A stretch of DNA of 64,000 bases from contig JAQTUX010000002.1 in the NCBI GenBank assembly GCA_028707125.1, positions 144,355 through 208,354 of the forward strand. Reading direction: 5' to 3'. Position numbers and translations under genes: made by a program. Within the stretch, counting starts at the first letter, position 1. Each line of letters begins with the position of its first letter. The stretch comes from Candidatus Omnitrophota bacterium. Its GTDB lineage: Bacteria > Omnitrophota > Gorgyraeia > Gygaellales > JAQTUX01. This document shows, in pieces, positions 1 through 64,000 of the stretch. The notes below the pieces were generated by a model. The model did not search any database, was not told the origin of the DNA, and saw only the letters and a program-made list of their open reading frames with translations.

Positions 1-1131
1 ATGCAGCCCATTGTCGCCCATATATTCCGCGTTGGGAAAATCTCCGATCTTGTGCCCGAGATGATCAAAGCCGGCGCACTGCGTGGGCATGGAAAGAAAA
101 AGATTGCGGCTGTCGATCCCGTGCTCCTCCAGATAACAGACCAGTTTATCCCTTTTAAACCCGGCGCCCTGTCTCAATATGATCGCAAAGGCGTGAGGGC
201 CTATCTGTTCATCAGGGCCCTCTTTAATAGTATAAAGCTCGGGCTCAAACTCCTTGAACCGCTTCATCATATACAGAAGATTTCCGCGCCTTTTTTTCAA
301 GATATCCTGGTATATTTCCATATTGCCTAAACCGATCGCCGCCTCCAGCTCATTCATTTTTGCCGAAAATCCAACGCGCTCGAATATGAAACGTATATCC
401 CTGTTGCCGCCCTGCTGAAAACGTTTCCGGCAATGGCCGGAGGCGGTATTCAACAGACAGCTCTCGCATTTACAGGCGCGCCCATGAGAGCGCAAAGACC
501 TCAGGATCTCCGCGAAATCATCCCTGTCGGTGGTGACCATCCCTCCCTCGGCAGTGGTGATCATATGCGCCACATAAAGGCTGAATGCCGCCATATCGCC
601 GAGCCTTCCTACCGGCTTGCCCTTATACACCGCCCCATATGCCTCAGCCGCGTCCTCAATGACAAATAATTTATGTTTTTTTGCTATGGAATTTATCGTA
701 TCCATATCAGCCGGCTTTCCCATAAGGTGAACCGGCATTATAGCCCTTGTTTTTCCGGTTATCGCGGATTCGATCTTTTCCGGTTCGATATTCAACGTAT
801 TCCTGCCGATATCAACAAATACAGGGGTAAATCCGGCCTGCAGTACCGCGTTACCCGTGGCAACAAAAGACAGCGCGGGAACTATGATCTCATCGCTTCT
901 CTTTGCCCCGAAATCGTATAAAACTGCCAACGCCAGGGCGTCCGCGTCCGTGCCGCTGCTTACCGCTACCGCTTCTTTTGTACCTATGAGCCCGGCAAAC
1001 CTCTTTTCCAATTCCCTCACATATTTGCCGCTTGAAACGCGGTTTGAATCAAGGATATCCCTTATTAGATCTTTTGATCTCCGGGTAATAGATATTGTGC
1101 CGAAGGCAACCCTCATTCTTTCTTTGATCAT
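1..1131 (-). CDS. DegT/DnrJ/EryC1/StrS-family PLP-dependent sugar aminotransferase. The C-terminus runs off the window edge, so the 3' end is partial.
   Basis: Not in the ORF track because there is no stop inside the window. The minus-strand frame starts with ATG at 1131 (MIKERMRVAFGTISITRR...). It has AAT-I-fold motifs, including ...IVPALSFVATGNAV... and DAAEAYGAVYKGKPVGRLGDMAAFSLY. It lies directly downstream of the FAD oxidoreductase on the same strand. Confidence 0.8.
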   Translation of the reverse strand, partial: MIKERMRVAFGTISITRRSKDLIRDILDSNRVSSGKYVRELEKRFAGLIGTKEAVAVSSGTDADALALAVLYDFGAKRSDEIIVPALSFVATGNAVLQAGFTPVFVDIGRNTLNIEPEKIESAITGKTRAIMPVHLMGKPADMDTINSIAKKHKLFVIEDAAEAYGAVYKGKPVGRLGDMAAFSLYVAHMITTAEGGMVTTDRDDFAEILRSLRSHGRACKCESCLLNTASGHCRKRFQQGGNRDIRFIFERVGFSAKMNELEAAIGLGNMEIYQDILKKRRGNLLYMMKRFKEFEPELYTIKEGPDEQIGPHAFAIILRQGAGFKRDKLVCYLEEHGIDSRNLFLSMPTQCAGFDHLGHKIGDFPNAEYMGDNGLH

Positions 1132-1133
1132 TT

Positions 1134-2267
1134 CTAACCTATCCTTTCAACAATATCTTCAACGTATTCAGCTATGGCAGGGGCAGCTGTCAGGCCCGGG
1201 GACTCTATGCCGATAAGATTGATAAGGCCGGGAAACCCGATCCGGCTCTCCTCCTGGATTACAAAATCACGGAATCCTTCGCCTTTACCTTGAAGTTTTG
1301 GCCGGATGCCCGCGGTGTCAGGAACTAAATCCTGCTCTTCTAAAAAAGGAAGCAACCCTGCCGCGGAATTTAAGAATTTTCCCTTCTCCGCGACATCAAC
1401 ATTGTAGTCAAACCTGTCTCTTTCAACGTAGCGGCTGTCAGGCCCTAACCGCAGGCCTCCCGCTAAATCCAATGTAGCATGGACGCCCAGTCCGCCGTTA
1501 TTCTCCGGCACAGGGTATATCAAACGATTAATTAATCCGCATTTCTGCGGGGAATTCACCCTGAAATACTGTCCCTTGCAATATTTCAATCTATAATCCC
1601 GGTCTTCTATATTGATCCCCGCCATCTTCGCTATATTATCTGATTCAAGGCCGGCGCTGTTGATCACGATCTTGGCGTGAAATTTAAAAGTATCTCCTGA
1701 AGAACCCTCTATGGCAACCTCATAACCGTCGGTTGACCTGCGCAGGCCGGCCACATTGGAATCATAAGCGATATCCCCCCTGTTATCTTTCAGCCGCTGA
1801 ACAAAATACTTCATTAAACTGTGCGAATCAATTATTCCCGTCGCAGGAGAGAATAATGCCGCCTCGGCTTTAATATTCGGCTCCATCCTCGCGATTTCGG
1901 TCTTTGTCAAGATCTTAAGCTCTCTGGCGCCGCTGGCGCCGCCTTGTTTTAAAAGCTCTTCCAACGCGCTCGTCTCTTTATCATTTACTGCTACGATCAG
2001 TTTTCCCGTCTGCCTGTAAGGGATCTTATTTTTTGCGCAGATCTCATAAAGCATTCTATTCCCCTCAACGCACGCCTTTGCCTTTAAAGAGCCGGGATCA
2101 TAATATATACCTCCGTGAATAACCTCGCTATTGCGGCTGCTTGTCTCCTGACCGAAAGACTTATGCCGTTCTAAAACGTAGACCGACCGATTTTGTTCAG
2201 AAACCTTTGCGGCTATACCTAAACCTACAACGCCCGCTCCGATAATAACTATACCTGCACGCTCCAT
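1134..2267 (-). CDS. FAD-dependent oxidoreductase of the DAO/L-2-hydroxyglutarate-oxidase type.
   Basis: 377 aa. The N-terminus has a dinucleotide-binding motif, VIIGAGVVGLGIAAK...VLER. It is tightly coupled to the neighbouring genes. Confidence 0.65.
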   Translation of the reverse strand: MERAGIVIIGAGVVGLGIAAKVSEQNRSVYVLERHKSFGQETSSRNSEVIHGGIYYDPGSLKAKACVEGNRMLYEICAKNKIPYRQTGKLIVAVNDKETSALEELLKQGGASGARELKILTKTEIARMEPNIKAEAALFSPATGIIDSHSLMKYFVQRLKDNRGDIAYDSNVAGLRRSTDGYEVAIEGSSGDTFKFHAKIVINSAGLESDNIAKMAGINIEDRDYRLKYCKGQYFRVNSPQKCGLINRLIYPVPENNGGLGVHATLDLAGGLRLGPDSRYVERDRFDYNVDVAEKGKFLNSAAGLLPFLEEQDLVPDTAGIRPKLQGKGEGFRDFVIQEESRIGFPGLINLIGIESPGLTAAPAIAEYVEDIVERIG

Positions 2268-3332
2268 CTATTCTGCCAGCTCCACCGCCGCATTCACGAC
2301 TTCCCGGACGCCGGGATAGAACTTACGCTCCAGGACGTATCCCGACGGGGTAGGGATATCAGGCGCGGCGATCCTTTTAACCGGCTTCTTTAGAAAATTC
2401 AGCCCCTTTTCAGATACCATCGCCGCGATCTCAGCTGTAACCCCTGCCGTCTTCCATCCGGTATCAACTATAATAAGCCTTCCTGTCTTCTTCAGAGAGG
2501 TCAATATAATATCCTCATCCAGAGGGTTCAACGTTCTTAAATCTATGACCTCCGCTTCAATACCCCTGGTTCTTAGCTCCTCTGCCGCGCGCAATGCTTC
2601 TATGACCATATAAGAAGCGCCTACGATCGTAACGTCGCCGCCCTCTTTTCTTATAACTCCCTTGCCGAAAGGTATGGCATATAATTTATCCGGAACGTAA
2701 CCCGTATGCTTAAACGCCCATCGGTGTTCGATGAACACTACCGGATCGTCATCAAGTACGCTTGACACCAATAGGCCCTTCGCGTCATAGGGGGTGCTGG
2801 GCATAACAAGCTTAAGCCCCGGCACATGCATAAATAATCCCTGGAGCGCCTGGGAATGCTGCGCCCCCGAGCCCCAGCCGCGGCCGATGACCGCCCATAT
2901 TACGATCGGGACATTGCTCCTGCCTCCGAACATATAACGCCACTTTGAGGCATGATTAACGATCTGATCCATCGCCAACAGAAGAAAGTCGGGCCGGTTG
3001 TGCATATAAATCGGGCGCATGCCTACAAGCGCCGCCCCTACCGCGACCCCTGTCAACGCGTCCTCTGACAAAGGCGTATCAAATATTCTCTGTGAGCCGT
3101 ATTTTTTATGCAGATTCAATGTCGCGCCGAACATGCCCGATGGGTCGTCCACCCCCTGCCCCATTATAAAAACACGGCTGTCTATGGCAAGTATCTGTTC
3201 AAGCGTCTCATAAATGGCCTGTGTATAAGGTATGTTCCTGGCCTCTGATTTACCGCTATGATCAAAGCCGGGCTCCTCTTTTTCTATACTCTTCTTGTCC
3301 CAGTCAAAACTTATTTTTGATCTATTCGCCAT
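2268..3332 (-). CDS. E1 beta-like subunit of a TPP-dependent enzyme (2-oxoacid dehydrogenase E1 beta / transketolase C-terminal family).
   Basis: It has the pyrimidine-binding and C-terminal transketolase-like domains. The ORF track extends it to 3395. I prefer the ATG at 3332 (MANRSK...) because it nearly removes the 74-nt overlap with the upstream gene, but the start is uncertain. Confidence 0.75.
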   Translation of the reverse strand: MANRSKISFDWDKKSIEKEEPGFDHSGKSEARNIPYTQAIYETLEQILAIDSRVFIMGQGVDDPSGMFGATLNLHKKYGSQRIFDTPLSEDALTGVAVGAALVGMRPIYMHNRPDFLLLAMDQIVNHASKWRYMFGGRSNVPIVIWAVIGRGWGSGAQHSQALQGLFMHVPGLKLVMPSTPYDAKGLLVSSVLDDDPVVFIEHRWAFKHTGYVPDKLYAIPFGKGVIRKEGGDVTIVGASYMVIEALRAAEELRTRGIEAEVIDLRTLNPLDEDIILTSLKKTGRLIIVDTGWKTAGVTAEIAAMVSEKGLNFLKKPVKRIAAPDIPTPSGYVLERKFYPGVREVVNAAVELAE

Positions 3333-4338
3333 CGCTATAAAGATATTTTGATACTTCCGCCTCATCGGGAAACGGGCTATTCCGGGCAAACTCAAATGCC
3401 TCGTCTATCTCTTTATCAAAGGCCTGATTAAAACAAGTGATATCTGATCCGCTTATTACCTGTCTATCCAGCAAGAAGAGCTCAAAATTTTTAAGCGGGC
3501 ACCTTTCCATCCAGGCGTCCAATTCTTCCTGTGTCCTGTACCCCAACTCTATATCGGTGCCGCCCCCCGAATGCCCGCACCATCTGTAAGTGCAAAATTC
3601 TATAAAAGAAGGCCCTTTACCGCGGCGCGCGTCCTCAACCGCCCTTCTGCCTACGCAGTAAACATCGACCACATTGTTGCCGTCCGCCTTGTAACGCGAA
3701 ATACCGAAGCCGTCAAAACGCTCATATATATCTTTGGAAGGCTGACGATTACTCCTGTGAGAGCATACCGCATAAAGATTATTCTCACAGACGTATATCA
3801 CAGGCAGTCTTTTAAGCATCGCGAAATTAATACTTTCATATAATACGCCCTCGTCAACCGCCCCATCGCCGAATAATACCATCGTCACCCGCTTATTTCC
3901 CTGCAACAAAGAACCGAGGGCGGCCCCTGTGGCAATAGGTATACCGCCGGCTACGATCGAAGAAGAACCCAGTAATCCCACTGAGTTATCGATCAAATGC
4001 ATTGAGCCGCCCCTGCCGCGGGAACAACCGGTTTCCCTGCCGTATAATTCGGCAATAAGCGATTTTAAGTCCCCGCCCTTAGCAAGATAATGGCCGTGCC
4101 CTCTGTAATTACTAAGAAGGTAATCCTCCTTATCCAGATGGGCGCACATACCGGCAGGTATTGCCTCCTGCCCCTTGCAGAGATGAACCGGCGTCTTCAT
4201 TTCGTCTTTGGGATACTCCTCTTCTATCCTGACCTGCACCTTTCTTATCCTCAACATCTGTTTATAAAGCCGGACCAAATGCTCCCGGGGGATATCCCCG
4301 ATATTCTTATCGTAATTGATCATGGGGCCTTTTTCCAT
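3322..4338 (-). CDS. E1 alpha subunit of a TPP-dependent dehydrogenase (pyruvate or acetoin dehydrogenase E1 alpha family).
   Basis: YRGHGH...GRGGSMHL and CENNLYA motifs are typical of E1 alpha. Its start overlaps the stop of the upstream B12 radical SAM gene (TAATG at 4336-4340). No E2 or E3 gene lies nearby. Confidence 0.8.
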   Translation of the reverse strand: MEKGPMINYDKNIGDIPREHLVRLYKQMLRIRKVQVRIEEEYPKDEMKTPVHLCKGQEAIPAGMCAHLDKEDYLLSNYRGHGHYLAKGGDLKSLIAELYGRETGCSRGRGGSMHLIDNSVGLLGSSSIVAGGIPIATGAALGSLLQGNKRVTMVLFGDGAVDEGVLYESINFAMLKRLPVIYVCENNLYAVCSHRSNRQPSKDIYERFDGFGISRYKADGNNVVDVYCVGRRAVEDARRGKGPSFIEFCTYRWCGHSGGGTDIELGYRTQEELDAWMERCPLKNFELFLLDRQVISGSDITCFNQAFDKEIDEAFEFARNSPFPDEAEVSKYLYSDGE

Positions 4339-5810
4339 TACGCGTATTTCCTGCGTATTGTTGTCCTTAACATATCTTTGATATGATCCACAACCTTCGA
4401 TCCGAACCTTTTCCGGATCATTTCTATATATGCCGGATCGCTGAAATATTCACGGAAGGCGCTGTCCCTGAAGCGCAGAACCTCCGCGGATGAAAGGTGC
4501 TTGGTCGCCAGCGCCAAAGTATCTTCCGCATACTGGCCATACGCATGCCATTGCCCCGGAAGCTCTCTGCCGTCTCTTACGGCATCCCTGTACAGGTCTG
4601 ACCCGGGATAGGCCATGGCTACATAAAAATTCACGTATTCAAAATTAAGCTCCTTTGACATATCCAGGGTCTTCCGCATGGATTCCAGAGTATCATCAGG
4701 CAGCCCGAATATAAAATTGCCGAGCGTATGAATACCCGCGCGCTTTGTCATATCAACGGCCTCTGATATTTTATCCTGGGATATCCTTTTTGCGACACCT
4801 TCACGGACACCGCCGCTCGCGGACTCAACGCCAAAGCAAAGCCAGTTGATCCCCGCCCGTTTCATCGCCGGCAGTATATCGCCGCTAACCGTATCAACGC
4901 GCGCGTATGCCCAGATATTGAGCCTGTACCCCCTTTGGATAATAAGCTCGCATATACGCGTAAGGCGCTCTTTCTTGATCACAAACAACTCATCAAGGAT
5001 CTTGATATTGCGCACATTATAATTTTTAACTAAAATATCTATCTCCTCTATTACCTTCTCCGGGCTGCGAAAACGAATGCCGCATTTACCATAGAAGGCA
5101 TGTATGGGACAATAGCTGCAATTAAACGGGCATCCCAAACTGGTGAAGATCACCGCATAGGGGCTTCTTTTGTCTAAATCCTCGAAGCAGTGCCAGTTAT
5201 GGGCCTTATACTTATGCATAGGTAAAAGATCCCAGGCGGCAAAAGGAAGGCGGTCAAGATCCTCGATCAAAGATGCGGGCGCGGGCGCTCTTACGCCGGT
5301 ATCATCCATATACCAAAGCCCTTCTATTCCGCAATCTTCCGGCCTTTTCCCGGATCTTAATGCCTCCAGGGTTTTAAGAAAGGTATAAAATCCCTCGCCC
5401 TGGCATACAAAATCTACCTTCTCCTCCCTGATGGTTTGTTCAGGAAGCGCGGAAGGATGAAGCCCGGAAAGGATCGTTTTCACAGCGCTACCCTTGCTAT
5501 GCAGGACGTTCAGGAGTTCGCTCACCGCGGTCATTTTAGGCGTGGAAGAAGCGGATGGATTGGTCCCCAAAACAACGATACCGGCCAAAAGCGGATTTAA
5601 CTCGGCGATCTTCTCTGCCGTGTATTCCGGGCTCCAGTTCTCCGCATCCGCGTCAATGATCCCTACAGAATATCCCTGCTCGCGGATGAACCCGGCGATC
5701 AACCCGCACCACAGAGGAGGTTCGATGCCGGCCAGAGACTCGCCTAATCTGCCGTACATCTGAGCGCGATTACCGGGGTTTACCAGCAATAGGTCTAACC
5801 GCTTATCCAC
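4338..5810 (-). CDS. Cobalamin-binding (class B) radical SAM enzyme, paralogue 1 of 7.
   Basis: 490 aa. The N-terminus is a Rossmann-like B12-binding domain (LLLVNPG...GIIDAD...IVVLGT). The radical SAM cluster motif is SLGCPFNCSYCP. Confidence 0.85.
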   Translation of the reverse strand: MDKRLDLLLVNPGNRAQMYGRLGESLAGIEPPLWCGLIAGFIREQGYSVGIIDADAENWSPEYTAEKIAELNPLLAGIVVLGTNPSASSTPKMTAVSELLNVLHSKGSAVKTILSGLHPSALPEQTIREEKVDFVCQGEGFYTFLKTLEALRSGKRPEDCGIEGLWYMDDTGVRAPAPASLIEDLDRLPFAAWDLLPMHKYKAHNWHCFEDLDKRSPYAVIFTSLGCPFNCSYCPIHAFYGKCGIRFRSPEKVIEEIDILVKNYNVRNIKILDELFVIKKERLTRICELIIQRGYRLNIWAYARVDTVSGDILPAMKRAGINWLCFGVESASGGVREGVAKRISQDKISEAVDMTKRAGIHTLGNFIFGLPDDTLESMRKTLDMSKELNFEYVNFYVAMAYPGSDLYRDAVRDGRELPGQWHAYGQYAEDTLALATKHLSSAEVLRFRDSAFREYFSDPAYIEMIRKRFGSKVVDHIKDMLRTTIRRKYA

Positions 5811-6526
5811 AAAGTCCTCCTCAGGATCTTCTCAGCCTGCTTAAGCCTTTCCGGAGTTCCGATATCTATAAAACCGCCCTCGGCCAAATACCCGTAAAAC
5901 TCCCTCTTCACCATAACCGGGAAAAAATCATTCTCCAAAGAAAAGTTCTTATCTTCCGGCATTTCAGACAATATCTCCTTGCGGAACAAATAAATGCCGC
6001 CGTTGACAAAACCATCGCCCTTAACGGATTTCTCGCTGAACGCGTTGATACGCTGCGACTCACCCAAAATTATACTGCCATAATCGCTGCTGTCTGATTC
6101 AGGCGAAACGACTATGGAACAGTACGCCTTCTTCCGGGTATGGAACTCTAAAAACTTGCCCAGATCTACGTCGCAGAAAGAATCTCCGTTCATAACCAGG
6201 AATATATCGCTTCCAATCTTTGAGGAGGCATTTTTGATACACCCCCCGGTGCCCATTAACGCCTTCTCCTCAGAGAATACAATATCATAATTGCCCTTTC
6301 CGCCCTTATAATATCGTTTAATAAATTCAGCCCCGTACCCTATACAGAGAATAAAACGCCTGAATCCAAAACGCGCGGCATAATCGATAAGAATATCCAG
6401 AAAAGGACGGCCGCCGATCTCTATCATCGGTTTAGGCAAATCCCCTGCAACCGGCCTGATGCGCCTGCCTTCTCCCCCGCAAAGTATTACCGCGTCTATA
6501 TCCTCAAATGCCGGCCTTTTGCTCAT
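5795..6526 (-). CDS. Sugar-1-phosphate nucleotidyltransferase, resembling the D-glycero-alpha-D-manno-heptose-1-P guanylyltransferase HddC.
   Basis: NTP_transferase N-terminus: AVILCGGEGRRIRPVAGDLPKPMIEIGGRPFLD. It sits next to a GHMP kinase. Confidence 0.6.
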   Translation of the reverse strand: MSKRPAFEDIDAVILCGGEGRRIRPVAGDLPKPMIEIGGRPFLDILIDYAARFGFRRFILCIGYGAEFIKRYYKGGKGNYDIVFSEEKALMGTGGCIKNASSKIGSDIFLVMNGDSFCDVDLGKFLEFHTRKKAYCSIVVSPESDSSDYGSIILGESQRINAFSEKSVKGDGFVNGGIYLFRKEILSEMPEDKNFSLENDFFPVMVKREFYGYLAEGGFIDIGTPERLKQAEKILRRTLWISG

Positions 6527-7527
6527 TATGTTGTCAATGAATCCCCCGGGCTGTAAAATATAATCTGGCTGCCTAAATTCTCAAACCTGAAAGGCACATG
6601 TAAAAGATCCTTTAAGCTCTCGCGGATCTTTGGCTGGGCATCAGGCCGGGCAAAAAACAAGATAAATCCTCCGCCGCCTGCGCCTAATACCTTTCCTCCC
6701 CGCGCGCCTGCCCTGATCGCCGCAGAGTAGATATCATCTATTAAGGGCGTGGCTATCTTGCTTGACAGGCTGCGTTTCAGCATCCAGTTTTCATGTAAAA
6801 GTTTCCCGAAATCCGATAAATCGGAGTTGCTGTTTAATATGCTCAAGGCCTTATCTACCAAGCCATACATGGCGCGCAGTTCTTTCTGCTTATGCGGCGT
6901 CTTCTCTATCTGCTCCCGGGCGATCTCTGATGCCGTGCGGGAAAACCCGGTAAAGAAAAGCATCAAATGGGACTGGAATACCCTGAGGCGCTCGACGTCT
7001 ATAGTCACAGGCCTGACCTGAATATGATCCTTGCCTCCGAATTCTATAAGGCTAAACCCCCCAAAGGCGGCTAACGCCTGATCCTGCGAACCGACGTTTT
7101 CCTTCATAACCTCCTGCTCAAGATGAATGGCATCCAATACCAGCTGCCGCTTAGTCGGCATGACGCCCTTAAGCGCGTAAAGCGCGTGAAGCAGGCCAAC
7201 GGTAAAGGCGGAACTCGACCCCATACCCGTGCGCGCGGGCAGATCGCCGTCGTGATGAACCTCCACCCCTTTATCTATGCCTATAAACTTCAGGCAGGCC
7301 CTGACGGAGGGATGCTGGATCTCATCGATCTCCTTTACGAATTCCATCCTGGAATATATTATCCTTGACTTATGTTCAAAGAAAGGAGGCAGATGCCTGC
7401 AGCTAAGATAGCAGTACTTATTTATCGTCGTAGCCAATACGGCTCCGCCGTTATCTCTATACCATACGGGATAGTCCGTACCCCCGCCAAAAAAAGAAAT
7501 GCGAAAAGGCGTTCGGCTGATAACCAT
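6526..7527 (-). CDS. GHMP-family sugar kinase, resembling the heptose 7-phosphate kinase HddA.
   Basis: The N-terminus (TPFRISFFGGGTDYP) and the GHMP motif (PARTGMGSSSAF), then GAGGGGF near the C-terminus. It shares one nucleotide with the downstream nucleotidyltransferase ORF. Confidence 0.6.
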   Translation of the reverse strand: MVISRTPFRISFFGGGTDYPVWYRDNGGAVLATTINKYCYLSCRHLPPFFEHKSRIIYSRMEFVKEIDEIQHPSVRACLKFIGIDKGVEVHHDGDLPARTGMGSSSAFTVGLLHALYALKGVMPTKRQLVLDAIHLEQEVMKENVGSQDQALAAFGGFSLIEFGGKDHIQVRPVTIDVERLRVFQSHLMLFFTGFSRTASEIAREQIEKTPHKQKELRAMYGLVDKALSILNSNSDLSDFGKLLHENWMLKRSLSSKIATPLIDDIYSAAIRAGARGGKVLGAGGGGFILFFARPDAQPKIRESLKDLLHVPFRFENLGSQIIFYSPGDSLTT

Positions 7528-7535
7528 ATCTCTCC

Positions 7536-8468
7536 TTAAACGTTGGAAAACTGATTTCTTCTTACGACCTGGTATCCTTTGATCAATTCTGAAATACCTT
7601 CTGGGAGCGAAATATCGGGTTTATATCCTGTGCCTTTGATCTTTCCGTTGCTTACGATATAATCCCTCTTGTCGGGATCCTCGCCTACCTCTGCCTCGGT
7701 AAAATAAAAATCGGGCGCCTGTTTCTTGATCTCCTCGCACAACTCCCGCTTGCTAAGGTTGGCATTGCTTAAACCCACATTATATGTTTGATTTTTCATC
7801 CGTTCAAAATTATTCAAACAGTGGATGAATGCCTTGGCAACATCCCGCACGTGAATATAGTTTCTTTTAAAATGCGCCTCAAAAATAACCAGAAACCTGT
7901 CCGTTACCGCGCGATAAGTAAAATCATTCACCAAGAGGTCCAGCCGCATGCGGGGACTGACGCCGAATGCCGTAGCCAGCCTCAAAGTGATGCTGTTGCC
8001 CGCGTCCAATATGGCCTTCTCCGCCTCAACCTTCAAATTACCGTAAAGGGAAACCGGACGTAAGGGCGTCTCTTCGGTACAGAAGATGCCCTTTTCTCCC
8101 ACCCCATATCCGCTGTTAGTGGTAGGGTAAATAACAATCTGCTCCCTGCTGCGCAAACCCAGTATTGTCTTCACCGCATCCACGATAATCGTCCTGGCCT
8201 CGATAGGGCGCATCTTACAGAGCGGGGCGCCGGTCAGGCAGGCCAGGGGAAAGACGGCATCCGCCCCCTTTAGATGACGAGATATCAAATCCCTGTCTCG
8301 CGCATCGCCCCTGATTATGGCCAGATTACCGTAATGGCAGCAATCCAACAGAGGGCTCTGATTATACATGAAATTGTCAATAACCGTCACTTCAAAATCA
8401 TTGGCCAATAATTGCGGGACCAATACAGAACCTATATAACCCGCTCCTCCAGTTACCAATATCTTCAT
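7536..8468 (-). CDS. NAD-dependent epimerase/dehydratase (extended SDR).
   Basis: MKILVTGGAGYIGS and a YxxxK motif. I moved the start to the ATG at 8468, which follows a GGGAGG RBS. The ORF track extends it to 8495. Confidence 0.75.
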   Translation of the reverse strand: MKILVTGGAGYIGSVLVPQLLANDFEVTVIDNFMYNQSPLLDCCHYGNLAIIRGDARDRDLISRHLKGADAVFPLACLTGAPLCKMRPIEARTIIVDAVKTILGLRSREQIVIYPTTNSGYGVGEKGIFCTEETPLRPVSLYGNLKVEAEKAILDAGNSITLRLATAFGVSPRMRLDLLVNDFTYRAVTDRFLVIFEAHFKRNYIHVRDVAKAFIHCLNNFERMKNQTYNVGLSNANLSKRELCEEIKKQAPDFYFTEAEVGEDPDKRDYIVSNGKIKGTGYKPDISLPEGISELIKGYQVVRRNQFSNV

Positions 8469-8481
8469 GGTCTTCCTCCCA

Positions 8482-9186
8482 TTAACGCCAAACAAATACC
8501 TCCTTTAAAACCTGAGTCAAATAAGCCGAGCCCCAGCGCACTATCTGTAATTTTCGCTTACCCCATAACCTGCGCGGCTCATCAGCAGGAATCTCGGTAA
8601 TCCTTAATTTTCTCTTTGCGGCCCTAACCGAAAGAAGAGGCATAATACATATCTTTGTATGAAACAATGCCTCCTCCCGGGAATAATTTTCATCCCTGTC
8701 AAGCTCTAAGTCGCGTATCAACTCCTTTTTAAAAGCGCGGAACATATTCATCGCGTCTGTATACTTGCCTCCGTGAAGCACGTTAATCAAAGAGGTGAAC
8801 ATCCAATTACCGAACGAAGTTATTAAACTGTCATCGTAGCTCCTGGCATCTTTTAAATATCGGGAGGCGATCACCATATCATATCCTTCCTCCATTTTCT
8901 TAACCAGCTGGGGTATGACCTCGGGTTTGCAATTACCGTCCGGACTGAATGGAATGATCACATCCCCTGTTATGCGGCCCAACGCCTCAATGTAGGCGTT
9001 CCTTATACCGGGTTTTTTCTGGACGATAACTGAATAACCGTTCTTCATGGCGTATTCAGCGGTTCCGTCGGTGGATCTTCCATCCACCACGAAAATCTCA
9101 TCCACCCATTCCCTTTTAATCTGCGGCATGATCTGCTTCATGCCGTCTATCTCATTCAAGGTCAATACAAGTAAGGTTGTCTTCAT
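8482..9186 (-). CDS. Family-2 glycosyltransferase, Dpm1/polyprenol-phosphate sugar synthase-like, soluble form.
   Basis: 234 aa. N-terminal GT-A motifs: LLVLTLNE, VVDGRSTDGT. No C-terminal transmembrane segments. Confidence 0.65.
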   Translation of the reverse strand: MKTTLLVLTLNEIDGMKQIMPQIKREWVDEIFVVDGRSTDGTAEYAMKNGYSVIVQKKPGIRNAYIEALGRITGDVIIPFSPDGNCKPEVIPQLVKKMEEGYDMVIASRYLKDARSYDDSLITSFGNWMFTSLINVLHGGKYTDAMNMFRAFKKELIRDLELDRDENYSREEALFHTKICIMPLLSVRAAKRKLRITEIPADEPRRLWGKRKLQIVRWGSAYLTQVLKEVFVWR

Positions 9187-10729
9187 TAAAACTCCTCCGG
9201 TCTGATTTATAAAAGATCTTGTTTCTCAGGTACTTAATAATCGCCAGATCGCCGAAGAACGTGTAGTATTTATTCTTCAGCCTGAATCTGTAATAACGGC
9301 TTATCGGCACATAGGCGATCTTCAACACAGCCCTTAAGAAGGCGTTCCTGATAGAATTGATGACATTAGGCACGGCATTGGCGAGGATGCTCATATAGGA
9401 TATATTTCCCAGCCGTATCCTGTCCTTACGATCAAACCAGGGATTCTTTCTGCCTTCCAGATCATAATCATCGTAAATCCAGTCGATCCACCCCTCCAGC
9501 TGCCGGGGCGCCTTGAGGCCGTTTTTAAGCGCCGACTCATACATTGGCGTCGCCGGCAGGGCCGTATAAATGGCCATGGTCTCAAACAGGGCGTTGGGAT
9601 TATCCCTTTTGAGGCGGAAAGAAAGGTCTATGGTCTTATCGATATCTTCAAATGTTTCACCGGGAAAACCGATCATTAACGCAAAGGCGGGAGTGATCCC
9701 CGCGGCCTTTGCCTTGAGATTGGCCCTGATCGTATCTTCTACCTTTATGCCCTTATTGGAAAGCTCCAGCACCCTGTCTGAACCGGACTCGGCGCCGAAT
9801 TTCAGAACATAGGCGCCGCTCTTTTTTAGAAGCGCCGTCTGCTCATCGCTGGCCTTATTAAAAACATCTACCCGGGTTCCGGATGTATACCAATGGATCT
9901 TCAGGTCATTCCGGATGATCCCTTCGCATATCCTCTGGGCCCTTTCCCGATTGATGTAGAACTCATCGTCCCTTATCCAGATGCCGCTGAGCCCGAATCT
10001 CTTCACCGTATCTACGATGATCCCGAGGCTCTTTTCAACAGACATATCGCGCCATTTCCTCTTTCGCAAACTTGCGCTGCTGCAAAAGCCGCAGTTAAAC
10101 GGGCACCCCCTGCTGGTCTGGCCTATGTCAAGGGTCCTTAAACTTTCCTTTAAATACATATCGGGATGTATGTACTTTTCCACGTCGATCAATCCCCATG
10201 GGACAGGCAATAATCCCTCAACGTCAATCAATGCCCGATCCGGGTTTCTTACGGCCCTGCCGCCGTCCTTGTAGGCAATGCCTTCTATCCCGGAAAGCGA
10301 GCCGCCTGAGGCCAGCGCCCCTACTAACTCCCGGAAGGTAACATCGCCTTCGCCAACGCAGACTATATCCACGTATTCGCTCATCAGGGTTTGCTCCGGC
10401 AGTATAGACGGATGCGGCCCGCCCCAGACTATCGGGACCTTGCCGCCCGCGGCCCTTCGCACGACCTTTGCCGCTTCAATCGCAAAGTGGATCTGCGTGC
10501 CTGTCATTGAAGAGATGCCTACGCATACGGGGCCGGACTTCAATGCCTCGGTTAAATTGCGGCCCCAATCCTTATCCACCCGCTGGTCTATTATACTGAC
10601 CTTATAACCGCCCTTCTGAAGCGGCGCGGCTATGGTTAAAAGAGAATGCGGCACGGCAACGGTTGAGCCGAAATCCATCCCTGTCTTGGGATAAACAAGG
10701 ACTACATCTGCGGCTTTATTTTCCTGCAT
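9152..10729 (-). CDS. Cobalamin-binding (class B) radical SAM enzyme, paralogue 2 of 7.
   Basis: 525 aa. B12-binding N-terminus (VVLVYPKTG...IIDQR...VWGGPHPS) and radical SAM motif TSRGCPFNCGFCS. Confidence 0.85.
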   Translation of the reverse strand: MQENKAADVVLVYPKTGMDFGSTVAVPHSLLTIAAPLQKGGYKVSIIDQRVDKDWGRNLTEALKSGPVCVGISSMTGTQIHFAIEAAKVVRRAAGGKVPIVWGGPHPSILPEQTLMSEYVDIVCVGEGDVTFRELVGALASGGSLSGIEGIAYKDGGRAVRNPDRALIDVEGLLPVPWGLIDVEKYIHPDMYLKESLRTLDIGQTSRGCPFNCGFCSSASLRKRKWRDMSVEKSLGIIVDTVKRFGLSGIWIRDDEFYINRERAQRICEGIIRNDLKIHWYTSGTRVDVFNKASDEQTALLKKSGAYVLKFGAESGSDRVLELSNKGIKVEDTIRANLKAKAAGITPAFALMIGFPGETFEDIDKTIDLSFRLKRDNPNALFETMAIYTALPATPMYESALKNGLKAPRQLEGWIDWIYDDYDLEGRKNPWFDRKDRIRLGNISYMSILANAVPNVINSIRNAFLRAVLKIAYVPISRYYRFRLKNKYYTFFGDLAIIKYLRNKIFYKSDRRSFNEDNLTCIDLE

Positions 10730-10736
10730 AGCTCTC

Positions 10737-12095
10737 CTAAAGAATAAAGGCCAGATTATTCCTGACCCAGCTCAGAATCGGGACGGCCATCACATAGAAT
10801 AAAAGGTTCAACGCCATAATAACGCCTATTATTGCCAATGACAGGTATTTATTTTTGAACTTGCCCCAGATAGTAAATATACCCAGGCTGGCGAATATTA
10901 TCAAATATGGCTCCAGAGGGTAACGATGCCTGGTGTCGCCTGAAAAGATCATAACCATAAAACTGGCATACAAAAATGATAACAGCAGTAATGCGGTGTT
11001 TACGTTCAACCCGGGCCTCACGGCTTTGATTATGCCGACTATACCGAACATAAGAATAATTGAATACCAGATATTATATATCCTCTGCATACCGTTATTA
11101 TAATGCGTCTGAAATACATCCCATAGGCACAATACTTTCTTAAGCAGCAATTTCGGCATGCGCTTATAATCAGCGGCTATAAATTTAATGGCGGTATTCT
11201 TATAGAATTTATCCTGCTCCACTTCGTTCATCCGGCTGATCTGCTTCATTTCTTCATTCGTAAATATCCGGCTGAAATCGCCGAAGGAGCTCCCCTTTGC
11301 ATAAGGGTTATTGCTGTTAAGCAGGGCGCCTCCGCCCATTGTGGAAAAAGGGACGAGCGCCCTGTGCACAAGATAATTTCTAAATGCCCATGGCGAAATA
11401 GTCAGCGTGAAAACAGCGCACATAACCAATATCCCTCTTAACGCGAGCTTAAGCGGATAACGGTATATCAACAATCCGGACAAAAATAGAGGGAAAAAGG
11501 CATTAAACGGCCTTGTTAAGGCAAGCAGGCCCAGAAAAACCCCGGATATAACCGCTCCTTTCATCTTAAGATTTACGAAGAAACCGCTTATCAGGAATAA
11601 TACAAATAAACCATACAAAATGTTGAACAGATTCTCCGAATACAGGAATCCCGGGCCGCCATAAAAGGCATAAGATATATACGGCTGATAAAAGGCAAGT
11701 ATAAGTGCCGACAATAGCCCTATGCGTTCATCAAAGATCTTCCGGCCGATATAATAGATAATAACGCACAATAAAGCGCCCATAATGCTCTGAATGACCC
11801 TTACCGCGACATAATTATGGCCAAAGGCCCGATAGATAGATGCCAGAAACAAGGGATATAAAGGGGTGCGCAAAGATGTCGGCCCCTTTTCCGGATCCAT
11901 GGAATAACCATTGCCTGACGCTAAATTGACGGCTATAGTGTCGTAATCCAGCGCATCAGCTCCCGGTTTTTGCAGGTATCGCGGCAGATTCAAAACAGCC
12001 GCTATGCGCAAAGATAAGGCGGCAACGAAAATTAACAACAAAAGCCGCTTCCTATATCTTGTCCAATTTGAGAATACTGAATTTACCATCATCAT
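10737..12095 (-). CDS. GT-C membrane glycosyltransferase, ArnT/PMT (GT39/GT83-like, PMT_2) family.
   Basis: 452 aa with about 11 predicted transmembrane segments. First-loop signature: ADALDYDTIAVNLASGNGYS...RTPLYPLFLASIY. Confidence 0.6.
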   Translation of the reverse strand: MMMVNSVFSNWTRYRKRLLLLIFVAALSLRIAAVLNLPRYLQKPGADALDYDTIAVNLASGNGYSMDPEKGPTSLRTPLYPLFLASIYRAFGHNYVAVRVIQSIMGALLCVIIYYIGRKIFDERIGLLSALILAFYQPYISYAFYGGPGFLYSENLFNILYGLFVLFLISGFFVNLKMKGAVISGVFLGLLALTRPFNAFFPLFLSGLLIYRYPLKLALRGILVMCAVFTLTISPWAFRNYLVHRALVPFSTMGGGALLNSNNPYAKGSSFGDFSRIFTNEEMKQISRMNEVEQDKFYKNTAIKFIAADYKRMPKLLLKKVLCLWDVFQTHYNNGMQRIYNIWYSIILMFGIVGIIKAVRPGLNVNTALLLLSFLYASFMVMIFSGDTRHRYPLEPYLIIFASLGIFTIWGKFKNKYLSLAIIGVIMALNLLFYVMAVPILSWVRNNLAFIL

Positions 12096-13806
12096 AAACT
12101 TCTGATATCCCTATGTTATTTCTTAAAACAGATTCTTCAACCCTGGATTTTCTTTCCTCATTTCTTACCAGGATGTGATTAAGACGGTATTTACTTAATT
12201 TATCTGCCAGATACTTTCCGTTCAGAAACAGCTTAGATTTTCCCTTGAGATAATCGATATATTCCTGATCTATGCCTCTGCCCCCATATTCTTTGATAGC
12301 GCCCATACAAACAAAATGCGCCCCGTTACCATGTCGGATAAATTCCTCGGCATCTCTGCTGTCATAACCAAACAGCGATAAAGCGATAAAATATCTGTCC
12401 TCCAGTTCTTCTTTAGATCTTATGGTCCCGATAAATAACGGTAGGAATATAAAATTATTTGTATAAAGGAGTATATCGCCTGGTGTCGGGTCTGCCTGCT
12501 TCAATTCATTGAAGGGATCAACAAGCACGACATCATCTTGGCCGGCATGCTCCTTTAGCCAGGAAAACGGCGCTGATAAGGATTGTCTCTGCGCGTATCT
12601 CGCCTTATACACATGATAATAGTGGGTCTGTTGGCTAAGCGCGGATACAGCCATAAGAACCAATATCACTCTAAATGACAATTCCTGCAATAACCTGCTG
12701 CTAACTATCCCTGCCGGCAGCCTCAGGCCGTTTAAGGATGAGAACAGCGCGATTATCAAGAATGTCTTATTGCTGTAACCGAGCCAGTGCCCGGGGAATA
12801 AAGTCATCCCGGAAATCAAATGCTGGTTCGAACAGATCAATCCTCCAGCCAGGAAAGAAACAATGAAAGCAAATCGGATGCTCCTTTTTTCTCTGTAGAA
12901 TGACATGATAAGCAATGTCGGAATTAAATAGAAAGCCGGCAATATCAGTTTGCGGGAATACACAACATCGTTAAAATATCGCAAGGCATCGTAATGAGGA
13001 TGATGCATAACCTGCCGTAAATTCAGCCAGTAAGGAATCGATATTATAAACGATACCGCGATTATCAGCATCATTCTTCGTAACAAAGCGTATTCCTTCT
13101 TTAGTGCGAGCAATATCATTAACACAAACAGGCCGGCATAAATAAACGTCCAATAATATATAAACGCGTAAAATAACGACCCTACCGCAGCTGCGGCAGC
13201 CCACGGGATGAGGCGGCCTCGTGAATAAAGCGCCTTATATACCAAAAGAAGGGATAAAATAAGCATAACATGATTAAACTGCGGGGAAACCGGCCTTAAA
13301 AACCACAATGGTTCAGCATATTTCAAGGTTAATAACTCTTTTAGTATCCATATTTTCCCCGTAAAGAAGCGATAGGCCAGCAATATACCGGCTGAACCCA
13401 GAATGCCAAGGTTCTGCGAACCGCAAAGTTCAAATATGAGACGGTAAATTAACAAAAACAGGACCGCGGGCAAAATAAAGCTCAACAAAATGTCCACCCG
13501 GACAACAGAGAGGCCCAAAACCCTGCCCACAACCCCTGAGAAGGCCTCCGGGAGAAAGCCGAATGTCCATGGCTGCCGGACGTGTTCATAGTTGTCAAAG
13601 CCGGAAAGCGTAGGATTACCTCCTTTATAAAAGGCGTTTACCCTGCCTAAATATTTGTCTTCATCAGAGGTCGTGGTTAAAGAGATACCGCGGTAATCAT
13701 CGCCCAGCTCATAACGGAACCGCATATCCGGATATATGTATATGCACCCGATCACGGCCGCAAGCGCAAGCAATAATACAATCTTCCGCAGTCCTTTACC
13801 CGGCAT
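12052..13806 (-). CDS. Integral membrane protein of unknown function, possibly a GT-C-like glycosyltransferase or a polymerase.
   Basis: 584 aa. It has an N-terminal signal or transmembrane segment, then about 10 hydrophobic helices, then a ~150-aa soluble C-terminal domain. It lies between two ArnT-like genes. Confidence 0.4.
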   Translation of the reverse strand: MPGKGLRKIVLLLALAAVIGCIYIYPDMRFRYELGDDYRGISLTTTSDEDKYLGRVNAFYKGGNPTLSGFDNYEHVRQPWTFGFLPEAFSGVVGRVLGLSVVRVDILLSFILPAVLFLLIYRLIFELCGSQNLGILGSAGILLAYRFFTGKIWILKELLTLKYAEPLWFLRPVSPQFNHVMLILSLLLVYKALYSRGRLIPWAAAAAVGSLFYAFIYYWTFIYAGLFVLMILLALKKEYALLRRMMLIIAVSFIISIPYWLNLRQVMHHPHYDALRYFNDVVYSRKLILPAFYLIPTLLIMSFYREKRSIRFAFIVSFLAGGLICSNQHLISGMTLFPGHWLGYSNKTFLIIALFSSLNGLRLPAGIVSSRLLQELSFRVILVLMAVSALSQQTHYYHVYKARYAQRQSLSAPFSWLKEHAGQDDVVLVDPFNELKQADPTPGDILLYTNNFIFLPLFIGTIRSKEELEDRYFIALSLFGYDSRDAEEFIRHGNGAHFVCMGAIKEYGGRGIDQEYIDYLKGKSKLFLNGKYLADKLSKYRLNHILVRNEERKSRVEESVLRNNIGISEVYDDGKFSILKLDKI

Positions 13807-13815
13807 ATCTATCGA

Positions 13816-15111
13816 TCACCATAAATGAATCTTTTCCATAAATGACCTTGCGAATATCTTCGCCTGATAAGAGTTAAAATATATGAAAAGATTCAGAAGA
13901 AGATACGACCCCGTCAACAGGACACCGTAAATCCTCCTGGAAAACCTTAAAACAAAATAGTAGATTCCCGCCGAAGCGATAATAATGATATACGGCTCCA
14001 CCGGCAGGCGGAACCTGGGAGAGCCGTACATGATCAATGTGATGAAAACGGCGTAGATTACAGGCAGATACACGGGCAGCAGTTCCTTGAGCCTCCTGCG
14101 CGTGATAAATATACCATAGATAAAAAACGGCATTATAAAAACGTACATAAAATTATATATCCCGTATCCGATGATCTCCCAGTCAAACGGAGACCAGAAA
14201 AATCCGAGCTTTAACAGCTCCAGCTTAAGTACCTTCAGCGGATTGCGCCTGATATATTTCAACGCCTCCCTTGCCAGAAAGTCGCTTCGTTCTGCTTCGG
14301 AATCCAACAGGTCGGCCTTTTTAGTCGTATCGTCCTTAGGGTGCAGCCCGAATAATTTACCGTTCTGCGGAACATATGAGCCGTATAGGCCCATGCCCGT
14401 CTTATTGGTGATCAATGTAAATCTATGATGCAGCTGAGAATTCCTTATTATCCAGGGCAATATCGGCAGCAGGAAAAAGGCCACAAAAATAAGTACCCCT
14501 GCCAAAATTTGCCTGATATTATACCATTTGGGGAACATCGCCCTGCCTGATAACGATAAAATAAACAGGGGGAATAAAACCAGCATATCGCGGACCATAA
14601 CAGCAAGCCCTAATACTATGCCAAGGACGACTAGATTCCTGAAAGTATGTTTCCGAAGCTGCCTTAGCAAAAGAAACATCGCTATAACGAGCAGAAAAGT
14701 AAAAAGATTTTCATTTCTCAGGTACTGCGAAATCTTGACAAACCCCGGGTTGAAACAGGCGATCAAGGCGCTTATCAGGGCAACCCTTGTATTAAAGATA
14801 TCCTTTGATATTAAGAATATTACGGCGCAGACCACTGCCCCTGATAATATCTGGATAATTATCAACGCGGAATAATTATGGTTAAATGAATAAAGCACCG
14901 AGGCGATAAAGAACGGGTAAAGCGGCGGATGGCATGAGGTTGCCTGCCCGTTGATCGAATAGCCCCGCCCATCAAGGACATTCTGCGCCAATTCCCCATA
15001 CCCCTCCACGTCGCCCGGCGTTATATGTAAAACGGGGAGAAGCAAAATCAACCTTACCAAGAACGCGCCGACGATGATCACGAATATAAGCCTTGCGTCT
15101 TTCATGGTCAT
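13816..15111 (-). CDS. GT-C membrane glycosyltransferase, ArnT/PMT_2-like; paralogue of the gene at 10737-12095.
   Basis: 431 aa, multi-pass membrane protein. Loop signature: GDVEGYGELAQNVLDGRGYS...HPPLYPFFIASVLY. Confidence 0.6.
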   Translation of the reverse strand: MTMKDARLIFVIIVGAFLVRLILLLPVLHITPGDVEGYGELAQNVLDGRGYSINGQATSCHPPLYPFFIASVLYSFNHNYSALIIIQILSGAVVCAVIFLISKDIFNTRVALISALIACFNPGFVKISQYLRNENLFTFLLVIAMFLLLRQLRKHTFRNLVVLGIVLGLAVMVRDMLVLFPLFILSLSGRAMFPKWYNIRQILAGVLIFVAFFLLPILPWIIRNSQLHHRFTLITNKTGMGLYGSYVPQNGKLFGLHPKDDTTKKADLLDSEAERSDFLAREALKYIRRNPLKVLKLELLKLGFFWSPFDWEIIGYGIYNFMYVFIMPFFIYGIFITRRRLKELLPVYLPVIYAVFITLIMYGSPRFRLPVEPYIIIIASAGIYYFVLRFSRRIYGVLLTGSYLLLNLFIYFNSYQAKIFARSFMEKIHLW

Positions 15112-16103
15112 AAGATACCTTCTAACCCCGAATATATTATCTGCGCCATCTTTTCGTTGCCTTGATCTGAGAAATGGGCGATATCGCTGAAATATTTACA
15201 GCGAGATTCATAATCCAGGGATTCAAAAAATGAAGAACAATCCAGCAGGCGGGCGTTATTTTCCCCGCAGACACCCTCGATTATATCGATAGTATCCCTG
15301 TATCTCTGCGAATCATAATCCCTGGCAGGATACTTAACTACTATGGGCATTATATTGTTTTGCCTGCATATCATTATCATCTCTCTCAGATCTCCGGCAA
15401 AGACCGGCAAAAGGTCCTTATAGACCTCATCAAATTTACCCGCCCCGGACGCGTTCTGTCTGTTGTTAAACAGGCCGCCGATGGCGTTTTTCAGTTTTAA
15501 ATAAACAATGCTGTTATCTACCAGGAAATTGTTAACCCTCGCGGAAATGGGCAATCCTTTAAAGTAGACATTTCCCGGCACCCAGCTGTATTTCGACTTC
15601 AGGCAGCCGACCAGGTTCCAACCGGTAAAGATAATCACCGCATCCGGCTCAAGCGCCAATATGTCTTTCCTCAACCTGGCAGCCAGATTGCTCGAACCAT
15701 AGCCGCAGACGCCCGCATTCAATACTTCGTAGTCCGGCGGCTGCGAGCCATTATTAAGGAGCCCTTCCAGGATCTGCGGCCAGACCTTCGCGTTGTCAAA
15801 CTGCTCCTGGCCAAAGGTAGTGGATTCTCCCAGGCAGACGATCCTGACCTTATTGCCTTTATTTATATCAAAATGGCCTTTTCTCATACCCCGATAGCAT
15901 AATCCATGCTTACCTTTATATTGAGCGCTTATCTTATAACCTAAGGCCTCATCGCCCTCATAAAGAAAGGATTCCTTATAACCGAAATGGTGTTTTTGAT
16001 AAAAATACCATCTCCCTGAAAGCTCTAATAGAAACAGGAAAAGAAATGTAAAGGCCAAAGACATTAAAAGTACCCTGATATTCTTCATTTCATTATTATC
16101 CAA
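15108..16103 (-). CDS. SGNH/GDSL-family hydrolase, a candidate sugar O-acyl esterase or transferase, with an N-terminal membrane anchor.
   Basis: GDS(L) block IVCLGESTTFG. The D..H catalytic block appears as DIAHFSDQGNEKMA. The N-terminus is a hydrophobic helix. Confidence 0.55.
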   Translation of the reverse strand: MDNNEMKNIRVLLMSLAFTFLFLFLLELSGRWYFYQKHHFGYKESFLYEGDEALGYKISAQYKGKHGLCYRGMRKGHFDINKGNKVRIVCLGESTTFGQEQFDNAKVWPQILEGLLNNGSQPPDYEVLNAGVCGYGSSNLAARLRKDILALEPDAVIIFTGWNLVGCLKSKYSWVPGNVYFKGLPISARVNNFLVDNSIVYLKLKNAIGGLFNNRQNASGAGKFDEVYKDLLPVFAGDLREMIMICRQNNIMPIVVKYPARDYDSQRYRDTIDIIEGVCGENNARLLDCSSFFESLDYESRCKYFSDIAHFSDQGNEKMAQIIYSGLEGIL

Positions 16104-17473
16104 TGAAAGAACCTCTTTAAGAGGAACCCGAAATGCCTGAAGGACTTGATCCCCAAAAGATTCTTCAATATTATGCGCGGCCTGGTATAAAACTTCAGGA
16201 ACGCCGATCGCTGTAATGACCTGAGCTGCTTATTGGATAATCCCCCATGGCTGTAAGGGGCGCTCATAAAATAAAATCTGTCCCAGTTAACCTTATTGAT
16301 CTCGCCGCTAGAAACCAGCCCGCTGTAACTTTCGGTCCCGGGAAACGGCAGATACGTGAAATAATTAGCCCGAATCAAGCCAAGGTCCAATGAGAAGCGT
16401 ATCGTCTTTTTTATATCTTCGACGGTCTCTCCGGGAAAACCGATAATAAAAAATCCTGCTATATCTATACCGAAGCGGTGTATCAACTCTATGCCTTCGC
16501 GGATCTTCTTGAGCGTTACGTTCTTTTTCATAAGGCCCAGGACCCTGTCGGAACCGGATTCTATGCCTAAAGATATTAAATAAAGCCCGCTCTCCTTCAT
16601 CAACTTCAGCAATTCTTCGTCCAGGCTGTCGATACGCACCCCGTTGGGAGTAGCCCAGCTGATATCCAGGCCCAGGTCAATAAGTTTCCTCAAGAACTCT
16701 TTGGCGTAAACCTTATCAAAAATAAAGTTATCATCGATAATATGGAACTCCCTGATCTTGTGCCTGTCATACAAATATTTTATCTGGTTAATTATAAAAT
16801 CCGGGCTATGTCTTCGTATCCGCCTCCCCGATACGATATGCCCCGCGCAAAAGGTGCAGGCAAATGGGCATCCGCGCGTAAGCATGATCGGGGCAATGGG
16901 GAATTTCTTGAAAAACGCCCCATGCTGGGACTCAGGGTATTCTTCCGGCCGGATCAGGTCCCAGGCCGGCATGCCTAAAGTATCCAGATCGTCGACAAAT
17001 TCCCGCTGGTTTATCTTAATCGTGCCGTCGTCCCTGAAGGCCAGCCCGGGAATGCCGGAGATGCCGGCCGACGAACTGCCGCTCAATTTATCAAGCAATA
17101 ACGGCAGCGCCCTTTCCGCTTCTCCCACAAAAATAAAATCCAAAGAATCGTTAAAATACTCAAAACTTTCCCTGGGAAGCGCCGAAGGATGCGGCCCTCC
17201 TATCGCCGTAATAATCCCCCTCCTGTAACTCCTGCACTCGCACAATGCCTCTCTGATAAAGTCCATGTCAAAGGTATAACATTGGAAACCCACAAAATCG
17301 GGATTATAGCTTTTAAGCGCGTTCTTAAACTGACCTATTTTTATATTCTCCTTTATACAGTCCAGTATCCTGACGTCGCCCCTGCTCCTTATGGCTCCGG
17401 CCAGATAGCCCAGGCCCAGCGACGGTTGTATATGGTCGGTTAAGTTATACGGTTTTACCAATAGCGTCTTCAT
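16085..17473 (-). CDS. Cobalamin-binding (class B) radical SAM enzyme, paralogue 3 of 7.
   Basis: 462 aa. The N-terminus is MKTLLVKPYN...ILDC...AIGGPHPS. Radical SAM motif: TRGCPFACTFCA. Confidence 0.85.
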   Translation of the reverse strand: MKTLLVKPYNLTDHIQPSLGLGYLAGAIRSRGDVRILDCIKENIKIGQFKNALKSYNPDFVGFQCYTFDMDFIREALCECRSYRRGIITAIGGPHPSALPRESFEYFNDSLDFIFVGEAERALPLLLDKLSGSSSAGISGIPGLAFRDDGTIKINQREFVDDLDTLGMPAWDLIRPEEYPESQHGAFFKKFPIAPIMLTRGCPFACTFCAGHIVSGRRIRRHSPDFIINQIKYLYDRHKIREFHIIDDNFIFDKVYAKEFLRKLIDLGLDISWATPNGVRIDSLDEELLKLMKESGLYLISLGIESGSDRVLGLMKKNVTLKKIREGIELIHRFGIDIAGFFIIGFPGETVEDIKKTIRFSLDLGLIRANYFTYLPFPGTESYSGLVSSGEINKVNWDRFYFMSAPYSHGGLSNKQLRSLQRSAFLKFYTRPRIILKNLLGIKSFRHFGFLLKRFFHWIIMK

Positions 17474-18980
17474 TGCTCTGTGATAATGCCTTATCTTGCG
17501 CGAGTGAATATATATACTGCGATCTGATAAACATGGTTATCGATTCTTTCATGCGAATATAAAGGTTCCTGCCGATAGATAAAAAGAATATGGAAACTAC
17601 CCTGGTAAAGGCATTGATGGGTATCCTTTTTATCAAAGGATGCAGGAAATCCGGCGTCTTTGTCAGTATCGGTATCAACACCTGCAGCCTTTTGGCCTCC
17701 TCTACCTCCACATTCTGCAACAGGCTGCCTTCTTTCATATTCCTAAGGTCGGTATCTTTCCTGAGGGCGCTTTCGCCGTTACAGATCCTTTCATAAATGT
17801 CCTTACGCAAAAACCCGTTTTGAAGGCAAAAATCGGTCAATTCCGTGTGGGGAAACGGGTAAAAGATGGTCATGATCGTGCCGTCGGGTTTTATCCGCCT
17901 GTTCAGATCATATGTCTGCCACATCTGTTCGCGCGTTTCAGTCGGGAAACCGACTATGTTTAACGTGCAGAACCTGATCCCGACCTCCTTCAATGTTCTG
18001 GACGTATTAACGATATCCTCGTTGCTCATATTTCTTTTAAGCAGCTTGCGCCTGAGCTCTTCATTACCCGACTCTATGCCGATATCCGTATAGATGCATC
18101 CGGCCTCCGCCAGCTGCCTCATCGTGTCTTTCTTCACGGCCTGAGGGTGCACCATTATCTTGAAGGGAAGCCGTATATCTCTTTTATAGATCTCGCAGAA
18201 TCTCCTTACCCAGTCCTCGTTTATGGTGAATATGTCATCGTAGAAGAATACCTCTTTTATCTTATACCTGTCCTTGAAGAACCTGAGCTCGCTGATAACG
18301 TTTTCCACGCTTCTGCGGCGGACGTATGGTTTGCCGCTGATATTAAATAACTTTCTGTAGTGCGAATTGAAACAGTAAGTGCACTGATGAGGGCATCCCC
18401 TGCCGCTCATCACATATAACCTGTCGGAAAAGCAACCGTATTTCCTGAAGCCGTCTTTGTCCGGGAACGGCAGCGAATCCAGGTCCTGAATAAGCGGCCG
18501 CGACGGATTACGCACGACCTCGCCGTCGCGCTTAAACCATATATTTCTTGTAGAATAGTCCACATCACCCTTCTGCATGCCGTTGACGAGTTCAAGCATC
18601 GCCTCCTCGCCTTCGCCCACGCATATCATATCAATATTGGGGTTTTTTATGACATATGCAGGCAGTATAGTCGGATGTATCCCTCCCACTATAATCGGGA
18701 CATCCATACGCTGCTTTATAAGACCTGCCATTTTGGATACCCAGGGATATAGATTGGTCAGGCAGGAAAAGGCTATTAAATCGGGGGAATACTCCTCGGC
18801 CCTTCTGACCATCTTCTCGCCGACGTCAAAGAACCTGTCCAGGACTTTAAACCTGTATTCTATGTCCCCTGAACCCGGGTCAAAAAGCAGCTCTGTCTGG
18901 TGCCCGGCATTCTTAAGGACGCTGGATAAATATTCTATGCCCAGCCACTCAGCGTTCCTGTGAAAAAATAACACCTTCAT
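17445..18980 (-). CDS. Cobalamin-binding (class B) radical SAM enzyme, paralogue 4 of 7, in tandem with paralogue 3.
   Basis: 511 aa. The N-terminus is MKVLFFHRN...IVGGIHPT. Radical SAM motif: SGRGCPHQCTYCF. Confidence 0.85.
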   Translation of the reverse strand: MKVLFFHRNAEWLGIEYLSSVLKNAGHQTELLFDPGSGDIEYRFKVLDRFFDVGEKMVRRAEEYSPDLIAFSCLTNLYPWVSKMAGLIKQRMDVPIIVGGIHPTILPAYVIKNPNIDMICVGEGEEAMLELVNGMQKGDVDYSTRNIWFKRDGEVVRNPSRPLIQDLDSLPFPDKDGFRKYGCFSDRLYVMSGRGCPHQCTYCFNSHYRKLFNISGKPYVRRRSVENVISELRFFKDRYKIKEVFFYDDIFTINEDWVRRFCEIYKRDIRLPFKIMVHPQAVKKDTMRQLAEAGCIYTDIGIESGNEELRRKLLKRNMSNEDIVNTSRTLKEVGIRFCTLNIVGFPTETREQMWQTYDLNRRIKPDGTIMTIFYPFPHTELTDFCLQNGFLRKDIYERICNGESALRKDTDLRNMKEGSLLQNVEVEEAKRLQVLIPILTKTPDFLHPLIKRIPINAFTRVVSIFFLSIGRNLYIRMKESITMFIRSQYIYSLAQDKALSQSNEDAIGKTV

Positions 18981-19682
18981 CTAACCCTCTCTCTCTAATC
19001 TATGTTTCAATATGACAAATACCGCCATAAATCCGTCTCTCCATGAGATCTTCTTGCCCTCCCTGTATCCGCGGGGACGATATGAAATCGGGACTTCATG
19101 GATCCGGAACCCTTTCTTGATCAGCTTAACGGTTATTTCCGGTTCCATCTCAAACCCCTGCGCCGTTAAATTTATTTTTTTTAACGCGTCCCTCTTGATC
19201 AATTTGTAACATGTCTCCATATCAGTGATCTTTGTGCCGAAAAGCAAATTGACCAGGAAATTGAGAAACTTATTGCCAAAAAGATGAGTAAAATGAAACA
19301 ACCGCCTGCATGACAACAAGCTATTCTTATTCAAAAACCTTGAGCCGTATACGACATCCGCGCCCTCTTCAAGGATTGGCCTTAATAACCGCGGATATTC
19401 CCGAGGGTCATATTCAAGGTCCGCGTCCTGGATGATCAGGGCATCGCCGGTTGCGTGCTTGAAGCCGGTGCTTAAGGCAGCGCCCTTTCCCCTGTTTTTA
19501 TCATGAAAGAACACCTTTATCCCGTCCTCCTTAAATCCCTGCAGCAGCTCTTTTGTGCCGTCTGCGGAGCAATCATCCACCACAATGATCTCTTTTTCTA
19601 TGCCGACGTCCCTGACCCTGCGGATGACCTCGCTTATGGTATTTACTTCGTTATAAACGGGGATGACAACCGATATCTTCAT
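18981..19682 (-). CDS. Family-2 glycosyltransferase, Dpm1-like polyprenol-phosphate sugar synthase.
   Basis: MKISVVIPVYNEVNTI...VVDDCSADGT, with DAD/DxD-like motifs. 233 aa. Confidence 0.7.
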   Translation of the reverse strand: MKISVVIPVYNEVNTISEVIRRVRDVGIEKEIIVVDDCSADGTKELLQGFKEDGIKVFFHDKNRGKGAALSTGFKHATGDALIIQDADLEYDPREYPRLLRPILEEGADVVYGSRFLNKNSLLSCRRLFHFTHLFGNKFLNFLVNLLFGTKITDMETCYKLIKRDALKKINLTAQGFEMEPEITVKLIKKGFRIHEVPISYRPRGYREGKKISWRDGFMAVFVILKHRLEREG

Positions 19683-19683
19683 T

Positions 19684-20622
19684 TCAGGCGCCCTTTGTTC
19701 CCATCATAGTTATCTCATTCTCCAGGATCTTGATCTTCCCGAACCCCGATTCCTCAAACCAGCGAAATACCTCCCAGTGGGTATGCTTTGATTGATACTT
19801 CGGGGAATACCAATCAAAGGTATCCAGGACCCTCCATCTCCAGTCCTTCCACATGGGTATGACAAACAGCATCTTGCAGATGCTGCCTAAAACCGGGATC
19901 CTGTAAAGATAATAAAGAGGCACGGCAATAAAACTCAGGTAATAAAGGATCCTTTTCGGCAGCCTGGTCGTAAAAAAACGCCAGAATGCCGAAGAGTAGA
20001 CGATCCCTTTATTATAGGAACTATAAACAAAAATAGACATTTCGCCGCGCGGCTTTACTAATCCGGCTATGTGCCTGAATGCCTTCGCCGCGTCAGGCGT
20101 GTGATGCAGCACGCCAAAACTGAAGATAAAGTCAAAGGCCTCTTCGGCAAAAGGAAGGTTAAACAGGTCGGCCTGAATAAAATGCGCGCAAGGATGCCTG
20201 CCCATGTTCTTAAATGCCACATCTACGGAAAAACTCAAGTCCACTCCCACTACCGTCGCTCCGTTCTTAAGGGCCACCTCCGAAAATCTTCCCGTGCCGC
20301 AACCCGCATCCAAAACCAGTTTTCCCTTTAACTGCGACAGAGGAAAATCAACCCTGCCCTGGAATTGGCGCGATGAAATATCATATCCGCTGAAACTGTC
20401 TACCTGCGTCCTGTTATGCACCTGCCACTCAAAACTGAAGCTCTTCACATACTTGTCTTCCGAAACGAACCGCGGGATGAAATCGACTATGTTGAACTTC
20501 TTTCCGCAGCCGCTTATAAGAAGCCCTGTTTTCACCTCTGCTTGCTCCATGACCTCATCGCGCAGCGTCAGAGGGCCTTTGCATTCCGGGCAGACCAGAT
20601 GATCAAGCAATCCCTTCTTCAT
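19684..20622 (-). CDS. Class I SAM-dependent methyltransferase with an N-terminal Trm112-like zinc-ribbon.
   Basis: HLVCPECKGPL (Trm112-like) is followed by motif I, VLDAGCGTGRF. The C-terminal ~90 aa are hydrophobic. Confidence 0.65.
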   Translation of the reverse strand: MKKGLLDHLVCPECKGPLTLRDEVMEQAEVKTGLLISGCGKKFNIVDFIPRFVSEDKYVKSFSFEWQVHNRTQVDSFSGYDISSRQFQGRVDFPLSQLKGKLVLDAGCGTGRFSEVALKNGATVVGVDLSFSVDVAFKNMGRHPCAHFIQADLFNLPFAEEAFDFIFSFGVLHHTPDAAKAFRHIAGLVKPRGEMSIFVYSSYNKGIVYSSAFWRFFTTRLPKRILYYLSFIAVPLYYLYRIPVLGSICKMLFVIPMWKDWRWRVLDTFDWYSPKYQSKHTHWEVFRWFEESGFGKIKILENEITMMGTKGA

Positions 20623-21731
20623 TGCCCCAGCAATCCTTTGTATAGAGCCACGACCCTGTTAACATAGTCAGACGGCTTAAAATTATTTAATACGTGACGG
20701 CGCGCGGCCGAACCGAGCACGCGCCTTAGATCACCATCATCAATGACCCGTTTCAAAGCGCCGGTCAGCCCCGCGATATCCCCGGGAGCGAAAAGCAGTC
20801 CCGTAACCGCATCCTCTATTACTTCCGTTATGCCTCCAGCGCGGCTGGCAACGCAGGCCAACCCCGCTGACATCGCTTCAAGCAGACATATAGGCAGCCC
20901 CTCGCTCAATGAAGGGAGCGCGAAGATATCAAAAGCATTAAGCATATCGGCTACGTCATCGCGCGGCCCGGTGAAACGCACCCTGTTGCCGACGCCGAGT
21001 TTTTGCGCGTAATTTTTCAGATCATCCTTTAACGGACCGTCTCCGGACATAACCAGGAAAAGATTATTTTTATTTAAATCCCTGACGGCGTCAATAAGGA
21101 TCTTTTGATTCTTTATCCAATATAATGAAGATATTGTCCCGATGACAACCGCATCAAAAGGTATATCCAGCCCGGATCTGACTTCTTCTTTAGGGCGCTT
21201 GATCTCATTCCTTTTATCATCTATCAAATTCTTAAGCACTATCATATTATCGCCCTTGAGGCCGTAAGTGCGCCGAACTCCCTGTTTAACATAATCGCTG
21301 CAACAAATAACCATACTGCTTCTTTGAGCCGTCTTTTGCCCCACAACGCGATAGATAAAATGCCTTATGCCCGAATGCAGGTAGTGTTCACCGTGCTCCT
21401 CGGTGATCAAAAAAGGTATTCCGGCCATTCTCGCGGCTAAGGCGCCGTGATAATTCGCGTAAAAAAGAGCGGAGTGGACGATATCAAAATGATTATTTTT
21501 TATATAATTATACAGTTTAAGTGTGGTGGAAAACCGCGATAAACCATACGGCTCATTTAATGCCTTCACTCTATAGCCCAGGCGCTCTATTTTTTCGCCG
21601 ATCTTTCCCTTACGGCCCAGGCAACATACATCCACGCCTGAGACCTTTGAGTCCAGGTGCTTTAAAAACATATAGCGTACGGACTGTACCCCGCCCAGGT
21701 CCAGAGAATTATGCACATACAATACCTTCAT
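20619..21731 (-). CDS. Family-4 (GT-B) glycosyltransferase.
   Basis: The C-terminus has the EX7E-type region (PSLSEGLPICLLEAMSAGLACVAS) after VMSGDGP...RFTG. Confidence 0.75.
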   Translation of the reverse strand: MKVLYVHNSLDLGGVQSVRYMFLKHLDSKVSGVDVCCLGRKGKIGEKIERLGYRVKALNEPYGLSRFSTTLKLYNYIKNNHFDIVHSALFYANYHGALAARMAGIPFLITEEHGEHYLHSGIRHFIYRVVGQKTAQRSSMVICCSDYVKQGVRRTYGLKGDNMIVLKNLIDDKRNEIKRPKEEVRSGLDIPFDAVVIGTISSLYWIKNQKILIDAVRDLNKNNLFLVMSGDGPLKDDLKNYAQKLGVGNRVRFTGPRDDVADMLNAFDIFALPSLSEGLPICLLEAMSAGLACVASRAGGITEVIEDAVTGLLFAPGDIAGLTGALKRVIDDGDLRRVLGSAARRHVLNNFKPSDYVNRVVALYKGLLGQ

Positions 21732-22642
21732 CCTGCCCTGCCTGACCCCAGGATCAATTTAACGCTCAATTTAACGGCGTTCATGTTAAAGGCCCTCTGC
21801 CTGAAAGAATCAAGGGCAGCCCTACGGGACTCTGCTTTATTACCGCGCTCCAAAAGCATAAGGCCCTTTTTATAAAACAGCTGCGCGTATCTGTTTCTTA
21901 ACTGCCTTTTATACCGCCTGAGTATTTCCGGATCTTTCGCTATCCAGTCATCCAATATGCGGAAACTCTCCTCTATGAATCTTTGAGATTTAGACATGAT
22001 CGTATTGCCCCCATGAATATGATAGACGGCTAAGGGCTCATCTATATAATCAAACCTATACTTACGCGCCACCTTAAGAAATATGTCAAATTCCTCATTC
22101 ACTTCGTAGTCCGGGCTAAACGGCAGAAACTCATAGAGGATGCTTCTTGGCATCATAACCGTGAATAAAGGGGCAAAGTTATCGGAAAACAGGTACTGAT
22201 AAAAGACATCCCCTCTGAAAGGCCTTCTTTCCTTAAAACAAGTGGCGATCGTCCTGCCGTATTTCTTAATGTAGGCGTCGGAGAATACCAAGCCTGTTTG
22301 CCCGCCTTTTTCAAAGAGCCCCAACTGCTTTCCAATCTTTTCCGGCAGCCATTCATCATCATGGTCTAGAAAAGCGATAAATTCGCCTTTTGCCAAAGCT
22401 GCCAGCCGGTTACGGGTATGCGATAAGCCCTTATTTGCCTGATAAAAATAACTTATCCTTGAATCACTGCTGCCTGCCTGCCTGACGATATCTGCGGTCT
22501 TATCGCTTGAACCGTCGTCTACCACTATCAATTCCAAATCCCTGAACGTCTGATTCAGAACGCTGTCAATAGTACGCTGAATAAACTTTTCAGCATTGTA
22601 AGCCGGTATCAAGACGCTGACCTTCGGGTTATCTGTGCCCAT
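21728..22642 (-). CDS. Family-2 glycosyltransferase.
   Basis: VSVLIPAYNAEKFI...VVDDGSSDKT...FLDHDDEW. Confidence 0.75.
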   Translation of the reverse strand: MGTDNPKVSVLIPAYNAEKFIQRTIDSVLNQTFRDLELIVVDDGSSDKTADIVRQAGSSDSRISYFYQANKGLSHTRNRLAALAKGEFIAFLDHDDEWLPEKIGKQLGLFEKGGQTGLVFSDAYIKKYGRTIATCFKERRPFRGDVFYQYLFSDNFAPLFTVMMPRSILYEFLPFSPDYEVNEEFDIFLKVARKYRFDYIDEPLAVYHIHGGNTIMSKSQRFIEESFRILDDWIAKDPEILRRYKRQLRNRYAQLFYKKGLMLLERGNKAESRRAALDSFRQRAFNMNAVKLSVKLILGSGRAG

Positions 22643-22647
22643 AATAC

Positions 22648-23772
22648 CTATTTAAAAAAATCCTTCACTGCGCCTACGACCTTATTGAGGTCCTCTTCGC
22701 TCATCTCGCTATATAAGGGCAGGGTGAGCATTTCCTGCCAGACCATTTCCGTCACCGGTAAAACCGACTTATAGGGCTCAAAAAACGGCTGAATATGATT
22801 TGGGATATAGTGCACCCCCGAATCAATGCCGCGTTCTTTTAAGAACTCTATCAGGCGGTCCCTTTCTCTCTTTACCCTCAAAACATAATTAAAAGGCGCG
22901 GTTTCTGCATAGTCGCGTTTAAGCAGGAGGATATCGGCGATACCCCTGAACTCGTTATCGTATCTCTGGACTATCTGTTTTTTTCTATCGATAAAACCCT
23001 CTATCTTCCTGAGTTGCACCAGGCCTATCGCGGCGTTGATATTGCTCATATGGTATCTGTAGCCCGAGGTGGTCACATTATAGAACCATTCCCTTTTATG
23101 TTTATACCTGCTCCAGGTATCCTTATCTATTCCCAGGATGCGTTTTTTATACATAACCTGCATAAGTTCTTTGTCGACGGTAACTACCGCCCCTCCCTCT
23201 CCGCAGGTGATATTCTTGATAGGGTCAAAACTGAAACAGGTCACATCGCCGAAAGAGCCGATCTTTTTCCCTTTATAAGACGAGCCGAACGCGTGCGCCG
23301 CGTCCTCTACGACCCTGATCCCCTTCTCGCGGCTGATCTCCAATATCCTGTCCATATCGCAGGCAAGCCCGCCGTAATGCACGGGCATTACCGCCCTGGT
23401 GCGCGCGCTGATGCGACGCTGCATATCGCCGACGTCCATATTAAAAGTGTCCTCTTCTATATCGCAGAAAACCGGCCTTGCGCCGGCTGCGATAATCGCC
23501 TGGGCCGAGGCGGCAAAGGTCAGCGAAGGCACGATCACTTCATCACCCTTGTTTATCCCGATGGAATCCAGGGCAAGGTGCAGCGCGGTTGTACCGGTAT
23601 TGACGGCGATGGCATTGTCTGCCCCTAAAAACCGCTTTAACTCTTCCTCAAACCTCAATGTCCACGCCCCTAGTCCTAGCCAACGAGAGACAAACACCTT
23701 TTCCACCTCGTTAATCTCCTCTCTGCCTATCGATGGCCTGGATATCGGTATTAAATCCTTATATGTTGACAT
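22648..23772 (-). CDS. DegT/DnrJ/EryC1-family sugar aminotransferase.
   Basis: 374 aa. Motifs: IPISRPSIG, DAAHAFGSSYKGKKIGSFGDVTCFSFDPIKNIT. Confidence 0.85.
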   Translation of the reverse strand: MSTYKDLIPISRPSIGREEINEVEKVFVSRWLGLGAWTLRFEEELKRFLGADNAIAVNTGTTALHLALDSIGINKGDEVIVPSLTFAASAQAIIAAGARPVFCDIEEDTFNMDVGDMQRRISARTRAVMPVHYGGLACDMDRILEISREKGIRVVEDAAHAFGSSYKGKKIGSFGDVTCFSFDPIKNITCGEGGAVVTVDKELMQVMYKKRILGIDKDTWSRYKHKREWFYNVTTSGYRYHMSNINAAIGLVQLRKIEGFIDRKKQIVQRYDNEFRGIADILLLKRDYAETAPFNYVLRVKRERDRLIEFLKERGIDSGVHYIPNHIQPFFEPYKSVLPVTEMVWQEMLTLPLYSEMSEEDLNKVVGAVKDFFK

Positions 23773-23786
23773 AGTGCCTTTCAGAA

Positions 23787-24581
23787 TTACGGATTGCCAT
23801 GCAATATAGATACATACCTATAACTTCCCGCCGATAGCTCTTTAAATATTCTCAGGCCTGCCTTTTTATAGAGTCTTCTGCATTCTCCGCGGCTCCTGAG
23901 ATAACCGCTGAACTTCCCCTTATAACTGTCTTTTTTAACCAGAGGCTTCCCCAACATCATCCTAATAAAAGAAGATTCTTTAAGAGGCCACAATAAATAT
24001 GAATTAAAAAGTTTGTCTAAACAGATTACCCCTCCTTGAAAATCCATTATTTCTTTACACCCTATTTCTTTCAATCTCTTAAACAGGAGGATAAAATTAT
24101 CGTCATCCATAACGTATGAAGAGCCTAAAAAAACTGCCAAATCAATTCCACCGGGCAGCAGTTTATCTTTAATCTCTCTCACGTCATCTTTAAAAAAGTC
24201 AAACCTGACAGGAGTTATACCGGGCAACAATTCTTTTGCCTTATCAATCAAATAAGGGTCAAAATCAGCCGCCACAACTTTGGAATTCCCAGGAAGTCCG
24301 AATCTAAGTAAATATTCCGAAATACAGTTGCCGGCGCCCAACGAAAGGATATTCGTAAATCCCTTTTTATTAATATAGTCCATTAAAAAGCCTATGTCAG
24401 AAAGCCTTTTGCCATCTCCGGACAAGGCCCAAAACAAAAGGCCCTCCCTTGATTTAAATCTATCGGCAAACTCTTTCTCCATTACATAGGCATGTTCTTC
24501 GGCACTGAATATCTCCCCTTTATTATCTACCTGCCTGAGTAGATCCAGATTATGACCTTTAGTATAATATTTTATTTTCAT
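23787..24581 (-). CDS. Probable class I SAM-dependent methyltransferase.
   Basis: NILSLGAGNCISEYLL fits motif I. VVAADFD fits the acidic motif II. It otherwise has no recognisable family. Confidence 0.4.
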   Translation of the reverse strand: MKIKYYTKGHNLDLLRQVDNKGEIFSAEEHAYVMEKEFADRFKSREGLLFWALSGDGKRLSDIGFLMDYINKKGFTNILSLGAGNCISEYLLRFGLPGNSKVVAADFDPYLIDKAKELLPGITPVRFDFFKDDVREIKDKLLPGGIDLAVFLGSSYVMDDDNFILLFKRLKEIGCKEIMDFQGGVICLDKLFNSYLLWPLKESSFIRMMLGKPLVKKDSYKGKFSGYLRSRGECRRLYKKAGLRIFKELSAGSYRYVSILHGNP

Positions 24582-26011
24582 CGGAGAATCTTCTCAATGA
24601 GTCTGTTTAATAACAATACGGGGTGTTTTCTATACAATTTTAGCCTGAGACGATTGTAACCTTGTTTAAAAACTCTCCTGATATCCTCTCCATCCCAAGC
24701 ATCCGTAGAAATACTGCAACTTGTAATATATAGATCGTCCAAAAAATCATTACTGATATAACCCTTCTTCAAACAAATAGTATAAAGTTCTGAACCTGGA
24801 TAGGGAGCAGCCACGGAAACAAAGGGATCGTAAATACCTAAATCTTCTGCAAAGCGATAACTTTCTTTCATCTGCTGAATCGTTTCCCCCGGCATGCCGA
24901 TTATGAGAAAGATATTAACATCAAGATCTATGCTCTTTGCATATTTGATTAACGACTTAACCTTTTTTAAATCTACCGGCTTTTTTAGGATGTTCTTAAG
25001 GACATCCTCGCTTCCCGACTCAACCGCGATATTCAACTTATAGCAGCCCGCCGCCTGCATCTTATCGATCGTGGGCTCATCCAGAGAAAAGGCAGCGACC
25101 CCGTTTGGGGTATCCCACTTAAAACCCATCTTCTCCTTTATCATCAGGTCAAATATCTCATTGCTGCGTTTGACGTCCAAAGTAACATTGTCATCTTCGA
25201 ACAGGAGCTCCTCGATGCCGTATTTATTCTTCAGTTCCGCCATTTCGTCAATGACGTTCCTCGGGCTTCTTTTGCGGAACATCTTTCCCCATACCCTGTG
25301 GGCGCTGCAGAATGTGCAGCCTATGGGGCAGCCGCGGGAGGTAATGATGGGAGAGAACCTTTCACAGCGCCTCATTCCGTGCGAGGACTTCAAGCCAAAA
25401 TATTTCTCCATGGCCAGCAAGTGGCGCGCGGGAAAAGGCAACGCATCTAAATCCTGTATAAATCTTGTTTTTGGTATAAGTTTTACGCTGCCGTTATCTC
25501 TATATGCTATTCCGTCAAGGCCCGAGACCTCTTTCTCGCCTTCTATGGCCCTGATCAATTCAAGGAACGTCTGTTCACCCTCGCCGATCACCACAAAATC
25601 GACATTCTTGTCGGATAAGACCGCCTCCGGCATAACAGTAGGGTGCGCGCCGCCGGCAACGGTAATAATGCCCCCGCTTATTTTCTTGGCTAATTTGTAA
25701 ATGGCATGCCCGTTTTCCCTCTGCCTTGTGAATAGATTATTCACCCCTACTATATCAGGCGAAAAATCTTTGATAAACCCGGCGATCTCATCAAAGCCCA
25801 AACCAACCCTTATGATGTTATCTTTTATTTCTGCCCTGTTATCCCATCCCTCCATTAAACAATCTACGATCTTCACCTTTATGTTCTCATTTTCCAGGAC
25901 CGCGGCAAGATATGCCAGCCCTAACGGAGGAAGCGGATTGATATCCGGATCATCCTTAAAGGTAAACGCCGGAGGAACAAATAAAAGTACCTTTTTAATT
26001 TGTCTTTTCAT
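24578..26011 (-). CDS. Cobalamin-binding (class B) radical SAM enzyme, paralogue 5 of 7.
   Basis: B12-binding N-terminus, radical SAM motif TSRGCPIGCTFCS. I moved the start to the ATG at 26011 (MKRQIKKVLLFVPP). A GGTGA RBS precedes it, and the change removes the overlap with the cyclase gene. The ORF track extends it to 26047. Confidence 0.8.
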   Translation of the reverse strand: MKRQIKKVLLFVPPAFTFKDDPDINPLPPLGLAYLAAVLENENIKVKIVDCLMEGWDNRAEIKDNIIRVGLGFDEIAGFIKDFSPDIVGVNNLFTRQRENGHAIYKLAKKISGGIITVAGGAHPTVMPEAVLSDKNVDFVVIGEGEQTFLELIRAIEGEKEVSGLDGIAYRDNGSVKLIPKTRFIQDLDALPFPARHLLAMEKYFGLKSSHGMRRCERFSPIITSRGCPIGCTFCSAHRVWGKMFRKRSPRNVIDEMAELKNKYGIEELLFEDDNVTLDVKRSNEIFDLMIKEKMGFKWDTPNGVAAFSLDEPTIDKMQAAGCYKLNIAVESGSEDVLKNILKKPVDLKKVKSLIKYAKSIDLDVNIFLIIGMPGETIQQMKESYRFAEDLGIYDPFVSVAAPYPGSELYTICLKKGYISNDFLDDLYITSCSISTDAWDGEDIRRVFKQGYNRLRLKLYRKHPVLLLNRLIEKILR

Positions 26012-26675
26012 AAAATTCACCGAAAACAGTGCAGGGGGCGCTGTCAACGCCCTTTATAAATAATGGGACCGCGTATACAGCCCTCAGATCATCAAACCTG
26101 CCTTCAAGATTCAAGCCCTCTATTAAAAACAATGGGCCGCCGGGGAAACCATCTTCCTTTAACAATATCCCGTGGGCCTGCCTTCCGGCCTCGCGGTTTT
26201 GGAAGGCGGAAAATGAGATCGCGTCTATGCCGGCCGCCTTGAGAAAGGGATATTCCGATCTAAGCAGCCTTGCCGCTTCAGCGGATATGCCGGGATTATG
26301 CTTCATATATTTCTCATCCTTCCTGTATTTATAAAACCCCGTCCTGAATAGAACCAGGTCGCATCCATCTGGTATCCCGCGCACATCATCCTCGGATATC
26401 AACTCGTCCTTATCCTTCGGGCGATCTATGATATGCGGACGGCTGAAAATAAAATCGGTTATTGGAAATTCCGCTATCGGCCTGCCCGTATCATAAAAAT
26501 GCCTGGGCGCGTCAATATGAGTGCCGGCATGGTTTGAAAGACCGACCTCAAATGTGTTGCAGGAGTCATTTCTCTTTATCTGTTTGTCCGGTTTTATTTC
26601 AAATAACCCGGCTCCGCCGTAGAAGGGCATGCCCTCTTCTAATGGATACGATAGCAATCTATACTTTCCGGCCAT
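25995..26675 (-). CDS. Cyclase-family protein (putative metal-dependent hydrolase, kynurenine-formamidase-like).
   Basis: The HxGTHxDxPxH motif is present as SNHAGTHIDAPRHF. 226 aa. Confidence 0.6.
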   Translation of the reverse strand: MAGKYRLLSYPLEEGMPFYGGAGLFEIKPDKQIKRNDSCNTFEVGLSNHAGTHIDAPRHFYDTGRPIAEFPITDFIFSRPHIIDRPKDKDELISEDDVRGIPDGCDLVLFRTGFYKYRKDEKYMKHNPGISAEAARLLRSEYPFLKAAGIDAISFSAFQNREAGRQAHGILLKEDGFPGGPLFLIEGLNLEGRFDDLRAVYAVPLFIKGVDSAPCTVFGEFYEKTN

Positions 26676-27303
26676 TGATCAATTTTTCCAGATCAAACAT
26701 ATCATTAATAAGCGAATCTGCCTCTAATCCTGAAAAACGTTGTCCCTCCCGTACCCGGCCGATAAACCTGATGCCCGCCTTTTGCGCCGCCTCATGATCA
26801 TCTATGGAATCGCCTACAAAAACCGCCTCTCGCGCAGCTAAGCCGTATTTCTCAAGGACCCCAGAAATCAGGTTCTGCTTTTTAGCGGGCGAACCAAAGA
26901 CCTCGCAAAAAAATTTCTCCAATCCGCGCTCCTTTACAATAAAGGCGATCTCTTCCTGCGGAGTGCCCGAAACAACAAACAGCGATATCTTTTTATAATA
27001 CTTGGCTAAAAATTCCTGAGCGCCTTTAACAAAGGGGCATCTTATTACCTCCTGGCACACATAGTCCTTGAATTTAATGCCAAGTTCCTCGCTCAACCCT
27101 TCAGAAAAAGGCAGGCGGAGGATATTCTTGTAAATATGCTCAAACTTTTCAAAGCGCGATATGCCGCCGTGAAGCAAGTGCCACTCAACGATAGCGTCTA
27201 TGTGCCGGGGATAATCCTTGAATAAATGAGCGAACGCCCTCGTCTTTATATCCACCGACTCCACGATGACGCCGTCAAAGTCAAAAATAACCGCCTTAAT
27301 CAT
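26659..27303 (-). CDS. HAD-superfamily hydrolase or phosphatase (beta-phosphoglucomutase-like subfamily).
   Basis: The DxDGV motif appears as VIFDFDGVIVES. The C-terminus has VFVGDSIDDHEAAQKAG. Confidence 0.75.
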   Translation of the reverse strand: MIKAVIFDFDGVIVESVDIKTRAFAHLFKDYPRHIDAIVEWHLLHGGISRFEKFEHIYKNILRLPFSEGLSEELGIKFKDYVCQEVIRCPFVKGAQEFLAKYYKKISLFVVSGTPQEEIAFIVKERGLEKFFCEVFGSPAKKQNLISGVLEKYGLAAREAVFVGDSIDDHEAAQKAGIRFIGRVREGQRFSGLEADSLINDMFDLEKLINGRKV

Positions 27304-28184
27304 GCCACCTTCTCGCCGACGTCTTTTGATATCTCCTCAATGCACTCAAGCAGGCCGGCTCCGAGGTCGATGAACTGGTCGCTGACCAGCTTCCTCCCCG
27401 GCTCAGGCTTCTTATAGTTATAGTTTGTGAGCTTGTAATGGGTCTCGTTGTCTTTGCGGGTATATACTACCTCTATTTTGTTGCCCAGCATCTCGTTTAT
27501 CATATCCAGGATATCCCTGTAGCGCATGGGATAATTGCCCGTTAACATGATATTCTTATTCTCATATTCCGGGGCGAGCACCTTAACGCTCAGCGCCGCG
27601 GCGTCTCTGGCATGTATATATTCTCTTACCTCATCACCGCTCCCATGATAGGTTATCTTCCCGGTTGAGACCGCCTCCTTCAGGATCTTGTAGATACTAT
27701 TGCCGGCGTTGGCCCTGTCTCCGTAAAGCGAACCGTATCTCAAAATAGTATAGGGCAGGCCGTATTTTTCGTGATAGCTGTGTATAAATAACTCACAGGC
27801 CTGCTTGCTGCTCTTGTAAAAAGAACCGTAGTTGCTGTATACATAGCTAGAGCTGGCGAAAAGGTACCTTCTGATCTTCGCTGATTTGGCCGCTTCTAAG
27901 ATCACGGAATTACCCATGACGTTATATCTTGCCACCTCCAGCGGCTTTACCGCGCATTCGTCTATATCGGATATGGCGGCGAAATTATAGGCGATCTCGC
28001 AGCCATCCAGGGCCTTATTGACCAGCGCCTCATCCAGGATGTCTCCGACTACCATTTGCTGCTTTTTATTCAAATACCTGGATTTCTTCAGGTCGTATAT
28101 CGTGACCTCATGCCCCTTTTCGCTAAGCATATCCGCGACATGGCTGCCTAAGAAACCCGAACCGCCGAATACCACGATCTTCAT
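27300..28184 (-). CDS. NAD-dependent nucleotide-sugar epimerase/dehydratase or reductase (extended SDR).
   Basis: MKIVVFGGSGFLGSHV and a YxxxK motif (YKSSKQACE). 294 aa. Confidence 0.75.
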   Translation of the reverse strand: MKIVVFGGSGFLGSHVADMLSEKGHEVTIYDLKKSRYLNKKQQMVVGDILDEALVNKALDGCEIAYNFAAISDIDECAVKPLEVARYNVMGNSVILEAAKSAKIRRYLFASSSYVYSNYGSFYKSSKQACELFIHSYHEKYGLPYTILRYGSLYGDRANAGNSIYKILKEAVSTGKITYHGSGDEVREYIHARDAAALSVKVLAPEYENKNIMLTGNYPMRYRDILDMINEMLGNKIEVVYTRKDNETHYKLTNYNYKKPEPGRKLVSDQFIDLGAGLLECIEEISKDVGEKVA

Positions 28185-28185
28185 T

Positions 28186-29094
28186 TTATTCCTCCTCCAA
28201 ACCTTTTATAAGATTCTTAACGGCCTGTAACTCCATATCAATCCTTGCCTCCCGCGCGTAGGAACCGGCGTGAGGCGTAAGAATAACGTTATCAAGATCC
28301 CTTAACTGGCCGGTATACGGCTCCTGCTCAAAGACGTCGATAGCCGCCCCTGATAAATATCCCGACTTGAGCGCCTGGTAAAGGGCGTCGTGATCCACCG
28401 CCCCACCCCGGGACAGATTCAACAGGTATGAGCCCTTCTTCATGGTCCGGATCTCCGCCTGGCCGATAATCTGCCCGGCAAAAGAGGCGTGGACGGACAC
28501 GATATCAGCCCATGCGAGCAGTTCATCCAATGCCGCCCTCTTAAAACCGCGTATGCCGTCGTCCTTCTGCGGATCGGTATATCTTATCTCGCAGCCAAAG
28601 CCATTCAATAGCTGCGCCACCCTGCTCCCGATACTCCCGAACCCCACTATCCCCACTTTTTTTCCGCAAAGCAGATTGCCTGTTATCTTTTTCCAGCCGC
28701 CGCTTCTTATCGCGCTGTCCATGGGAACTATCCGTCTTAAAAGGGCGATGGCCAGGCCAACCGTCAATTCGGCGACCGCCAGAGCCGGCGCATCGGGCGT
28801 GTTGTATATCTTGATCTTAAGCCGTTGTGCGGCGCGCGTGTCTATATTGTCCAGGCCCGCTCCGCAGCGGGAAATGACCTTAAGGCCGGGTAAGCCCTTA
28901 AGGACCTCCTCGTCAAACATCTCGGTTCCGGCTATAATACCGCAGGCGCCTTTACAGATACCGCCGATCTCTTCCTTCTTTAATTTCCTCCCCAAAGAAT
29001 TCATCGTTATCTGAAAACCCCCGCCCCTGAGCAGGATGACCGGCTCTTCGCTGCCCTGCCCAAAGGTCGTGGTGGTAATGGCCACTTTTTTCAT
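28186..29094 (-). CDS. D-isomer-specific 2-hydroxyacid dehydrogenase-family NAD-dependent oxidoreductase.
   Basis: GIVGFGSIGSRVAQLL NAD-binding motif with an overall PGDH-like layout. 302 aa. Confidence 0.7.
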   Translation of the reverse strand: MKKVAITTTTFGQGSEEPVILLRGGGFQITMNSLGRKLKKEEIGGICKGACGIIAGTEMFDEEVLKGLPGLKVISRCGAGLDNIDTRAAQRLKIKIYNTPDAPALAVAELTVGLAIALLRRIVPMDSAIRSGGWKKITGNLLCGKKVGIVGFGSIGSRVAQLLNGFGCEIRYTDPQKDDGIRGFKRAALDELLAWADIVSVHASFAGQIIGQAEIRTMKKGSYLLNLSRGGAVDHDALYQALKSGYLSGAAIDVFEQEPYTGQLRDLDNVILTPHAGSYAREARIDMELQAVKNLIKGLEEE

Positions 29095-29106
29095 GCCGCG
29101 CCTTTC

Positions 29107-30843
29107 TCAGAGAAAGCTTGCCAGTCTTTCATCGGTGATCTCCGAAAAATAATCACTAATATAACCCCTGTTGTAATCCTCTGTTTCTTTGGTTTCCGCG
29201 GCGCTTTTTGCCGGATCCCGATTATAATATATATTCAAATAATCTTTGAATCCCTCCACTGAGCTGACCACTATTTTATTCCGCTTATAACCGAATAAAC
29301 GGTCTGTATTATACATCTGCCCGTTAAGCGCGAAATATCCCACAGTGATATTGTGTTTCAGCGCCTCAATGCACAGGGTATTATCGTCATAAAGCAATAT
29401 GTCTATCTCTTTGAATATGTCCTGCCAGGGGATGCCCCTGGCATCAATAAAGTTTTCAGGCAGCATATGCCCGAAATCTATATTGTGGACAAAATCCGGA
29501 TGAAATTTAAGATAGACGGTATATTCACTGCTGTCAAAGATCCGCATAAGATGAAATAAAATCGTCTCATAATTTTTAAAATCGAAAGAGAAGGCGTAGG
29601 CGACCTTTTTAGCCGAGCCCATCCTGCCGGTAAACGGCTGCCCGCGGAAAAGATGCTGGTAACGCAGGCCGCAGCCCTCCTCCACGATACCGGGGGCAAA
29701 ATGCCCCCTGGCCTCCATCGTGTCTTTCAATATCCTGCCCCCCGTAAATATCTTGTCCGGCATAAAGGCGGCCCCCTTTTCATGCCTGCCGGGAAAATAC
29801 TGCAGGAGCTTGTAAGATACGCTTGAATGTTGAAAAGCGGTCAATTTTACAGGCGAAGACATCTCATTCCTGGCTGATATAAATGCCTTTTCCCAGGGAT
29901 GATTCTCAAAAGGATAGAATATCCTGCCTATTGAAAACCTGCTTAAGATATCTTTGGCAAAAAAGTAATCCAGATACGCCTTGATCCAGCCCAGGCCGTA
30001 AAAATCTTCCCTTAAGGACAGCCGCGCCAGAGCGGATATATCATACCCCTTGAACAGCATCCCGCCTGCGATCTTCGGCCTTTTAGAAATTCCGTACACC
30101 AAAGATAAAAATAAATCTTTAAATGTCAAATACCTGTAATTCACGGTATTCCTGTAAGGGGTACGGGTTCTGGATATGTCAAAATAATGCCGTAAAATGA
30201 CATTTATCTTGTTGTGGTGCATGATCTGATTGAATACCATAATACGCTTGCCTTTTGCGGCCAGCCATTTCAGGAGCGGGTCAAAATATTCATCCCTGTG
30301 CCCGCCCTCCTGATAAGAGCGGTAATCGCAAAATGAATAAAACGCGCAGTCAAATGCCGCCTCATGCGGTATCTTAAAGAAAAACCTTGAACTGACGATG
30401 GCAAAGGTATTGACTATAATGACCTTGACGGCGTCGCGGATAAACTTCATGCCCGCGGCCAGGCCGAATAACTTCAAACGGTATGGATTATAGCCGACCT
30501 CGATGCCCCTGCCCGCGGCATAGGCGATCAAGGCCCTGATAACTTTATAGTCAAGATTATTAAAGACGATGTTCTCCCCTGTTTTATCAATGAGTTCAAG
30601 GCAATAGATGAACCTGCAGACCTTGTCATAAAACAAAGTCATCCCCTCTATCCTGGTAAGAGTAGGCGATACCAGATATTCTATGGCGCTGCTATTCCTG
30701 CCAACGACCTCAGAGAATAAATCATTGTATTCCCATATATCGTCCTCTTTTATGCAGGGGATATCGGAAACCCTGATCTTGCCGATATCCACGGCCCTAT
30801 AGCGCTTATCCTGACTGTCTTTTAATATCTTCAGCGTAAACAT
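29107..30843 (-). CDS. Hypothetical soluble protein, possibly a GT-B ulosonic-acid (sialyl/Kdo-type) transferase-like enzyme.
   Basis: 578 aa. I recognise no family. It contains a KFHPDF HP motif of the kind found in bacterial sialyl- and Kdo-transferases. The call is speculative. Confidence 0.3.
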   Translation of the reverse strand: MFTLKILKDSQDKRYRAVDIGKIRVSDIPCIKEDDIWEYNDLFSEVVGRNSSAIEYLVSPTLTRIEGMTLFYDKVCRFIYCLELIDKTGENIVFNNLDYKVIRALIAYAAGRGIEVGYNPYRLKLFGLAAGMKFIRDAVKVIIVNTFAIVSSRFFFKIPHEAAFDCAFYSFCDYRSYQEGGHRDEYFDPLLKWLAAKGKRIMVFNQIMHHNKINVILRHYFDISRTRTPYRNTVNYRYLTFKDLFLSLVYGISKRPKIAGGMLFKGYDISALARLSLREDFYGLGWIKAYLDYFFAKDILSRFSIGRIFYPFENHPWEKAFISARNEMSSPVKLTAFQHSSVSYKLLQYFPGRHEKGAAFMPDKIFTGGRILKDTMEARGHFAPGIVEEGCGLRYQHLFRGQPFTGRMGSAKKVAYAFSFDFKNYETILFHLMRIFDSSEYTVYLKFHPDFVHNIDFGHMLPENFIDARGIPWQDIFKEIDILLYDDNTLCIEALKHNITVGYFALNGQMYNTDRLFGYKRNKIVVSSVEGFKDYLNIYYNRDPAKSAAETKETEDYNRGYISDYFSEITDERLASFL

Positions 30844-31775
30844 TTTTCTTTCTGTTTGGCGATACCCACCGGTTGATACCTGGGCTCATAGATCCCAAAA
30901 GGCAGACCGCTATCGGCTGTGCCGAGATAATACCTGGAGACCCTCTTTTTTATCTCGTTGGAATCCTTTAATTTTTTAAACAGGTTGTCATAATCGACAA
31001 AATTTGCCGGACAGCCGTCTAAGGCGAATATCTTCCTTATGGAATCCTCGCAAAAACACCAGCCCCGCGCAGGATGAAAATACCAGTCCTTGTCCTTTGC
31101 CGCGCTGACGGTTAAAAACATATACGCCGACTTCTTCAAGATACGGTTAAATTCCCCCGCTGCCTTGCTGATATCCGCGTGGTCGGCATGTTCAAGCGCG
31201 GAAACGGAGATAATACAATCCAGCTCCCCATCCGCAAACTCCTTCAGATTCGTAAAGTCCCCCAGGACACGCACTATCTTTCCGTAGGCGTTGCTGCCGA
31301 ACCTGGACTTGAATGCCTCCTTCCACATATTCAGGTTAATATAGGTGGGCGCGAATTCATAAACGAGATATTTTATAATACCCTTAACACCCCAATCCGG
31401 CTTCTTTTTCTTATGGCTTATAAATTTTCTATAACGGTGTTCAAAATTATCCAGACCGTGCCTGCGCTGTTCCACATTGAAGATCATGCCTGCCGCGGGC
31501 GGCAGGTCCCTTTCCGCGAAATCCAGACTAATGACGTTGTATCCGCGCGCCGCCAGAATAAACTGCAGCACGCCGTTACCTGCCCCGGCATCCATTATCC
31601 ATGAACCCCTGGGCAGTTTGATCTTTTCTAAATGATCCAATATCCATATAAAATCCAGCCAATAATGCCAGCCCATCGGATAATGGGTCACGCCTGCCCA
31701 GTATTCGACCAGCTTAAGTTTATCCGGGTGATCTTTCATAAGGTCAGCGCTAAGTATCTCTATCTTATCCTGCAT
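30831..31775 (-). CDS. Class I SAM-dependent methyltransferase.
   Basis: Motif I is WIMDAGAGNGVLQFILAARGYNVISLDF. 314 aa. Confidence 0.7.
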   Translation of the reverse strand: MQDKIEILSADLMKDHPDKLKLVEYWAGVTHYPMGWHYWLDFIWILDHLEKIKLPRGSWIMDAGAGNGVLQFILAARGYNVISLDFAERDLPPAAGMIFNVEQRRHGLDNFEHRYRKFISHKKKKPDWGVKGIIKYLVYEFAPTYINLNMWKEAFKSRFGSNAYGKIVRVLGDFTNLKEFADGELDCIISVSALEHADHADISKAAGEFNRILKKSAYMFLTVSAAKDKDWYFHPARGWCFCEDSIRKIFALDGCPANFVDYDNLFKKLKDSNEIKKRVSRYYLGTADSGLPFGIYEPRYQPVGIAKQKEKCLR

Positions 31776-31781
31776 GATCTT

Positions 31782-33308
31782 TTACTCCGTAGGTACGGGC
31801 GCCTTCAAACGCGTAAGCCGCTGCATAAATAGGTAAGATGACGCCAGAAGCCGCGTAAATACCCTGCGCCTCCCTATAAAGACCACTAACCTGTTTGTAA
31901 AGAACCTGTAGAACGCATTATGAAAGCGCCTTAACGAATGCGACCTCTTCATAAAGTAGATGATCATGGAGCAGACCGTGTAATAATCAGCGCGGTGTAT
32001 CTCTTCCAACTGGTTTAATCCGGCTCCAGCCAGATAGCGAAGATATGTGTCTTCCTTTATCAGTCCTGCCTTCCTGGCCATTTCATAGAGGGCAGTGCCT
32101 GGGAAATGGACCAGAGGGAAAAACCTGATATTGAAAAACGGGTCTATCCTGTGAACAAAATCCAGTGTTTCGCGCGTGCTGCTTGCCGGCTCCATTTCAT
32201 TACAGACGATCAAATGCACAAAACAGGACCTTACCTTATCCTTATAGGACCTGATGACCTCCAGCACCTCATAGACCTTTTCGATCTTCATATGCCGCTG
32301 ATACATATCCCTGTTTGTTCGGTCGCAAGCGGTCTGGACCCCTATCAGGCATTCCACGGCTCCGGCATCCACCAATAATTTGAACTTATCCTCATTAAAC
32401 GCCGAAGGGGTAAACTCTATTTTAAAAGGCAGGTTGATCCTTGACTTGTATAAGCCGGCAAATTGCTTGATGAAATCCAGCGGTTGGGCAAAAAGGTCCT
32501 CATCGCTTAAAAAGATATAATTAATGAAGGGATGCCTTTTCAATACCGCCTCGATCTCCCTGATAACATTCTCCGCGCTTTTTCTCCTGGAACTTATCCC
32601 GCCGTAGAGCTGCTGCAGGCCGTTATTACAGCAGTAGGCACAGCGATAAGGGCATCCTCGCGACGTTGCCACGTAATAATCAATGCGGCCTCCCCAGGTA
32701 TTGCCGCTGGTCATATATTTCTTCATCAATTCCGGCGTTATCCGCTTTAACGCCCCTTCTTCCACTATCAGATGCGACTGAAAATCATTATCAGGATAGG
32801 GCAGGCTGTCCAGGTCTTTCAGCAATGGACGCAGGGGGTTCTCCTTGATGGCCTCATTTCCGTTACCATCGTGTGTGCGGACCCAAAGGTTCTTGATATC
32901 GGAGTAATCCTCTCCTCTGGAAACACGCTCCATTAACTCCAGCAGGGCCTCCTCTGATTCGCCGCGGGAAATGATATCCGCTTCTTTGATACAGCCCTCC
33001 GGGAATAAGCTGGGGTGCACGCCGCCCCAGACAATGGGTTTACCCAATTTCCTGATCTTCTTTGTGGCCTTTGCCGCCTCTAAATGATAGTTTGAGGTCA
33101 CCGACAGGCCGATCAGATCGGAATCACTGCAGGCATCCATTACCTGTTCATACACGCTGTCGGGGAAGATATCGAGAAAACGGTCATAAGGAGAAAGCAT
33201 ATAAATGATCTGCGCCTGGTGGCCCCTGGCCTTCAAGTAGGCGCTGAGGCTGGTAATGCCGACCGTATTGAGCTGATAGGTATAAAAGATCAAACTGACT
33301 TTAGCCAT
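31782..33308 (-). CDS. Cobalamin-binding (class B) radical SAM enzyme, paralogue 6 of 7.
   Basis: 508 aa. The N-terminal B12-binding domain includes KVSLIFYTY...IVWGGVHPS. Radical SAM motif: TSRGCPYRCAYCC. Confidence 0.85.
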   Translation of the reverse strand: MAKVSLIFYTYQLNTVGITSLSAYLKARGHQAQIIYMLSPYDRFLDIFPDSVYEQVMDACSDSDLIGLSVTSNYHLEAAKATKKIRKLGKPIVWGGVHPSLFPEGCIKEADIISRGESEEALLELMERVSRGEDYSDIKNLWVRTHDGNGNEAIKENPLRPLLKDLDSLPYPDNDFQSHLIVEEGALKRITPELMKKYMTSGNTWGGRIDYYVATSRGCPYRCAYCCNNGLQQLYGGISSRRKSAENVIREIEAVLKRHPFINYIFLSDEDLFAQPLDFIKQFAGLYKSRINLPFKIEFTPSAFNEDKFKLLVDAGAVECLIGVQTACDRTNRDMYQRHMKIEKVYEVLEVIRSYKDKVRSCFVHLIVCNEMEPASSTRETLDFVHRIDPFFNIRFFPLVHFPGTALYEMARKAGLIKEDTYLRYLAGAGLNQLEEIHRADYYTVCSMIIYFMKRSHSLRRFHNAFYRFFTNRLVVFIGRRRVFTRLLASSYLFMQRLTRLKAPVPTE

Positions 33309-34002
33309 TTTTTACCCTCGCTTGCCGTTTAAGCACCCCCGACTTGAAGATCGATTCCGCCATCCGGAAATCCTCTTCTTCGTCAATATCTATCGCCTCG
33401 ATCCTGTTCATTTTATACAGATACGGTTTCAAGCCGATCCTGCGGCCCTTATTTTCAAAACTGCTTCTGGAAAAAATGTAAAAGTTTGAATTCTCTTCAT
33501 ATACGGGAGAAAGATCCTGGGTGCGTATAAGCCTGCGGGGATCATGATTAAGAGGATGGAAATCATCATCATAGAACCTCGCCCTGTGCTCTGTCACGGA
33601 AAACAATGAATCATATCCGTCTTTTAAAGAGGCAAAGTATGTTTTCACAGCATCCTCTATTGTGGCCGGCATTAAAAGCGGGTTTGTGCTATGTGTCTGC
33701 AGGAAGTGCTCTCCCTCCAACAGCGAAATATCGTGGCCGATGATCTTATTCATGGAAACATGGTCGCCGCTAAGGCGGACAGGCCTGTCTATGAGCAGGA
33801 CTGAAGGATAGCCGCTTTTAATGAGCTGTTTGATCTTCCCGCTGTCTGTATCCACTACTATCGCCTCAACGCAGTTTACCTTCAACAGCGCGTCAAATAT
33901 CCTGTGGAACAGCGGCCTTCCGCAGAAATCGCGTATATTCTTATTCGGCACCCTCTCGCTGTGTCCCCTCATCGGGACCAACACCTTAATCTTCACAGCC
34001 AT
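33301..34002 (-). CDS. CMP-ulosonic-acid cytidylyltransferase, of the acylneuraminate cytidylyltransferase (NeuA/KdsB/CTP_transf_3) family. This is the second such gene in the locus.
   Basis: VLVPMRGHSERVPNKNIRDFCGRPL is the typical N-terminal motif of this family. 233 aa. Confidence 0.7.
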   Translation of the reverse strand: MAVKIKVLVPMRGHSERVPNKNIRDFCGRPLFHRIFDALLKVNCVEAIVVDTDSGKIKQLIKSGYPSVLLIDRPVRLSGDHVSMNKIIGHDISLLEGEHFLQTHSTNPLLMPATIEDAVKTYFASLKDGYDSLFSVTEHRARFYDDDFHPLNHDPRRLIRTQDLSPVYEENSNFYIFSRSSFENKGRRIGLKPYLYKMNRIEAIDIDEEEDFRMAESIFKSGVLKRQARVKNG

Positions 34003-35059
34003 GGAATCCCCTTTTCAATAATTTAAGGAGCCCGCTCTTTATTCTGGAGGCGGACCTTATCAGCCTGCCTGCCCTGCTTTTGTTCATGCTCAGGCGTTTT
34101 TCTTCCAACTGTTTCAGCGTACTTATGATAGTAAAATAATTATTTGAAAGATCGAGGCCGCAGACATGAGACGGCTGGCACCGGAACAGGCTGCGCACGT
34201 ATTCGTCACCCGCGATGAATTTAAAACCCAACGGCTCTATGACGGAACGCAGGGAAAGAAGGTTAAAATTATAATTATGGACAAAGGCCGAATAAACTAT
34301 ATAGTTATAATCGTAGTCCTTTAAGTAACAGACGCCGGGGACCTCGACATATAAATACCCGCCCTCTTTGACAAGGGGCTTGATCTTGTTAAACTCGCTT
34401 TTTATATCGCCGAAATGCTCAACCACATGGCTCAAGATCACGATATCCGCCTTTTTCCCGGCTAATGACTCTGCCAGCCCCTTATAAACATCAATGCCTC
34501 TGCTACGGGCCATCTGCGAGGCATCTTCCGAAGGTTCGCAACCGCATACATCTACAGCGATCCCGTCTTTTTCCAGCAGGTTCCTGACCTTGTCCAATAA
34601 AGCTCCCCTGCCGCAGCCGATCTCTATGATCTCAAGGCGCCTGCCCGCCTCTTTACGCGTAACGTATCTGTCCAGATATTCGTATATCTTTTCGGCAGAA
34701 TCGGGTTTGACCGTCATCAGGTCCCTTATTGACTCGCCCAATATCAGGTCATAGTAAACCTTCTCATAGAATTCCGGCAGGTCATTGAAAGAAAGCCGGG
34801 GTGATACCTGGATCAGGCCGCATTGCCTGCAGATCTTTGTCCCGAATGGCAGTACGAACCTGTCCTGCACGCTCAAGACCTCAAGGTCATCAGAGCCGCA
34901 GAGGCATTTCTTAACGTGCTCCAGGCGGTATTTACCGTCAAAGATATACTTCAACAATGTAAAATAGGCCCTGCGCCTTTTCGGGTCCAGCTTAAAGCCG
35001 TAATAAAAAGGAAATTCAACCGCTGCCTGTCCGGACGTTTTGTCTTTCATTGCCATCAT
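33986..35059 (-). CDS. Class I SAM-dependent methyltransferase with an N-terminal C4 zinc-ribbon.
   Basis: CLCGSDDL...CRQCGL, then motif I RRLEIIEIGCGRGALLD. I trimmed the start to the ATG at 35059, which forms an ATGA overlap with the TGA stop of the upstream gene. The ORF track extends it to 35119. Confidence 0.7.
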   Translation of the reverse strand: MMAMKDKTSGQAAVEFPFYYGFKLDPKRRRAYFTLLKYIFDGKYRLEHVKKCLCGSDDLEVLSVQDRFVLPFGTKICRQCGLIQVSPRLSFNDLPEFYEKVYYDLILGESIRDLMTVKPDSAEKIYEYLDRYVTRKEAGRRLEIIEIGCGRGALLDKVRNLLEKDGIAVDVCGCEPSEDASQMARSRGIDVYKGLAESLAGKKADIVILSHVVEHFGDIKSEFNKIKPLVKEGGYLYVEVPGVCYLKDYDYNYIVYSAFVHNYNFNLLSLRSVIEPLGFKFIAGDEYVRSLFRCQPSHVCGLDLSNNYFTIISTLKQLEEKRLSMNKSRAGRLIRSASRIKSGLLKLLKRGFHGCED

Positions 35060-36237
35060 ACCTGTTTCAGGCGATTTGCCAGTATCTGCCAAAGGGGCAG
35101 ATTTTCCGACCAATCGCACTTAAGAAATTGCTGCCGGTAATGCCGATAATGCGGCTGGCTGACCTTCAATTCGTTTTCCCAGTCGATCTTCGATTCCTTA
35201 TCTATATACACCGCCCTTTTACCGTGCAACTGGGCCAACACTTCAATAAACTTGCTGTCCTGCATGCCGTCGTACGCGAGAAAGACAACCGGCTTTAGAA
35301 AAAGATTTGCCAGGCTGACAGCGGTGCTGGATTGGGTCAACACCAATTTCGCTTCCCTTATCAGCTCTGCGGTCTTGCCCTTGATACACTTGCGCCCTTT
35401 ATAATAATCCGGCAGTTCATCGTAACGGGAACGCGGATGGGCCGCGATAACAACCTCGAGTTTCAAGTCCCTCTCTACCGCGCCAAAAAAATCGTCGAGA
35501 AGCCCGTAATACCTGTCTATATCATAATTGCTCTTCACGCCTTCATAAAAATAATTCCAGTCCAGCGCCGGACAGATGTCCAGAAATACCGCGATATCGC
35601 GCTCCCGCGATGTCTTTTTTGACTCCTCAAGATAAACGTCGTAATCAAGGTTGTGTCCCCAGACCAATTCCGTATTTTTACCCAGCGGCAGCCGATGCTT
35701 GTTGACCGAGCCTTCGCCGCCGGCCATAAAAAACCGCGCCGGTTTTACGCCGAACAATCCAAGCGGCAGCAGGGGCAGTATCAATCTCTTATAAAGCCCT
35801 GAAGGAGTATGCCGCGACAATGACTTTAATTTTCTCATAATGACGGAAGCGCGCCTATGCCCGTTGAGCCGGTCAATGTCCCTCACGTCCGGCATGGCGT
35901 TGAGCAGCGCCACGATATATTCCGCCTTTGCCCTGCTTATTACCCTGTATAGATCGAGCAGCTTGAATTGAAAGGTTATGGCGTCAAAGATCACGCTATC
36001 CTGATCCAGATCCAATAATTGGCCATATAATGTCTTCGCGTCGTAAAAGAACTTCGTCCCCTTAAAGTCAACGTAATCCGAGGCCTTGTATTGCTTAAAG
36101 AGCTCCGGATGCAAGAAAGGTGTAATATCCCAATACTCCACCTTAAAACCGTTATCTTCCAGCGTCTTTATGCCGTAACGCCGGAAATTCCATTCGTTCA
36201 GGTTCTGCCTGGCCAATATTATTATATTTTTTATCAT
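35056..36237 (-). CDS. Hypothetical protein, possibly a GT-B ulosonic-acid (sialyl/Kdo-type) transferase-like enzyme.
   Basis: 393 aa. It has an HP motif (AAHPRSRYDELPDYY) followed about 33 aa later by TQSSTA. This spacing resembles the HP and S motifs of bacterial sialyltransferase and KpsS-like enzymes. It has no strong family match otherwise. Confidence 0.35.
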   Translation of the reverse strand: MIKNIIILARQNLNEWNFRRYGIKTLEDNGFKVEYWDITPFLHPELFKQYKASDYVDFKGTKFFYDAKTLYGQLLDLDQDSVIFDAITFQFKLLDLYRVISRAKAEYIVALLNAMPDVRDIDRLNGHRRASVIMRKLKSLSRHTPSGLYKRLILPLLPLGLFGVKPARFFMAGGEGSVNKHRLPLGKNTELVWGHNLDYDVYLEESKKTSRERDIAVFLDICPALDWNYFYEGVKSNYDIDRYYGLLDDFFGAVERDLKLEVVIAAHPRSRYDELPDYYKGRKCIKGKTAELIREAKLVLTQSSTAVSLANLFLKPVVFLAYDGMQDSKFIEVLAQLHGKRAVYIDKESKIDWENELKVSQPHYRHYRQQFLKCDWSENLPLWQILANRLKQV

Positions 36238-36998
36238 TTAATCTTTTTTATCTTCTTGATCAGTTCTCTGCAGGTATGTCCCAGGAATAACGTATCAAGG
36301 CTGAATGCCAGGAACCTGTATCCTTCATCGATCTTCTCTGTAAGCAGCTCCGCCTGCGGAGGTATCAGGTGGAATCCGGCTGTCTTTTTCATATCCCTGG
36401 CGACCTTCATAATGCGCGCCAGGGCGGCCTTAACCCGCGGATGCTCAAACTCTCCAGGCCTGCCGATAGAACCTGAAAGGTCATAGGGTCCGACGATAAA
36501 CCCGTCCACGCCTTCAACCTTCAGTATTTCCTCCAGATTATCCACCGCCTTGATGTGCTCTATCTGCGCGATCACCACGCTGCCCTTATTAACCCAATTC
36601 TTATACTTCTCAAATCCCATCCCATACCCCTGAGCCCTGGCAAGGCCCACCCCTCTTCTTCCTTCCGGAGGGTATCTGACGGCGCTTACCGCCGCAACCG
36701 CGTCCTCTTTGCTGTTTACCATAGGGACGATCACGCCGTGAGAACCGGCATCCATAACTCGCTTGATAAGGACCGGGTTGTTTTCGCCCACCCTTACCAG
36801 AGGCAGGCAGCCGGACAATTCGATTATCTGGATAAGCGCCTGGGCCTGATCAAGTGTTATCGCGCTGTGCTCCATATCTACTGTCAACCAGTCAAAGCCC
36901 GCCCTGGCCATGATCTCCGCGATTGAAGCATGGCCCACGGTGATCCAGGAACCCACGGTAAGAAGCCCTTTTCTTAATCTCTCTTTTAGGTCTATCAT
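36234..36998 (-). CDS. HpcH/HpaI-family class II (metal-dependent) pyruvate aldolase.
   Basis: 254 aa with a TIM-barrel aldolase layout: LRVGENNPVLIKRVMDAGSHGVIVPMV...PEGRRGVG...VIAQIE. Confidence 0.75.
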   Translation of the reverse strand: MIDLKERLRKGLLTVGSWITVGHASIAEIMARAGFDWLTVDMEHSAITLDQAQALIQIIELSGCLPLVRVGENNPVLIKRVMDAGSHGVIVPMVNSKEDAVAAVSAVRYPPEGRRGVGLARAQGYGMGFEKYKNWVNKGSVVIAQIEHIKAVDNLEEILKVEGVDGFIVGPYDLSGSIGRPGEFEHPRVKAALARIMKVARDMKKTAGFHLIPPQAELLTEKIDEGYRFLAFSLDTLFLGHTCRELIKKIKKIK

Positions 36999-37015
36999 CT
37001 CTGATCTCCTGATTT

Positions 37016-38569
37016 TTAATACCCCAGCTTGCTGCTCACGGCCTTAGTGGCCCTTGATATTAAAATCCGCACATCCTGTTTATTCATGCCAAAAATAAGG
37101 GGAAAATAATAAATAACGGCTAAAACTATCAGAGAATATAGAAAACCGGCGGATAAAAACCTGAGAATAACGGCTTCGCTGCCCTTCAACAATATTTTGT
37201 CTATACAGGCAGTCGCCAATACAGCGGCCAGAACAAATAACACGATACTCGCTATCTGATGCTCCAGATATTTCCAAAAATTTATCTTGATGAGTTTCAT
37301 ATTAAAGAACAGATAGGTATTGACTGTGATCAACTGTATCAATAATGTCTTAACGGCCAGGCCTGTGGCGCCGGCATCAACACCCCAGAGATGCCTGGGG
37401 GCGATCAAAAGATATGTGATCGGCAATCCGATCAACATGAATATTACGTCTATATTCCTGTGCAATTTAGTCCTTCCTGCCGCGAGGATGACAGAACTGC
37501 TTATCTGTCCGTAGGTCTGGTGTATGGGGGCAAAGGCCATGACCGTTACCGGGATCAACGCCTGGTAATATTTATCCCCCCCGATTATATATATTACTTT
37601 GGCCGCCTGTATGGCCAGGAAACAGGAAAAAAACGCGGTGATAGAATACATTAAGGGCACATACTTCCTGAAAAGCGAAGATATCTGCCCTAAATCTTTA
37701 TTTTCAAATCCGATGGCGAACTCCCTCATAAGCAGCGGCGTCATCGCCCCGACAAAAAGGAAACAGAGCGTGCCTATCTGATAGGCGAAGCCATAGAAAC
37801 CCTGTTGTATGCTGCCCCCGAAAACCTGCAATAACCATCTGTCTAATATGCCCACGGCTAAACCGACTATGGAAGTCATAAAAAGCGGATGACTGTAATG
37901 ATAAAACTCTTTTGAGTACTGTTTTAGTTTTAATGATCCGATCCTCCAGCCCTGCCTGAAAGAGTATCCGTTCGACCCCATGATCCAGATAAATACAGCG
38001 CCTATAAATATCAAGGTAAAATACTGATAATAAAAATAACTGCTCAAAGACAATTTGCCGGAAATATACAGAAGTATCAATAAAATAGCCCCTAAGAATT
38101 TCTGCACGATCCTCGCCTTCTCCGCGGGAACGGTCAGGCCGTAGGCATCCGTCATCTTATTGAATAAATTGACGGCCCAATTACAGATGCCCCATCCAGC
38201 GGCCAGATAGATATAGAATATTTTCTGCCCGGGCCAGAGATTAATATGCAGCGAAGTCAAATGGGCAAAGGCCACAAAAGCCAATGTGATCAAAGTGACG
38301 CATGCCATAAAATACCTGTAAAAGGCGGCCAGGCTGTGATCCTTCGGCCTTTGTGACAGCTTATTATAAAAACACATGGATGTGCCCATATCGAGAAAGC
38401 CGGTGATCTGGGAGAAAAAATTAGTCAAAAAGCTGAAGTTACCGTATAGTTTAGGGCCCAGGCCTCTCGGCGCAATAGCGGCGGTGACAAAACTCAAAAT
38501 AAATCCCGCGATATTGGTTGAAAGTTTATAAAAATATCTCTTATTTAATGAATCCATCTTTAAAATCAA
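37016..38569 (-). CDS. Wzx-like oligosaccharide/polysaccharide flippase (MOP superfamily, Polysacc_synt).
   Basis: 517 aa with about 12-14 predicted transmembrane helices. The N-terminus (KLSTNIAGFILSFVTAAIAPRGLGPKLYGNFSF) is typical of Wzx/RfbX. Confidence 0.7.
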   Translation of the reverse strand: MILKMDSLNKRYFYKLSTNIAGFILSFVTAAIAPRGLGPKLYGNFSFLTNFFSQITGFLDMGTSMCFYNKLSQRPKDHSLAAFYRYFMACVTLITLAFVAFAHLTSLHINLWPGQKIFYIYLAAGWGICNWAVNLFNKMTDAYGLTVPAEKARIVQKFLGAILLILLYISGKLSLSSYFYYQYFTLIFIGAVFIWIMGSNGYSFRQGWRIGSLKLKQYSKEFYHYSHPLFMTSIVGLAVGILDRWLLQVFGGSIQQGFYGFAYQIGTLCFLFVGAMTPLLMREFAIGFENKDLGQISSLFRKYVPLMYSITAFFSCFLAIQAAKVIYIIGGDKYYQALIPVTVMAFAPIHQTYGQISSSVILAAGRTKLHRNIDVIFMLIGLPITYLLIAPRHLWGVDAGATGLAVKTLLIQLITVNTYLFFNMKLIKINFWKYLEHQIASIVLFVLAAVLATACIDKILLKGSEAVILRFLSAGFLYSLIVLAVIYYFPLIFGMNKQDVRILISRATKAVSSKLGY

Positions 38570-39438
38570 AATTTAAAATGCGCCAACTTATCTTCCTCCG
38601 TAAGTTTATACGCTTCTAATCCTATGGTCGCCTCGCCCGGGCGAGGCAAAACATAAGCGACTACTTTATCAAGAAATCCCATACGCACTCCGGCGCGAAA
38701 CATTCGGTCCTGCAAGTCGGTATCGTTAACGCGATTCCAGTTTTTTCTCCAACAGTTAATATTGTATCTGAAAAACCTCAAATAAGAACGATATAGCCAC
38801 GTCTGGGTCCCGCCGATCCTTGGGTTCTCATTAGCGGCGTTATTGACCATCCTGTTGCCGCGGCGCTCTTCCACATAAGCGGCCGACACGAATTCATAAT
38901 CTCCTTCTCGGGCAAAACGCAGTAAGGCATCGAGGTGGTCGGCCGTCCACGTATCGTCATCATCTATACGGGCGATCCACCTGCCCCTGACGGACTCCAG
39001 CGCCTTATTGGCCGGCACAACAGGGCCGGCAAGCCAATGATTCTCGGCCGTAGGCGGGTATCTATACCGCCTTCGGGATAAATTATAGAACCGTATCCTG
39101 GGATCGTTGATCCTGGAAACCAGCTCTTCGGTATTATCCGTGCAACAGTCCCCGACAATTATGAATTCGAAATTCTTATATGTCTGGCTCAACACCGAAG
39201 ATACGGCCCTTTCCATAAGCAGGGAGCCGCGATTATAAGTGGGGACATAGACAGAAATAAGCGGATCCTCCTTAATAGATGCGTACAGGTTTCCGTACCG
39301 TATGCGGTCGATCCTCAGCCTTATCGGCTCGGCGAAGCCATAATACAGCGAATCCCTCATGCTGATCAACCTGTCTTCAACGCCCCGTTTGCGCTTAACA
39401 GGCCTTATACCGGAATTATTTTTCTCTCTTACGATCAT
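38566..39438 (-). CDS. Family-2 glycosyltransferase.
   Basis: ISVYVPTYNRGSLL...IIVGDCCTDNT...ARIDDDD. Confidence 0.75.
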   Translation of the reverse strand: MIVREKNNSGIRPVKRKRGVEDRLISMRDSLYYGFAEPIRLRIDRIRYGNLYASIKEDPLISVYVPTYNRGSLLMERAVSSVLSQTYKNFEFIIVGDCCTDNTEELVSRINDPRIRFYNLSRRRYRYPPTAENHWLAGPVVPANKALESVRGRWIARIDDDDTWTADHLDALLRFAREGDYEFVSAAYVEERRGNRMVNNAANENPRIGGTQTWLYRSYLRFFRYNINCWRKNWNRVNDTDLQDRMFRAGVRMGFLDKVVAYVLPRPGEATIGLEAYKLTEEDKLAHFKF

Positions 39439-40315
39439 TTATGTTAACCAGTTGGTTATTCTCGTCTAAACACAGCTCCGGAGTGCACTGCTTGAAATCC
39501 CTATGGCTCCACGGGGTCCAGCCTTTTTTAACGGCCTTTTGGATATCCTCTTCGGTGATCTTTTTGTCAAAGATATTAACCTTACCTTGCAGATATTTTG
39601 GCGCCTTGGCCTTTTCCATCCTTAAGGCGTTGCTTTTCGATACCATATCGGATGCCGCGCCGCTGCTCGGCCGGGGCATGGGGATGGCAGCGCCGCACAT
39701 CGGGCAATGCCGTTTAACCTGATCTACGAATTCTTCCGGATTCTTATCCCACCACCTCTTCTCAACAGGATAGCCCCCAGGGCCGTCAAACAGATGATCC
39801 ATTGCCGCGGCTACTTCGCAGAAGAACCCTCCCTTGGGGGTAATGGAAGCGGACCACCTGTATTGGATCCAGCAGCTTCCGATAAGCCTCCACATAAGCG
39901 CCTTATCTTCTATTATATCATCCGCGGCTATCAACAGCGGCTGATGCGCCCCTGCCGGGCTGCTGTGGTCGTTATATACTATGTTCTCCGGACAAAATGT
40001 ATCGTAAATCTTGTCTTCATACTCTTTCCACTTGTATCCATTGCTCCAAAGCTGCCTGTGTCCTTTATCCGGTATCATTTCCTTAAAAATATCGCATATT
40101 TCGGGAAATTTCGGATGCAGGGTGGGCTCGCCGCCCATCAGCCCTATATTGCCCTCATATCCCTCAAGCGAATCTATCGCCTTTCTGACCATGTCCAGAT
40201 CCATGAAAAATGGTTTGCTATGGTGGCCTACGAACCTGGTGCAATTCGCGCACTGCATATTACAGGCATTTGTTACTTCAATTTGTATGGTTTTAACTCT
40301 GTAAATAGGAATCAT
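39416..40315 (-). CDS. Radical SAM enzyme without a B12 domain, with an extra C-terminal cysteine cluster.
   Basis: CNMQCANC (CxxxCxxC) near the N-terminus, GGEPTLHP glycine-rich SAM motif, and a C-terminal CPMCG. 299 aa. Confidence 0.7.
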   Translation of the reverse strand: MIPIYRVKTIQIEVTNACNMQCANCTRFVGHHSKPFFMDLDMVRKAIDSLEGYEGNIGLMGGEPTLHPKFPEICDIFKEMIPDKGHRQLWSNGYKWKEYEDKIYDTFCPENIVYNDHSSPAGAHQPLLIAADDIIEDKALMWRLIGSCWIQYRWSASITPKGGFFCEVAAAMDHLFDGPGGYPVEKRWWDKNPEEFVDQVKRHCPMCGAAIPMPRPSSGAASDMVSKSNALRMEKAKAPKYLQGKVNIFDKKITEEDIQKAVKKGWTPWSHRDFKQCTPELCLDENNQLVNINDRKREK

Positions 40316-40347
40316 GCCCGCCCCTTTTTGGTTGTGCCGCCATCATC

Positions 40348-41559
40348 TCAATCGTCTACGCCGCCGCCCCAGACCGTATGCCTTAGCCCCCACTCATTGT
40401 TGACCTTGGTCCATACATGAGGCGATAACGACCTGTAAAAATCGACTACTTCGTGAAATTCTTCTTCGGTTATACCGAGATATCTCAAAAACCATTGAAA
40501 ATACTTCTTCGGGAAAGCCCCGTCGTAACGCTTGACAAGGGCAACCCCTTCCTCGCGGGTAATATGGCCGTCCCTGATCTCATGCGCGGCATCCGAGGTG
40601 GCCCTGGCGATACCGAACTTCATGTAAGCAAGATAAAAATGGAAACCGTCCTGCTTATCATCCAGGCTGGCATACTTGGAATAGGTCCCTTCTGAATGTT
40701 CGGGGTTAGGCTTAAATCCGGTATTCTCTACACAATAATAATAATTTTCCTGCGGGACCCATTTCTTGTAAAAGGAAAACCAATGCATCTGCGCCCCTAT
40801 CTTGCTCAACTCTTCCAGTTCCGGCGGCCTATACAAGCGGAATGAATCAGCGTTTATCTCCTCCTTCTTGAAGACCCCCGCCTCTAAGCCATGCCGGATC
40901 AGATCGTCTATGCCGGAACCCTTATAATAAAGTTCTTGCCAGTCCTCAGGCCTCTCATAGGCATTCTTGATATTTTTGCTGGACCCGCCGTATTCGATCT
41001 CTCCGCTTTCGCCATAAAACATCAAAGGGATCTTAAACCTTACCGCCATCTGAAACGCATATGCCTTTTGCCCATAGGCAAAGGGCTCCCACGCGTCACC
41101 CAGAAGCTCGAAGGACAATCTGGATAATTTTCTATGTAAAACACCATCGGGAAAGCATAATAAATTATCAAAACCGGAATCTTTAAAACTCAAATAATTC
41201 TGCCAACCGATATCCGTGTACTCAAAAGGGGCCCAGGTCACGGTCAAAGGATGCATGCCGTATTTATATTTCAGTTGGTGCGCGACGTAACCGGAATCCT
41301 TGCCTCCGCTGCCGGGGACAATACAATCATAGCTCCCGTCCTTTGAACGGTACCTGTTCAGCAGATCAACGAGCATCTTCTCTCTTTCTTTCCAATCTAT
41401 CGTGTTATGTTTCAAGTACGCATAACGACAGGCGCTGCAAACGCCATTCTCGTCAAAAGTGATCCTCGGCCTCTGATTCGAAACAACGCAGCTTTTGCAG
41501 AATCTGGTCTCTTTTGGAAGTCTGCCCAGCTGTTTATCTAACGTTTTTCTGAATAACAT
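40348..41559 (-). CDS. N-acetyl-sugar amidotransferase (PP-loop ATPase, WbuX/PseA-like) that makes an acetimidoyl (acetamidino) group.
   Basis: N-terminal zinc-ribbon (CKSC...CSAC) and PP-loop SGGKDS. The next two genes downstream are a HisH/HisF-like pair, as in the wbuXYZ arrangement. Confidence 0.7.
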   Translation of the reverse strand: MLFRKTLDKQLGRLPKETRFCKSCVVSNQRPRITFDENGVCSACRYAYLKHNTIDWKEREKMLVDLLNRYRSKDGSYDCIVPGSGGKDSGYVAHQLKYKYGMHPLTVTWAPFEYTDIGWQNYLSFKDSGFDNLLCFPDGVLHRKLSRLSFELLGDAWEPFAYGQKAYAFQMAVRFKIPLMFYGESGEIEYGGSSKNIKNAYERPEDWQELYYKGSGIDDLIRHGLEAGVFKKEEINADSFRLYRPPELEELSKIGAQMHWFSFYKKWVPQENYYYCVENTGFKPNPEHSEGTYSKYASLDDKQDGFHFYLAYMKFGIARATSDAAHEIRDGHITREEGVALVKRYDGAFPKKYFQWFLRYLGITEEEFHEVVDFYRSLSPHVWTKVNNEWGLRHTVWGGGVDD

Positions 41560-41589
41560 GCCCTGCCTCCAATGTGCCGGATAAAAAAA

Positions 41590-42234
41590 CTACATCTTAA
41601 GGAAATTCTCAAATATTTTTAAACCGCCTCTGGCGCTCTTTTCCGGATGGAACTGGCATCCCCATATATTATCTTTGCAAAGTACGCTGCAGAATCTATC
41701 CTTGCCATATTCCGACTCCGCTATTATGTTGTTATCTTCATTCGGCGAACAGATAAAAGAATGCACGAAATAGAAATGGCTCCCGTCGGCAACATCCCTT
41801 AAAATAGACCTGCCCGGATTCAAAGCGCCCTCCTTAAAATAAATTTCTCTCCAGCCAACGTGAGGGATCTTAAACGAATTATCCTTTTCCGGTTTCTCCA
41901 GGATCCGGACTCTTCCCTTTATTAAATTCAGGCCGTTGCAAAGACCGAATTCATCGCTTTCGCTCATAAGCAGCTGCATACCTAAACAGATACCCAATAA
42001 TGGCCTGCCGCTTCCAGAAAATTCACAGATCGCATCGCTTAAGGACCTGTCTTTTAACTCGCGCATCCCCTCACGAAAGGCGCCCACTCCCGGCAATATC
42101 AATCTTTGCGCGGAGCGGACTTTCACAGGGTCGCCGGTGATCTCGGTTTCGCCTCCGATATAGGCCATCGCCCTTTCAATACTGAAGAGATTGCCCATTC
42201 CATAATCAACTATGGTGGCCTTATTATTGTTCAT
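41590..42234 (-). CDS. hisH: Imidazole-glycerol-phosphate-synthase HisH-like glutamine amidotransferase subunit (WbuY-like).
   Basis: Class I glutaminase triad region LLGICLGMQLL...HVGW...CQFHPEKS. 214 aa. Confidence 0.8.
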   Translation of the reverse strand: MNNNKATIVDYGMGNLFSIERAMAYIGGETEITGDPVKVRSAQRLILPGVGAFREGMRELKDRSLSDAICEFSGSGRPLLGICLGMQLLMSESDEFGLCNGLNLIKGRVRILEKPEKDNSFKIPHVGWREIYFKEGALNPGRSILRDVADGSHFYFVHSFICSPNEDNNIIAESEYGKDRFCSVLCKDNIWGCQFHPEKSARGGLKIFENFLKM

Positions 42235-43118
42235 TATGGATTAACCGCTCCCTGCAGCATGCACCTGCAACTGACCCCTGCTTCGCTCAGTCTCTTTTTC
42301 ACTTCTGCTATAGAATCGGGCTTGATCCTGTTAGGCATAAAATTCAAACTGCCTCTGCTCCTCTTTATAAACTCTATATTGCCTTCTTCTTTAAAATCAA
42401 CGGGGTCGATATCCCGCTCCATATATTGATAGTGGAAAATAGACGCCGCGCTTACAGCATCGGCATGCCCATGCCTTATGGCCTCCAGGATATGCTCAAA
42501 TTTACCGCATCCTCCGCAGGCAATGACCGGTATGGGCGACTCTTTCGCTATCGGGCTTACCAGACCTAAATCATACCCTAAGCCGGTGCCTTCATTATCA
42601 AGGGAAGTCAAAAGGATCTCTCCCGCGCCCAAGGCGACTACTTCCTTTGCCCAATTAAACACCTCTTTGCCGCTCGCCTCTCTTCCGTTGTCGGTCATGG
42701 CTATATATGCATTATTGATCAGTTTTGCCTGAATAGATACCACGATACACTGAGAACCGAACGTCTCGGCCGCTTCCCGGATAAAATCCGGGTTATGGAT
42801 GGCCGCCGTATTGATAGCGACTTTATCGGCTCCGGAGCGCAATATCCTCTTGATATCCTCAATCGACCTTATGCCGCCGCCTACTGTCAGAGGAATAAAG
42901 ATATTTTTTGCGGTCTTCTCTACGATCTCTAAAAGATTATTCCTTCCGTAAAGGCTGGCAACCGCGTCTATGTAGATCAACTCATCCGCTCCGTCCAGAT
43001 AATACTTACAGGCGAAATCCCACGGCTTTCCCAAAACGCGCAGGCCTTCCAGATGAATGCCCTTGACTAAGTTAGGGCCCTTGATATCCAGTCTCGGTAT
43101 AATCCTCACATTAGCCAT
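42234..43118 (-). CDS. hisF: HisF-like cyclase subunit (WbuZ-like) with a C-terminal extension.
   Basis: (beta/alpha)8 HisF motifs: RIIPRLDIKGPNLVKG...TVGGGIRS...GADKV...GAGEILLTS. Its stop shares one nucleotide with the hisH-like start. Confidence 0.8.
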   Translation of the reverse strand: MANVRIIPRLDIKGPNLVKGIHLEGLRVLGKPWDFACKYYLDGADELIYIDAVASLYGRNNLLEIVEKTAKNIFIPLTVGGGIRSIEDIKRILRSGADKVAINTAAIHNPDFIREAAETFGSQCIVVSIQAKLINNAYIAMTDNGREASGKEVFNWAKEVVALGAGEILLTSLDNEGTGLGYDLGLVSPIAKESPIPVIACGGCGKFEHILEAIRHGHADAVSAASIFHYQYMERDIDPVDFKEEGNIEFIKRSRGSLNFMPNRIKPDSIAEVKKRLSEAGVSCRCMLQGAVNP

Positions 43119-43119
43119 A

Positions 43120-43860
43120 TCAGACCGCGGTCCACCCTCCGTCTACGACAAGGTTGTGCCCCGTTACATAGCCCGACGCGTCGGATGCCAGGTATATTGC
43201 CGCTCCCGCTATATCAACCGCCTTTGCCATCCTTCCCAGAGGGGTCTTGTCTGAATATCTTTTCACAAAGGCATCCGCCTGCCTGTCGCGCACACCGCCC
43301 GGAGAAATACAATTAACCCTGACCCCATGCCCGCCGTAGTAGGAAGCGAGGTATCTCGTGAAAGCGATTATTCCGCCCTTAATAGCGGAATAGGCTCCGG
43401 GGCAGGTCATTTTGGTATTCTTATAAATAGAGAAATCCGGCCCGACCATGCCATAAATAGAAGCAAGGTTAATAATGGACCCGCCTCCCTTCTTTTTCAT
43501 ATACTCGGCGGCATTCCGGCAGCAGATAAAATACCCGTTAAGGTGCGTATCGATATTCTTTCTCCAGGACGATACCGGCACATCCTCAAACTTCAAGGCC
43601 CAATCGCCGGTCCTGGGATAAGCGCTGTTGACCCATATATCCATACGGCCATATTTCTTATCCACAAACTTGATCAAAGAAGAGACCGACCGCTCATTGG
43701 CGATATCCACATGCCGGCCGGCGTTTTTATTGATATCGGCGGCCACAACAGAGGCGCCAAATGCCGACAGGCCGCGCGCTATTTCCTTTCCAATCAACCC
43801 CGCGCCCCCCGCTACAACCGCTACCTTGCCTTTCAGGCAGAAAAGATCATCGTATTTCAT
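43120..43860 (-). CDS. Short-chain dehydrogenase/reductase (classical SDR), possibly a PtmA-like accessory enzyme of the nonulosonic acid module.
   Basis: KVAVVAGGAGLIGKEIA glycine-rich motif and YSAIK (YxxxK). Confidence 0.75.
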   Translation of the reverse strand: MKYDDLFCLKGKVAVVAGGAGLIGKEIARGLSAFGASVVAADINKNAGRHVDIANERSVSSLIKFVDKKYGRMDIWVNSAYPRTGDWALKFEDVPVSSWRKNIDTHLNGYFICCRNAAEYMKKKGGGSIINLASIYGMVGPDFSIYKNTKMTCPGAYSAIKGGIIAFTRYLASYYGGHGVRVNCISPGGVRDRQADAFVKRYSDKTPLGRMAKAVDIAGAAIYLASDASGYVTGHNLVVDGGWTAV

Positions 43861-44581
43861 TTTTCCACAGTCCTTCCTTGATCAGGAACTCAATAAATTT
43901 AAAATCCATCTCGCTGTCTATGTCGTATCGTGACAACGCGCCCATAATATAGATCTCCGTCCTGCCGGCAAAAGGCATGGAATGCCTGGTATCAAGCAGA
44001 AAATCCCTGGAGTAAAAATATATCGAGGCATTCATATCAAATACCTCAGGAGCCGCCTGCCTGCCGGAAACCTTCCTGGACAGGGCCTTACAACGCCTGA
44101 CCGATCCGTCCCCTTTCCTTTCAACCATATTAAAATACGGATTCCTGTGCGCCCTGACCACGCTGAAAAGTATCGCGGGCTTACTTCTAAGAAATAACTT
44201 CAGGCATTCATCCAGGTCTTTGATCCTCCTGATCGGAGACGTAACATCCAGATCCACGACAATATCGTATCGTTCCTTGAATATCTTTTCGCTCTGGACA
44301 AGCGCGTGCCTTATGCTCAAAAGCTTGGGGGCGCTATCCGCGGCCAACTTATCCGGCCGCATAAAAGGCACCTGCGCCCCAAAATCCTTCGCGATATCAG
44401 ATATCTTTTCTGAGTCGGTAGACACGACAACCCGCCCAGCCCCGCCCCATCTCAATGCCTGCTCTATCGTATAGGCGATCAGCGGTTTACCCATTAAAGG
44501 GCGGATATTCTTATCCTTGAGCCCTTTGGACCCGCCTCGCGCGCAAATCGTGCATAATATATTGGGCCTGCCTGCCGCCAT
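43847..44581 (-). CDS. legF: CMP-nonulosonic acid synthetase (acylneuraminate cytidylyltransferase family, NeuA/LegF-like).
   Basis: ILCTICARGGSKGLKDKNIRPLMGKPLIAYTI. I moved the start to the ATG at 44581 (MAAGRPN...), which sits just downstream of the upstream gene's stop at 44584 and follows a GGAG/AGGGG RBS. The ORF track extends it to 44632. Confidence 0.75.
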   Translation of the reverse strand: MAAGRPNILCTICARGGSKGLKDKNIRPLMGKPLIAYTIEQALRWGGAGRVVVSTDSEKISDIAKDFGAQVPFMRPDKLAADSAPKLLSIRHALVQSEKIFKERYDIVVDLDVTSPIRRIKDLDECLKLFLRSKPAILFSVVRAHRNPYFNMVERKGDGSVRRCKALSRKVSGRQAAPEVFDMNASIYFYSRDFLLDTRHSMPFAGRTEIYIMGALSRYDIDSEMDFKFIEFLIKEGLWKNEIR

Positions 44582-44583
44582 AT

Positions 44584-45507
44584 CTACACCCCTAAAACTC
44601 CTAACACATCCAACGCCTGATCCAGAGAGCACAGCCTGGGCTTCAACCGGCGGTCAAGGCCCAGGAATACCCTGAGCATACTGATGTAGGATCCATCAAT
44701 CGCATCATTCCTCAGGACTGTCTTTCCCGATATCTCCAGCCGGCCGGTGATAAGGTCATAATAAAGATTCCTGGAGTTATCGCAGATTATCTTTAAATAC
44801 CTCTCAGCCGGCTTTCTTATATAATCCAGAGTTATATCCACAATAAATTCACGGTAATCTAAGATCAATTTAAAGGTATCCGGCGCGTGGATATCCAGGC
44901 CGCTGATCTTAGCCCTGTATAAAAACCTTTTCTTGAAGGCGCTGCCAAATAGCCATAACGCGTAGTCGATCTCGTGGGAAAGGTCCAGATCAACGCCTCC
45001 CCCCAGGCGCCTGTGCGCGCTGTAAGAATCCCCTGTTTCCCTTCCCGGCCGCCATTCCCTCAAGTCCTGCCCGGCCGCTATTTCAACGATCTTGATGCTA
45101 CGCCTTTGCCCTGCTATAAAATCGGCGATCATGTCAAATGCCCTGAGAAACCTCAGATTGTAAGCGACAAATACCCCGACGCCTGAGCCGGCTGCCAGCC
45201 TTTTTATCTCTCTGCCTTTTAAGGCCGAGGATTCAACCGGCTTCTCAATGAGCACGCCCTTCAGCCGCTTCAAATTACGCAGGCAACTTTTAAAATCAGC
45301 CAAATGCCTGGACGTGACGGAAGAAATAACGCAATATTTGATATCTCTGGATGTGAGGCCCTTGATGCTGTCAACAAACCTGGCGCCTGATCCATCGGGA
45401 TGCCTCGTCAGCACGTAAGGATTGATCCCCAGCGACATTAGATTCCCGACATGACGCTTCCCTGCAGAGCCGTAACCGGCCACTAAAACTTCAACGCGCC
45501 TATTCAC
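44584..45507 (-). CDS. Gfo/Idh/MocA-family NAD(P)-dependent oxidoreductase (PtmF/WbpB-like accessory sugar oxidoreductase).
   Basis: N-terminal Rossmann VLVAGYGSAGKRHV...EKP. 307 aa. Confidence 0.7.
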   Translation of the reverse strand: MNRRVEVLVAGYGSAGKRHVGNLMSLGINPYVLTRHPDGSGARFVDSIKGLTSRDIKYCVISSVTSRHLADFKSCLRNLKRLKGVLIEKPVESSALKGREIKRLAAGSGVGVFVAYNLRFLRAFDMIADFIAGQRRSIKIVEIAAGQDLREWRPGRETGDSYSAHRRLGGGVDLDLSHEIDYALWLFGSAFKKRFLYRAKISGLDIHAPDTFKLILDYREFIVDITLDYIRKPAERYLKIICDNSRNLYYDLITGRLEISGKTVLRNDAIDGSYISMLRVFLGLDRRLKPRLCSLDQALDVLGVLGV

Positions 45508-46495
45508 AAATATCCTCTTTCAACAATTCCCTTATTTCCCCGGCCGCCATGACCTTGCCTTCATTGGATCTATATACGATACGGCTGCCTTTATCGCTGT
45601 GTTTGCCGTGATTTAGCGTGGAAAGAATGTACATATCATCCAGTTCGTTCACTATCGCCGCCTCATCGTCATTCATCAACTCCTCATGCATCTTCTCCCC
45701 GTCTCTCCTGCCGATGAAATCAATCTTGACCTCTTCCTTACCGCGCCCGTATTTAGGGGCGAATTCCTCAATGACCGCTTTAGCCAGGTCCTGAATAAGC
45801 AGGGCGGGCATTTTCAGTATGAATGTCTCTCCCCCTTTTGAGATGTGCGCTGCCTTAAGCACCAGCTCGGTGGCCTTATCAATGCTCATCACGAATCTGG
45901 TCATTGACCCGTCGGTAACAGTGACCGGGCCTCCTTTCTTTACCTGCTCCTTGAACAAAGGCAGGACAGACCCCCGGGAATTCAAGACGTTGCCGAATCT
46001 CACGCAGGAAAAAACCGTCCGCCTTTCCCCCTTGTATAAATTAGCCGATACTGTTAACCTTTCAGCAAGCAATTTAGACGCGCCCAGGACGTTGATCGGG
46101 TTTACCGCCTTATCCGTGCTGATAGTGATGAATCTATCGATCTTTTCATCCATAGCGGCTTCTATCAGATTCTTGGTCCCTAAGACATTTGTCTGAACCG
46201 CCTCAAAGGGGTTAAGTTCGCATAACGGCACGTGCTTGAGCGCTGCAGAGTGGAATACTATATCTATGCCTTCAACAGCCCTTCTCAGCCGCTCCTTATC
46301 CCTGATGTCCCCTATCAGAAGCCGTATCTTATCGCGTGGCAGCTTACGCCCAAGGTGGAACAGCTCTGTCTCATCCGTATCCATGATCCTTACGGTATTT
46401 GGGTTGTACTCCAGCAGCTTCTTGACAAGCGCGCTGCCTATGGAGCCGGCTCCGCCGGTCACAAGGATCATCTTATTTTCATAAAAATTCTTCAT
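45500..46495 (-). CDS. legB: NDP-N-acetylhexosamine 4,6-dehydratase (PseB/LegB/CapD short-form family).
   Basis: MILVTGGAGSIGSALV...DKAVNPINVLGASKLLAERL. 331 aa. It begins the nonulosonic acid module. Confidence 0.75.
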   Translation of the reverse strand: MKNFYENKMILVTGGAGSIGSALVKKLLEYNPNTVRIMDTDETELFHLGRKLPRDKIRLLIGDIRDKERLRRAVEGIDIVFHSAALKHVPLCELNPFEAVQTNVLGTKNLIEAAMDEKIDRFITISTDKAVNPINVLGASKLLAERLTVSANLYKGERRTVFSCVRFGNVLNSRGSVLPLFKEQVKKGGPVTVTDGSMTRFVMSIDKATELVLKAAHISKGGETFILKMPALLIQDLAKAVIEEFAPKYGRGKEEVKIDFIGRRDGEKMHEELMNDDEAAIVNELDDMYILSTLNHGKHSDKGSRIVYRSNEGKVMAAGEIRELLKEDICE

Positions 46496-47622
46496 TTATT
46501 CCTCCTGAAAAATGTCTTTATTGTTTTTACAATATGATCCATTTCCTCGCAGGATAATCCCGGATGTATGGGCAGCGACAAGACCTGCCTTGATATCCTC
46601 TCGGTAACCGGCAGCCGGGCCGCCTGTTTTGAACGGCCCGCGTAAAAGCGGCTACGGTGCACAGGATCAAAATATACCTTTGTGGCGATACCTTTTGAAG
46701 CAAGGTATTCCCTCAGCTGCTCCCTGCGCCTTTTGACTATCACGGAGTACAGTTGATATACGTTAAAATGGCCCTTCGGCGGCTCAAAGACAGCGATCTC
46801 CTCGATCTGTCCTAATCCGCCGGACATATACTCGGCCTTCTGCCGCCTCAGCGCGATAATCTTAGCGGCCCTTCTCAACTGGGACATGCCGACTGCCGCC
46901 GCGATGCTTGACATCCTGAAATTATAACCCAGGGAAACGTAGTCAAACGACTCTGAAGAAGCAAAATAATTGCCCGCCCCGGACCTGCCGTGCGACCTTA
47001 TAAGTTTCAATTTCTCATATATCCTAGGAGAATCTGTCAGAGCCGCGCCGCCTTCGCCCGTGGTGATTATTTTATTCTGGCAGAAACTAAGCATGGCGCA
47101 ATCGCCGAAGGCGCCGGCCATTTTACCGCCTGCCATCGCGCCGAATGATTCGGCGGCGTCCTCTATAAGGAACAGGCCGCGCCTCTTTGATATCTTTTTT
47201 AATTCCTCTATGCCGCAAGGGCAGCCGCCATAATGAACGGGGATTATCGCCCTGGTCCTGGGAGTGATCCTCTTCTTGACATCCTCCGGATCCAGGCCAA
47301 AGGTTTCCTCTTCTATATCCGCGAATACCGGCCTGGCCCCGACAAAAAGCGGGGCGTTGGCTGTAGCAATGAATGTAAAAGAAGGGACGATAACCTCATC
47401 ACCCTCCCCGATCCCATAAGCCAATAAAGCGGCGTGCAGAGCTGAAGTGCCGGAATTGAAGGCCAGGCAATACTTAACGCCGATGTACCGGGCCAGCTCA
47501 TTCTCAAACGCCCTTATAGCCGGCCCCTCTGCCCAGTACATCCCTGACCTGATAACAGAGGCAGCAGCCCTTACATCGTCTTCATTCCAATCTATCTTAA
47601 ATAAAGGCACCTTCTGCTTCAT
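46492..47622 (-). CDS. legC: DegT-family aminotransferase of the nonulosonic acid pathway (LegC/PseC-like).
   Basis: DegT motifs IVPSFTFIATANA and DAAESFGA. It is adjacent to the dehydratase and the NeuB/NeuC homologues. Confidence 0.8.
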   Translation of the reverse strand: MKQKVPLFKIDWNEDDVRAAASVIRSGMYWAEGPAIRAFENELARYIGVKYCLAFNSGTSALHAALLAYGIGEGDEVIVPSFTFIATANAPLFVGARPVFADIEEETFGLDPEDVKKRITPRTRAIIPVHYGGCPCGIEELKKISKRRGLFLIEDAAESFGAMAGGKMAGAFGDCAMLSFCQNKIITTGEGGAALTDSPRIYEKLKLIRSHGRSGAGNYFASSESFDYVSLGYNFRMSSIAAAVGMSQLRRAAKIIALRRQKAEYMSGGLGQIEEIAVFEPPKGHFNVYQLYSVIVKRRREQLREYLASKGIATKVYFDPVHRSRFYAGRSKQAARLPVTERISRQVLSLPIHPGLSCEEMDHIVKTIKTFFRRNK

Positions 47623-47626
47623 ATCC

Positions 47627-48067
47627 CTACCTTGAAAATGTTTCTATTTCTTTCCTGGTCAATTTCCTCGCTACCTTTGCCGGAACCCCGTAGGCCAGCA
47701 CATTGGCCGGTATATCTTTATTTACAAAACTGAAGGCGCCGATGACCGAATTCTCACCGATCTTTACCGCCGGCATTATCACGCTGTGGCTGCCGATCCT
47801 GCAATTCCTGCTCAAGGTAACCGGCCCCTGTTTATTGTCAATAGTAGAAACGGAGTATACGGAGCAATGAGACCCTATCTGGACATAATCCTCTATGGCC
47901 ACGCCCTTCTTGGCGTTAATATACGTATAGGCCCCTATATCGGTCTTGTAACCCAACTTAAAATTGCCCTTATGCTGAACCAACCAGTTGAATTTCGTAG
48001 GCCTGCCTTCTTCTATTTTCGGGTATTTCCAATCCTTGAATCTTGCGCCCATGTCGCTCCTCATCAA
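47627..48067 (-). CDS. Hexapeptide-repeat (left-handed beta-helix) acyl/acetyltransferase.
   Basis: 146 aa with isoleucine-patch repeats (VQIGSHCSVYSV...CRIGSHSVIMPAVKIGENSVIGAFSFV). Confidence 0.7.
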   Translation of the reverse strand: MMRSDMGARFKDWKYPKIEEGRPTKFNWLVQHKGNFKLGYKTDIGAYTYINAKKGVAIEDYVQIGSHCSVYSVSTIDNKQGPVTLSRNCRIGSHSVIMPAVKIGENSVIGAFSFVNKDIPANVLAYGVPAKVARKLTRKEIETFSR

Positions 48068-49209
48068 TAAGAAATCCTTTTGTTTAATAACCTGCTGTTT
48101 ATCCTGAGCCCTTTCAAGATCTTTGTTATTCTTTCAGACGCCCTGCCGTCGCCGTATGGATTCCTATCCTTCATAAGCCGCCTTCTAAAATTCATATCAA
48201 AAATCGCCTTCTTAATCGCGGACTTGATCTCGTTCTTATCATACCCCGTATCTATCACGTTAGCCGCCCTTTCCCTGCCTTGCTGCCTTGCGCCTACATT
48301 AACTGCCGGCAGATGAAATGACGGGGCCTCAATGATCCCAGAACTGGAATTCCCGACCAGGGCGCCTGCCAGACCCATAAGCCCCAGGTAATCTCCATAA
48401 GGGATACTCCTGAATATCCGTATAAAGGGATACCTTCTATATTTTTCAATAATGCCTATAATGTCCCTGCTGCCGGCATCCGCGTTAGGGTAAATTACGA
48501 TCGTCTGATGCCCCAATTCTTTGAGGGCCTCCATTGTCTGTTTCATTTGACGCCCGGCATTATCAACATCCATAGTAACCGGATGTTGGATCGCCAAAAT
48601 AACCGGCTTAGAGAGGTCCAGATCATACCTGCGCGGCAGGCCCTCCCTGGAAGTCGCGAACCTGCCGTTGACGATATTATCCAGGCCAGGCGCGCCCACA
48701 ACATTTATGCGCCAGGCATCCTCCCCCATCCTTTTTATCCTCCCGGCTGCCTGGCGGGTAGCCGCCAAATGAAAATGAGAAAGTTTAGTTATCGCGTGCC
48801 GGACGGTCTCGTCAACCGTGGAAGTAACCTCTCCTCCGTGAATATGGACCACGGGTATTGACATATAGGAGCCTGTAATCGCCGCCCCCAGCATCTCCGC
48901 TCTGTCTCCCAATATAAGAATAATGTCGGGGGCGATCCTGCCGATACCCCTGGCAAACTTTGAGGTAAAATCGCCTATAAATCCGGCCATGGACCGCTTA
49001 TCATTGCCCTTGTATACCGCCCTGATTATGTGGACGGGAATATTATCCTTTCTTATCTCGTTAACCGTCTTGCCGAATTCCGGCATCAGATGCATGCCCG
49101 TGGCAACGATATCCAGCTTAAGGCCGGGATGCCCCTTAATGGCAGACAATGTATTCCTCATCAGTCCATACTCAGCCCGCGTACCGGAAACATACAGGAT
49201 ATTTCTCAT
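48064..49209 (-). CDS. legG: Hydrolysing NDP-N-acetylhexosamine 2-epimerase (NeuC/LegG family).
   Basis: MRNILYVSGTRAEYGLM...HIHGGEVT...GNSSSGIIEAP matches NeuC-type epimerase_2 motifs. 381 aa. Confidence 0.8.
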   Translation of the reverse strand: MRNILYVSGTRAEYGLMRNTLSAIKGHPGLKLDIVATGMHLMPEFGKTVNEIRKDNIPVHIIRAVYKGNDKRSMAGFIGDFTSKFARGIGRIAPDIILILGDRAEMLGAAITGSYMSIPVVHIHGGEVTSTVDETVRHAITKLSHFHLAATRQAAGRIKRMGEDAWRINVVGAPGLDNIVNGRFATSREGLPRRYDLDLSKPVILAIQHPVTMDVDNAGRQMKQTMEALKELGHQTIVIYPNADAGSRDIIGIIEKYRRYPFIRIFRSIPYGDYLGLMGLAGALVGNSSSGIIEAPSFHLPAVNVGARQQGRERAANVIDTGYDKNEIKSAIKKAIFDMNFRRRLMKDRNPYGDGRASERITKILKGLRINSRLLNKRISY

Positions 49210-50222
49210 ATTAAATCATGAAACCTTATCAAGGAATCCTTCTTAAGGCCCCTTCTGGCTTCTCTGCCTATTATTCTATCTAAGTATTTTGGGGCGACTC
49301 CGATGCCCGGCCTTTTAATATCGATCGCGTCATTCGTTATCTTGGCGCCCTTGGGTATATCTATTTTCGCCACTATGCTTTTCCTGACATGTCTTTTGAT
49401 CCTTTTCTCATCCCTGGTGGGCGCCTTGACCCCGTTACCGATGGCCTTCTCGGTATTCCGTATCCCATCCACCAAGCTCTTTAACTGGTCCGGCTCAAGG
49501 CTCATCATGTGGTCCGGCCCTTTCATATTCCTGTCTAAGGTAAAATGTTTCTCTATTACTGTGGCGCCCAGGGCAACTGCCGCGATAGAGATCTCGATGC
49601 CTTCCGTATGGTCGGAATATCCCACGTTGACACCCAGGGCGTCTCTTATGGTAAGCATGGCCAGAAGATTGACATCCCTATAGGCAGCCGGATAAGCCGT
49701 TGTGCAGTGCAAAAAGGTTATATTGTTTTTAGAAACACCTGAACGCACCAGAATATTTAACGCCTGTCTGGCCTCGTCCAGGTCTGCCATGCCGGTAGAG
49801 ACAATGACCCTTTTCCCTATACCTCCTATCTTTCTTAGATAGGGAATATTCGTTATTTCTCCCGAAGGTATCTTGAATATCCTCAGCCCCAGCCCGTTAA
49901 GCAGGTCTATGCTCTCCAAATCGAACGGGCTTGATAAAAACGCTATCCGTTTCTGCCGGCAATGACGGATAAGTTCTCTGTGGGCATCCAGGCCAAGCTC
50001 CAGCTTTTCTAACATCTGAAGCTGCGATTCATTTCTGGCTGTGGCCCGGAGCTGATACCCTGCCTTCAGAGCGAGTCTGCTGGCCAGCCGGCGCGCCCGG
50101 AATGTCTGAAATTTGACCGCGTCGGCTCCGGCATAAGAAGCGGCGTCTATCAGCCGTTTGGCCAATTTAACGCTTCCGTTGTGGTTAACCCCTGCCTCTG
50201 CTATTATAAAAACCTTACTCAT
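49206..50222 (-). CDS. legI: Nonulosonic acid synthase (NeuB family; N-acetylneuraminate/legionaminate synthase).
   Basis: [26 protein letters not shown]...KFQTF...SSPFD motifs. 338 aa. Confidence 0.85.
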   Translation of the reverse strand: MSKVFIIAEAGVNHNGSVKLAKRLIDAASYAGADAVKFQTFRARRLASRLALKAGYQLRATARNESQLQMLEKLELGLDAHRELIRHCRQKRIAFLSSPFDLESIDLLNGLGLRIFKIPSGEITNIPYLRKIGGIGKRVIVSTGMADLDEARQALNILVRSGVSKNNITFLHCTTAYPAAYRDVNLLAMLTIRDALGVNVGYSDHTEGIEISIAAVALGATVIEKHFTLDRNMKGPDHMMSLEPDQLKSLVDGIRNTEKAIGNGVKAPTRDEKRIKRHVRKSIVAKIDIPKGAKITNDAIDIKRPGIGVAPKYLDRIIGREARRGLKKDSLIRFHDLI

Positions 50223-51931
50223 AAGCGGCCTTCAAATTTATGCCTCAAGGGATAAAAAGAAACAGCCGGCAATTCAGGCAAACCTTTATCAAGCCATCTA
50301 CGATAGGGGACGTCGGGATATTTTAAAAGGATCTCCCGATTTACCAATAACTCCCCTTCCCTGTAATGTATGAATATCAACTTCCTGAAATCAAAGGCAT
50401 CCTCTCCCCAATGCGAAAGCCGCCTCAATCTGCCGTCATCCGGGCCGCCGGGCAATCTTCTCTTTTTAAGTTCGGCGGCAGTGCATACCTTGTATCTCCG
50501 GAATGACTCCGGCTGCCCTGATGCCGCATACAACAGGTTCAGGGGAAACTCAAAATCATAATAATTATTCAGGTCGGCATAAAAATAGCCGTTCTCCATA
50601 TTAAAAAACGGTATGGCGGCCTGGGCGTCCGCAAAGAACATCGCCTCCGGCGGAAGGGCGGGAAAACGCTCCCTAAACGCCTGAAAAAATCTGCTTTCTT
50701 CCTGCCATCCCCTGAAATACAAGTCAAGGTTAACATTGTTGAAAAAGACGCCCAACCCGAAAAAAGACGCCAGAAAAACACGATACAGCCTCGCCCTGAT
50801 ATTTGAGCCGGCAGACGCCCTGAATATCAAGTATAAAAAGGCGGCGGCTAAAACAGACCAGCCAAACTGCAGTATTATGCCATGCCTTGAGCTTGAGCCA
50901 GGGGCACCGGCATTGCCGACATATAAATACATAATCATCGGAAAGACCAGCAATACAGAGCCAAACAACATAGAAAACCCGAACCAACCACCGTCATCCT
51001 TGCGCTGCTCTGCAATAATTATCCGCCTCAAAGCATAAAAGCTCAAAATTCCGGCAGTTACCCCCAATAGCACCGACCAGCCGTTTACAGACGGAAAATG
51101 CCTTGCGAAAATATACCAACTCTGGAATAAAAGATATTTTAACGCCTGCGGATATTTGGCTAAATTAAGCATCCCCGAAAAATTCCCCGCGTATGCCCCT
51201 TCGTAGATACCGTAGGGGCTGAATTTTAATTTATATACGACCAAGGGTGCGCACAACAACAGAAATGGCGACCAGGCGGTCATCGCCTTCTTCAGTGACC
51301 TTCTCCAGCTCCCTGTATCCAGGGCAAGCAGGCGGCATATCAAAATAAACCTTGCCGGTTCCAAAGCCACTGTCCCCTCCATAAGCAGATAGGCAACCGC
51401 TGAAATCCCCAGTGCCGCGGACAAAAACCGCAGCCGCCCGCTGCCTGTAAATGCCCTGTATGTCAAATAAAAGGAAATGACGCTCAAGCATACACCCAGG
51501 CGATAATAAAGATTGGCGTAAACAGGCATTGAGCTATCCAAAGGGGATGCCAGAAAACAACCGGCAGCCAAAAAGGCCAAAAGGCGGCTTTTCCCGGACA
51601 GACCCCTGATAAAAATATAAATAAAGGCCGCTGACACGACCTCTATGAATATGGCGGCGGAATGCCATATCATATAAGCATGGTCCGATACCTTATGAAG
51701 ATTAAAAAGATAATACAGGAATGCGCCTTGCGGTATCCTTCTCATCTGCGCAAAACCCATATTGATAAATTCACCCGGGCTGCCGCTTGAATATGCCGAT
51801 ATAAGCCAGCAATTATCGTCCCAGGCGGCGTTATGGAACAAATATAACCTGCCGTAGCTTAACAGCGCCAGAAATACAATAAATACCGGAGTATAAAAAT
51901 CGCCTCTTTTAGACATCATAACCGGCAGCAA
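50219..51931 (-). CDS. Multi-pass integral membrane protein, probably a GT-C-like glycosyltransferase. Function unknown.
   Basis: 570 aa. It has about 11 hydrophobic helices and a ~130-aa soluble C-terminus. The first loop ([21 protein letters not shown]) resembles the ArnT/PMT-like paralogues. Confidence 0.4.
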
Positions 51932-53031
51932 AACTCCTTCACCGCTTCCGCAACCGCAGTAATTTCCTCCTTAGTGATCTCCGGATACAAAGGCAGAGAA
52001 ATAACCTCCTCTGCCGCTAATTCCGCGTTAGGCAGATCGCCCTTTTTGTAAGACAGCTCCTTATATATCTCCTGGAGGTGCAAAGGCAGGGGATAATGAA
52101 CCGCGCCGATAATATCTTTCGCCTTTAAGAACTTGAGGAGCTCGTCCCTCTGTTTAAGCCGGATAACGTAAAGGTGAAAAACATGCCTGCCTTCTCTGAT
52201 CGTCCCGGGAATGGCCAGCTCCTCAGACAGGCCGGACTTTTTGAAAAGCTCATTGTATACCTCGGCCTTCTCTATCCTCTGCTCATTCCATTTATTCAGA
52301 TATCTTAATTTCACGCGTAAGATCGCCGCCTGCAATTCATCCAGGCGGCTGTTGCGGCCGCGGGTAACACAGTAATACCTCTCCCTGCAGCCATGGACAC
52401 GCAGCACGCGCAGCCTGTCGGCGATATCTTGATTGTCTGTGACCGCTACTCCGCCGTCTCCGTAAGCGCCAAGGTTCTTGCTGGGGTAAAAACTGAAACA
52501 GCCGCAGTCGCCGAAAGAGCCGACTTTTCTGCCCTTATATTCGGCCCCTATTGCCTGGGCGCAGTCCTCAATGATCATCAAATTATGATCCCTGGCGATC
52601 TTGATCAGCTCATCCATCCGGCAGGGCTGGCCGTAAAGATGCACGGGGATTATGGCTTTTGTCTTTTTGGTGACTTTCCTCCTTACTTCCTCAGGGTCAA
52701 TATTATATGTATCAAGGTCTATATCGGCAAAGACCGGGCGCGCGCCCACCGAACAAACTGCCTCGGAGGTGGCAAGAAAGGTAAAAGGCGTAGTAATGAC
52801 TTCGTCATTCTCACCGATATTTAAAGCCCTGAGGGCCAATTCCAACGCGTCTGTGCCGGATGCGACCCCTACCGCGAACTTAACGCCCAGAAAAGAGGCC
52901 ACCTCCTCTTCCAGGCGCCGCACATTTTCCCCTAAAATGAATGAGCCGCTATCCAGCACCCTCTGGATAGCCCCGTCTATCTCCCCTTTAATGCTCTGGT
53001 ATTGCAGTCTTAAATCCAGCGGCGGAATCAT
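51916..53031 (-). CDS. DegT/DnrJ/EryC1-family sugar aminotransferase.
   Basis: 371 aa. Motifs: [42 protein letters not shown]. Confidence 0.85.
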
Positions 53032-53080
53032 TATCGCTAACCTCTCCTTTCTCTAAAGCACATTCTCCGGCGTCAATATT

Positions 53081-53704
53081 TTACGCCATTGAATAAAAAC
53101 TGATCCCTGACAACTCCTTGTCGTTATTGAGCCTGTGTAAGATCTCGTCATTATATCTTATTGACGTAACCAATACCGCGTCCGGCCTTAATTCCTTTAT
53201 GATCCGCGGGGGCTGCACAATAAATCCGAACATCTTATTGTTATGCTTATTTTCATCATCATCTGTTATGCCTAAAACCGAAAACTCAAAACCAGAGCCA
53301 TTTATAATAATAAACACCACTTCTAAGACCTCGCCCGCCCCATAGCATACTATGCGCTTATGCCCCGCGGTAGAAAGCGTGTTAAGGCTGGCAGTTACCT
53401 TATCTCTTAAGGCGGAATAATAGCTGACGGTGTGTTGAAGAAAATGATAGGCCAGTCTGGCTTTTTCGCTGAAACCTTTAGGGGTAAGATAGTAACCTAT
53501 CCGCTTGTGATTAATGCCTTGGGCCTTTACCAGCCCTTTGCTGACCATCTTTTTCAGGCAGGCATTGGTCACACCCAGGGCTACGCCTAAACGCTGGGAA
53601 AGTTTGCGCTGTGAAACAGTGGAGTCCTTAGCTATCTCCTCCAATAACTGAAGATTGCGTAAGTTTTCGGTAGGTTTTAAAAACTTGTCTTGCAATTCCG
53701 GCAT
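53081..53704 (-). CDS. Putative transcriptional regulator with an N-terminal winged-helix and a C-terminal Rossmann-like domain (a Rex-like layout).
   Basis: The N-terminus reads as a helix-turn-helix (TVSQRKLSQRLGVALGVTNACLKKMVSKGLV). The C-terminus (KRIVCYGAGEVLEVV...GFIVQPP...DAVLVTS) resembles a CoA/NAD-binding Rossmann domain. It is the first gene after the only large intergenic gap. Confidence 0.45.
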   Translation of the reverse strand: MPELQDKFLKPTENLRNLQLLEEIAKDSTVSQRKLSQRLGVALGVTNACLKKMVSKGLVKAQGINHKRIGYYLTPKGFSEKARLAYHFLQHTVSYYSALRDKVTASLNTLSTAGHKRIVCYGAGEVLEVVFIIINGSGFEFSVLGITDDDENKHNNKMFGFIVQPPRIIKELRPDAVLVTSIRYNDEILHRLNNDKELSGISFYSMA

Positions 53705-53900
53705 GTAATTTTGGCCTGTTGCCCTGAAAAACCCGAGTTTTCCGGGGGGTGGCGTTCTAAAAATGAACGATTACCATTTTACGGCTTTTGCCCTGCTTTG
53801 TCAAGTGACTTCTGCGTTCAAATCAGCCGGAAAAAGCCGCTATCTTAAGCTCGTATCTTCTTCAAATGCAATTGGTTTTGCTCCTGTAGAAAAGGCGGGA
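53705..53900 (-). promoter_or_regulatory. Largest intergenic region in the window; candidate promoter/operator or attenuator for the regulator gene and the downstream nonulosonic-acid genes.
   Basis: It is a 196 bp non-coding gap in an otherwise gap-free locus. It contains a weak stem followed by a T-run (CCCGGAAAACTCGGGTTTTT on the transcribed strand) about 30 nt upstream of the regulator start. Confidence 0.3.
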
Positions 53901-55439
53901 TTAAGCGCGCTGCATAAGGCGGTTGAGGATCTTGATCTTTCTGAATTTGGACAAAATAAACCTTTCCGTTTTTAGTTCCTGCCTGCCTGACAGGACATTC
54001 AATACCACGCGGCCGGTTTTAACCGGATGGAAGGCCGCCTTGACTCCATGGAACAAAAGGTAACCGGAGATCTGGTAGACCTTTAATTCCCAATCAGCGA
54101 TATCCTCTGACCAGGACCTGGCCTTACCGATGTCGCCCATTGATATCAATGAGGCGAAGAATGCCTCGTCTACCTTTATTTTTCCTGCTTTGCGGAGTTT
54201 ATCAAACAATTTTGCTCCCGGCAAAGGGGCAAACAGCCCTGCCACACATTCATCAACGCCGTTCTTCGCCAGCCGCATCATCAAGCCTAATGTCTTAAAA
54301 ATATCGCCTTTTTTCTCTCCGGGGAACCCCATAATGAAGTATACCGACGTCTTGATCTTGGCCCTATTCGCGATCCTGGCGACCTTGATGATCTCCTCCA
54401 GATCCAGGGACTTGCCGATGATCTCATCAAGCACCCTTTTTGAGCCGGATTCCGGAGCCAGGATAATATTGGTGCATCCTGCCTCAACCATCCTGGAGAT
54501 GATCTCCGCGTTCATCCTATGCGGCCTTATTCCGTTTGCCGGCTGCCAGTTGATCTTAACCCCCTGCCTGATAAGCTCATCGCAAAATGCCAGCAATCTG
54601 CCCGGCTCAGTATTCATGTTCTCATCTTCAAAGTGGACCTCTTCGATCCCGTACTTCTTTTGCAGGAATATTATTTCCTCAACCACCTTTTTAGGGTCCC
54701 GTGGGCGCCATTTCCTTCTCCAGATCCCGGGGGTGGTGCAAAATGAACAATCATAGGGGCAGCCCCTTGAAAATAACATGACTGTCCACTTGTCAGACCT
54801 CGTGCAGCCGTGCGGCTCCCTGAACCTGAAATAATTATTCATGGGAACGGCATCCCAATCCGGATAAGGCAGGGAATCCACATCCTGCAATAACTCAATA
54901 TCCTTATTGATAATAAGCCCGGAACCATGCTTAAAACATAACCCGGGGATATCCTTCAAATCAGAAAGATCGACTTCCCATTGATTTCCAGCCAATGCCC
55001 GGCATAGCTTAAGGAAGGTGATCTCCGCCTCTCCCACGCAAACAAAATCAACGCATCCGGACATCAGCATGTATTCGGGCAGGGCCGATGCATGCGCCCC
55101 TCCCAGGACCAGGACCGCCTTAGGCAGCCTCTCTTTGATCGATCTGCATAGGTCCATTACAAACGCGTGCGCTATTGAGAATAAACAGGAGATCCCTATG
55201 ACCCTGGTTGCAGGATGGATCTTTTCTATAAGTTCCGAAGGCCGCAAGCCCCTATAGGCGCTGCCTTTATATTTATAATACTGGCCGGGATTCTCGCCAA
55301 GGCCGTCGATCAGATGCACTCTAAAATTATTTTTTTTAAGAATCGATGAGATGTACAGCAGGCCAAGCGGAGGTGTGACCCCGTCGGTAACCTGCGTAGG
55401 GGAAGAAAATTGCGCGGGATTGATAAGCGTTATGTCCAT
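53901..55439 (-). CDS. Cobalamin-binding (class B) radical SAM enzyme, paralogue 7 of 7.
   Basis: 512 aa. The N-terminus is MDITLINPAQF...LIDG...LGGAHAS. Radical SAM motif: FSRGCPYDCSFCT. Confidence 0.85.
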   Translation of the reverse strand: MDITLINPAQFSSPTQVTDGVTPPLGLLYISSILKKNNFRVHLIDGLGENPGQYYKYKGSAYRGLRPSELIEKIHPATRVIGISCLFSIAHAFVMDLCRSIKERLPKAVLVLGGAHASALPEYMLMSGCVDFVCVGEAEITFLKLCRALAGNQWEVDLSDLKDIPGLCFKHGSGLIINKDIELLQDVDSLPYPDWDAVPMNNYFRFREPHGCTRSDKWTVMLFSRGCPYDCSFCTTPGIWRRKWRPRDPKKVVEEIIFLQKKYGIEEVHFEDENMNTEPGRLLAFCDELIRQGVKINWQPANGIRPHRMNAEIISRMVEAGCTNIILAPESGSKRVLDEIIGKSLDLEEIIKVARIANRAKIKTSVYFIMGFPGEKKGDIFKTLGLMMRLAKNGVDECVAGLFAPLPGAKLFDKLRKAGKIKVDEAFFASLISMGDIGKARSWSEDIADWELKVYQISGYLLFHGVKAAFHPVKTGRVVLNVLSGRQELKTERFILSKFRKIKILNRLMQRA

Positions 55440-55463
55440 AAGCGCTGCGGCCCCGTTTATATT

Positions 55464-56393
55464 CTAGAAATTGACCTTTTTCTCTATTATATACTCAGGA
55501 CGGCCCTTTACTTCATCAAAGATACTTCCAATATACGACCCCAATATGCCTACGGTCAAAAGCTGGATCCCGCCGAAGAAAATGATTATGACCAAAGTAG
55601 AGGCCCAGCCGGAGGTCCTTCTGAAATCAGATAAAAATACATAAGCGACCAGGCAAAAAGACAAGATTATGCTGGCAAACCCCATTCCCATGGCCAGCTG
55701 CAGGGGTTTCTTGGTAAAATAAAATATGCCTGTCCCCGCGAACTTCACCATCCTGCGGAACGGATACTTTGTCCTGCCTGCGGCGCGCAGATCACGCTGG
55801 TAATAGATCGGGGCCTGTTTAAACCCCACCCAGCTTATTAAACCGCGGATATATTTATTCTTTTCCCGTAAATTCTTGAATTCTTCGATCACCTTTCTAT
55901 CGATCAACCTGAAATCGCCGGTATCTAAGGGCAGCCTTACCTCAGACAGGCTGTTAAGTATCCTGTAAAAGAACTTTGCCGTAAATTTCTTAAAAAAACC
56001 CTCCCCCTTCCTGCTTGTCCTTACCCCGTATACCACATTGCATTTCTCTTCATCATGTTTTTTTATCATCTCAGGGATAAGCTCAGGAGGGTCCTGCAGG
56101 TCCGCGTCTATAATGACGGCTATGTCGCCGCTGCAATTCTTAATGCCGGACGATACCGCGGCCTGATGCCCGAAATTCCTGGAAAAACTGATCACCTTTA
56201 CGCCCTTGTCCTGCGCCGCTATCTGTTCTAAAATACCCGGCGTGCCGTCTTTACTCCCATCGTCGATAAATATGATCTCGCGGCTGTTGTAACCGTTGGC
56301 GTCCAGGACCCCCTTGACCCTTACGTAGGTTTCCCGGATCACCGGCTCTTCATTATAACAAGGTATCAGGATAGAAATCTTATGTTCAGGCAT
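55464..56393 (-). CDS. Family-2 polyprenol-phosphate glycosyltransferase (ArnC/GtrB/DPM-synthase-like) with two C-terminal transmembrane helices.
   Basis: ISILIPCYNEEPVI...FIDDGSKDGT...IDADLQDPPE, plus a hydrophobic C-terminal pair. This layout is typical of ArnC/GtrB. Confidence 0.75.
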   Translation of the reverse strand: MPEHKISILIPCYNEEPVIRETYVRVKGVLDANGYNSREIIFIDDGSKDGTPGILEQIAAQDKGVKVISFSRNFGHQAAVSSGIKNCSGDIAVIIDADLQDPPELIPEMIKKHDEEKCNVVYGVRTSRKGEGFFKKFTAKFFYRILNSLSEVRLPLDTGDFRLIDRKVIEEFKNLREKNKYIRGLISWVGFKQAPIYYQRDLRAAGRTKYPFRRMVKFAGTGIFYFTKKPLQLAMGMGFASIILSFCLVAYVFLSDFRRTSGWASTLVIIIFFGGIQLLTVGILGSYIGSIFDEVKGRPEYIIEKKVNF

Positions 56394-56395
56394 TC

Positions 56396-58105
56396 TTAAT
56401 CTCCTCCGAGTTTAACCAGCGTTCCCAGGCCCGGTATTTCATATACGCCGGCCCCCTGCTTCTGTAATAGTTTGACATAGGGCTTTATGTAATTCCGGTA
56501 GCGTATACCGAAATTCGTCGCGCATCCTGAATTTTCGGCCAGATTACGGGATACAAGAACACAGTCAACGCGCTCAGGCCGCAGCCCATTATAATGCGGA
56601 GTTTCCAGAGAACCGAAGGGCGGGATCTCCCATATATCGTATACCCTGTCTAAAGGCAGCTCCATAAATGCGCCGATGAATGTGTGCTCAAGCGACATTA
56701 TCCCCCTGCAATCCCTTACCAGAGGGCCAAGCATTTCAAAAGAGGCCTTCATCGGATAAGCGGAGTTCTGCATCAGGCGAAGATCGCCTTGACGGACGTC
56801 CTTAACAAGATCCTTTATCAGGTTTATCCTCAGGCGTGAATAACCGTCCGCGTTAGAAAAGAAAAAAAGCATTATGGGCACGGCTAAACACCCCAGAGAC
56901 GCGGCCATTTTATTCTTCGAGAAGGCGTTACGCAAATTAGCGCCATACCAGGAGGCGCCGATGATAAACACGGGGATAACGGGCACCATATATCTTGTCT
57001 TTGGCATAGAGATAACCGTGCTGGCAACGAGCAAAATACTGCCGAGTAAAAACAGCAGCATCGGCCTGCTGCCCCCTACCGCGCGAAACGCGCCATACAG
57101 GACCAGCGCAACCATAAATAAAGAGCAAAGCCAGCTGACAACCCTCAAGAAAATACCCGCGCGCGCGGTCCGGGGAAATTCCGTCATGCCGGCTATTATG
57201 GGAACAAGATATTTGATATTCCTTATGACCTGCCCCGCTACAAATGACGGATTGGCGCGGATGGCCCCGGTAATGGTCGCGGCCCCGCCAAAGATCTCCC
57301 GATTTGTAAAATAAATGTCCTTATCAGCGCATGTTCCGTATTTGAGCCGGATGAATTCCTCGTTATAGTTTTGAATAAAGGCGCCGTCTGAGAGCCTCTT
57401 GTTGTCTCCGGGAAACCACGTCCCGGTAAACAATGATGTATTGTTCCAACGGTGCGTTGACTGCATACCTATAAAATATGCCGACAACGCCATTACTAGA
57501 ATGACCGGCCAATCGGAATGCCGGGGAATCAATTGCGCGAATAAATTCTTCGCGCCTTTTTGTCTTAAAAAATTAAAGGTATCCCATATTACAAATATAA
57601 AGATAAAAATTATGTACGTGCAGCGGAACATATACGCCAGGCCAAACAAGGCATATGAACTTGCCAGCCGGAACCTGCCTGCCTGTTCCCTTCTGGCTGC
57701 GATAGCCAGGCAGCTAAATGCCAGAGCCAATTTTTGCACAGGGGGTTCCGCGCTCTGCAGGAAAGGGATCCACAGCAGGACTGCAAAGGCAGATAAATAA
57801 GGCCCCAGATATGGCCTGAATAATACAATCAGGGCTATGGCTGTAATTAATGTGGTTATAAAGTATTCGCTTGTTACCGAAAGCGGATATCCCAGCCAGC
57901 TGAAAAGGTTCAGGTATAGCGCGTAAAGCGGGCTTCTGTCAAGAACGACAAACCTGCCTGACTCAGCGAACATCCTGGCAGACAACCAGTATCCCCATCC
58001 TTCCCCGCTTATTTCCCAATGGCTGAGAAGGCTTAGCGCAAGCGCGCCCAGGACTATCAGTATAACTACGGCGGTCTTAAACGGGGTAACGGTTGAATGC
58101 TCCAT
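56396..58105 (-). CDS. GT-C-like multi-pass membrane glycosyltransferase (ArnT/PMT-like), the likely partner of the adjacent ArnC-like GT2.
   Basis: 569 aa. It has about 11 transmembrane helices followed by a C-terminal soluble domain of ~100 aa. Loop signature: GEGWGYWLSARMFAESGRF...DRSPLYALYLNLF. Confidence 0.5.
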   Translation of the reverse strand: MEHSTVTPFKTAVVILIVLGALALSLLSHWEISGEGWGYWLSARMFAESGRFVVLDRSPLYALYLNLFSWLGYPLSVTSEYFITTLITAIALIVLFRPYLGPYLSAFAVLLWIPFLQSAEPPVQKLALAFSCLAIAARREQAGRFRLASSYALFGLAYMFRCTYIIFIFIFVIWDTFNFLRQKGAKNLFAQLIPRHSDWPVILVMALSAYFIGMQSTHRWNNTSLFTGTWFPGDNKRLSDGAFIQNYNEEFIRLKYGTCADKDIYFTNREIFGGAATITGAIRANPSFVAGQVIRNIKYLVPIIAGMTEFPRTARAGIFLRVVSWLCSLFMVALVLYGAFRAVGGSRPMLLFLLGSILLVASTVISMPKTRYMVPVIPVFIIGASWYGANLRNAFSKNKMAASLGCLAVPIMLFFFSNADGYSRLRINLIKDLVKDVRQGDLRLMQNSAYPMKASFEMLGPLVRDCRGIMSLEHTFIGAFMELPLDRVYDIWEIPPFGSLETPHYNGLRPERVDCVLVSRNLAENSGCATNFGIRYRNYIKPYVKLLQKQGAGVYEIPGLGTLVKLGGD

Positions 58106-58116
58106 ATCCGGAGGCC

Positions 58117-59406
58117 TTAGATTCTGGATAACTTCTTATCGGTAAGATTATTGTAGATATTCCTGCAGTCGAATATCCTCTTCGCATGTCGCAGGACATA
58201 ACCGTAATCTATCCGCGAATGATCAGTCGCTATAACTACCATATCCTGCGATCTTAATAATCCGGCGGTCAATCTTTTTGCCTTTAAATTGATGCCGTTT
58301 ATTTTCAGGAAAGGGATGAGGGGATCGTAATAGGCAACCTTTGCGCCTGCCTTCTGGAAATATTCGATCGCGTCAAGCGAAGGGGACTTACGCAAATCCC
58401 TGACATCTTTTTTATACGTCACACCGATAATCAAAATATTTTTATCTTTTAAATCTCCGACGGCCTCCCGAGTCCTTTCAACCACGTACCTGGGCATATA
58501 TGTTATTATGTCTGACGCCAATTTTATGAATTTTGACTTGAATCCGTATTTCTTCGCCTTCCAATAAAGATACAGGGGGTCTTTTGGGATACAGTGGCCG
58601 CCTACGCCGGGGCCGGGATAAAACGGCATAAAACCGAACGGCTTGGTCCTGGCGGCATCAATGACCTCCCAGATATTAATGGACATCTTGTGCGCCATCA
58701 TCGCAAGCTCATCTATAAGCCCGATATTCACCAACCGGAAGGTATTTTCCAGCAGCTTCACCATCTCGGCAACCCGCGCCGAGGATACCGGCACTGTCCT
58801 GGCAAGGGCGCTGCCGTAAAATAACCGGGTCATGCGGGTGGCCTCAATAGTAGTGCCGCCGATAACCTTTGGTATCTTATTTACGTGGAATTTTTTATTG
58901 CCCGGGTCGATACGCTCGGGAGAAAATGCCAGCAGAAAATCCTTGCCGCAAACAAGCCCCTTGCTTTCAAGTATGGGCTGTATCACCTCTTCGGTGGTCC
59001 CGGGATACGTGGTGCTCTCCAGGATCACCAGGCTCCCGCTCTTCTGGTATCCGGCTATCTGCCGCACCGCCTTCAAAATATAAGATATATCCGGGTGGTA
59101 TTTTCTTTTAAGGGGGGTAGGAACGCATATGAGCATCACGTCAAGCTTCCCTATCTGCCTGAAATCCTGCGTAGCGTGAAACATGCCTGCCTTTACCACG
59201 GCCTTGAGGTCGGCGTCTTTTACGTCGGAGATATAGTTTACCCGCGCGTTGATGTTATCAACTCTGCCCCTGTCGGTATCTATACCGAGCACCTTAAAGC
59301 CCTTTTTCGCGAACGTCACGGCAAGGGGCAGGCCCACATATCCCAACCCCACCACCCCCACAAGCGCGCTCTTATTCCCTATCTTCTTCTCTAATTCACG
59401 TAGCAT
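58117..59406 (-). CDS. Nucleotide-sugar 6-dehydrogenase (UDP-ManNAc/UDP-GlcNAc dehydrogenase WecC/WbpA/Cap5O-like).
   Basis: VGVVGLGYVGLPLA N-terminus and the catalytic motif GPGVGGHCIPKD. Confidence 0.75.
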   Translation of the reverse strand: MLRELEKKIGNKSALVGVVGLGYVGLPLAVTFAKKGFKVLGIDTDRGRVDNINARVNYISDVKDADLKAVVKAGMFHATQDFRQIGKLDVMLICVPTPLKRKYHPDISYILKAVRQIAGYQKSGSLVILESTTYPGTTEEVIQPILESKGLVCGKDFLLAFSPERIDPGNKKFHVNKIPKVIGGTTIEATRMTRLFYGSALARTVPVSSARVAEMVKLLENTFRLVNIGLIDELAMMAHKMSINIWEVIDAARTKPFGFMPFYPGPGVGGHCIPKDPLYLYWKAKKYGFKSKFIKLASDIITYMPRYVVERTREAVGDLKDKNILIIGVTYKKDVRDLRKSPSLDAIEYFQKAGAKVAYYDPLIPFLKINGINLKAKRLTAGLLRSQDMVVIATDHSRIDYGYVLRHAKRIFDCRNIYNNLTDKKLSRI

Positions 59407-60281
59407 TTCTCAATATACTCCTTTAGCGCTTCCTGCCACGGCCTCAGCCTGTAACCCGCCGCCCGCGCGAATCTCTTATTTTCCAACACCGTGCATCTGG
59501 GCCTCTTCGCGGCAAAGCCGTATTCATCCAGCCTGGTTGAAGAAATATTCACGCCGTTATGCCCGTAGAATTCCTTTATCTTCAAGGCGAATTCATACCA
59601 GGAGCACTTGCCTGAATTCGTGATATGATAAATCCCCCGCGGATCACCGCCGCGCCCTCCGCGAAGCATCCCTATGAGGCCGGCGATAGCGCCGCTCAAA
59701 TCAACGCTATACGTCGGAATGCTGTATTTATCGCCTATTATATTAAAATCCGCGCCCTGCCTTATCTTCTTTATCACGGTATCTACAAAGTCCTTGTGCC
59801 GCGCGCCGAAAAGCCAGCTTGTCCTGATGATCAAATACTCCTTGAGCGTCATCGCGCATATTTTTTCCGCTTCAAATTTTGACTGCGCGTATACATTTAT
59901 GGGCTTCGGCTCATCATCCTCTGTATAGGCAGACAGCTTGGTACCGTCAAAAACATAATCCGTGCTTATGAATATAAGTACGGTCCCTGATCCCGCGCAG
60001 GCCTGAGCTATGTTACGCGTCCCCTCCGCGTTGATATTGAACGCTGATCGCGGGTCTTTTTCGCAAGCATCAACGTCTGTCAGCGCTGCCGCGTGGATCA
60101 CGACCCGCGGGGACTCGCGGATAAATACCTCTTGTACCTTTTTGGCATCCGTGATATCGCAGTCAGAGCGCCCGATACCCTTTACTATATATTTATCTGA
60201 AAGCGCGCTGGTAAGGCAGCTGCCCAGAAGGCCGCCGGCCCCGGTAACCAGTATCTTTATATTATTCTTTTTTTCCACCAA
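59391..60281 (-). CDS. rfbD: dTDP-4-dehydrorhamnose reductase (RmlD family) or a related 4-ketoreductase.
   Basis: ILVTGAGGLLGS...YAQSKFEAE (YxxxK). It sits in the RmlABD gene block. Confidence 0.75.
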   Translation of the reverse strand: MVEKKNNIKILVTGAGGLLGSCLTSALSDKYIVKGIGRSDCDITDAKKVQEVFIRESPRVVIHAAALTDVDACEKDPRSAFNINAEGTRNIAQACAGSGTVLIFISTDYVFDGTKLSAYTEDDEPKPINVYAQSKFEAEKICAMTLKEYLIIRTSWLFGARHKDFVDTVIKKIRQGADFNIIGDKYSIPTYSVDLSGAIAGLIGMLRGGRGGDPRGIYHITNSGKCSWYEFALKIKEFYGHNGVNISSTRLDEYGFAAKRPRCTVLENKRFARAAGYRLRPWQEALKEYIEKCYVN

Positions 60282-61213
60282 TCAAAATTTCCGGAATACC
60301 AGCCTATAGTCAGATTTAACGCGTCATTAAAATTATATTCTGGCCGCCAGCCCAAGGTCCGGATTTTATGCGTGTCAAGGCTGTATCTAAAATCGTGGCC
60401 GAGGCGATCTTTCACGCGCCTTATCATATTATGGCCCTTATTCATTTTCTTCAATATGAGTTTTGTGAGATTCAAATTGGTAATCTCGGAATTGCTGGCA
60501 ATATTGTAAACCCCTTCTTTCCTGCCCTTACGGATAACCGTATCTATTGCGGCGCAGTTATCGTACACATAAATCCAGTCCCTGATATTCTCCCCCCGGC
60601 TGTAAAGCGGGACCTTCTTGTTCCTAAGTAAATTGGTGATAAAAAGCGGGATTACCTTCTCAGGATATTGATACGGCCCGAAATTATTGCCGCTCCTGGT
60701 GATTATAACGGGAAGTCCGTAGGTGTTGGCGTAAGACATGCAGAGCAGGTCCGCTCCTGCCTTGCTTGCTGAATAGGGATTGCCCGGAGCAAGAGGAGAA
60801 TCTTCACGGAACCTGCCCCTTTTTATGCTCCCGTAGACTTCGTCGGTAGATATCTGAACGAATAGCCCGGCGCCGCTTCCCTTGCATGCCTCAAGCAGAT
60901 TGCGCACACCCGCTATGTTGGTGTCAATAAAACAGCTTGAATCATTAATGGAACGGTCAACGTGCGTCTCGGCCGCGAAATTAACTATAACATCCGCCTT
61001 CCCGGCCAATCCCGTAACCAGGCGCCTGTCGCGTATATCCCCTTTTACAAACCTGTGCCTCTTATCGGCCTTAAGCGAGGCAATATTATCTATGTTGCCG
61101 GCATATGTAAGCTTATCCAGATTGATTACCTCTGCCGCCTTGTATTTATTCAATATGAATTTAACAAAATTGGAGCCGATGAATCCGGCTCCGCCCGTGA
61201 TCAGATATCTCAT
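60257..61213 (-). CDS. rfbB: dTDP-glucose 4,6-dehydratase (RmlB).
   Basis: MRYLITGGAGFIGSNFV...STDEVYG...YSASKAGADLL. 318 aa. Confidence 0.85.
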   Translation of the reverse strand: MRYLITGGAGFIGSNFVKFILNKYKAAEVINLDKLTYAGNIDNIASLKADKRHRFVKGDIRDRRLVTGLAGKADVIVNFAAETHVDRSINDSSCFIDTNIAGVRNLLEACKGSGAGLFVQISTDEVYGSIKRGRFREDSPLAPGNPYSASKAGADLLCMSYANTYGLPVIITRSGNNFGPYQYPEKVIPLFITNLLRNKKVPLYSRGENIRDWIYVYDNCAAIDTVIRKGRKEGVYNIASNSEITNLNLTKLILKKMNKGHNMIRRVKDRLGHDFRYSLDTHKIRTLGWRPEYNFNDALNLTIGWYSGNFDWWKKRII

Positions 61214-61932
61214 TTCCGCTCTTTTCTCGCGATAAGATTATTGGCCCTGAGAAGCGATTCGTGCGTCCCGCAGTCAGTCCACCATCCGCTTAATATATCA
61301 AAAAACATCTCCTGTCTCTCTATATAGGCATTATTTACATCCGTTATCTCCAGCTCGCCCCGCTTAGACGGCTTGAGAGTGCGTATAATATCAAAGACCC
61401 GTGGATCATACATATATATGCCGGTGACTATATAATCGGACTTGGGATTCCTGGGCTTCTCCTGGATTGAAACTATCCGCCTGCCCCTTAATTCCACCAC
61501 TCCGAAACGTTCAGGGTCCGGCGCCTTCTTTATCAATATCCTCGCCCCTCTTCTCTGCCGCCTGAATTTTTCAACATAACGCTTTATGGATTTCTCCACG
61601 ACATTATCTCCCAGGATAACCGCTATTTTGTCTCCGTCGGCAAAATGCTCCGTAAGGGCCAGCGCCGCGGCGATCCCGCCCTCGCCTTGCTGATAAGTAT
61701 AGTTAATATGTTTTAAGCCGAAATCCGAACCGTTTCCCAGAAGCCGCAGGAAATCTCCGGCGTTATTGCCGCCCGTAACGATCATGATATCCGTAATGCC
61801 TGCCTCAACAAGGGCCATGATAGGGTAATACACCATCGGCCGGCAATAGACAGGTAGAAGGTGCTTGTTTGTGATGCGGGTCAACGGCTCTAAACGCTTA
61901 CCCAACCCGCCTGCCAAAATTACGCCTTTCAT
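61210..61932 (-). CDS. rfbA: Glucose-1-phosphate thymidylyltransferase-like nucleotidyltransferase (short-form RmlA).
   Basis: MKGVILAGGLGKRLEPLT...KHLLPV. 240 aa. It is adjacent to rmlB and rmlD. Confidence 0.6.
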   Translation of the reverse strand: MKGVILAGGLGKRLEPLTRITNKHLLPVYCRPMVYYPIMALVEAGITDIMIVTGGNNAGDFLRLLGNGSDFGLKHINYTYQQGEGGIAAALALTEHFADGDKIAVILGDNVVEKSIKRYVEKFRRQRRGARILIKKAPDPERFGVVELRGRRIVSIQEKPRNPKSDYIVTGIYMYDPRVFDIIRTLKPSKRGELEITDVNNAYIERQEMFFDILSGWWTDCGTHESLLRANNLIARKERK

Positions 61933-61945
61933 ATTATCACGCGTC

Positions 61946-62006
61946 CATTTTCCTCTACAGGCTTACGCCTGTAGAATCCTCATTCCCCACACGTAAGTGT
62001 GGGGTC
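61946..62006 (-). repeat. Copy A of a ~60 bp double-hairpin intergenic element, between the rmlC-like and rmlA genes.
   Basis: On the transcribed strand it reads GACCCCACACTTACGTGTGGGG-n10-CTACAGGCGTAAGCCTGTAG-AGGAAAATG. That is two perfect 8 bp stems with 4 nt loops. It is about 90% identical to copy B at 62465-62524. Confidence 0.8.
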
Positions 62007-62459
62007 CGGATGTAACGGCCTCAAATTATCCCAGTCGTAATATTCATTCTTTATGCGGAATTCATCCGGTTTGTTTCTATCGTACTCGGGATCAATGCAG
62101 TTTATTATAAATGCCTCTCCCGCTAAACTCTTAAATGCGTGGAGCACGCCTTTGGGGATACCTACAAGGCAAAAGTTTCCCTCGCCGATCTCGAATTCGT
62201 TGAGCTCGTTCTTTGTCCTGCTGTTATCGCGTATATCGACTAAAACGAGCTTTATCTTTCCTTTGATGCAGCAGAAGAAATCGGCCTGATCTTTATGCAG
62301 ATGGAACTTGTCCTTGTCCTTCGTGACCCCTTCAAATGCCGTTGTCAGATATACCTGCCGCGGCTGGATACCTGTTTCCGATACCCGGAATATCTCCATA
62401 AGCCGCCCGCGCTCGTCGGAGATCACCTTAAGCTTCTTAATCCTGACGCCTTCTATCAT
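61980..62459 (-). CDS. RmlC-like cupin: a dTDP-4-keto-6-deoxyhexose 3,5-epimerase, or more likely an FdtA/QdtA-type 3,4-ketoisomerase.
   Basis: 159 aa. It has DERGRLMEI, FHLHKDQADFFCCIKGKIKLVLVD (the HxH(K) pattern of FdtA-type isomerases, against RGLHFQ in RmlC) and GIPKGVLHAF. The last ~10 codons overlap repeat copy A. Confidence 0.55.
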   Translation of the reverse strand: MIEGVRIKKLKVISDERGRLMEIFRVSETGIQPRQVYLTTAFEGVTKDKDKFHLHKDQADFFCCIKGKIKLVLVDIRDNSRTKNELNEFEIGEGNFCLVGIPKGVLHAFKSLAGEAFIINCIDPEYDRNKPDEFRIKNEYYDWDNLRPLHPDPTLTCGE

Positions 62460-62464
62460 ACGCT

Positions 62465-62524
62465 CATTTCCTCTACAGGCTTACGCCTGTAGTATCATCA
62501 TGCCCCACACGTAAGTGTGGGGTC
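62465..62524 (-). repeat. Copy B of the double-hairpin element, between ugd and the rmlC-like gene.
   Basis: It has the same two stems and the same AGGAAATG tail. It begins immediately after the ugd TAG stop and ends at the mini-ORF and the rmlC-like start. Confidence 0.8.
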
Positions 62525-63816
62525 TATCTCCTGCCGATCCCGCAATAATGGAACCCCATCTTCTTCATTTTATCGGGTTCGTAAATATTCCTCCCGTCTA
62601 CAATTATGGGGTGCCTCATAAGTTTCTTTATCCTGGCGAGATCCAGCTCTTTAAACTGCGGCCATTCCGTAATAAATACCGCGCAATCGCAGGAACGGAA
62701 ACAACCGTAGAGGTCGCGGGAAAATTCCACGCCCGCGATCATATCCTTTGCCTTGCGCATGGCATGCGGGTCGTACGCCTTGATCTTTGCCCCTTCGCTC
62801 TGAAGGCGCCTTATTATGTCAATGGAAGGCGCGTTGCGCAGGTCATCGGTGTCCGGCTTAAAGGCCAGGCCCAATACCGCGATGGTCTTCCCCCTTACGA
62901 TCCAGAGCATACTTTCGATCTTTTTCATGATATTTATCTTCTGTTCCTCGTTCACCCGTTCCACCGCCTTTAATAATTCAAAGTCATACCCTATTTTCTG
63001 CGCGATATTGATAAATGCCTGAACGTCTTTGGGAAAACAACTGCCTCCGTATCCTGCTCCGGCGTCAAGAAAGGAGCGCCCTATCCTCCTGTCCAGCCCC
63101 ATTCCCTCCGCGACCTTGACCACGTCCGCCCCTACCCTGTCGCAAACCTGCGATACGGCATTTATAAAAGATATCTTCGCGGCCAGGAAAGAATTACTGG
63201 CATGCTTTATTATCTCGGCGGACTTGATATCGGTTACTATGATCGGGCAATCAAGCGGCTCATAAAGATCCCTTAATATCCTCTCCGCGCGTTTTGATTC
63301 TACGCCGATAACGACCCTGTCCGGATGCATAAAGTCGGATATCGCCTGGCCTTCCCGCAGGAATTCCGGATTGGATGCGATGTCAAACTTGACCTTTCTT
63401 TTATTATTCAGCCCCACTGTATGCTCTACCCATTTGCCTGTCTCAACCGGGACCGTGGACTTCTCCACTATGAGCCGATAGGAACGCATATATTTGGCGA
63501 TATTACGCGCGACCTTTTCCACGCCGCTTAAATCCGCCTCTCCACTTTCCCGCGAGGGAGTACCTACCGTTATAAATATTACCTGCGAGCTATCTACCGC
63601 CTCCTTGATGCTGGAAGAAAAAAACAGGCGCCTGCCGCGCGCGTTATCCCTGACCATCTCTTCTAAGCCGGGTTCATATATGGGGATATCCATCCTTTTC
63701 AGGCGCTTGATCTTCTTTTCATCGTTGTCCACGCATATGACACGGTTACCCAATTGAGCAAAGCAGGCGCCCGTAACCAGGCCCACATAACCCGTCCCGA
63801 CGATCGCGATATCCAT
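62524..63816 (-). CDS. ugd: UDP-glucose 6-dehydrogenase.
   Basis: MDIAIVGTGYVGLVTGACFA and the catalytic motif GAGYGGSCFPKD. An AAGGAGAG RBS lies 5 nt upstream. 430 aa. Confidence 0.85.
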   Translation of the reverse strand: MDIAIVGTGYVGLVTGACFAQLGNRVICVDNDEKKIKRLKRMDIPIYEPGLEEMVRDNARGRRLFFSSSIKEAVDSSQVIFITVGTPSRESGEADLSGVEKVARNIAKYMRSYRLIVEKSTVPVETGKWVEHTVGLNNKRKVKFDIASNPEFLREGQAISDFMHPDRVVIGVESKRAERILRDLYEPLDCPIIVTDIKSAEIIKHASNSFLAAKISFINAVSQVCDRVGADVVKVAEGMGLDRRIGRSFLDAGAGYGGSCFPKDVQAFINIAQKIGYDFELLKAVERVNEEQKINIMKKIESMLWIVRGKTIAVLGLAFKPDTDDLRNAPSIDIIRRLQSEGAKIKAYDPHAMRKAKDMIAGVEFSRDLYGCFRSCDCAVFITEWPQFKELDLARIKKLMRHPIIVDGRNIYEPDKMKKMGFHYCGIGRR

Positions 63817-63833
63817 GACTCTCCTTATTAAAA

Positions 63834-64000
63834 CTAACTCCCCGGCTTCGGCTGATGGTACTCTTTATTGTATTCAAATTCCATTTCCGGGAACGCCTTT
63901 AACCTGTAAATGAACCACAATGCCTCTCCCTTATTCCTGGTCACATTATAGGTAATGTCCAATTCCCCGCAGTGCAGATCGCGCGTGAGCACATATTCCT
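63834..64000 (-). CDS. 3' end of an upstream gene of unknown function; the 5' part lies outside the window.
   Basis: The open minus-strand frame ends ...EYVLTRDLHCGELDITYNVTRNKGEALWFIYRLKAFPEMEFEYNKEYHQPKPGS, with a stop at 63834-63836. I recognise no family. Confidence 0.4.
   Translation of the reverse strand, partial: EYVLTRDLHCGELDITYNVTRNKGEALWFIYRLKAFPEMEFEYNKEYHQPKPGS

Follow-up and report, generated by a model that had tools for sequence, protein, structure and literature searches.

A conserved aldolase–cytidylyltransferase gene pair as the putative core of a NeuB-independent pathway to a second acidic sugar in an Omnitrophota glycan locus

Introduction

A glycan locus on a 64,000-nucleotide stretch of a Candidatus Omnitrophota genome (contig JAQTUX010000002.1; hereafter, the window) raises the question of why a second CMP-ulosonate-type cytidylyltransferase (CYT2) and an HpcH-family pyruvate aldolase (ALD) should lie close together in DNA that already encodes a Leg-type module. 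A first-pass annotation had proposed that the two enzymes belong to one pyruvate-dependent pathway that does not rely on NeuB. The feature positions that it gave are all correct, and all lie on the minus strand; the Leg-type module, with its own NeuB-type synthase and CMP-synthetase, is real and comprises seven genes, and the Pfam matches of the nearby dehydrogenase, SDR epimerase, radical SAM enzyme and two methyltransferases agree with the names assigned to them (Table 1).

Table 1. Features of the window considered in this work
Feature	Coordinates	Strand	Description
CYCL	25995..26675	-	Cyclase-family (PF04199) metal-dependent hydrolase; Pfam Cyclase; accessory module A
HAD	26659..27303	-	HAD-superfamily phosphatase, phosphoglycolate-phosphatase-like; Pfam HAD_2/Hydrolase, NCBIfam PGP-like
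EPI	27300..28184	-	Extended-SDR NAD-dependent epimerase/dehydratase; Pfam Epimerase and related families; accessory module A
2HDH	28186..29094	-	D-isomer-specific 2-hydroxyacid dehydrogenase; Pfam 2-Hacid_dh_C and 2-Hacid_dh
578-aa protein	29107..30843	-	TIGR04326-like GT-B-fold protein, 578 aa; second candidate transferase or polymerase
Methyltransferase	30831..31775	-	SAM-dependent; Pfam Methyltransf_11/25/23; variable accessory
Radical SAM enzyme	31782..33308	-	B12-binding; Pfam B12-binding and Radical_SAM; variable accessory
CYT2	33301..34002	-	Second CMP-ulosonate-type cytidylyltransferase, 233 aa; proposed activator of ALD product
Methyltransferase	33986..35119	-	SAM-dependent; Pfam Methyltransf_23/12/11; variable accessory
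U393	35056..36237	-	GT-B-fold protein, 393 aa; candidate transferase for CMP-activated sugar acid
ALD	36234..36998	-	HpcH/HpaI-family class II (metal-dependent) pyruvate aldolase, 254 aa; proposed ulosonate-forming enzyme
PtmA-like SDR	43120-43860		Leg-type module
Cytidylyltransferase	43847-44632		Leg-type module; CTP_transf_3
PseB/LegB-like dehydratase	45500-46495		Leg-type module
DegT aminotransferase	46492-47622		Leg-type module
Acetyltransferase	47627-48067		Leg-type module
NeuC-like	48064-49209		Leg-type module
NeuB	49206-50222		Leg-type module

Results

ALD matches the Pfam family HpcH_HpaI at 125.7 bits (cut-off 25), and its best NCBIfam matches are the HpaI, GarL and RhmA equivalogs, all scoring far under their cut-offs. 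The nearest solved structure is YfaU (2vws, E=5e-48), with whose catalytic and metal residues H44, R69, E147 and D173 of ALD align. Because this tetrad is also invariant across 169 ALD-clade sequences, ALD looks catalytically competent by its residues, the activity itself being inferred. The characterised 2-keto-3-deoxy acid aldolases YfaU/RhmA, HpaI and GarL share its Pfam family and its catalytic His, Arg, Glu and Asp, but the genomic context of ALD is entirely different, and several invariant ALD-clade residues (e.g. Y172 and H210) differ at the aligned positions of YfaU and HpaI.

CYT2 matches CTP_transf_3 at 85 bits (cut-off 22.6). Its nearest NCBIfam model is PseF (98.7 bits, under the 205.7 cut-off), with KdsB far off, and it aligns with NeuA 9ftb at the motifs P-x-R-G-x-S-x-R-x-x-x-K-N and D-I-D-x-x-x-D. 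The gene identities and the intactness of the active-site residues are observed directly. Identity to the cytidylyltransferase of the Leg-type module is only 25%, and the two enzymes are therefore not the products of a recent duplication. The gap to ALD, put at about 2 kb by the first-pass annotation, is 2,231 bp and holds two genes, encoding U393, which begins 4 bp before ALD ends, and a methyltransferase. Between the flippase gene (38569) and the cyclase-family gene (25995), neighbouring genes either overlap or are separated by no more than 17 bp, an arrangement suggestive of a single operon.

The pairing was assessed from both sides. Among 48 species-representative genomes with an aldolase at least 46% identical to ALD, 46 carry a CTP_transf_3 gene no more than three genes from the aldolase (directly adjacent in 32), whereas none of 20 more distant aldolase homologues (at most 43% identity) has a cytidylyltransferase nearby (Fisher p=2.8e-15); the loci share ancestry and horizontal transfer and are not statistically independent. 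From the opposite side, in 52 metagenome loci found with CYT2, each with at least 2.2 kb downstream, the CYT2 orthologues show 51-65% identity and an aldolase lies within 1.5 kb in 46 loci, and within 150 bp in 38. Co-location of ALD and CYT2 is far beyond chance, and the pairing is conserved in both directions across numerous phyla of bacteria and archaea.

These data bear directly on whether the two genes are mere neighbours, ALD being a catabolic or central-metabolic aldolase of HpaI, GarL or RhmA type that has landed by chance in a glycan locus and CYT2 a surplus CMP-Leg or CMP-Kdo synthetase that works with canonical synthases encoded elsewhere. The NCBIfam ranking of ALD points this way, and the database names of its homologues repeat the same labels, but the sub-threshold scores, the reciprocal pairing over many phyla and its complete absence from the more distant homologues all speak against chance, and the families that recur most often around the aldolase in the 48 loci include no hpa, gar or rhm catabolic partner. 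Coincidence is thus contradicted by the genomic context, and we find it very hard to credit. A consistent aromatic-catabolism context for the aldolase homologues, which the first-pass annotation had named as grounds for refutation, is not what we observe: the aldolases at least 46% identical to ALD sit in surface-glycan loci.

The cytidylyltransferase partner of the aldolase is either of the CYT2 type (41-58% identical to CYT2) or, in half of the loci, KdsB-like, with 318.6 bits on NF009905 (cut-off 255), an NCBIfam KdsB subfamily; both types are members of the 2-ulosonic-acid-activating family. In two metagenome loci of the same layout (L148 and L151), the gene after the CYT2 orthologue encodes an HMGL-like protein that best matches 4-hydroxy-2-oxovalerate aldolase (DmpG-type), a class II pyruvate aldolase not homologous to ALD, and a HAD phosphatase gene comes next. 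The recruitment of two unrelated cytidylyltransferase lineages, together with the DmpG-type replacement in two loci, therefore indicates conservation of the chemistry, beyond that of the genes alone. Two further CYT2 loci with enough flank (L142 and L150) have no aldolase in range. A Methanoregula locus (L082) groups homologues of 2HDH, EPI, HAD, CYCL and U393 with NeuB and has no ALD within 10 kb, and accessory module A is therefore not strictly tied to ALD.

NeuB occurs within ~10 kb in just 10 of the 48 ALD loci, usually with a CYT1-like cytidylyltransferase beside it, and was not found within that distance in the remaining 38. DAHP_synth_1 (KdsA) is likewise outside the 25 most frequent Pfam families of the 133 otherwise unassigned neighbours in these loci. 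The distribution of NeuB weighs on the possibility that ALD interconverts a nonulosonic acid made by NeuB (here Leg) and its C4 epimer, releasing pyruvate in a retro-aldol reaction and adding it back, and that CYT2 selectively activates the epimer, e.g. 4-epi-legionaminic acid. The reversibility of HpcH aldolases and their poor stereoselectivity at C4 would suit such a route, as would the natural occurrence of 4-epi-Leg, whose origin is unknown, the complete Leg-type module 6 kb upstream in the window and the NeuA/PseF-like, rather than KdsB-like, character of CYT2. Most loci, however, offer no local NeuB, self-contained cassettes (L012 and L018) lack both NeuB and a match to the Leg-module aminotransferase, half of the loci use the KdsB-like enzyme, and the frequent phosphatase and SIS isomerase genes indicate sugar-phosphate precursors. 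Epimerization of a NeuB product consequently seems to us quite improbable. The surface-glycan context, the reciprocal pairing, the recruitment of different enzyme lineages and the local scarcity of NeuB, all the in silico tests applied here, support the initial proposal of a single pyruvate-dependent, NeuB-independent pathway comprising ALD and CYT2.

The genes surrounding the pair differ in their constancy. 2HDH is present in 41 of the 48 ALD loci, frequently directly after ALD, and resembles PGDH and glyoxylate-hydroxypyruvate reductases (nearest solved structures, PGDH 1wwk and glyoxylate reductases). The EPI family, with 6wjb/6wj9 and GalE-type 4-epimerases as nearest solved structures, is found in 30, mostly within a 2HDH-EPI-CYCL-HAD run. 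A HAD phosphatase occurs in 19 loci, and in others its place is taken by an IMPase-like enzyme (7 loci) or an AroB-related phospholyase (11 loci); CYCL, which has a weak NCBIfam arylformamidase match and a PDB match to the metal-dependent hydrolase 1r61, adjoins HAD in 17. In some loci there is also a GmhA-like SIS isomerase or a DUF386 protein that is NanQ-like (sialic-acid-anomerase-like). Among the additional neighbours of the pair, methyltransferases are the most frequent, and the radical SAM enzyme, a probable C- or O-methylase, has a similar counterpart in one related cassette (L080) and is not conserved over the 48 loci. The earlier grouping of 2HDH and EPI with the pair is right, because both co-occur widely with it; the methyltransferases, like the radical SAM enzyme, are accessories that vary between loci.

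Two GT-B-fold proteins are candidates for transfer of the product. U393 has no match in Pfam or NCBIfam; its AlphaFold2 model (pLDDT 93.9) retrieves GT-B glycosyltransferases and UDP-GlcNAc 2-epimerases in Foldseek searches against the PDB, its AAHPRS motif (A265-S270) is invariant or nearly so, and in L080 a homologue (46% identity) is found two genes downstream of ALD, with CYT2 immediately after it. The 578-residue protein weakly matches NCBIfam TIGR04326 ('surface carbohydrate biosynthesis protein', 33.8 bits), its model (pLDDT 91.0) retrieves GT-B glycosyltransferases, NeuC and TagF/TarL, H448-P449 is invariant, and homologues occur in the L080 cassette and in seven genome loci. An HP motif is common to CMP-Kdo- and CMP-sialic-acid-dependent glycosyltransferases (PMC10148158). 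One or both of these proteins probably transfer the cassette sugar, a function inferred from these features.

The similarity of the 578-residue protein to the CDP-alditol phosphotransferases TagF and TarL also admits a different product. ALD and 2HDH could generate a 2,4-dihydroxy acid or a phosphorylated 3-deoxy-aldonic acid, from which the cytidylyltransferase would make a CMP/CDP-linked unit for TagF-like GT-B enzymes to polymerise or attach as a teichoic-acid-like or side-chain substituent. An aldolase followed by a 2-oxoacid reductase is straightforward chemistry, and 2HDH is the most constant third partner. To our knowledge, though, the hydroxyl used by CTP_transf_3 enzymes is the anomeric one of a 2-keto sugar acid (Kdo, sialic acid or a related compound), and reduction at C2 would abolish it. 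The KdsB-like partner scoring above its subfamily cut-off and the DUF386 protein of some loci also argue against a reduced product, as do the two DmpG-type loci, which combine aldolase, HAD phosphatase and cytidylyltransferase with no 2HDH within 8 kb. We therefore consider this route unlikely.

Discussion

With moderate confidence, we favor the interpretation that ALD and CYT2 are the core of a conserved, horizontally mobile cassette that supplies the Omnitrophica surface glycan with a second acidic sugar, made and activated without recourse to the NeuB-based Leg module. The biochemistry is inferred, including the chemistry of all steps, their order and the identity of the sugar. ALD would convert pyruvate, or a similar 2-oxoacid such as hydroxypyruvate, to its enolate and join this to the aldehyde group of an aldose or its phosphate, the resulting 4-hydroxy-2-oxo acid being a 3-deoxy-2-ulosonic acid of Kdo/Kdn type without amino groups; ALD would thereby stand in for the PEP-dependent KdsA/NeuB step. 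The HAD phosphatase may dephosphorylate the precursor or the condensation product, like KdsC or Kdn-9-P phosphatase. CYT2 would then join the free ulosonate and CTP, pyrophosphate release driving the reversible aldol reaction forward. The equilibrium of an aldol addition is modest, and stereocontrol at C4 is often poor in class II HpcH aldolases, so that an anabolic role for ALD requires such coupling. U393 and/or the 578-residue protein would move the sugar onto the glycan, and the methyltransferases and the B12 radical SAM enzyme may decorate it. EPI and 2HDH are presumed to supply or tailor a substrate, possibly by setting a stereocentre or by making hydroxypyruvate from 3-phosphoglycerate or glycerate. 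The near-universal 2HDH has no obvious role in a plain scheme of aldol addition, dephosphorylation and CMP activation.

The frequent phosphate-removing enzymes, and the SIS isomerase or DUF386 protein of some loci, give the proposed pathway a resemblance to those for Kdo and Kdn. As in the CMP-Kdo pathway (KdsD, KdsA, KdsC, KdsB), an aldose phosphate and a C3 unit would yield a 3-deoxy-2-ulosonate phosphate that is dephosphorylated and CMP-activated, and related loci hold a KdsB-like enzyme, a phosphatase and, in some cases, a SIS isomerase. The condensing enzyme, however, is an HpcH class II pyruvate aldolase rather than PEP-dependent KdsA, phosphate removal falls to a PGP-like HAD, IMPase-like or AroB-like enzyme rather than KdsC, the isomerase is GmhA-like rather than KdsD, and a 2-hydroxyacid dehydrogenase is added. 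The cassette also occurs in archaea, CPR bacteria, Chloroflexota and one Bacillota (Peptococcaceae) genome, groups generally without LPS.

With the NeuB/NeuA-type pathways (Neu5Ac, Leg, Pse, Kdn), the cassette shares a cytidylyltransferase nearest to NeuA and PseF and the same kind of glycan locus, here beside a true Leg module. The Kdn pathway (Kdn-9-P synthase and phosphatase) needs no amino-sugar steps, and neither does the cassette. It differs from these pathways in having, at the locus level, no NeuB-family synthase for the second pathway, in the lack of an aminotransferase or acetyltransferase among its conserved genes, and in its inferred use of pyruvate, not PEP, as C3 donor. N-acetylneuraminate lyase (NanA) and Kdo aldolase (EC 4.1.2.23) both serve catabolism; the former is a class I aldolase that works through a Schiff base and has a different fold. 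The reaction proposed for ALD, interconverting pyruvate plus aldose and 3-deoxy-2-ulosonate, is the one that both catalyse (Kdo aldolase activity is cited in PMC12199768), but ALD is a metal-dependent HpcH enzyme found in biosynthetic loci and, by inference, coupled to CMP activation. We found no literature on the pairing of an aldolase with a CMP-ulosonate cytidylyltransferase. The conserved pair points to an undescribed way of synthesizing sialic-acid/Kdo-like sugars without the usual PEP-dependent synthase.

Organization of the surface-glycan locus

The window forms a single long surface-glycan locus, with most consecutive genes on the minus strand. The first-pass annotation had placed in it an HpcH/HpaI aldolase (ALD) and a second cytidylyltransferase (CYT2), apart from a Leg module equipped with its own NeuB and cytidylyltransferase (CYT1). 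Profile searches confirm the two features at these positions, the Leg-type module is separate from their genes, and CYT1 and CYT2 are only about 25% identical. Downstream of CYT2 the gene order is B12 radical SAM enzyme, methyltransferase, TIGR04326-like protein of 578 aa, D-2-hydroxyacid dehydrogenase (2HDH), extended-SDR epimerase (EPI), HAD phosphatase (HAD) and cyclase-family hydrolase of PF04199 (CYCL). Between 38569 and 25995 genes overlap or are separated by at most 17 bp, and HAD and CYT2 apparently share one operon. ALD is also present on a 104-kb Logan contig.

Coordinates of the features discussed (entries prefixed with an L-number belong to homologous loci; all others refer to the window)
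Feature	Coordinates	Strand	Remarks
ALD, HpcH/HpaI aldolase	36234-36998	-	Pfam HpcH_HpaI (PF03328), 125.7 bits (cut-off 25), profile positions 3-215 of 221
U393	35056-36237	-	393 aa; between ALD and CYT2; no family match
SAM methyltransferase			Between ALD and CYT2; with U393 the only two genes there
CYT2, second cytidylyltransferase	33301-34002	-	Pfam CTP_transf_3 (PF02348), 85.4 bits (cut-off 22.6)
578-aa protein	29107-30843	-	TIGR04326-like
2HDH, D-2-hydroxyacid dehydrogenase	28186-29094
EPI, epimerase	27300-28184
HAD, phosphatase	26659-27303
CYCL, hydrolase	25995-26675		PF04199
Leg-type module	43120-50222		NeuB (49206-50222), NeuC-like enzyme, acetyltransferase, aminotransferase, dehydratase, GFO oxidoreductase, CYT1, PtmA-like SDR
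WbuX-type amidotransferase, HisH-like and HisF-like genes	40348-43118	-	Directly downstream of Leg module
B12-binding radical SAM enzymes	4338-5810, 9152-10729, 16085-17473, 17445-18980, 24578-26047, 31782-33308, 53901-55439	all -
569-584-aa protein	12052-13806	-	Outside Pfam scan
569-584-aa protein	50219-51931	-	No Pfam match
569-584-aa protein	56396-58105	-	No Pfam match
DAO-family oxidoreductase and E1 alpha and beta subunits	1134-4338	-	Glycan-locus end
HTH protein	53081-53704	-	207 aa
KdsB-like partner of ALD	L006:2906-3685		Directly after ALD
HMGL-like protein	L148:3796-5406		536 aa
HMGL-like protein	L151:8657-10267		536 aa
ATP-sulfurylase fusion	L002:6074-8278		734 aa; related Omnitrophota

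The glycan locus also harbors seven B12-binding radical SAM enzymes and several SAM methyltransferases, which suggests extensive C- or O-methylation of its sugars. CMP-activated ulosonic acids whose carbon chain is extended have been described in Magnetospirillum (SugarBase preprint, 10.64898/2026.04.20.719630), and acids of this type might be products of enzymes like the radical SAM set seen here. An FAD-dependent DAO-family oxidoreductase adjoining the alpha and beta subunits of a transketolase-like, TPP-dependent E1 dehydrogenase could be the source of a two-carbon branch or side chain on a sugar. A regulatory role inside the locus is possible for the 207-aa protein, in which a winged-helix HTH (HTH_24, MarR-like) is joined to a region resembling Methyltransf_14, the C-terminal domain of sugar C-methyltransferases. 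The genes next to the Leg module encode a WbuX-type N-acetyl sugar amidotransferase (345.6 bits, above its cut-off) along with HisH-like and HisF-like proteins. This set serves to make acetamidino groups, and the Leg derivative is therefore probably N-acetimidoylated.

ALD is a YfaU-like aldolase outside the characterised catabolic families

The nearest solved structure to ALD is that of E. coli YfaU (2vws, E=5e-48), a 2-keto-3-deoxy sugar aldolase. On alignment, residues H44, R69, E147 and D173 of ALD match the catalytic His and Arg and the two metal ligands of YfaU, which we take to be residues 49, 74, 153 and 179, and all four are 100% conserved among 169 sequences of the ALD clade. Y172, H210, Q123 and Y125 are further invariant positions, specific to this clade. 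Scores against the NCBIfam equivalog models for HpaI (192 bits; cut-off 369), GarL (173; 407) and RhmA (170; 441) fall far below their cut-offs, so ALD is not an orthologue of a characterised catabolic aldolase. An aromatic-catabolism context of the aldolase homologues would have refuted the proposal that ALD and CYT2 constitute a pyruvate-dependent, non-NeuB route to a CMP-activated ulosonic acid, but no hpa, gar or rhm catabolic neighbourhood was found in the window or in 48 related loci, where the neighbours are glycan-biosynthesis genes. PEP mutase and HpcH belong to one clan; a phosphonate pathway was considered for ALD and rejected, given its YfaU-like sequence with the aldolase tetrad and the absence of phosphonate genes among those seen.

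The aldolase and the cytidylyltransferase are reciprocally paired

A protein search with ALD returned thousands of homologues, the best 120 of which are 65-75% identical to it, except for one at 99%. The few named homologues among these 120 include members of Omnitrophota, Patescibacteria, a "Candidatus Wunengus" MAG, Thermodesulfobacteriota, a Peptococcaceae bacterium, Hadarchaeum, Methanococcoides and Promethearchaeota. In a scan of species-representative genomes we retrieved 78 loci, each with at most 10 kb of sequence on either side, called their ORFs, and grouped these into clusters after comparison to every protein of the window. Carriers of ALD relatives include the cultivable Algoriphagus sp. 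SE2 (L050) and Methanococcoides sp. AM1 (P0105) and a MAG assigned to Rikenella microfusus (L038); L012 holds a compact form of the cassette. Among the 48 loci with an aldolase at least 46% identical to ALD, 46 have a CTP_transf_3 gene no more than three genes from the aldolase, and 32 have it directly adjacent; in one of the two exceptions the contig is truncated just upstream (near-identical relatives have the gene), and in the other the cytidylyltransferase is four genes away. By contrast, none of the 20 loci with an aldolase at most 43% identical contains a CTP_transf_3 gene anywhere (Fisher's exact test, P = 2.8e-15, with loci treated as independent). This value overstates independence, because the loci share ancestry.

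The association also holds when approached from CYT2. A metagenome scan yielded 80 loci with CYT2 orthologues at 51-65% identity, 52 of them with at least 2.2 kb downstream, and in 46 of these 52 an ALD orthologue lies within 1.5 kb of the cytidylyltransferase gene (within 150 bp in 38). The suggestion that the aldolase and the second cytidylyltransferase belong together is supported by conserved pairing in both genome and metagenome loci, and these context data contradict the alternative that ALD and CYT2 are merely coincidental neighbours.

Two metagenome loci of identical layout (L148 and L151) carry, after the CYT2 orthologue and in place of the HpcH aldolase, an HMGL-like protein followed by a HAD phosphatase. 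Among NCBIfam models this protein best matches 4-hydroxy-2-oxovalerate aldolases of the DmpG type, below cut-off. In these loci ALD is replaced by a non-homologous metal-dependent pyruvate aldolase, and their layout defines a minimal set of cytidylyltransferase, pyruvate aldolase and phosphatase. The HMGL-like protein also possesses an extra C-terminal half of about 260 aa. In two further CYT2 loci with ample flank (L142 and L150), no aldolase was found in range.

Two Dehalococcoidia MAGs (L023 and L024) and a 'Nitrososphaeria archaeon' MAG (L025) agree with one another in gene order and in how closely their proteins match those of the window, and L023 and L025 stem from one SPRUCE study. This clash of taxa looks like a binning conflict or a very recent transfer, and for this reason L025 was not counted as archaeal evidence.

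Two unrelated cytidylyltransferases partner the aldolase

The N-terminal PmRGhSeRvpnKN and C-terminal DIDeeeD motifs of CYT2 align with the same motifs of NeuA (9ftb) and CYT1. CYT2 is nearest to PseF and NeuA, yet it falls under every equivalog cut-off: it scores 98.7 bits against the PseF model (cut-off 205.7) and at most 38.8 bits against the KdsB models (cut-offs 155-281), and no dedicated NeuA model was present among its NCBIfam matches. The possibility that CYT2 is a housekeeping LPS KdsB was rejected, as the protein is NeuA/PseF-like and travels with ALD.

Across the related loci the partner of the aldolase exists in two unrelated forms. CYT2 orthologues (about 230 aa, 41-58% identity) are in most cases encoded just upstream of ALD, whereas the second form, a KdsB-like protein of about 260 aa, is encoded immediately downstream of it, in L004, L005, L006, L046 and 20 other loci. 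This protein exceeds the cut-off of the NCBIfam KdsB subfamily NF009905 (318.6 versus 255 bits) and is 19% identical to CYT2 over 118 aligned N-terminal residues. Its carriers extend to Hadarchaeia, a Peptococcaceae genome and a Moraniibacteriota genome. These lineages are generally without LPS, and the automatic label 'Kdo cytidylyltransferase' is probably misleading in them.

Accessory modules and the distribution of NeuB

The accessory genes of the cassette form two alternative modules. Module A, found in the window, consists of EPI, CYCL and HAD. In module B, a GFO oxidoreductase resembling IolG and a SIS isomerase resembling GmhA are accompanied either by an IMPase-like phosphatase or by an SDR and an AroB-related enzyme, the latter a "sugar phosphate phospholyase" (TIGR04425, above cut-off); two module B loci also contain a NanQ-like DUF386 protein. 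Phosphate-removing enzymes across the related loci comprise HAD (19), IMPase-like (7) and AroB-like (11) proteins. The closest solved structures of the window enzymes give the family level only, namely PGDH/glyoxylate reductase for 2HDH, a GalE/PelX-like 4-epimerase for EPI and a metal-dependent hydrolase for CYCL, and the HAD phosphatase is PGP-like.

The window layout recurs in a related MAG (L080), in the order ALD, a 334-aa protein, a deacetylase, a U393 homologue, CYT2, a 575-aa homologue of the 578-aa protein, 2HDH, EPI, a methyltransferase, a radical SAM enzyme, a second methyltransferase, CYCL and HAD. A Methanoregula locus (L082; JGI Ga0265296_1000057) holds 2HDH, EPI, HAD, CYCL and a U393 homologue together with NeuB, as well as HisF/HisH genes and several radical SAM genes, with no HpcH aldolase within 10 kb. 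This locus counts against the pathway model proposed below: module A is not strictly dependent on ALD, and it may also serve NeuB-type pathways.

No synthase of the NeuB or KdsA family dedicated to CYT2 was found: the only NeuB among the scanned window genes lies inside the Leg module, the rest of the genome being outside the search. Of the 48 related loci, only 10 contain NeuB within about 10 kb (38 lack it), and there it mostly sits beside its own CYT1-like enzyme. For the window, it remains possible that ALD C4-epimerises Leg by retro-aldol cleavage and that CYT2 then selectively activates the epimer, but most related loci have no NeuB and half of them use the KdsB-like enzyme, both of which argue against this route. 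A Pfam scan of 133 otherwise unassigned neighbours of the related loci did not place KdsA (DAHP_synth_1) among the 25 most frequent families, which include methyltransferases, acyltransferases, GT2 glycosyltransferases, flippases and sulfotransferases.

In a related Omnitrophota locus, a gene close to ALD encodes an ATP-sulfurylase fused to a PUA_2 domain and a pyruvate kinase barrel domain. Sulfotransferases and APS kinase also neighbour the aldolase, and together these genes hint at sulfated glycans.

2HDH is present in 41 of the 48 loci, often directly after ALD. Its presence would be explained if it reduced the aldol product and the resulting hydroxy acid were activated as a CMP/CDP-linked unit for a TagF-like polymerase; this, however, is at odds with what is known of CTP_transf_3 chemistry and with the cassette variant without 2HDH.

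Candidate transferases

The AlphaFold2 model of U393 (pLDDT 93.9) adopts a GT-B fold, and its best Foldseek matches in the PDB are GT1 glycosyltransferases and UDP-GlcNAc 2-epimerases. The model of the 578-aa protein (pLDDT 91.0) is GT-B-like, with matches including GT1 enzymes, BshA, NeuC, TagF and TarL. An AAHPRS motif is invariant or nearly so in U393, and its HP dipeptide is invariant in the families of both proteins. An HP motif is common to CMP-Kdo and CMP-sialic acid transferases (PMC10148158), and in GT-B-type sialyl- and beta-Kdo transferases a conserved HP is expected in the nucleotide-binding domain. These HP motifs fit CMP-ulosonate donors, although two residues provide no more than a lead. 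The U393 family profile yielded no meaningful match to PDB sequences, and neither sequence nor profile comparison gave a match to solved transferases. A jackhmmer search of the genome loci returned U393 alone, which places it outside the universal cassette. The window encodes three more proteins, of 569-584 aa, that are unassigned and may be additional divergent transferases. BLAST detected no similarity among the four window proteins of about 570-584 aa and U393, so these are not obvious paralogues.

A putative aldolase-based pathway to CMP-ulosonic acids

To our knowledge, all established routes to CMP-ulosonic acids (Kdo, sialic, legionaminic, pseudaminic and Kdn) begin with a PEP-dependent synthase of the KdsA/NeuB type. 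The Kdo pathway proceeds through KdsD, KdsA, KdsC and KdsB, and the Kdn-9-P pathway follows a like logic. The ALD cassette would work in the same manner, with a class II pyruvate aldolase in place of the PEP-dependent synthase: a phosphatase (HAD) and a cytidylyltransferase (CYT2) are co-located with the condensing enzyme in the window, and related loci often contain a phosphate-removing enzyme and in some cases an aldose-ketose isomerase. As a reaction, the proposed condensation is familiar from two catabolic enzymes, NanA and Kdo aldolase (EC 4.1.2.23; PMC12199768). Full-text literature searches found no paper that connects HpcH aldolases with cytidylyltransferases or with the biosynthesis of ulosonic acids.

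The chemistry that would link the observed gene identities, active-site residues and conserved pairing is entirely inferred. In the most likely mechanism, ALD would join pyruvate, or a close 2-oxoacid, to an aldose or aldose phosphate, generating a non-aminated 3-deoxy-2-ulosonic acid. HAD would then remove a phosphate, and CYT2 would activate the sugar with CTP, rendering the reversible aldol step effectively irreversible, before transfer by one of the GT-B proteins and decoration by methyltransferases and the B12 radical SAM enzyme. The part played by 2HDH is unresolved. It could supply hydroxypyruvate from 3-phosphoglycerate or glycerate for a 3-hydroxylated, Ko-type acid, an option raised by its closeness to PGDH/hydroxypyruvate reductases, by the PGP-like nature of HAD and by the deposition of a solved HpcH homologue (6r62) as a "hydroxyketoacid aldolase"; alternatively, it might act in tailoring. 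A stereocentre over which the aldolase has little control could be set by EPI where module A is present and by GFO where module B is.

Support for this aldolase-based route comes from comparative genomics only, yet it is unusually strong, reciprocal and taxonomically broad. A more far-reaching reading, somewhat less likely than not, is that the cassette constitutes a widespread PEP-independent pathway in bacteria, CPR bacteria and archaea, leading to a CMP-ulosonic acid unlike Kdo, Kdn and the known nonulosonic acids. Examples of such a product would be a stereoisomer of Kdo or Kdn, a Ko-type acid made from 2HDH-supplied hydroxypyruvate, or an omega-deoxy form arising via the AroB-like lyase.

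If the route exists, thousands of "HpaI/GarL aldolase" or "KdsB" labels would be wrong, the promiscuous pyruvate/hydroxypyruvate aldol chemistry of HpcH enzymes used in biocatalysis would acquire a physiological role, and the natural pair of aldolase and CMP-synthetase would offer a ready two-enzyme tool for converting cheap pyruvate into CMP-ulosonate donors. Genome mining for ulosonic acids uses the KdsA/NeuB-type synthase as its marker, and surveys of this kind would have missed aldolase-made sugars in many uncultivated lineages, Omnitrophota, Dehalococcoidia, Patescibacteria, Hadarchaeia and methanogens among them. Should the pathway exist and its product be such a novel sugar, it would bring to light both a new class of ulosonate-forming enzymes and a new family of sugars on microbial surfaces.

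Follow-up and report, generated by a model that had tools for sequence, protein, structure and literature searches.

A predicted amidine-forming amidotransferase trio and a glycosyltransferase-linked Twitch-type radical SAM protein in a nonulosonate locus of an Omnitrophota bacterium

The window analysed here is a stretch of 64,000 nucleotides from a Candidatus Omnitrophota bacterium (GCA_028707125.1, JAQTUX010000002.1:144355-208354). It contains four tightly packed minus-strand ORFs, which encode a HisF paralogue, a HisH protein, a WbuX/NASAT-type PP-loop amidotransferase, and a 299-aa radical SAM protein. The first three are referred to as the trio. These genes and their neighbours are listed below in window coordinates.

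43120..50222, minus strand: nonulosonic-acid (Leg-type) module, transcribed before the trio
42234..43118, minus strand: HisF paralogue, 294 aa, proposed to provide the ammonia channel of the amidotransferase complex (PF00977, 1.7e-63)
41590..42234, minus strand: HisH-type class I glutaminase, 214 aa (TIGR01855, PF00117)
40348..41559, minus strand: N-acetyl sugar amidotransferase of the NASAT/WbuX family, 403 aa (TIGR03573, PDB 8WEX match)
39416..40315, minus strand: Twitch-domain radical SAM protein, 299 aa (PF04055 in the N-terminal part only)
38566..39438, minus strand: GT2 glycosyltransferase, 290 aa (PF00535, 1e-21)
35056..36237, minus strand: conserved protein of 393 aa with no Pfam or NCBIfam match

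The HisF-like and HisH genes overlap by 1 nt, a 30-nt gap separates HisH from the amidotransferase gene, and the radical SAM and GT2 genes overlap by exactly 23 nt. The four ORFs, their coordinates, the 23-nt overlap and every motif quoted in the earlier note were borne out. That note had placed the trio upstream of the Leg module and the radical SAM gene before the trio. Both statements have to be reversed: because all genes lie on the minus strand, the transcriptional order is nonulosonate module, trio, radical SAM gene. Its figure of eight radical SAM enzymes for the locus agrees with the PF04055 matches, found in 8 of the 58 large ORFs. The B12-binding domain PF02310 was matched by 7 of the 58; the other seven radical SAM proteins all carry it, and the 299-aa protein does not. 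We lean slightly towards reading the region as two functional units in one operon-like run, the amidine trio and the radical SAM/GT2 pair. Searches with tblastn located the gene for the 393-aa protein directly 3' of GT2 in five loci (L172, L173, L176, L177, and L024), and near GT2 in L021, L031, L059, and L081. This protein is possibly a further member of the module.

The amidotransferase scored 345.6 bits against TIGR03573 (cut-off 203.2; E 3.7e-103) over model positions 2-344 of 344, so the membership that the earlier note had wanted checked by HMM lies well above the cut-off. The NASAT family enzymes contain an SGGXDS PP-loop and a zinc-binding CXXCXn[GN]XCXXC motif (PMC10607449). The window protein has SGGKDS at aa 84-89 (window 41293-41310), and a zinc tetracysteine CKSC-x16-GVCSAC at aa 21-44 (window 41428-41499; C21, C24, C41, and C44, with G39). 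Its residues 14-396 match LpNASAT of Legionella pneumophila (PDB 8WEX, E 6e-107).

HisH scored 198.9 bits against TIGR01855 (cut-off 105.4; E 7.4e-59). It contains a GICLG motif with C83 (window 41980-41994) and an FHPE motif with H196 and E198 (window 41641-41652). From established knowledge of HisH, we take these three residues to be the Cys-His-Glu triad. The HisF paralogue fell below the cut-offs of three models: hisF TIGR00735 (275.1 bits; cut-off 294.55), WbuZ TIGR03572 (268.1; 299.7), and AglZ/HisF2 NF038364 (196.4; 310). Alignment to HisF structures showed a Q at the position of the catalytic D130 (T. maritima numbering; SIQAK, window 42723-42737); the protein keeps D11 as well as R5, E46, K99, and E167 of the ammonia gate. 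The same four gate residues are kept in all 21 WbuX-linked HisF paralogues examined, each of which is missing D11 or D130. The window protein also has a C-terminal insertion of about 35 aa. This insertion is common to its subfamily, in which identities are 50-68% and reach residue 285. The HisF paralogue, HisH and the WbuX family are linked in at least 20 loci, and four related loci encode HisH and the HisF paralogue as a fusion.

It is scarcely credible that HisH and the HisF-like protein are a genuine imidazole glycerol phosphate synthase of histidine biosynthesis, located here by chance. HisH does pass the hisH model, and the hisF model gives the HisF-like protein a slightly better score than the WbuZ model does (275 and 268 bits). 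However, both of these scores are below their cut-offs, and the catalytic D130 is Q; the hisF score and this replacement led us to reject a bona fide HisF cyclase. Moreover, the genes lie between the TIGR03573 amidotransferase and the nonulosonate module with 1-nt spacing, the same arrangement occurs in many phyla, and no further His_biosynth paralogue was found in the window. The acetamidino-forming WbuX/HisH/HisF machinery proposed in the earlier note is upheld by the TIGR03573 score, both NASAT motifs, the 8WEX match, the D130 to Q replacement in HisF, and the glycan-gene surroundings. Judged from these sequence features, the trio is an ordinary, already well-known machine for converting the N-acetyl group of a sialic-acid-like sugar to an amidine, of which it forms a further example.

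The nonulosonate module encodes a PtmA-like SDR, a CMP-sugar synthetase, a GFO oxidoreductase, a PseB/PglF-like 4,6-dehydratase, a DegT aminotransferase, a NeuC-type hydrolysing 2-epimerase, and a NeuB-type synthase. The epimerase (TIGR03568, 418.9; cut-off 235.9) and the synthase (TIGR03569, 468.2; cut-off 399.65) scored above the cut-offs; the other components were below the equivalog cut-offs. No PglD-like N-acetyltransferase was found in the window. The same cassette occurs with the trio in 22 of the 28 nonulosonate loci of the radical SAM family, one example being a flagellin/Maf island of Thermodesulfovibrio with a homologous cassette. In Legionella LPS clusters, HisF/HisH and NASAT also lie beside nonulosonate genes, and the O-antigen is a 5-acetamidino nonulosonate polymer. 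The product is likely an acetamidino legionaminic-acid-like (Leg5Am-type) sugar, as its gene content suggests. From the NeuB/NeuC module and the recurrent cassette, we infer the substrate and the 5-N position, with which 5-N-acetimidoyl-legionaminic acid itself would fit. The candidate amidination sites are N5 or N7, on the nonulosonate or on a hexose precursor; the amidine position and stereochemistry are beyond what sequence can show.

In the proposed mechanism, HisH would hydrolyse glutamine, and the ammonia would travel through the HisF-type barrel, where the gate is kept and one cyclase catalytic residue is lost. The PP-loop/zinc NASAT would use ATP to activate the N-acetyl carbonyl on the nonulosonate or its nucleotide-sugar precursor, the nonulosonate substrate being supplied by the NeuB/NeuC-type module. 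The ammonia may then displace the activated oxygen to generate the acetamidino group.

Comparable WbuX/WbuY/WbuZ machinery consists of NASAT family members (TIGR03573), such as LpNASAT, WbpG, PseA, and Campylobacter Cj1324, combined with HisH/HisF paralogues; the archaeal counterpart is AglXYZ. The window trio shares with these systems the SGGKDS motif, the zinc tetracysteine, full-length similarity to 8WEX, an adjacent glutaminase, a HisF-type barrel, and nonulosonate genes alongside, as in the Legionella LPS clusters. However, its HisF paralogue is below the WbuZ/AglZ cut-offs, with Q at position 130 and the C-terminal insertion, and its host is an uncultivated Omnitrophota bacterium. The region also resembles the Campylobacter ptm/leg locus for CMP-legionaminic acid and flagellin, which has NeuB/NeuC-type enzymes, a CMP-sugar synthetase, a PtmA-like SDR, a PtmF-like GFO, and an amidotransferase. 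In contrast to that locus, the window has no Maf, flagellin or PglD/LegH-like acetyltransferase, and its dehydratase is PseB/PglF-like, not LegB-like. No equivalent of the radical SAM-GT2 pair is known from the Campylobacter ptm/leg locus.

The 299-aa radical SAM protein matched PF04055 with 34.4 bits (gathering threshold 29.5). It contains a CNMQCANC motif (CX3CX2C) at aa 18-25 (window 40241-40264; C18, C22, and C25), a GGEP motif at aa 61-64, and a CPMCG motif at aa 204-208 (window 39692-39706). The family alignment showed that C18, C22, C25, and G61-G62-E63 are invariant. Seven cysteines are invariant across the family, and four of them are auxiliary (C148, C166, C204, and C207). C148 and C166 flank a β-hairpin (window 39818-39874). 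In the AF2 model (pLDDT 92, pTM 0.90), C148 is followed by the predicted strands 156-159 and 162-164, then by C166, and then by helix 193-206 with C204 and C207. The Twitch topology consists of a β-hairpin with a cysteine before and after it and two cysteines past the next helix, with a single auxiliary cluster (PMC6231123). As modelled, the 299-aa protein has this topology, of the BtrN/SpeY type. The best Foldseek matches were SpeY (E 2e-9, TM 0.52, 16% identity) and then BtrN; weaker matches include the nucleotide-binding MoaA and viperin.

Two other radical SAM classes were considered and rejected. The SPASM domain (PF13186) has the pattern CX9-15GX4C...CX2CX5CX3C...C and two auxiliary clusters; the protein has no PF13186 match and only four conserved C-terminal cysteines. 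A class B (B12) enzyme does not agree with the missing PF02310 domain and with CX3CX2C already at residue 18. None of the NCBIfam models came near its cut-off. The description as a small non-B12 radical SAM protein with no obvious family thus holds, since neither PF02310 nor a curated family was matched.

SpeY (spectinomycin, 7WZX) and BtrN (butirosin, 4M7T) are the closest known enzymes in structure. All have about 250-300 aa, an N-terminal CX3CX2C motif, a partial barrel, a hairpin flanked by cysteines, and a later CX2C. The hairpin cysteines together with CX2C would supply all four ligands of an auxiliary cluster. However, identity to SpeY and BtrN is only 15-16%, and sequence similarity is limited to the first ~100 residues. 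The window protein has about 90 extra conserved C-terminal residues, including the invariant W266, P268, and R272. The genomic setting of its family is glycoconjugate loci and phage genomes rather than aminoglycoside clusters, and the family is coupled or fused to glycosyltransferases. Among the dehydratase, epimerase, and deaminase roles suggested before, epimerase can be retained; the fold points to the chemistry of a Twitch dehydrogenase or epimerase and away from that of a DesII-type deaminase or an AprD4-type dehydratase.

The radical SAM family spans bacteria, archaea, and phages, with members in 197 species and on 98 viral contigs, and the protein is 45-70% identical across phyla. The GT2 protein has a DXD motif (DDDD, aa 159-162, window 38953-38964), a long N-terminal helix, and an ordinary GT-A fold (AF2 pLDDT 89), nearest to SpsA, RmlT, and TarP. 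Its subfamily is 45-74% identical across phyla. Of 80 genome loci, 25 have GT2 next to the radical SAM gene. The 28 nonulosonate loci include 26 with GT2, which is mostly adjacent to the radical SAM gene or overlaps it. In other branches of the family, the neighbour is a GT2, Glyco_trans_1_2, GT9 or TPR-GT41 protein. Natural fusions were also found, in the orders radical SAM-GT2, GT2-radical SAM, and radical SAM-DUF4422-GT8. Eleven loci have the radical SAM-GT2 pair without WbuX within 10 kb; WbuX without GT2 was seen in only two loci, both on truncated contigs. The constant partner of the family is a glycosyltransferase (adjacent, overlapping or fused), not the amidotransferase trio. The earlier view of a sugar-tailoring enzyme can be kept, but not as a free-standing one: the comparative data tie it to the overlapping GT2 and, across the family, to glycosyltransferases, including fusions. 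No curated family, structure or publication was found for a radical SAM-glycosyltransferase module. T7-like viral contigs carry the radical SAM gene next to the one for the major head protein, and no glycosyltransferase could be recognised there. The copies in Desulfovibrionaceae have another radical SAM protein as their neighbour.

We propose that the radical SAM enzyme may tailor, by radical chemistry, the sugar handled by GT2. The enzyme would bind SAM at one [4Fe-4S] cluster and carry a second, auxiliary cluster on four cysteine ligands. GT2 would add a sugar from an NDP-sugar donor, and the radical SAM enzyme might then take a hydrogen from a carbon of the added residue. We infer this reaction from the predicted fold and the gene linkage. 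The most probable outcome would be oxidation of a secondary alcohol to a ketone, as in SpeY and BtrN; epimerisation is an alternative. About half of the well-flanked loci of the GT2 subfamily lack a radical SAM gene within 5 kb, which fits optional tailoring after GT2. The fold similarity to SpeY is moderate, and the reactions of Twitch enzymes are diverse. That the fusion partners are glycosyltransferases of unrelated folds would be explained just as well by synthesis of a shared donor sugar.

The order of action could be reversed, with the radical SAM enzyme acting before the glycosyltransferase. A common UDP-hexose or UDP-HexNAc would then be converted to an unusual, possibly unstable, keto or epimerised donor and subsequently transferred. 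A shared donor would be a simple explanation for partners from unrelated families and folds (GT2, GT8/DUF4422, GT9, GT41, and Glyco_trans_1_2). The identity of 45-70% across phyla is as expected with a conserved small-molecule substrate, and the weaker fold matches to MoaA and viperin are consistent with this order. However, the many GT2 genes without a radical SAM gene would be odd for a donor-dependent enzyme, and the substrates of SpeY and BtrN are cyclitols, glycosylated or free, rather than nucleotide sugars. We regard this order as rather unlikely.

A target outside the glycosyltransferase reaction was also considered. The radical SAM enzyme might act on the legionaminic-acid-type sugar or its acetamidino group, with GT2 as an unrelated neighbour; its gene often directly follows the trio, which is present in 22 of the 28 nonulosonate loci. 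This is improbable, because 52 of the 80 genome loci and most viral members lie outside nonulosonate loci, the pair occurs without WbuX in 11 loci and the only two converse cases are on truncated contigs, and every fusion involves a glycosyltransferase and none a nonulosonate enzyme. Modification of a protein in the manner of anSME or a peptide maturase, at a residue that the partner glycosyltransferase decorates (e.g. in flagellin or a phage head), is less probable still. It would agree with the weak N-terminal HMM matches, which are to peptide or cofactor maturases, with the TPR-GT41 protein glycosyltransferases among the partners, with the Thermodesulfovibrio cassette next to Maf and flagellin, and with the viral copies beside the major head protein. 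However, no RRE, peptide-binding domain or adjacent short precursor gene was found, and the full-length fold is nearest to the small-molecule Twitch dehydrogenases. The enzyme is also 50-70% identical despite clearly different final acceptors (capsule-type, Wzx-type, and flagellin).

In summary, with a chance that we put a little short of even, the 299-aa protein might represent a large class of glycosyltransferase-coupled Twitch enzymes. These enzymes would oxidise or epimerise an unactivated carbon of a glycoconjugate sugar, a glycan chemistry so far undescribed. The class would have spread horizontally among bacteria, DPANN archaea, and phages, and its members lie in cassettes for legionaminic acid, in islands for flagellin glycosylation, and in blocks of phage head genes. 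With the trio, the established route to sialic-acid-like sugars that bear an amidine and are positively charged gains one more case, in an uncultivated Omnitrophota host. The radical SAM-glycosyltransferase pair matters more, as a conserved and mobile two-gene module. In Thermodesulfovibrio, the full cassette adjoins the flagellin gene, and the GT2 of this cassette has an NCBI entry as a multispecies Thermodesulfovibrio protein. Should a cultured Thermodesulfovibrio strain have the cassette, the role of the radical SAM enzyme would be directly testable. If radical oxidation or epimerisation of a glycan sugar is true, it would provide oxygen-independent tailoring for surface glycans, flagellin glycans, and possibly phage virions, and a handle for the genome-based prediction of unusual sugars.

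All sizeable genes in the window lie on the minus strand. The four tightly packed ORFs described in the earlier note are real, and every motif quoted there was found. Together with the following glycosyltransferase gene, they are arranged as follows.

Genes of the amidotransferase, radical SAM and glycosyltransferase segment
42234-43118, minus strand, HisF-like protein, 294 aa
41590-42234, minus strand, HisH, 214 aa
40348-41559, minus strand, PP-loop amidotransferase (NASAT), 403 aa
39416-40315, minus strand, small radical SAM protein, 299 aa
38566-39438, minus strand, GT2 glycosyltransferase, the next gene after the radical SAM gene, 290 aa

Going from the HisF-like gene to GT2, the first two genes overlap by 1 nt, gaps of 30 nt and 32 nt follow, and the last two genes overlap by 23 nt; this last value agrees with the overlap claimed earlier. 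Since transcription proceeds towards lower coordinates, the earlier statements that the trio lies upstream of the Leg module, and that the radical SAM gene precedes the trio, are reversed. In the transcription sense, the nonulosonate module (43120-50222) is followed by the trio and then by the radical SAM gene.

The amidotransferase trio belongs to an already known kind of machinery. The membership check proposed for the amidotransferase placed it in TIGR03573 (WbuX), with 345.6 bits against a cut-off of 203.2. It also matches the Legionella pneumophila N-acetyl sugar amidotransferase structure 8WEX over nearly its full length (E 6e-107). This family is defined by a PP-loop SGGXDS motif and a zinc-binding CXXCXn[GN]XCXXC motif; in the proposed chemistry, ATP is converted to AMP and PPi, and the N-acetyl group is attacked by ammonia (PMC10607449). 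Both motifs were found in the window protein, at aa 84-89 and aa 21-44, respectively. HisH scores above the TIGR01855 cut-off, and the Cys/His/Glu positions are present. The HisF-like protein is below all cut-offs (hisF 275/294.6, WbuZ 268/299.7, AglZ/HisF2 196/310), and its assignment by HMM alone is ambiguous. Alignment to HisF structures (T. maritima numbering) showed that D11 and the ammonia-gate residues R5/E46/K99/E167 are kept, with Q at the position of the catalytic D130. All 21 WbuX-linked HisF paralogues from the related loci have lost D11 (to L or N) or D130 (to E or Q), and all keep the gate. Two subtypes track opposite gene orders: the D11L type occurs as WbuX-HisH-HisF, and the D130E/Q type, which includes the window protein, as HisF-HisH-WbuX. 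The C-terminal insertion of the window protein is common to its subtype (50-68% identity). HisF and HisH are fused in four loci (L041, L042, L056, and L062), with HisF N-terminal, as a protein of about 528 aa (526-530). A candidate second HisH/HisF pair at 26659-28184, with matching lengths (214 and 294 aa), was discarded because these ORFs encode a HAD hydrolase and an SDR. Since no further His_biosynth paralogue was found among the window ORFs and all flanking genes are glycan genes, the WbuY/WbuZ-type reading of the earlier note is favoured over histidine-pathway HisH/HisF.

Upstream of the trio are a NeuC-type hydrolysing 2-epimerase (TIGR03568, 419 against a cut-off of 236) and a NeuB-type synthase (TIGR03569, 468 against 400). 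The PseB/PglF-like 4,6-dehydratase, DegT aminotransferase, CMP-sugar synthetase, PtmA-like SDR, and GFO proteins are all below equivalog cut-offs. A 4,6-dehydratase and an aminotransferase with NeuC/NeuB, and not PseG/PseI, fit a legionaminic-acid-type 5,7-diamino nonulosonate. Legionella O-antigen clusters, like the window, carry the same three amidotransferase genes beside nonulosonate genes, and their polymer consists of a 5-acetamidino-7-acetamido nonulosonate. Because of this gene set and the Legionella parallel, the best reading by analogy is that the trio and the module would produce an acetamidino Leg-type sugar. A PglD/LegH-like N-acetyltransferase, which related cassettes have, was not found among the window's 58 large ORFs by BLAST or phmmer, and a second DegT aminotransferase (51916-53031) is separated from NeuB by a 570-aa protein without a family match (50219-51931). 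This nonulosonate may therefore differ from the diacetyl form in its N-acyl groups.

Eight radical SAM proteins were again counted in the locus: 8 of the 58 ORFs match PF04055, and seven of these also match the B12-binding family PF02310. The seven carry CX3CX2C near residue 200-240; the small one has its motif at residue 18. Curated HMM libraries match only the first ~100 residues of the small radical SAM protein (PF04055, 34 bits), and its best NCBIfam match reaches 38 bits where 380 are required. The earlier description of "no obvious family" holds in that no NCBIfam model comes near its cut-off; the protein is not an orphan, since more than 1,000 homologues (56-72% identity) were found, in Omnitrophota, Patescibacteria, Nitrospirota, SAR324, Victivallaceae, Alphaproteobacteria, and DPANN archaea. 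The profile search of 50%-identity representatives gave 3,941 matches at E <1e-3 and 344 at E <1e-30. Relatives are encoded in 197 species genomes and 98 IMG/VR contigs. Neither a curated family nor a solved member was found for this group, and a literature search on radical SAM enzymes in nonulosonate or flagellin glycosylation, Omnitrophota, and pelagiphage returned nothing relevant.

The family alignment showed that C18/C22/C25, G61-G62-E63-P64, and four further cysteines (C148, C166, C204, and C207) are invariant, and a W266/P268/R272 patch near the C-terminus is conserved. In the AlphaFold model (pLDDT 92, pTM 0.90), a β-hairpin lies between C148 and C166, and C204/C207 are at the end of a later helix. 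Such a cysteine arrangement is that of the Twitch domain described for BtrN (PMC6231123). Sequence alignment to solved structures is limited to the cluster-binding N-terminus. The Foldseek search against the PDB ranked the Twitch dehydrogenase SpeY first (E 2e-9, TM 0.52), followed by GDGT-MAS (an N-terminal-only match) and BtrN; MoaA, SkfB, viperin, and EpeE were weaker. In fold, the small protein is nearest to the Twitch dehydrogenases SpeY and BtrN, and it is predicted to have a Twitch fold in which the four invariant cysteines would hold an auxiliary cluster.

Genome neighbourhoods were compared in 80 genome loci around radical SAM homologues (L numbers denote the related loci). An orthologue of the window GT2 (45-69% identical) is present in 32 of them, within 400 nt of the radical SAM gene in 25. 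The two genes recurrently overlap (-14, -11, -4, and -1 nt). The radical SAM-GT2 pair occurs without WbuX in 11 loci; WbuX without GT2 was found in just two, both truncated contigs. Many natural fusions were also identified, including radical SAM-GT2, GT2-radical SAM, radical SAM-GT2-GT2, radical SAM-DUF4422-GT8, and radical SAM-TPR, as well as viral radical SAM-GT2 and radical SAM-Glyco_transf_7C. The modelled GT2 is unremarkable, a GT-A enzyme with a DXD motif whose nearest matches are SpsA, RmlT, TarP, and heparosan or chondroitin synthases. In the reverse test from the GT2 subfamily, the radical SAM gene was found in 23 of 40 well-flanked metagenomic loci, which rejects an obligate pairing of GT2 with it, and in 7/14 loci whose 5-kb flanks are complete at both ends. 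The linkage, the fusions, and the reverse test thus indicate a one-way dependence: the radical SAM protein depends on a glycosyltransferase; the GT2 is independent of the radical SAM protein. This is compatible with optional tailoring after glycosyl transfer. The alternative that the radical SAM enzyme forms the donor sugar ahead of transfer is considered rather unlikely, and action on the nonulosonate itself is considered improbable.

Of the 28 loci that carry nonulosonate genes, 26 have GT2 and 22 have WbuX. Beyond this branch, the radical SAM neighbour is again usually a glycosyltransferase, of other families: Glyco_trans_1_2 adjoins the gene in nine loci, including the complete Velamenicoccus archaeovorus genome; GT2, GT9, and a GT92/GT2_4-like protein adjoin it elsewhere; and TPR-GT41 is the neighbour in Scalindua and Desulfosarcina. 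The acceptors also differ between hosts. In Thermodesulfovibrio (L251/L252, DYIN01000003.1, 1-18956), a complete cassette of DegT-PglD-NeuB-NeuC-PtmE-GFO-CMP synthetase-SDR followed by NASAT-HisH-HisF-radical SAM-GT2 abuts Maf, flagellin, FlaG, FliD, and FliS, and is therefore predicted to be a flagellin glycosylation island. Maf or flagellin was also found in three or four further loci. In Patescibacteria and others, the cassette occurs with KpsC/KpsS-like Capsule_synth proteins and an ABC transporter; in the window, a Wzx-like flippase and PMT_2 proteins take the place of these genes. The radical SAM-GT2 pair stays 50-70% identical across the flagellin, capsule, and Wzx-type settings, so that, as judged from sequence, it probably acts on the sugar unit and not on the final carrier. 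Modification of a protein by the radical SAM enzyme is considered highly improbable.

With tailoring after transfer as the preferred reading, a reaction sequence may be proposed. Ammonia from HisH would reach NASAT via the HisF-type barrel, and NASAT would adenylate the acetamido oxygen of the Leg-type sugar to give the amidine. GT2 would then add a sugar, and the Twitch enzyme would take a hydrogen from the added residue. The second electron might pass to a fully ligated auxiliary cluster to yield a keto sugar, as in SpeY/BtrN; alternatively, hydrogen might be returned to the opposite face to yield an epimer.

Several related arrangements were observed. In the anammox bacterium Scalindua (L076, 10001-13228; see also L082, L083, and L090), a single 1,075-aa fusion protein combines the radical SAM domain with a long TPR array, and TPR-GT41 (OGT-like) proteins are encoded on either side; this suggests a connection with protein O-glycosylation. 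In Desulfovibrionaceae (L063-L075, e.g. L063 10888-12093), the gene after the small radical SAM gene, overlapping it by 4 nt, encodes a second radical SAM protein of ~400 aa and not a glycosyltransferase; the tblastn match there spans ~1,150 nt for 256 query residues and extends into the next gene. A 393-aa protein of the window (35056-36237, minus), with no Pfam/NCBIfam match and conserved at 25-39% identity, has homologues directly after GT2 in L172, L173, L176, L177, and L024, and may therefore belong to the radical SAM-GT2 module as its third component.

The seven B12-binding radical SAM paralogues share 23-32% pairwise identity; seven in one 64-kb stretch is an unusually high density for a polysaccharide locus. 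Their best NCBIfam matches (P-/C-methyltransferase, BchE-type) are all far under cut-off.

B12-binding radical SAM paralogues
4338-5810, minus strand
9152-10729, minus strand
16085-17473, minus strand
17445-18980, minus strand
24578-26047, minus strand
31782-33308, minus strand
53901-55439, minus strand

Close to an HpcH/HpaI-type class II aldolase (36234-36998, minus) are two methyltransferases, a B12 radical SAM gene, and the second CTP_transf_3 cytidylyltransferase of the window (33301-34002). The region 33301-36998 (minus) could encode an aldolase-based pathway to a keto-deoxy (ulosonic) acid, separate from and additional to the one that uses the NeuB-type synthase. A possible locus regulator is the MarR-family EPS-associated regulator-like protein at 53081-53704 (minus; TIGR04176, 72.8 bits against a cut-off of 88), which has the nonulosonate module on one side and a B12 radical SAM gene on the other.

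Viral copies form several contexts. Eleven IMG/VR contigs (L092-L103) carry the radical SAM homologue immediately 5' of the major head protein (Phage_capsid_2, phrog_3437), and the same adjacency occurs in one Kiloniellaceae genome (L072, 804-1694). L100 (radical SAM 8001-8894) is a T7-like structural block, ordered terminase, acetyltransferase, portal, phrog_3742, radical SAM, head protein, and tail tubular proteins. In 23 viral loci (L107-L163, e.g. L108 7297-8004), a conserved ~235-aa protein with an invariant D-x-D-like segment (DADALIHPD) is encoded directly upstream of the radical SAM gene; some of these loci have an SU10-type adaptor protein downstream. Its identification as a diverged GT2 was not supported (Pfam E 0.008; hhalign against the GT2 profile, 1.7% probability; no PDB match). 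Four other contigs (L091, L104, L105, and L106) carry WbuX, the radical SAM gene, GT2, NeuB, and NeuC together; they are nonulosonate cassettes carried by phages, or else pieces of cellular DNA wrongly classed as viral. The radical SAM protein had no tblastn match in deposited phage genomes, and PHROGs gave N-terminal motif matches only, with no dedicated family.

The GT2 of the Thermodesulfovibrio cassette is an NCBI multispecies Thermodesulfovibrio protein, so this genus may provide a cultivable test organism. The breadth of the family, its fusions, and the phage head-gene context make the small radical SAM-glycosyltransferase module worth experimental pursuit.

Follow-up and report, generated by a model that had tools for sequence, protein, structure and literature searches.

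Among the closest described systems to the one analysed here are the Rex repressors of T. aquaticus (1xcb/3ikt), T. maritima (5zz5) and B. subtilis (2vt3), proteins of ~205-215 aa in which an N-terminal winged helix is followed by a small C-terminal Rossmann-type domain and which sit as dimers on palindromic operators at the promoters of their targets. In Rex, a swapped C-terminal helix couples the binding of NADH in the Rossmann domain to the DNA-binding domains. The second point of comparison is MarR_EPS (TIGR04176), whose stand-alone members have a single domain and ~105-150 aa. How metabolites control the transcription of surface-glycan clusters in bacteria is, to our knowledge, poorly understood.

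Small Rossmann-like domains are also found in the enzymes of glycan synthesis. In the sugar C-methyltransferases (C-domain, Methyltransf_14; TcaB9, 4e33; KijD1, 5t64) and in the PglD_N/NeuD/VioB N-domains they are the nucleotide-holding domains of enzymes that carry a catalytic domain as well. The N-domain of PglF/WbpM-like proteins (3nkl) and the DUF of WbaP/CpsE (CoA_binding_3; 8t53) are accessory modules of membrane enzymes, where they regulate catalysis. The WbaP DUF binds UMP, UDP, UTP and UDP-Gal, dimerises and acts as a regulatory module (PMC10942596).

Here we analysed a stretch of 64,000 nucleotides from a Candidatus Omnitrophota bacterium (hereafter the window), in which a gene for a 207-aa regulator follows the widest intergenic gap of a long glycan gene array. 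The layout of this regulator recalls that of Rex, with an N-terminal winged helix and a small C-terminal Rossmann-type domain, and it too is likely to act as a dimer on a palindromic operator. Its DNA-binding part resembles MarR_EPS, and both MarR_EPS and the family of the regulator are tied to exopolysaccharide/glycan loci, but it carries an extra Rossmann-like C-domain of 90 aa which the stand-alone proteins lack. Unlike the related domains of glycan enzymes, this C-domain is fused to a DNA-binding domain, and the regulator has no catalytic domain of any kind.

Results

The regulator gene follows the widest gap of a glycan gene array

All the long ORFs of the 64-kb window lie on the minus strand, where ~59 co-directional genes are chained. 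The widest intergenic gap of this chain is that at 53705-53900, with 196 bp, and the next ones measure 64, 49, 47, 32 and 30 bp, which agrees with a previous sequence-only reading of this DNA that had singled it out as the sole sizeable gap. An apparent hole of 441 bp at 47623-48063 was discarded as a gap because a 146-aa hexapeptide acetyltransferase fills it. The coordinates of the features discussed in this work are collected in Table 1.

Table 1. Features of the regulator locus (positions within the window).
Feature	Coordinates	Strand	Basis or remark
Intergenic gap, 196 bp, widest of the window	53705..53900	-	Gap table, ORF lists
-35 hexamer TTGACA	53799..53804	-	Unique in the window; column conserved in homologous loci
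-10 hexamer TAAAAT, 17-nt spacer to the -35	53776..53781	-	T35, A36, A38 and A39 invariant (alignment A4)
Putative operator CGTTCATTTTTAGAACG, 17-bp palindrome	53753..53769	.	Conserved upstream of homologous regulators
Weak hairpin CCCGGAAAACUCGGG, then UUUUU, in the 5' leader	53732..53746	-	Judged not significant
Regulator gene, 207 aa: wHTH + long helix + Rossmann-like domain	53081..53704	-	ORF, domain searches, AF2
Winged helix-turn-helix, MarR/MarR_EPS type, residues 13-73	53486..53668	-	HTH_24, TIGR04176, AF2 secondary structure
Long connecting helix, 38 residues, 75-112	53369..53482	-	AF2 model
Small Rossmann-like domain, residues 117-205	53090..53356	-	AF2, Foldseek, profile, Pfam
B12-binding radical SAM enzyme, final gene ahead of the gap	53901..55439	-	Upstream neighbour
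DegT-type aminotransferase, first gene downstream of the regulator, 49 bp away	51916..53031	-	

The gap is surrounded by a supercluster of glycan and NDP-sugar genes. Upstream of it lie the genes for a B12-binding radical SAM enzyme and a GT2, two UDP-glucose-dehydrogenase-like genes and RmlABCD-like genes; downstream lie those for a DegT, a membrane protein, NeuB, a NeuC-like 2-epimerase and an acetyltransferase, followed by a second DegT, a PseB/LegB-like dehydratase, a CMP-transferase and others. No terminator-like site was detected between the regulator and the DegT-type aminotransferase gene, and the two are probably co-transcribed; likewise, a terminator scan of the region 36000-53100, downstream of the regulator, returned nothing above chance. 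Since the start of the 196-bp gap has no terminator either, transcripts of the upstream genes may run through it. The 64-kb window was also searched for another copy of the regulator and another operator, and neither was found.

A predicted promoter and a palindrome lie in the gap

The sequence-only reading had also proposed an internal promoter or operator in this gap, and the sequence now argues for both, through a promoter match that is unique in the window and a palindrome conserved across related loci. The promoter match, TTGACA-17-TAAAAT at 53804-53776 of the minus strand, is of the sigma-70 type and agrees with 11 of the 12 consensus positions; it is the only match to TTGACA-N16-18-TAWAAT in the 64 kb, where 0.06 would be expected. 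The putative operator begins 7 nt past the -10 hexamer and should therefore span the expected transcription start. Its core reads GTTCA-N5-AGAAC (53754-53768), and the exact inverted repeat CGTTC-N7-GAACG occurs once in the 64 kb. Two other one-mismatch matches to the motif in the window fall in coding DNA and have GC-rich spacers, and we did not take them for operators. On comparative evidence, a palindrome that overlaps the promoter of the regulator itself, just past the -10 hexamer, is consistent with the layout of MarR-style autoregulation.

The gap also holds the hairpin and T-run that had been read from the sequence as a possible attenuator of read-through from the upstream genes. The structure does exist, with 5 pairs at 53746-53732 of the minus strand and TTTTT next to them, but the proposed role did not stand. 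Terminator-like sites in the region occur at chance level (1 found against 1.7 expected), the fold of the 5'UTR has a z-score of 0.00 and that of the whole gap one of -1.67 when compared with shuffled sequence, and the hairpin is not present in the leaders of homologous loci. An Rfam scan of 53500-54100 gave no match at E <= 1. We rejected the attenuator because the site is at chance level, has a fold z-score of 0.00, is not conserved and lies downstream of the promoter.

The promoter-operator module is conserved upstream of homologous regulators

To define the conservation of these elements we scanned GTDB genomes by protein alignment and obtained 52 loci, 50 of which were analysed; L029, where the gene is truncated at the contig end, and L059, a weak match to the C-domain only, were excluded. 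Identity to the window protein is 57-74% among the orthologous proteins and 56-70% among the GTDB loci (tblastn best segment). The Omnitrophota-like loci have diverged in front of the orthologous gene, and only one module is retained there, TTGACA-17-TAAAAT-(5-7 nt)-CGTTCAnnnnnTAGAACG, whose fuller form in these loci is ttTTcC-TTGACA-17-TAAAAT-(5-7 nt)-(A)TCGTTCAnnnnnTAGAACG.

In 36 of the 50 loci the core GTTCA-N5-TGAAC, with one mismatch allowed, lies no farther than 300 bp ahead of the regulator gene, and the other 14 carry no core motif within that distance (<=1 mismatch). The core-bearing loci come from Omnitrophota, Deltaproteobacteria/Desulfobacterota, Acidobacteriota, Acidimicrobiia, Gemmatimonadota, Desulfosarcina and Haploplasma. 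The density of the core is 2.72 per kb in the upstream regions versus 0.024 per kb in the other 493 kb of the loci, a ~110-fold difference. At CP070837, where the gap upstream of the regulator has only 9 bp, the regulator is the last gene of a sulfate-activation/rSAM operon, and the module heads this operon, 3.4 kb upstream of the regulator.

A motif-first scan, in which the exact 18-mer operator was compared with metagenomes, produced 39 matches. All six that have a correctly placed TTGAC (-35) are copies of the module; the regulator follows immediately downstream in five of them, and the copy at L063 precedes a B12-rSAM gene. The matches that do not adjoin the regulator number 33, and 27 of these fall within long ORFs and have no -35; we treated these 27 as chance for a database of this size, the size being our own estimate.

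The palindrome varies among loci in a manner that bears on its nature. L086 has it in the flipped orientation with respect to the gene, and in several Desulfobacterota loci it is present twice, at a distance of 22-24 bp. The half-site cores are invariant instead of covarying, and L010, L014 and L016 differ in the outer positions of just one side. The flipped and tandem copies together with the invariant half-sites point to a DNA palindrome that is bound by a protein and not to an RNA structure.

The gene order around the regulator is congruent with these results. In the Omnitrophota, 19 of 21 loci have an upstream gap of >=80 bp, a width reached by 16% of the other gaps and by 5% of the downstream ones, and the gap downstream of the regulator has a median of 11 bp family-wide. 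Wide upstream and small downstream gaps indicate that the regulator is typically the first gene of its transcription unit. When the downstream neighbours were sampled in distant taxa, nine out of ten were glycan or NDP-sugar enzymes, with DegT, GT4, NeuB, GDP-mannose dehydratase and rSAM-SPASM among them, and the tenth was a FabH-like KAS III. Glycan enzymes lay downstream of the regulator in all the phyla that were sampled.

The regulator joins a MarR_EPS-type winged helix to a Rossmann-like domain

The ATG start of the regulator at 53704 is conserved in an alignment with 29 homologues. Its winged helix matches HTH_24 (E 9.5e-10) and TIGR04176 (E 1.9e-20), and the C-domain, when modelled alone with AF2, adopts an alpha/beta Rossmann-like fold with a pLDDT of 96.3 and a pTM of 0.88 (mean pLDDT of the full-length model, 82.5). 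The winged helix and Rossmann-like domain that had been proposed from the sequence are thus both recovered, and the strings IVCYGAGEVLEVV and DAVLVTS, cited in that proposal, fall in the C-terminal Rossmann-like domain. Regulator residues 17-104 align to positions 6-97 of the 105 positions of TIGR04176, in such a way that part of the connecting helix corresponds to the C-terminal part of a stand-alone MarR_EPS protein; the score of the window protein is 72.8 bits, below the 88-bit equivalog cut-off, and 48 of 56 diverse family members match the model. The family profile also matches MarR-family PDB chains, the best being FabT (E 1.3e-7). The connecting helix would serve dimerisation.

Members of this family are named in NCBI only as 'winged helix-turn-helix transcriptional regulator', and no NCBIfam model covers the two-domain architecture. 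Precomputed annotation lists PF22674 (C2185-like_N), a Pfam entry without a function, for nearly all homologues. A limited search of the literature on C2185-like proteins, MarR-Rossmann nucleotide-sugar regulators and Omnitrophota glycosylation clusters returned no account of the family.

When the full-length model was compared with the PDB, the top full-length Foldseek matches were Rex repressors (E 4e-6), with TM values of 0.30-0.34 and an rmsd of 13-15 A; such low TM and high rmsd values mean that the domains match one by one and not as a rigid whole. Sequence identity to Rex is 13-20%. The DNA-binding domain is of the MarR/MarR_EPS type and not PF06971, which had no match in the window protein at E <= 1, just as PF02629 had none, and it is followed by a connecting helix of 38 residues. 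In place of the GxGxxG of Rex the regulator has GAGEVL, an incomplete motif (G122-A-G124-E-V-L127), at the third position of which all the close (Omnitrophota) homologues have Leu or Met and many distant family members Ala or Gly. The domain-swapped C-terminal helix is absent: the last structural element of both AF2 models is a beta-strand (202-205), after which only two residues follow. The DNA sites differ as well, GTTCA-N5-TGAAC for the regulator versus TTGTGAA-N6-TTCACAA for Rex, and a search for the Rex operator with two spacings and <=3 mismatches found no such site in the gap and chance-level counts across the window. So do the genes under control, which are predicted to be those of glycan biosynthesis for the regulator and are those of redox metabolism for Rex.

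The sequence-only reading had called this protein Rex-like. That description is right for the layout, as the full-length structural matches attest, but does not extend to family membership, given the MarR-type winged helix and the lack of a swapped helix; the regulator is Rex-like in layout and is not a member of the Rex family. Within the CoA_binding/PglD_N/Methyltransf_14 group, the C-domains of both are probably remote homologues of each other.

The C-domain is related to domains that bind nucleotide sugars

In a profile search, the C-domain matched 3nkl best (3.5e-7), followed by T. maritima Rex (9.9e-6), a protein annotated as DapB, the 4-hydroxy-tetrahydrodipicolinate reductase (0.005), and B. 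subtilis Rex (0.021). Congruently, 3nkl was the best solved match of the C-domain in Foldseek (TM 0.70, rmsd 3.2 A), and further matches included Rex (TM 0.61-0.69), the VioB N-domain (0.67), the WbaP DUF (0.65), KijD1 (0.63-0.64) and NAD(P) amine dehydrogenases; for the Methyltransf_14/VioB-type structures as a group the TM was 0.63-0.67. By profile and by structure the C-domain therefore has the fold of nucleotide-binding domains, on which the sequence-only reading had depended. Structural scores do not separate the NAD(H)-binding from the NDP-sugar-binding relatives, since both reach a TM of 0.6-0.7.

At E <= 0.1, 29 of 33 family C-domains match Methyltransf_14, 15 of 33 match PglD_N and 5 of 33 weakly match CoA_binding (PF02629), so that Methyltransf_14 and PglD_N are the most frequent Pfam matches; the window protein itself scores 21.8 bits against Methyltransf_14, whose cut-off is 23.5, and has an E of 0.12 with PglD_N. 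The matched PDB entries of the sugar-methyltransferase group are complexes with TDP or a dTDP-sugar, and the enzymes act on dTDP- or UDP-sugars. The C-domain also shares the pattern YGAG...DDD..K.G with the PglF/WbpM-like N-domain and the WbaP/CpsE DUF. Judged by sequence, its nearest relatives are the PglF-N (3nkl)/Methyltransf_14/PglD_N group, whose members bind NDP-sugars or uridine nucleotides. This bears on the idea, raised in the sequence-only reading, that the downstream genes might respond to NADH/NAD+ or another nucleotide cofactor: we found nothing specific to NADH, and the nearest relatives of the domain have other ligands.

Among 1.84 billion representative proteins, only 196 C-domain clusters were recovered at E <= 1e-3, and the winged helix of the family is present in 93 of the best 150 of these 196. 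Ten longer proteins with the C-domain were scanned; all of them contain other domains, and nine are glycan enzymes, in which the accompanying domains are GT2, GT4, TagF-like/LicD, rSAM + methyltransferase, TOD1-like or Methyltransf_14 only. The tenth, P0160, shows a weak CoA_binding match alone.

Three segments of the C-domain stand out in the alignment, Y-G122-A-G124-E, D148-D149-x-x-x-K-x-G and D175-A-V-x-I-T-S, and the AF2 model places a G-x-G loop and acidic residues after beta2 in a compact alpha/beta fold. G122, D148 (at the end of beta2) and D175 are >=90% conserved in a family whose identity is only 25-35%. As judged from the alignment, these are the usual nucleotide-contact sites of a Rossmann domain, in the beta1-loop-alphaA segment and where beta2 ends. 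The GAGEVL motif of the window protein has a bulky Leu in place of the third Gly and an invariant Glu after GxG, and nucleotide binding might for this reason be weak or lost.

Discussion

The regulator described here is a one-component winged helix-turn-helix protein with a Rossmann-type sensor, analogous to Rex, and as such it is not a new principle; its family is distinct from Rex, uncharacterised, widespread and tied to glycan biosynthesis clusters. We observed a wide gap, promoter and operator sequences with their conservation, the domain folds and a genomic association with glycan genes, and the reading that we find the most convincing, to which we give reasonable but by no means full credence, is that of an autoregulated repressor of glycan genes which senses a nucleotide or NDP-sugar and acts through the conserved promoter-operator. 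The gap would contain a promoter of the sigma-70 type, with the 17-bp palindromic operator lying over its transcription start region, and this operator would most probably be bound by the product of the first gene that the promoter drives, as a dimer. That product would be a one-component regulator, dimeric and built from three parts: a winged helix of the MarR_EPS type, a long helix and a small sensor domain with a Rossmann-like fold. With the operator at about +1 to +15, its binding should repress rather than activate, and occupancy of the site would silence the regulator's own gene together with the tightly linked sugar-tailoring and nonulosonic-acid genes.

A nucleotide-containing metabolite bound to the C-domain would modulate this repression, and the likeliest candidates for it may be NDP-sugars, CMP-sugars and free nucleotides, UMP or UDP for instance. 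We favour these over NAD(H) because the nearest sequence families and the fusion partners of the domain handle nucleotide sugars, because the element that couples NADH to DNA binding in Rex is missing, and because the related WbaP DUF binds UMP, UDP, UTP and UDP-Gal (PMC10942596).

Other explanations concern either the ligand or the palindrome. The protein could be a functional analogue of Rex whose C-domain binds NADH/NAD+, so that glycan gene expression follows the redox state. Rex chains are the top full-length Foldseek matches and the second-best profile and structure matches of the C-domain, the segment 'G-I-x-D-x-D-P/x-x-K-x-G-K' can be aligned to FDxDPxKxG in Rex, the NCBIfam Rex models are weakly matched by a few members of the family (E about 1e-5 to 1e-6) and many members keep GxGxxA/G; still, with PF06971 and PF02629 unmatched, Leu or Met at the third Gly of the window protein and its Omnitrophota relatives, no domain-swapped C-terminal helix, an operator unrelated to the Rex box, a context of glycan synthesis instead of fermentation or respiration, and NDP-sugar-binding domains as the closer Pfam neighbours, we consider redox sensing unlikely. 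We are scarcely more inclined to believe that the C-domain binds no ligand and serves dimerisation or oligomerisation only, which would make the protein a concentration-dependent autoregulated repressor or an architectural factor. The glycine motif of the window protein is indeed degenerate, stand-alone MarR_EPS proteins (TIGR04176) work without a C-domain, and the WbaP DUF supplies most of the dimer contacts (PMC10942596). Against it, the >=90% conservation of G122, D148 and D175 and the retention of YGAGE and DDDxxKxG concern positions typical of nucleotide contact and not of interfaces, and this domain is found again, as an accessory module, on enzymes that use nucleotide sugars.

With respect to the palindrome, it might be bound by another factor, or form a 5'-terminal RNA stem-loop that stabilises the mRNA. 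Its arms can pair as a 5-bp RNA stem, and its assignment to the regulator comes from co-occurrence only. Yet the half-sites do not covary and the outer changes are one-sided, the element occurs flipped and in tandem, it tracks the regulator gene across phyla, and neither the Rfam scan nor the fold z-score of 0.00 speaks for an RNA, all of which makes this explanation very improbable to us.

For the family as a whole we propose, tentatively and with less confidence than for the locus, that its members are transcription factors which directly sense a nucleotide-sugar, or the UMP, UDP or CMP released by glycosyl transfer, and exert feedback on surface-glycan clusters via GTTCA-N5-TGAAC. If true, this would be the glycan-pathway counterpart of Rex; within a limited literature search, we know of no described transcription factor that directly senses an NDP-sugar. 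The family is found in at least six phyla, the cultured Desulfosarcina cetonica and Haploplasma modicum included, and the presence of the operator across phyla together with these cultured hosts makes the system directly testable. An uncharacterised family of regulators gains a predicted architecture of operator and promoter, a domain model of high confidence and named candidate residues for ligand contact (G122, G124 and D148/D149). For the Omnitrophota, the locus offers the one clear regulatory entry point within a glycosylation island of >60 kb.

Gene cluster, leader and domain architecture

The regulator gene belongs to a glycan and NDP-sugar supercluster that spans more than 60 kb and consists of about 59 closely packed genes (about 20 of them annotated), all on the same strand.

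Features of the window and of the compared loci
Feature	Location	Strand
Supercluster	window 1134-63816	minus
Nonulosonic-acid genes: NeuB, NeuC-like, PseB/LegB-like, CMP-transferase	within 1134-63816	minus
Other genes: several B12-radical-SAM enzymes, GT2, UDP-glucose-dehydrogenase-like, Rml-like	within 1134-63816	minus
Inverted repeat, arms	window 53782-53792 and 53829-53839	
Region before the regulator ATG (53704)	window 53705-53724	minus
Variant operator arrangement	L015 4870-4932	
Distant module, CP070837.1	L013 2496-2566 (L001 about 6500-6560)	
Module, SDBS01009273.1	L063 9285-9350	minus

A Shine-Dalgarno-like motif precedes 39 of the 59 window genes and is absent from the region directly before the regulator ATG. 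Together with the putative operator running directly up to the ATG in some orthologous loci, this absence implies that the regulator has a very short leader and is probably translated at a low level. The −35 hexamer is flanked on both sides by an 11-nt inverted repeat whose arms are 91% complementary and 36 nt apart. These arms could pair only in a read-through transcript or in cruciform DNA, and the repeat is not kept in the homologous loci.

The window holds one regulator copy. Two distinct paralogues of 206 and 204 aa, P0024 and P0058, have been reported from a single 28.7 kb contig, CAZEQA010000003.1 (L008), and each shares ~70% identity with the window protein. The small Rossmann-like domain of the regulator recurs in eight other matched proteins (P0126, P0130, P0136, P0166, P0177, P0204, P0207 and P0249), where it is an accessory module placed internally or at the C-terminus and is sometimes present twice. 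The proteins that carry it are GT2, GT4, TagF-like/LicD, radical-SAM plus methyltransferase and TOD1-like enzymes. This recurrence suggests that the domain is in wide use among glycan enzymes, either for regulation or for holding the substrate.

Operators and modules in other loci

Four Desulfobacterota-type loci (L032, L034, L036 and L038) each carry two perfect GTTCA-N5-TGAAC operators 30-100 bp upstream of the regulator, and their start-to-start spacing of 22-24 bp suggests that two dimers bind cooperatively. The arrangement in locus L015 is a variant: between the −10 box and the ATG the palindrome AGAACGTTCT, which has no spacer, is present twice, and the two copies jointly make one CGTTC-N7-GAACG site.

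The module also occurs away from the regulator gene. Immediately 5′ of a B12-binding radical SAM gene in SDBS01009273.1 we found the same promoter and operator with a −10 variant, CAAAAT; no regulator homologue lies within the 9.3 kb downstream, and the gene is a candidate further regulon member. The complete Omnitrophota genome CP070837.1 has a gap of only 9 bp upstream of its regulator, and an identical module is located 3.4 kb upstream. There it precedes genes for ATP-sulfurylase, a B12-binding radical SAM enzyme and APS-kinase, which suggests that a sulfated-glycan operon is under the same control.
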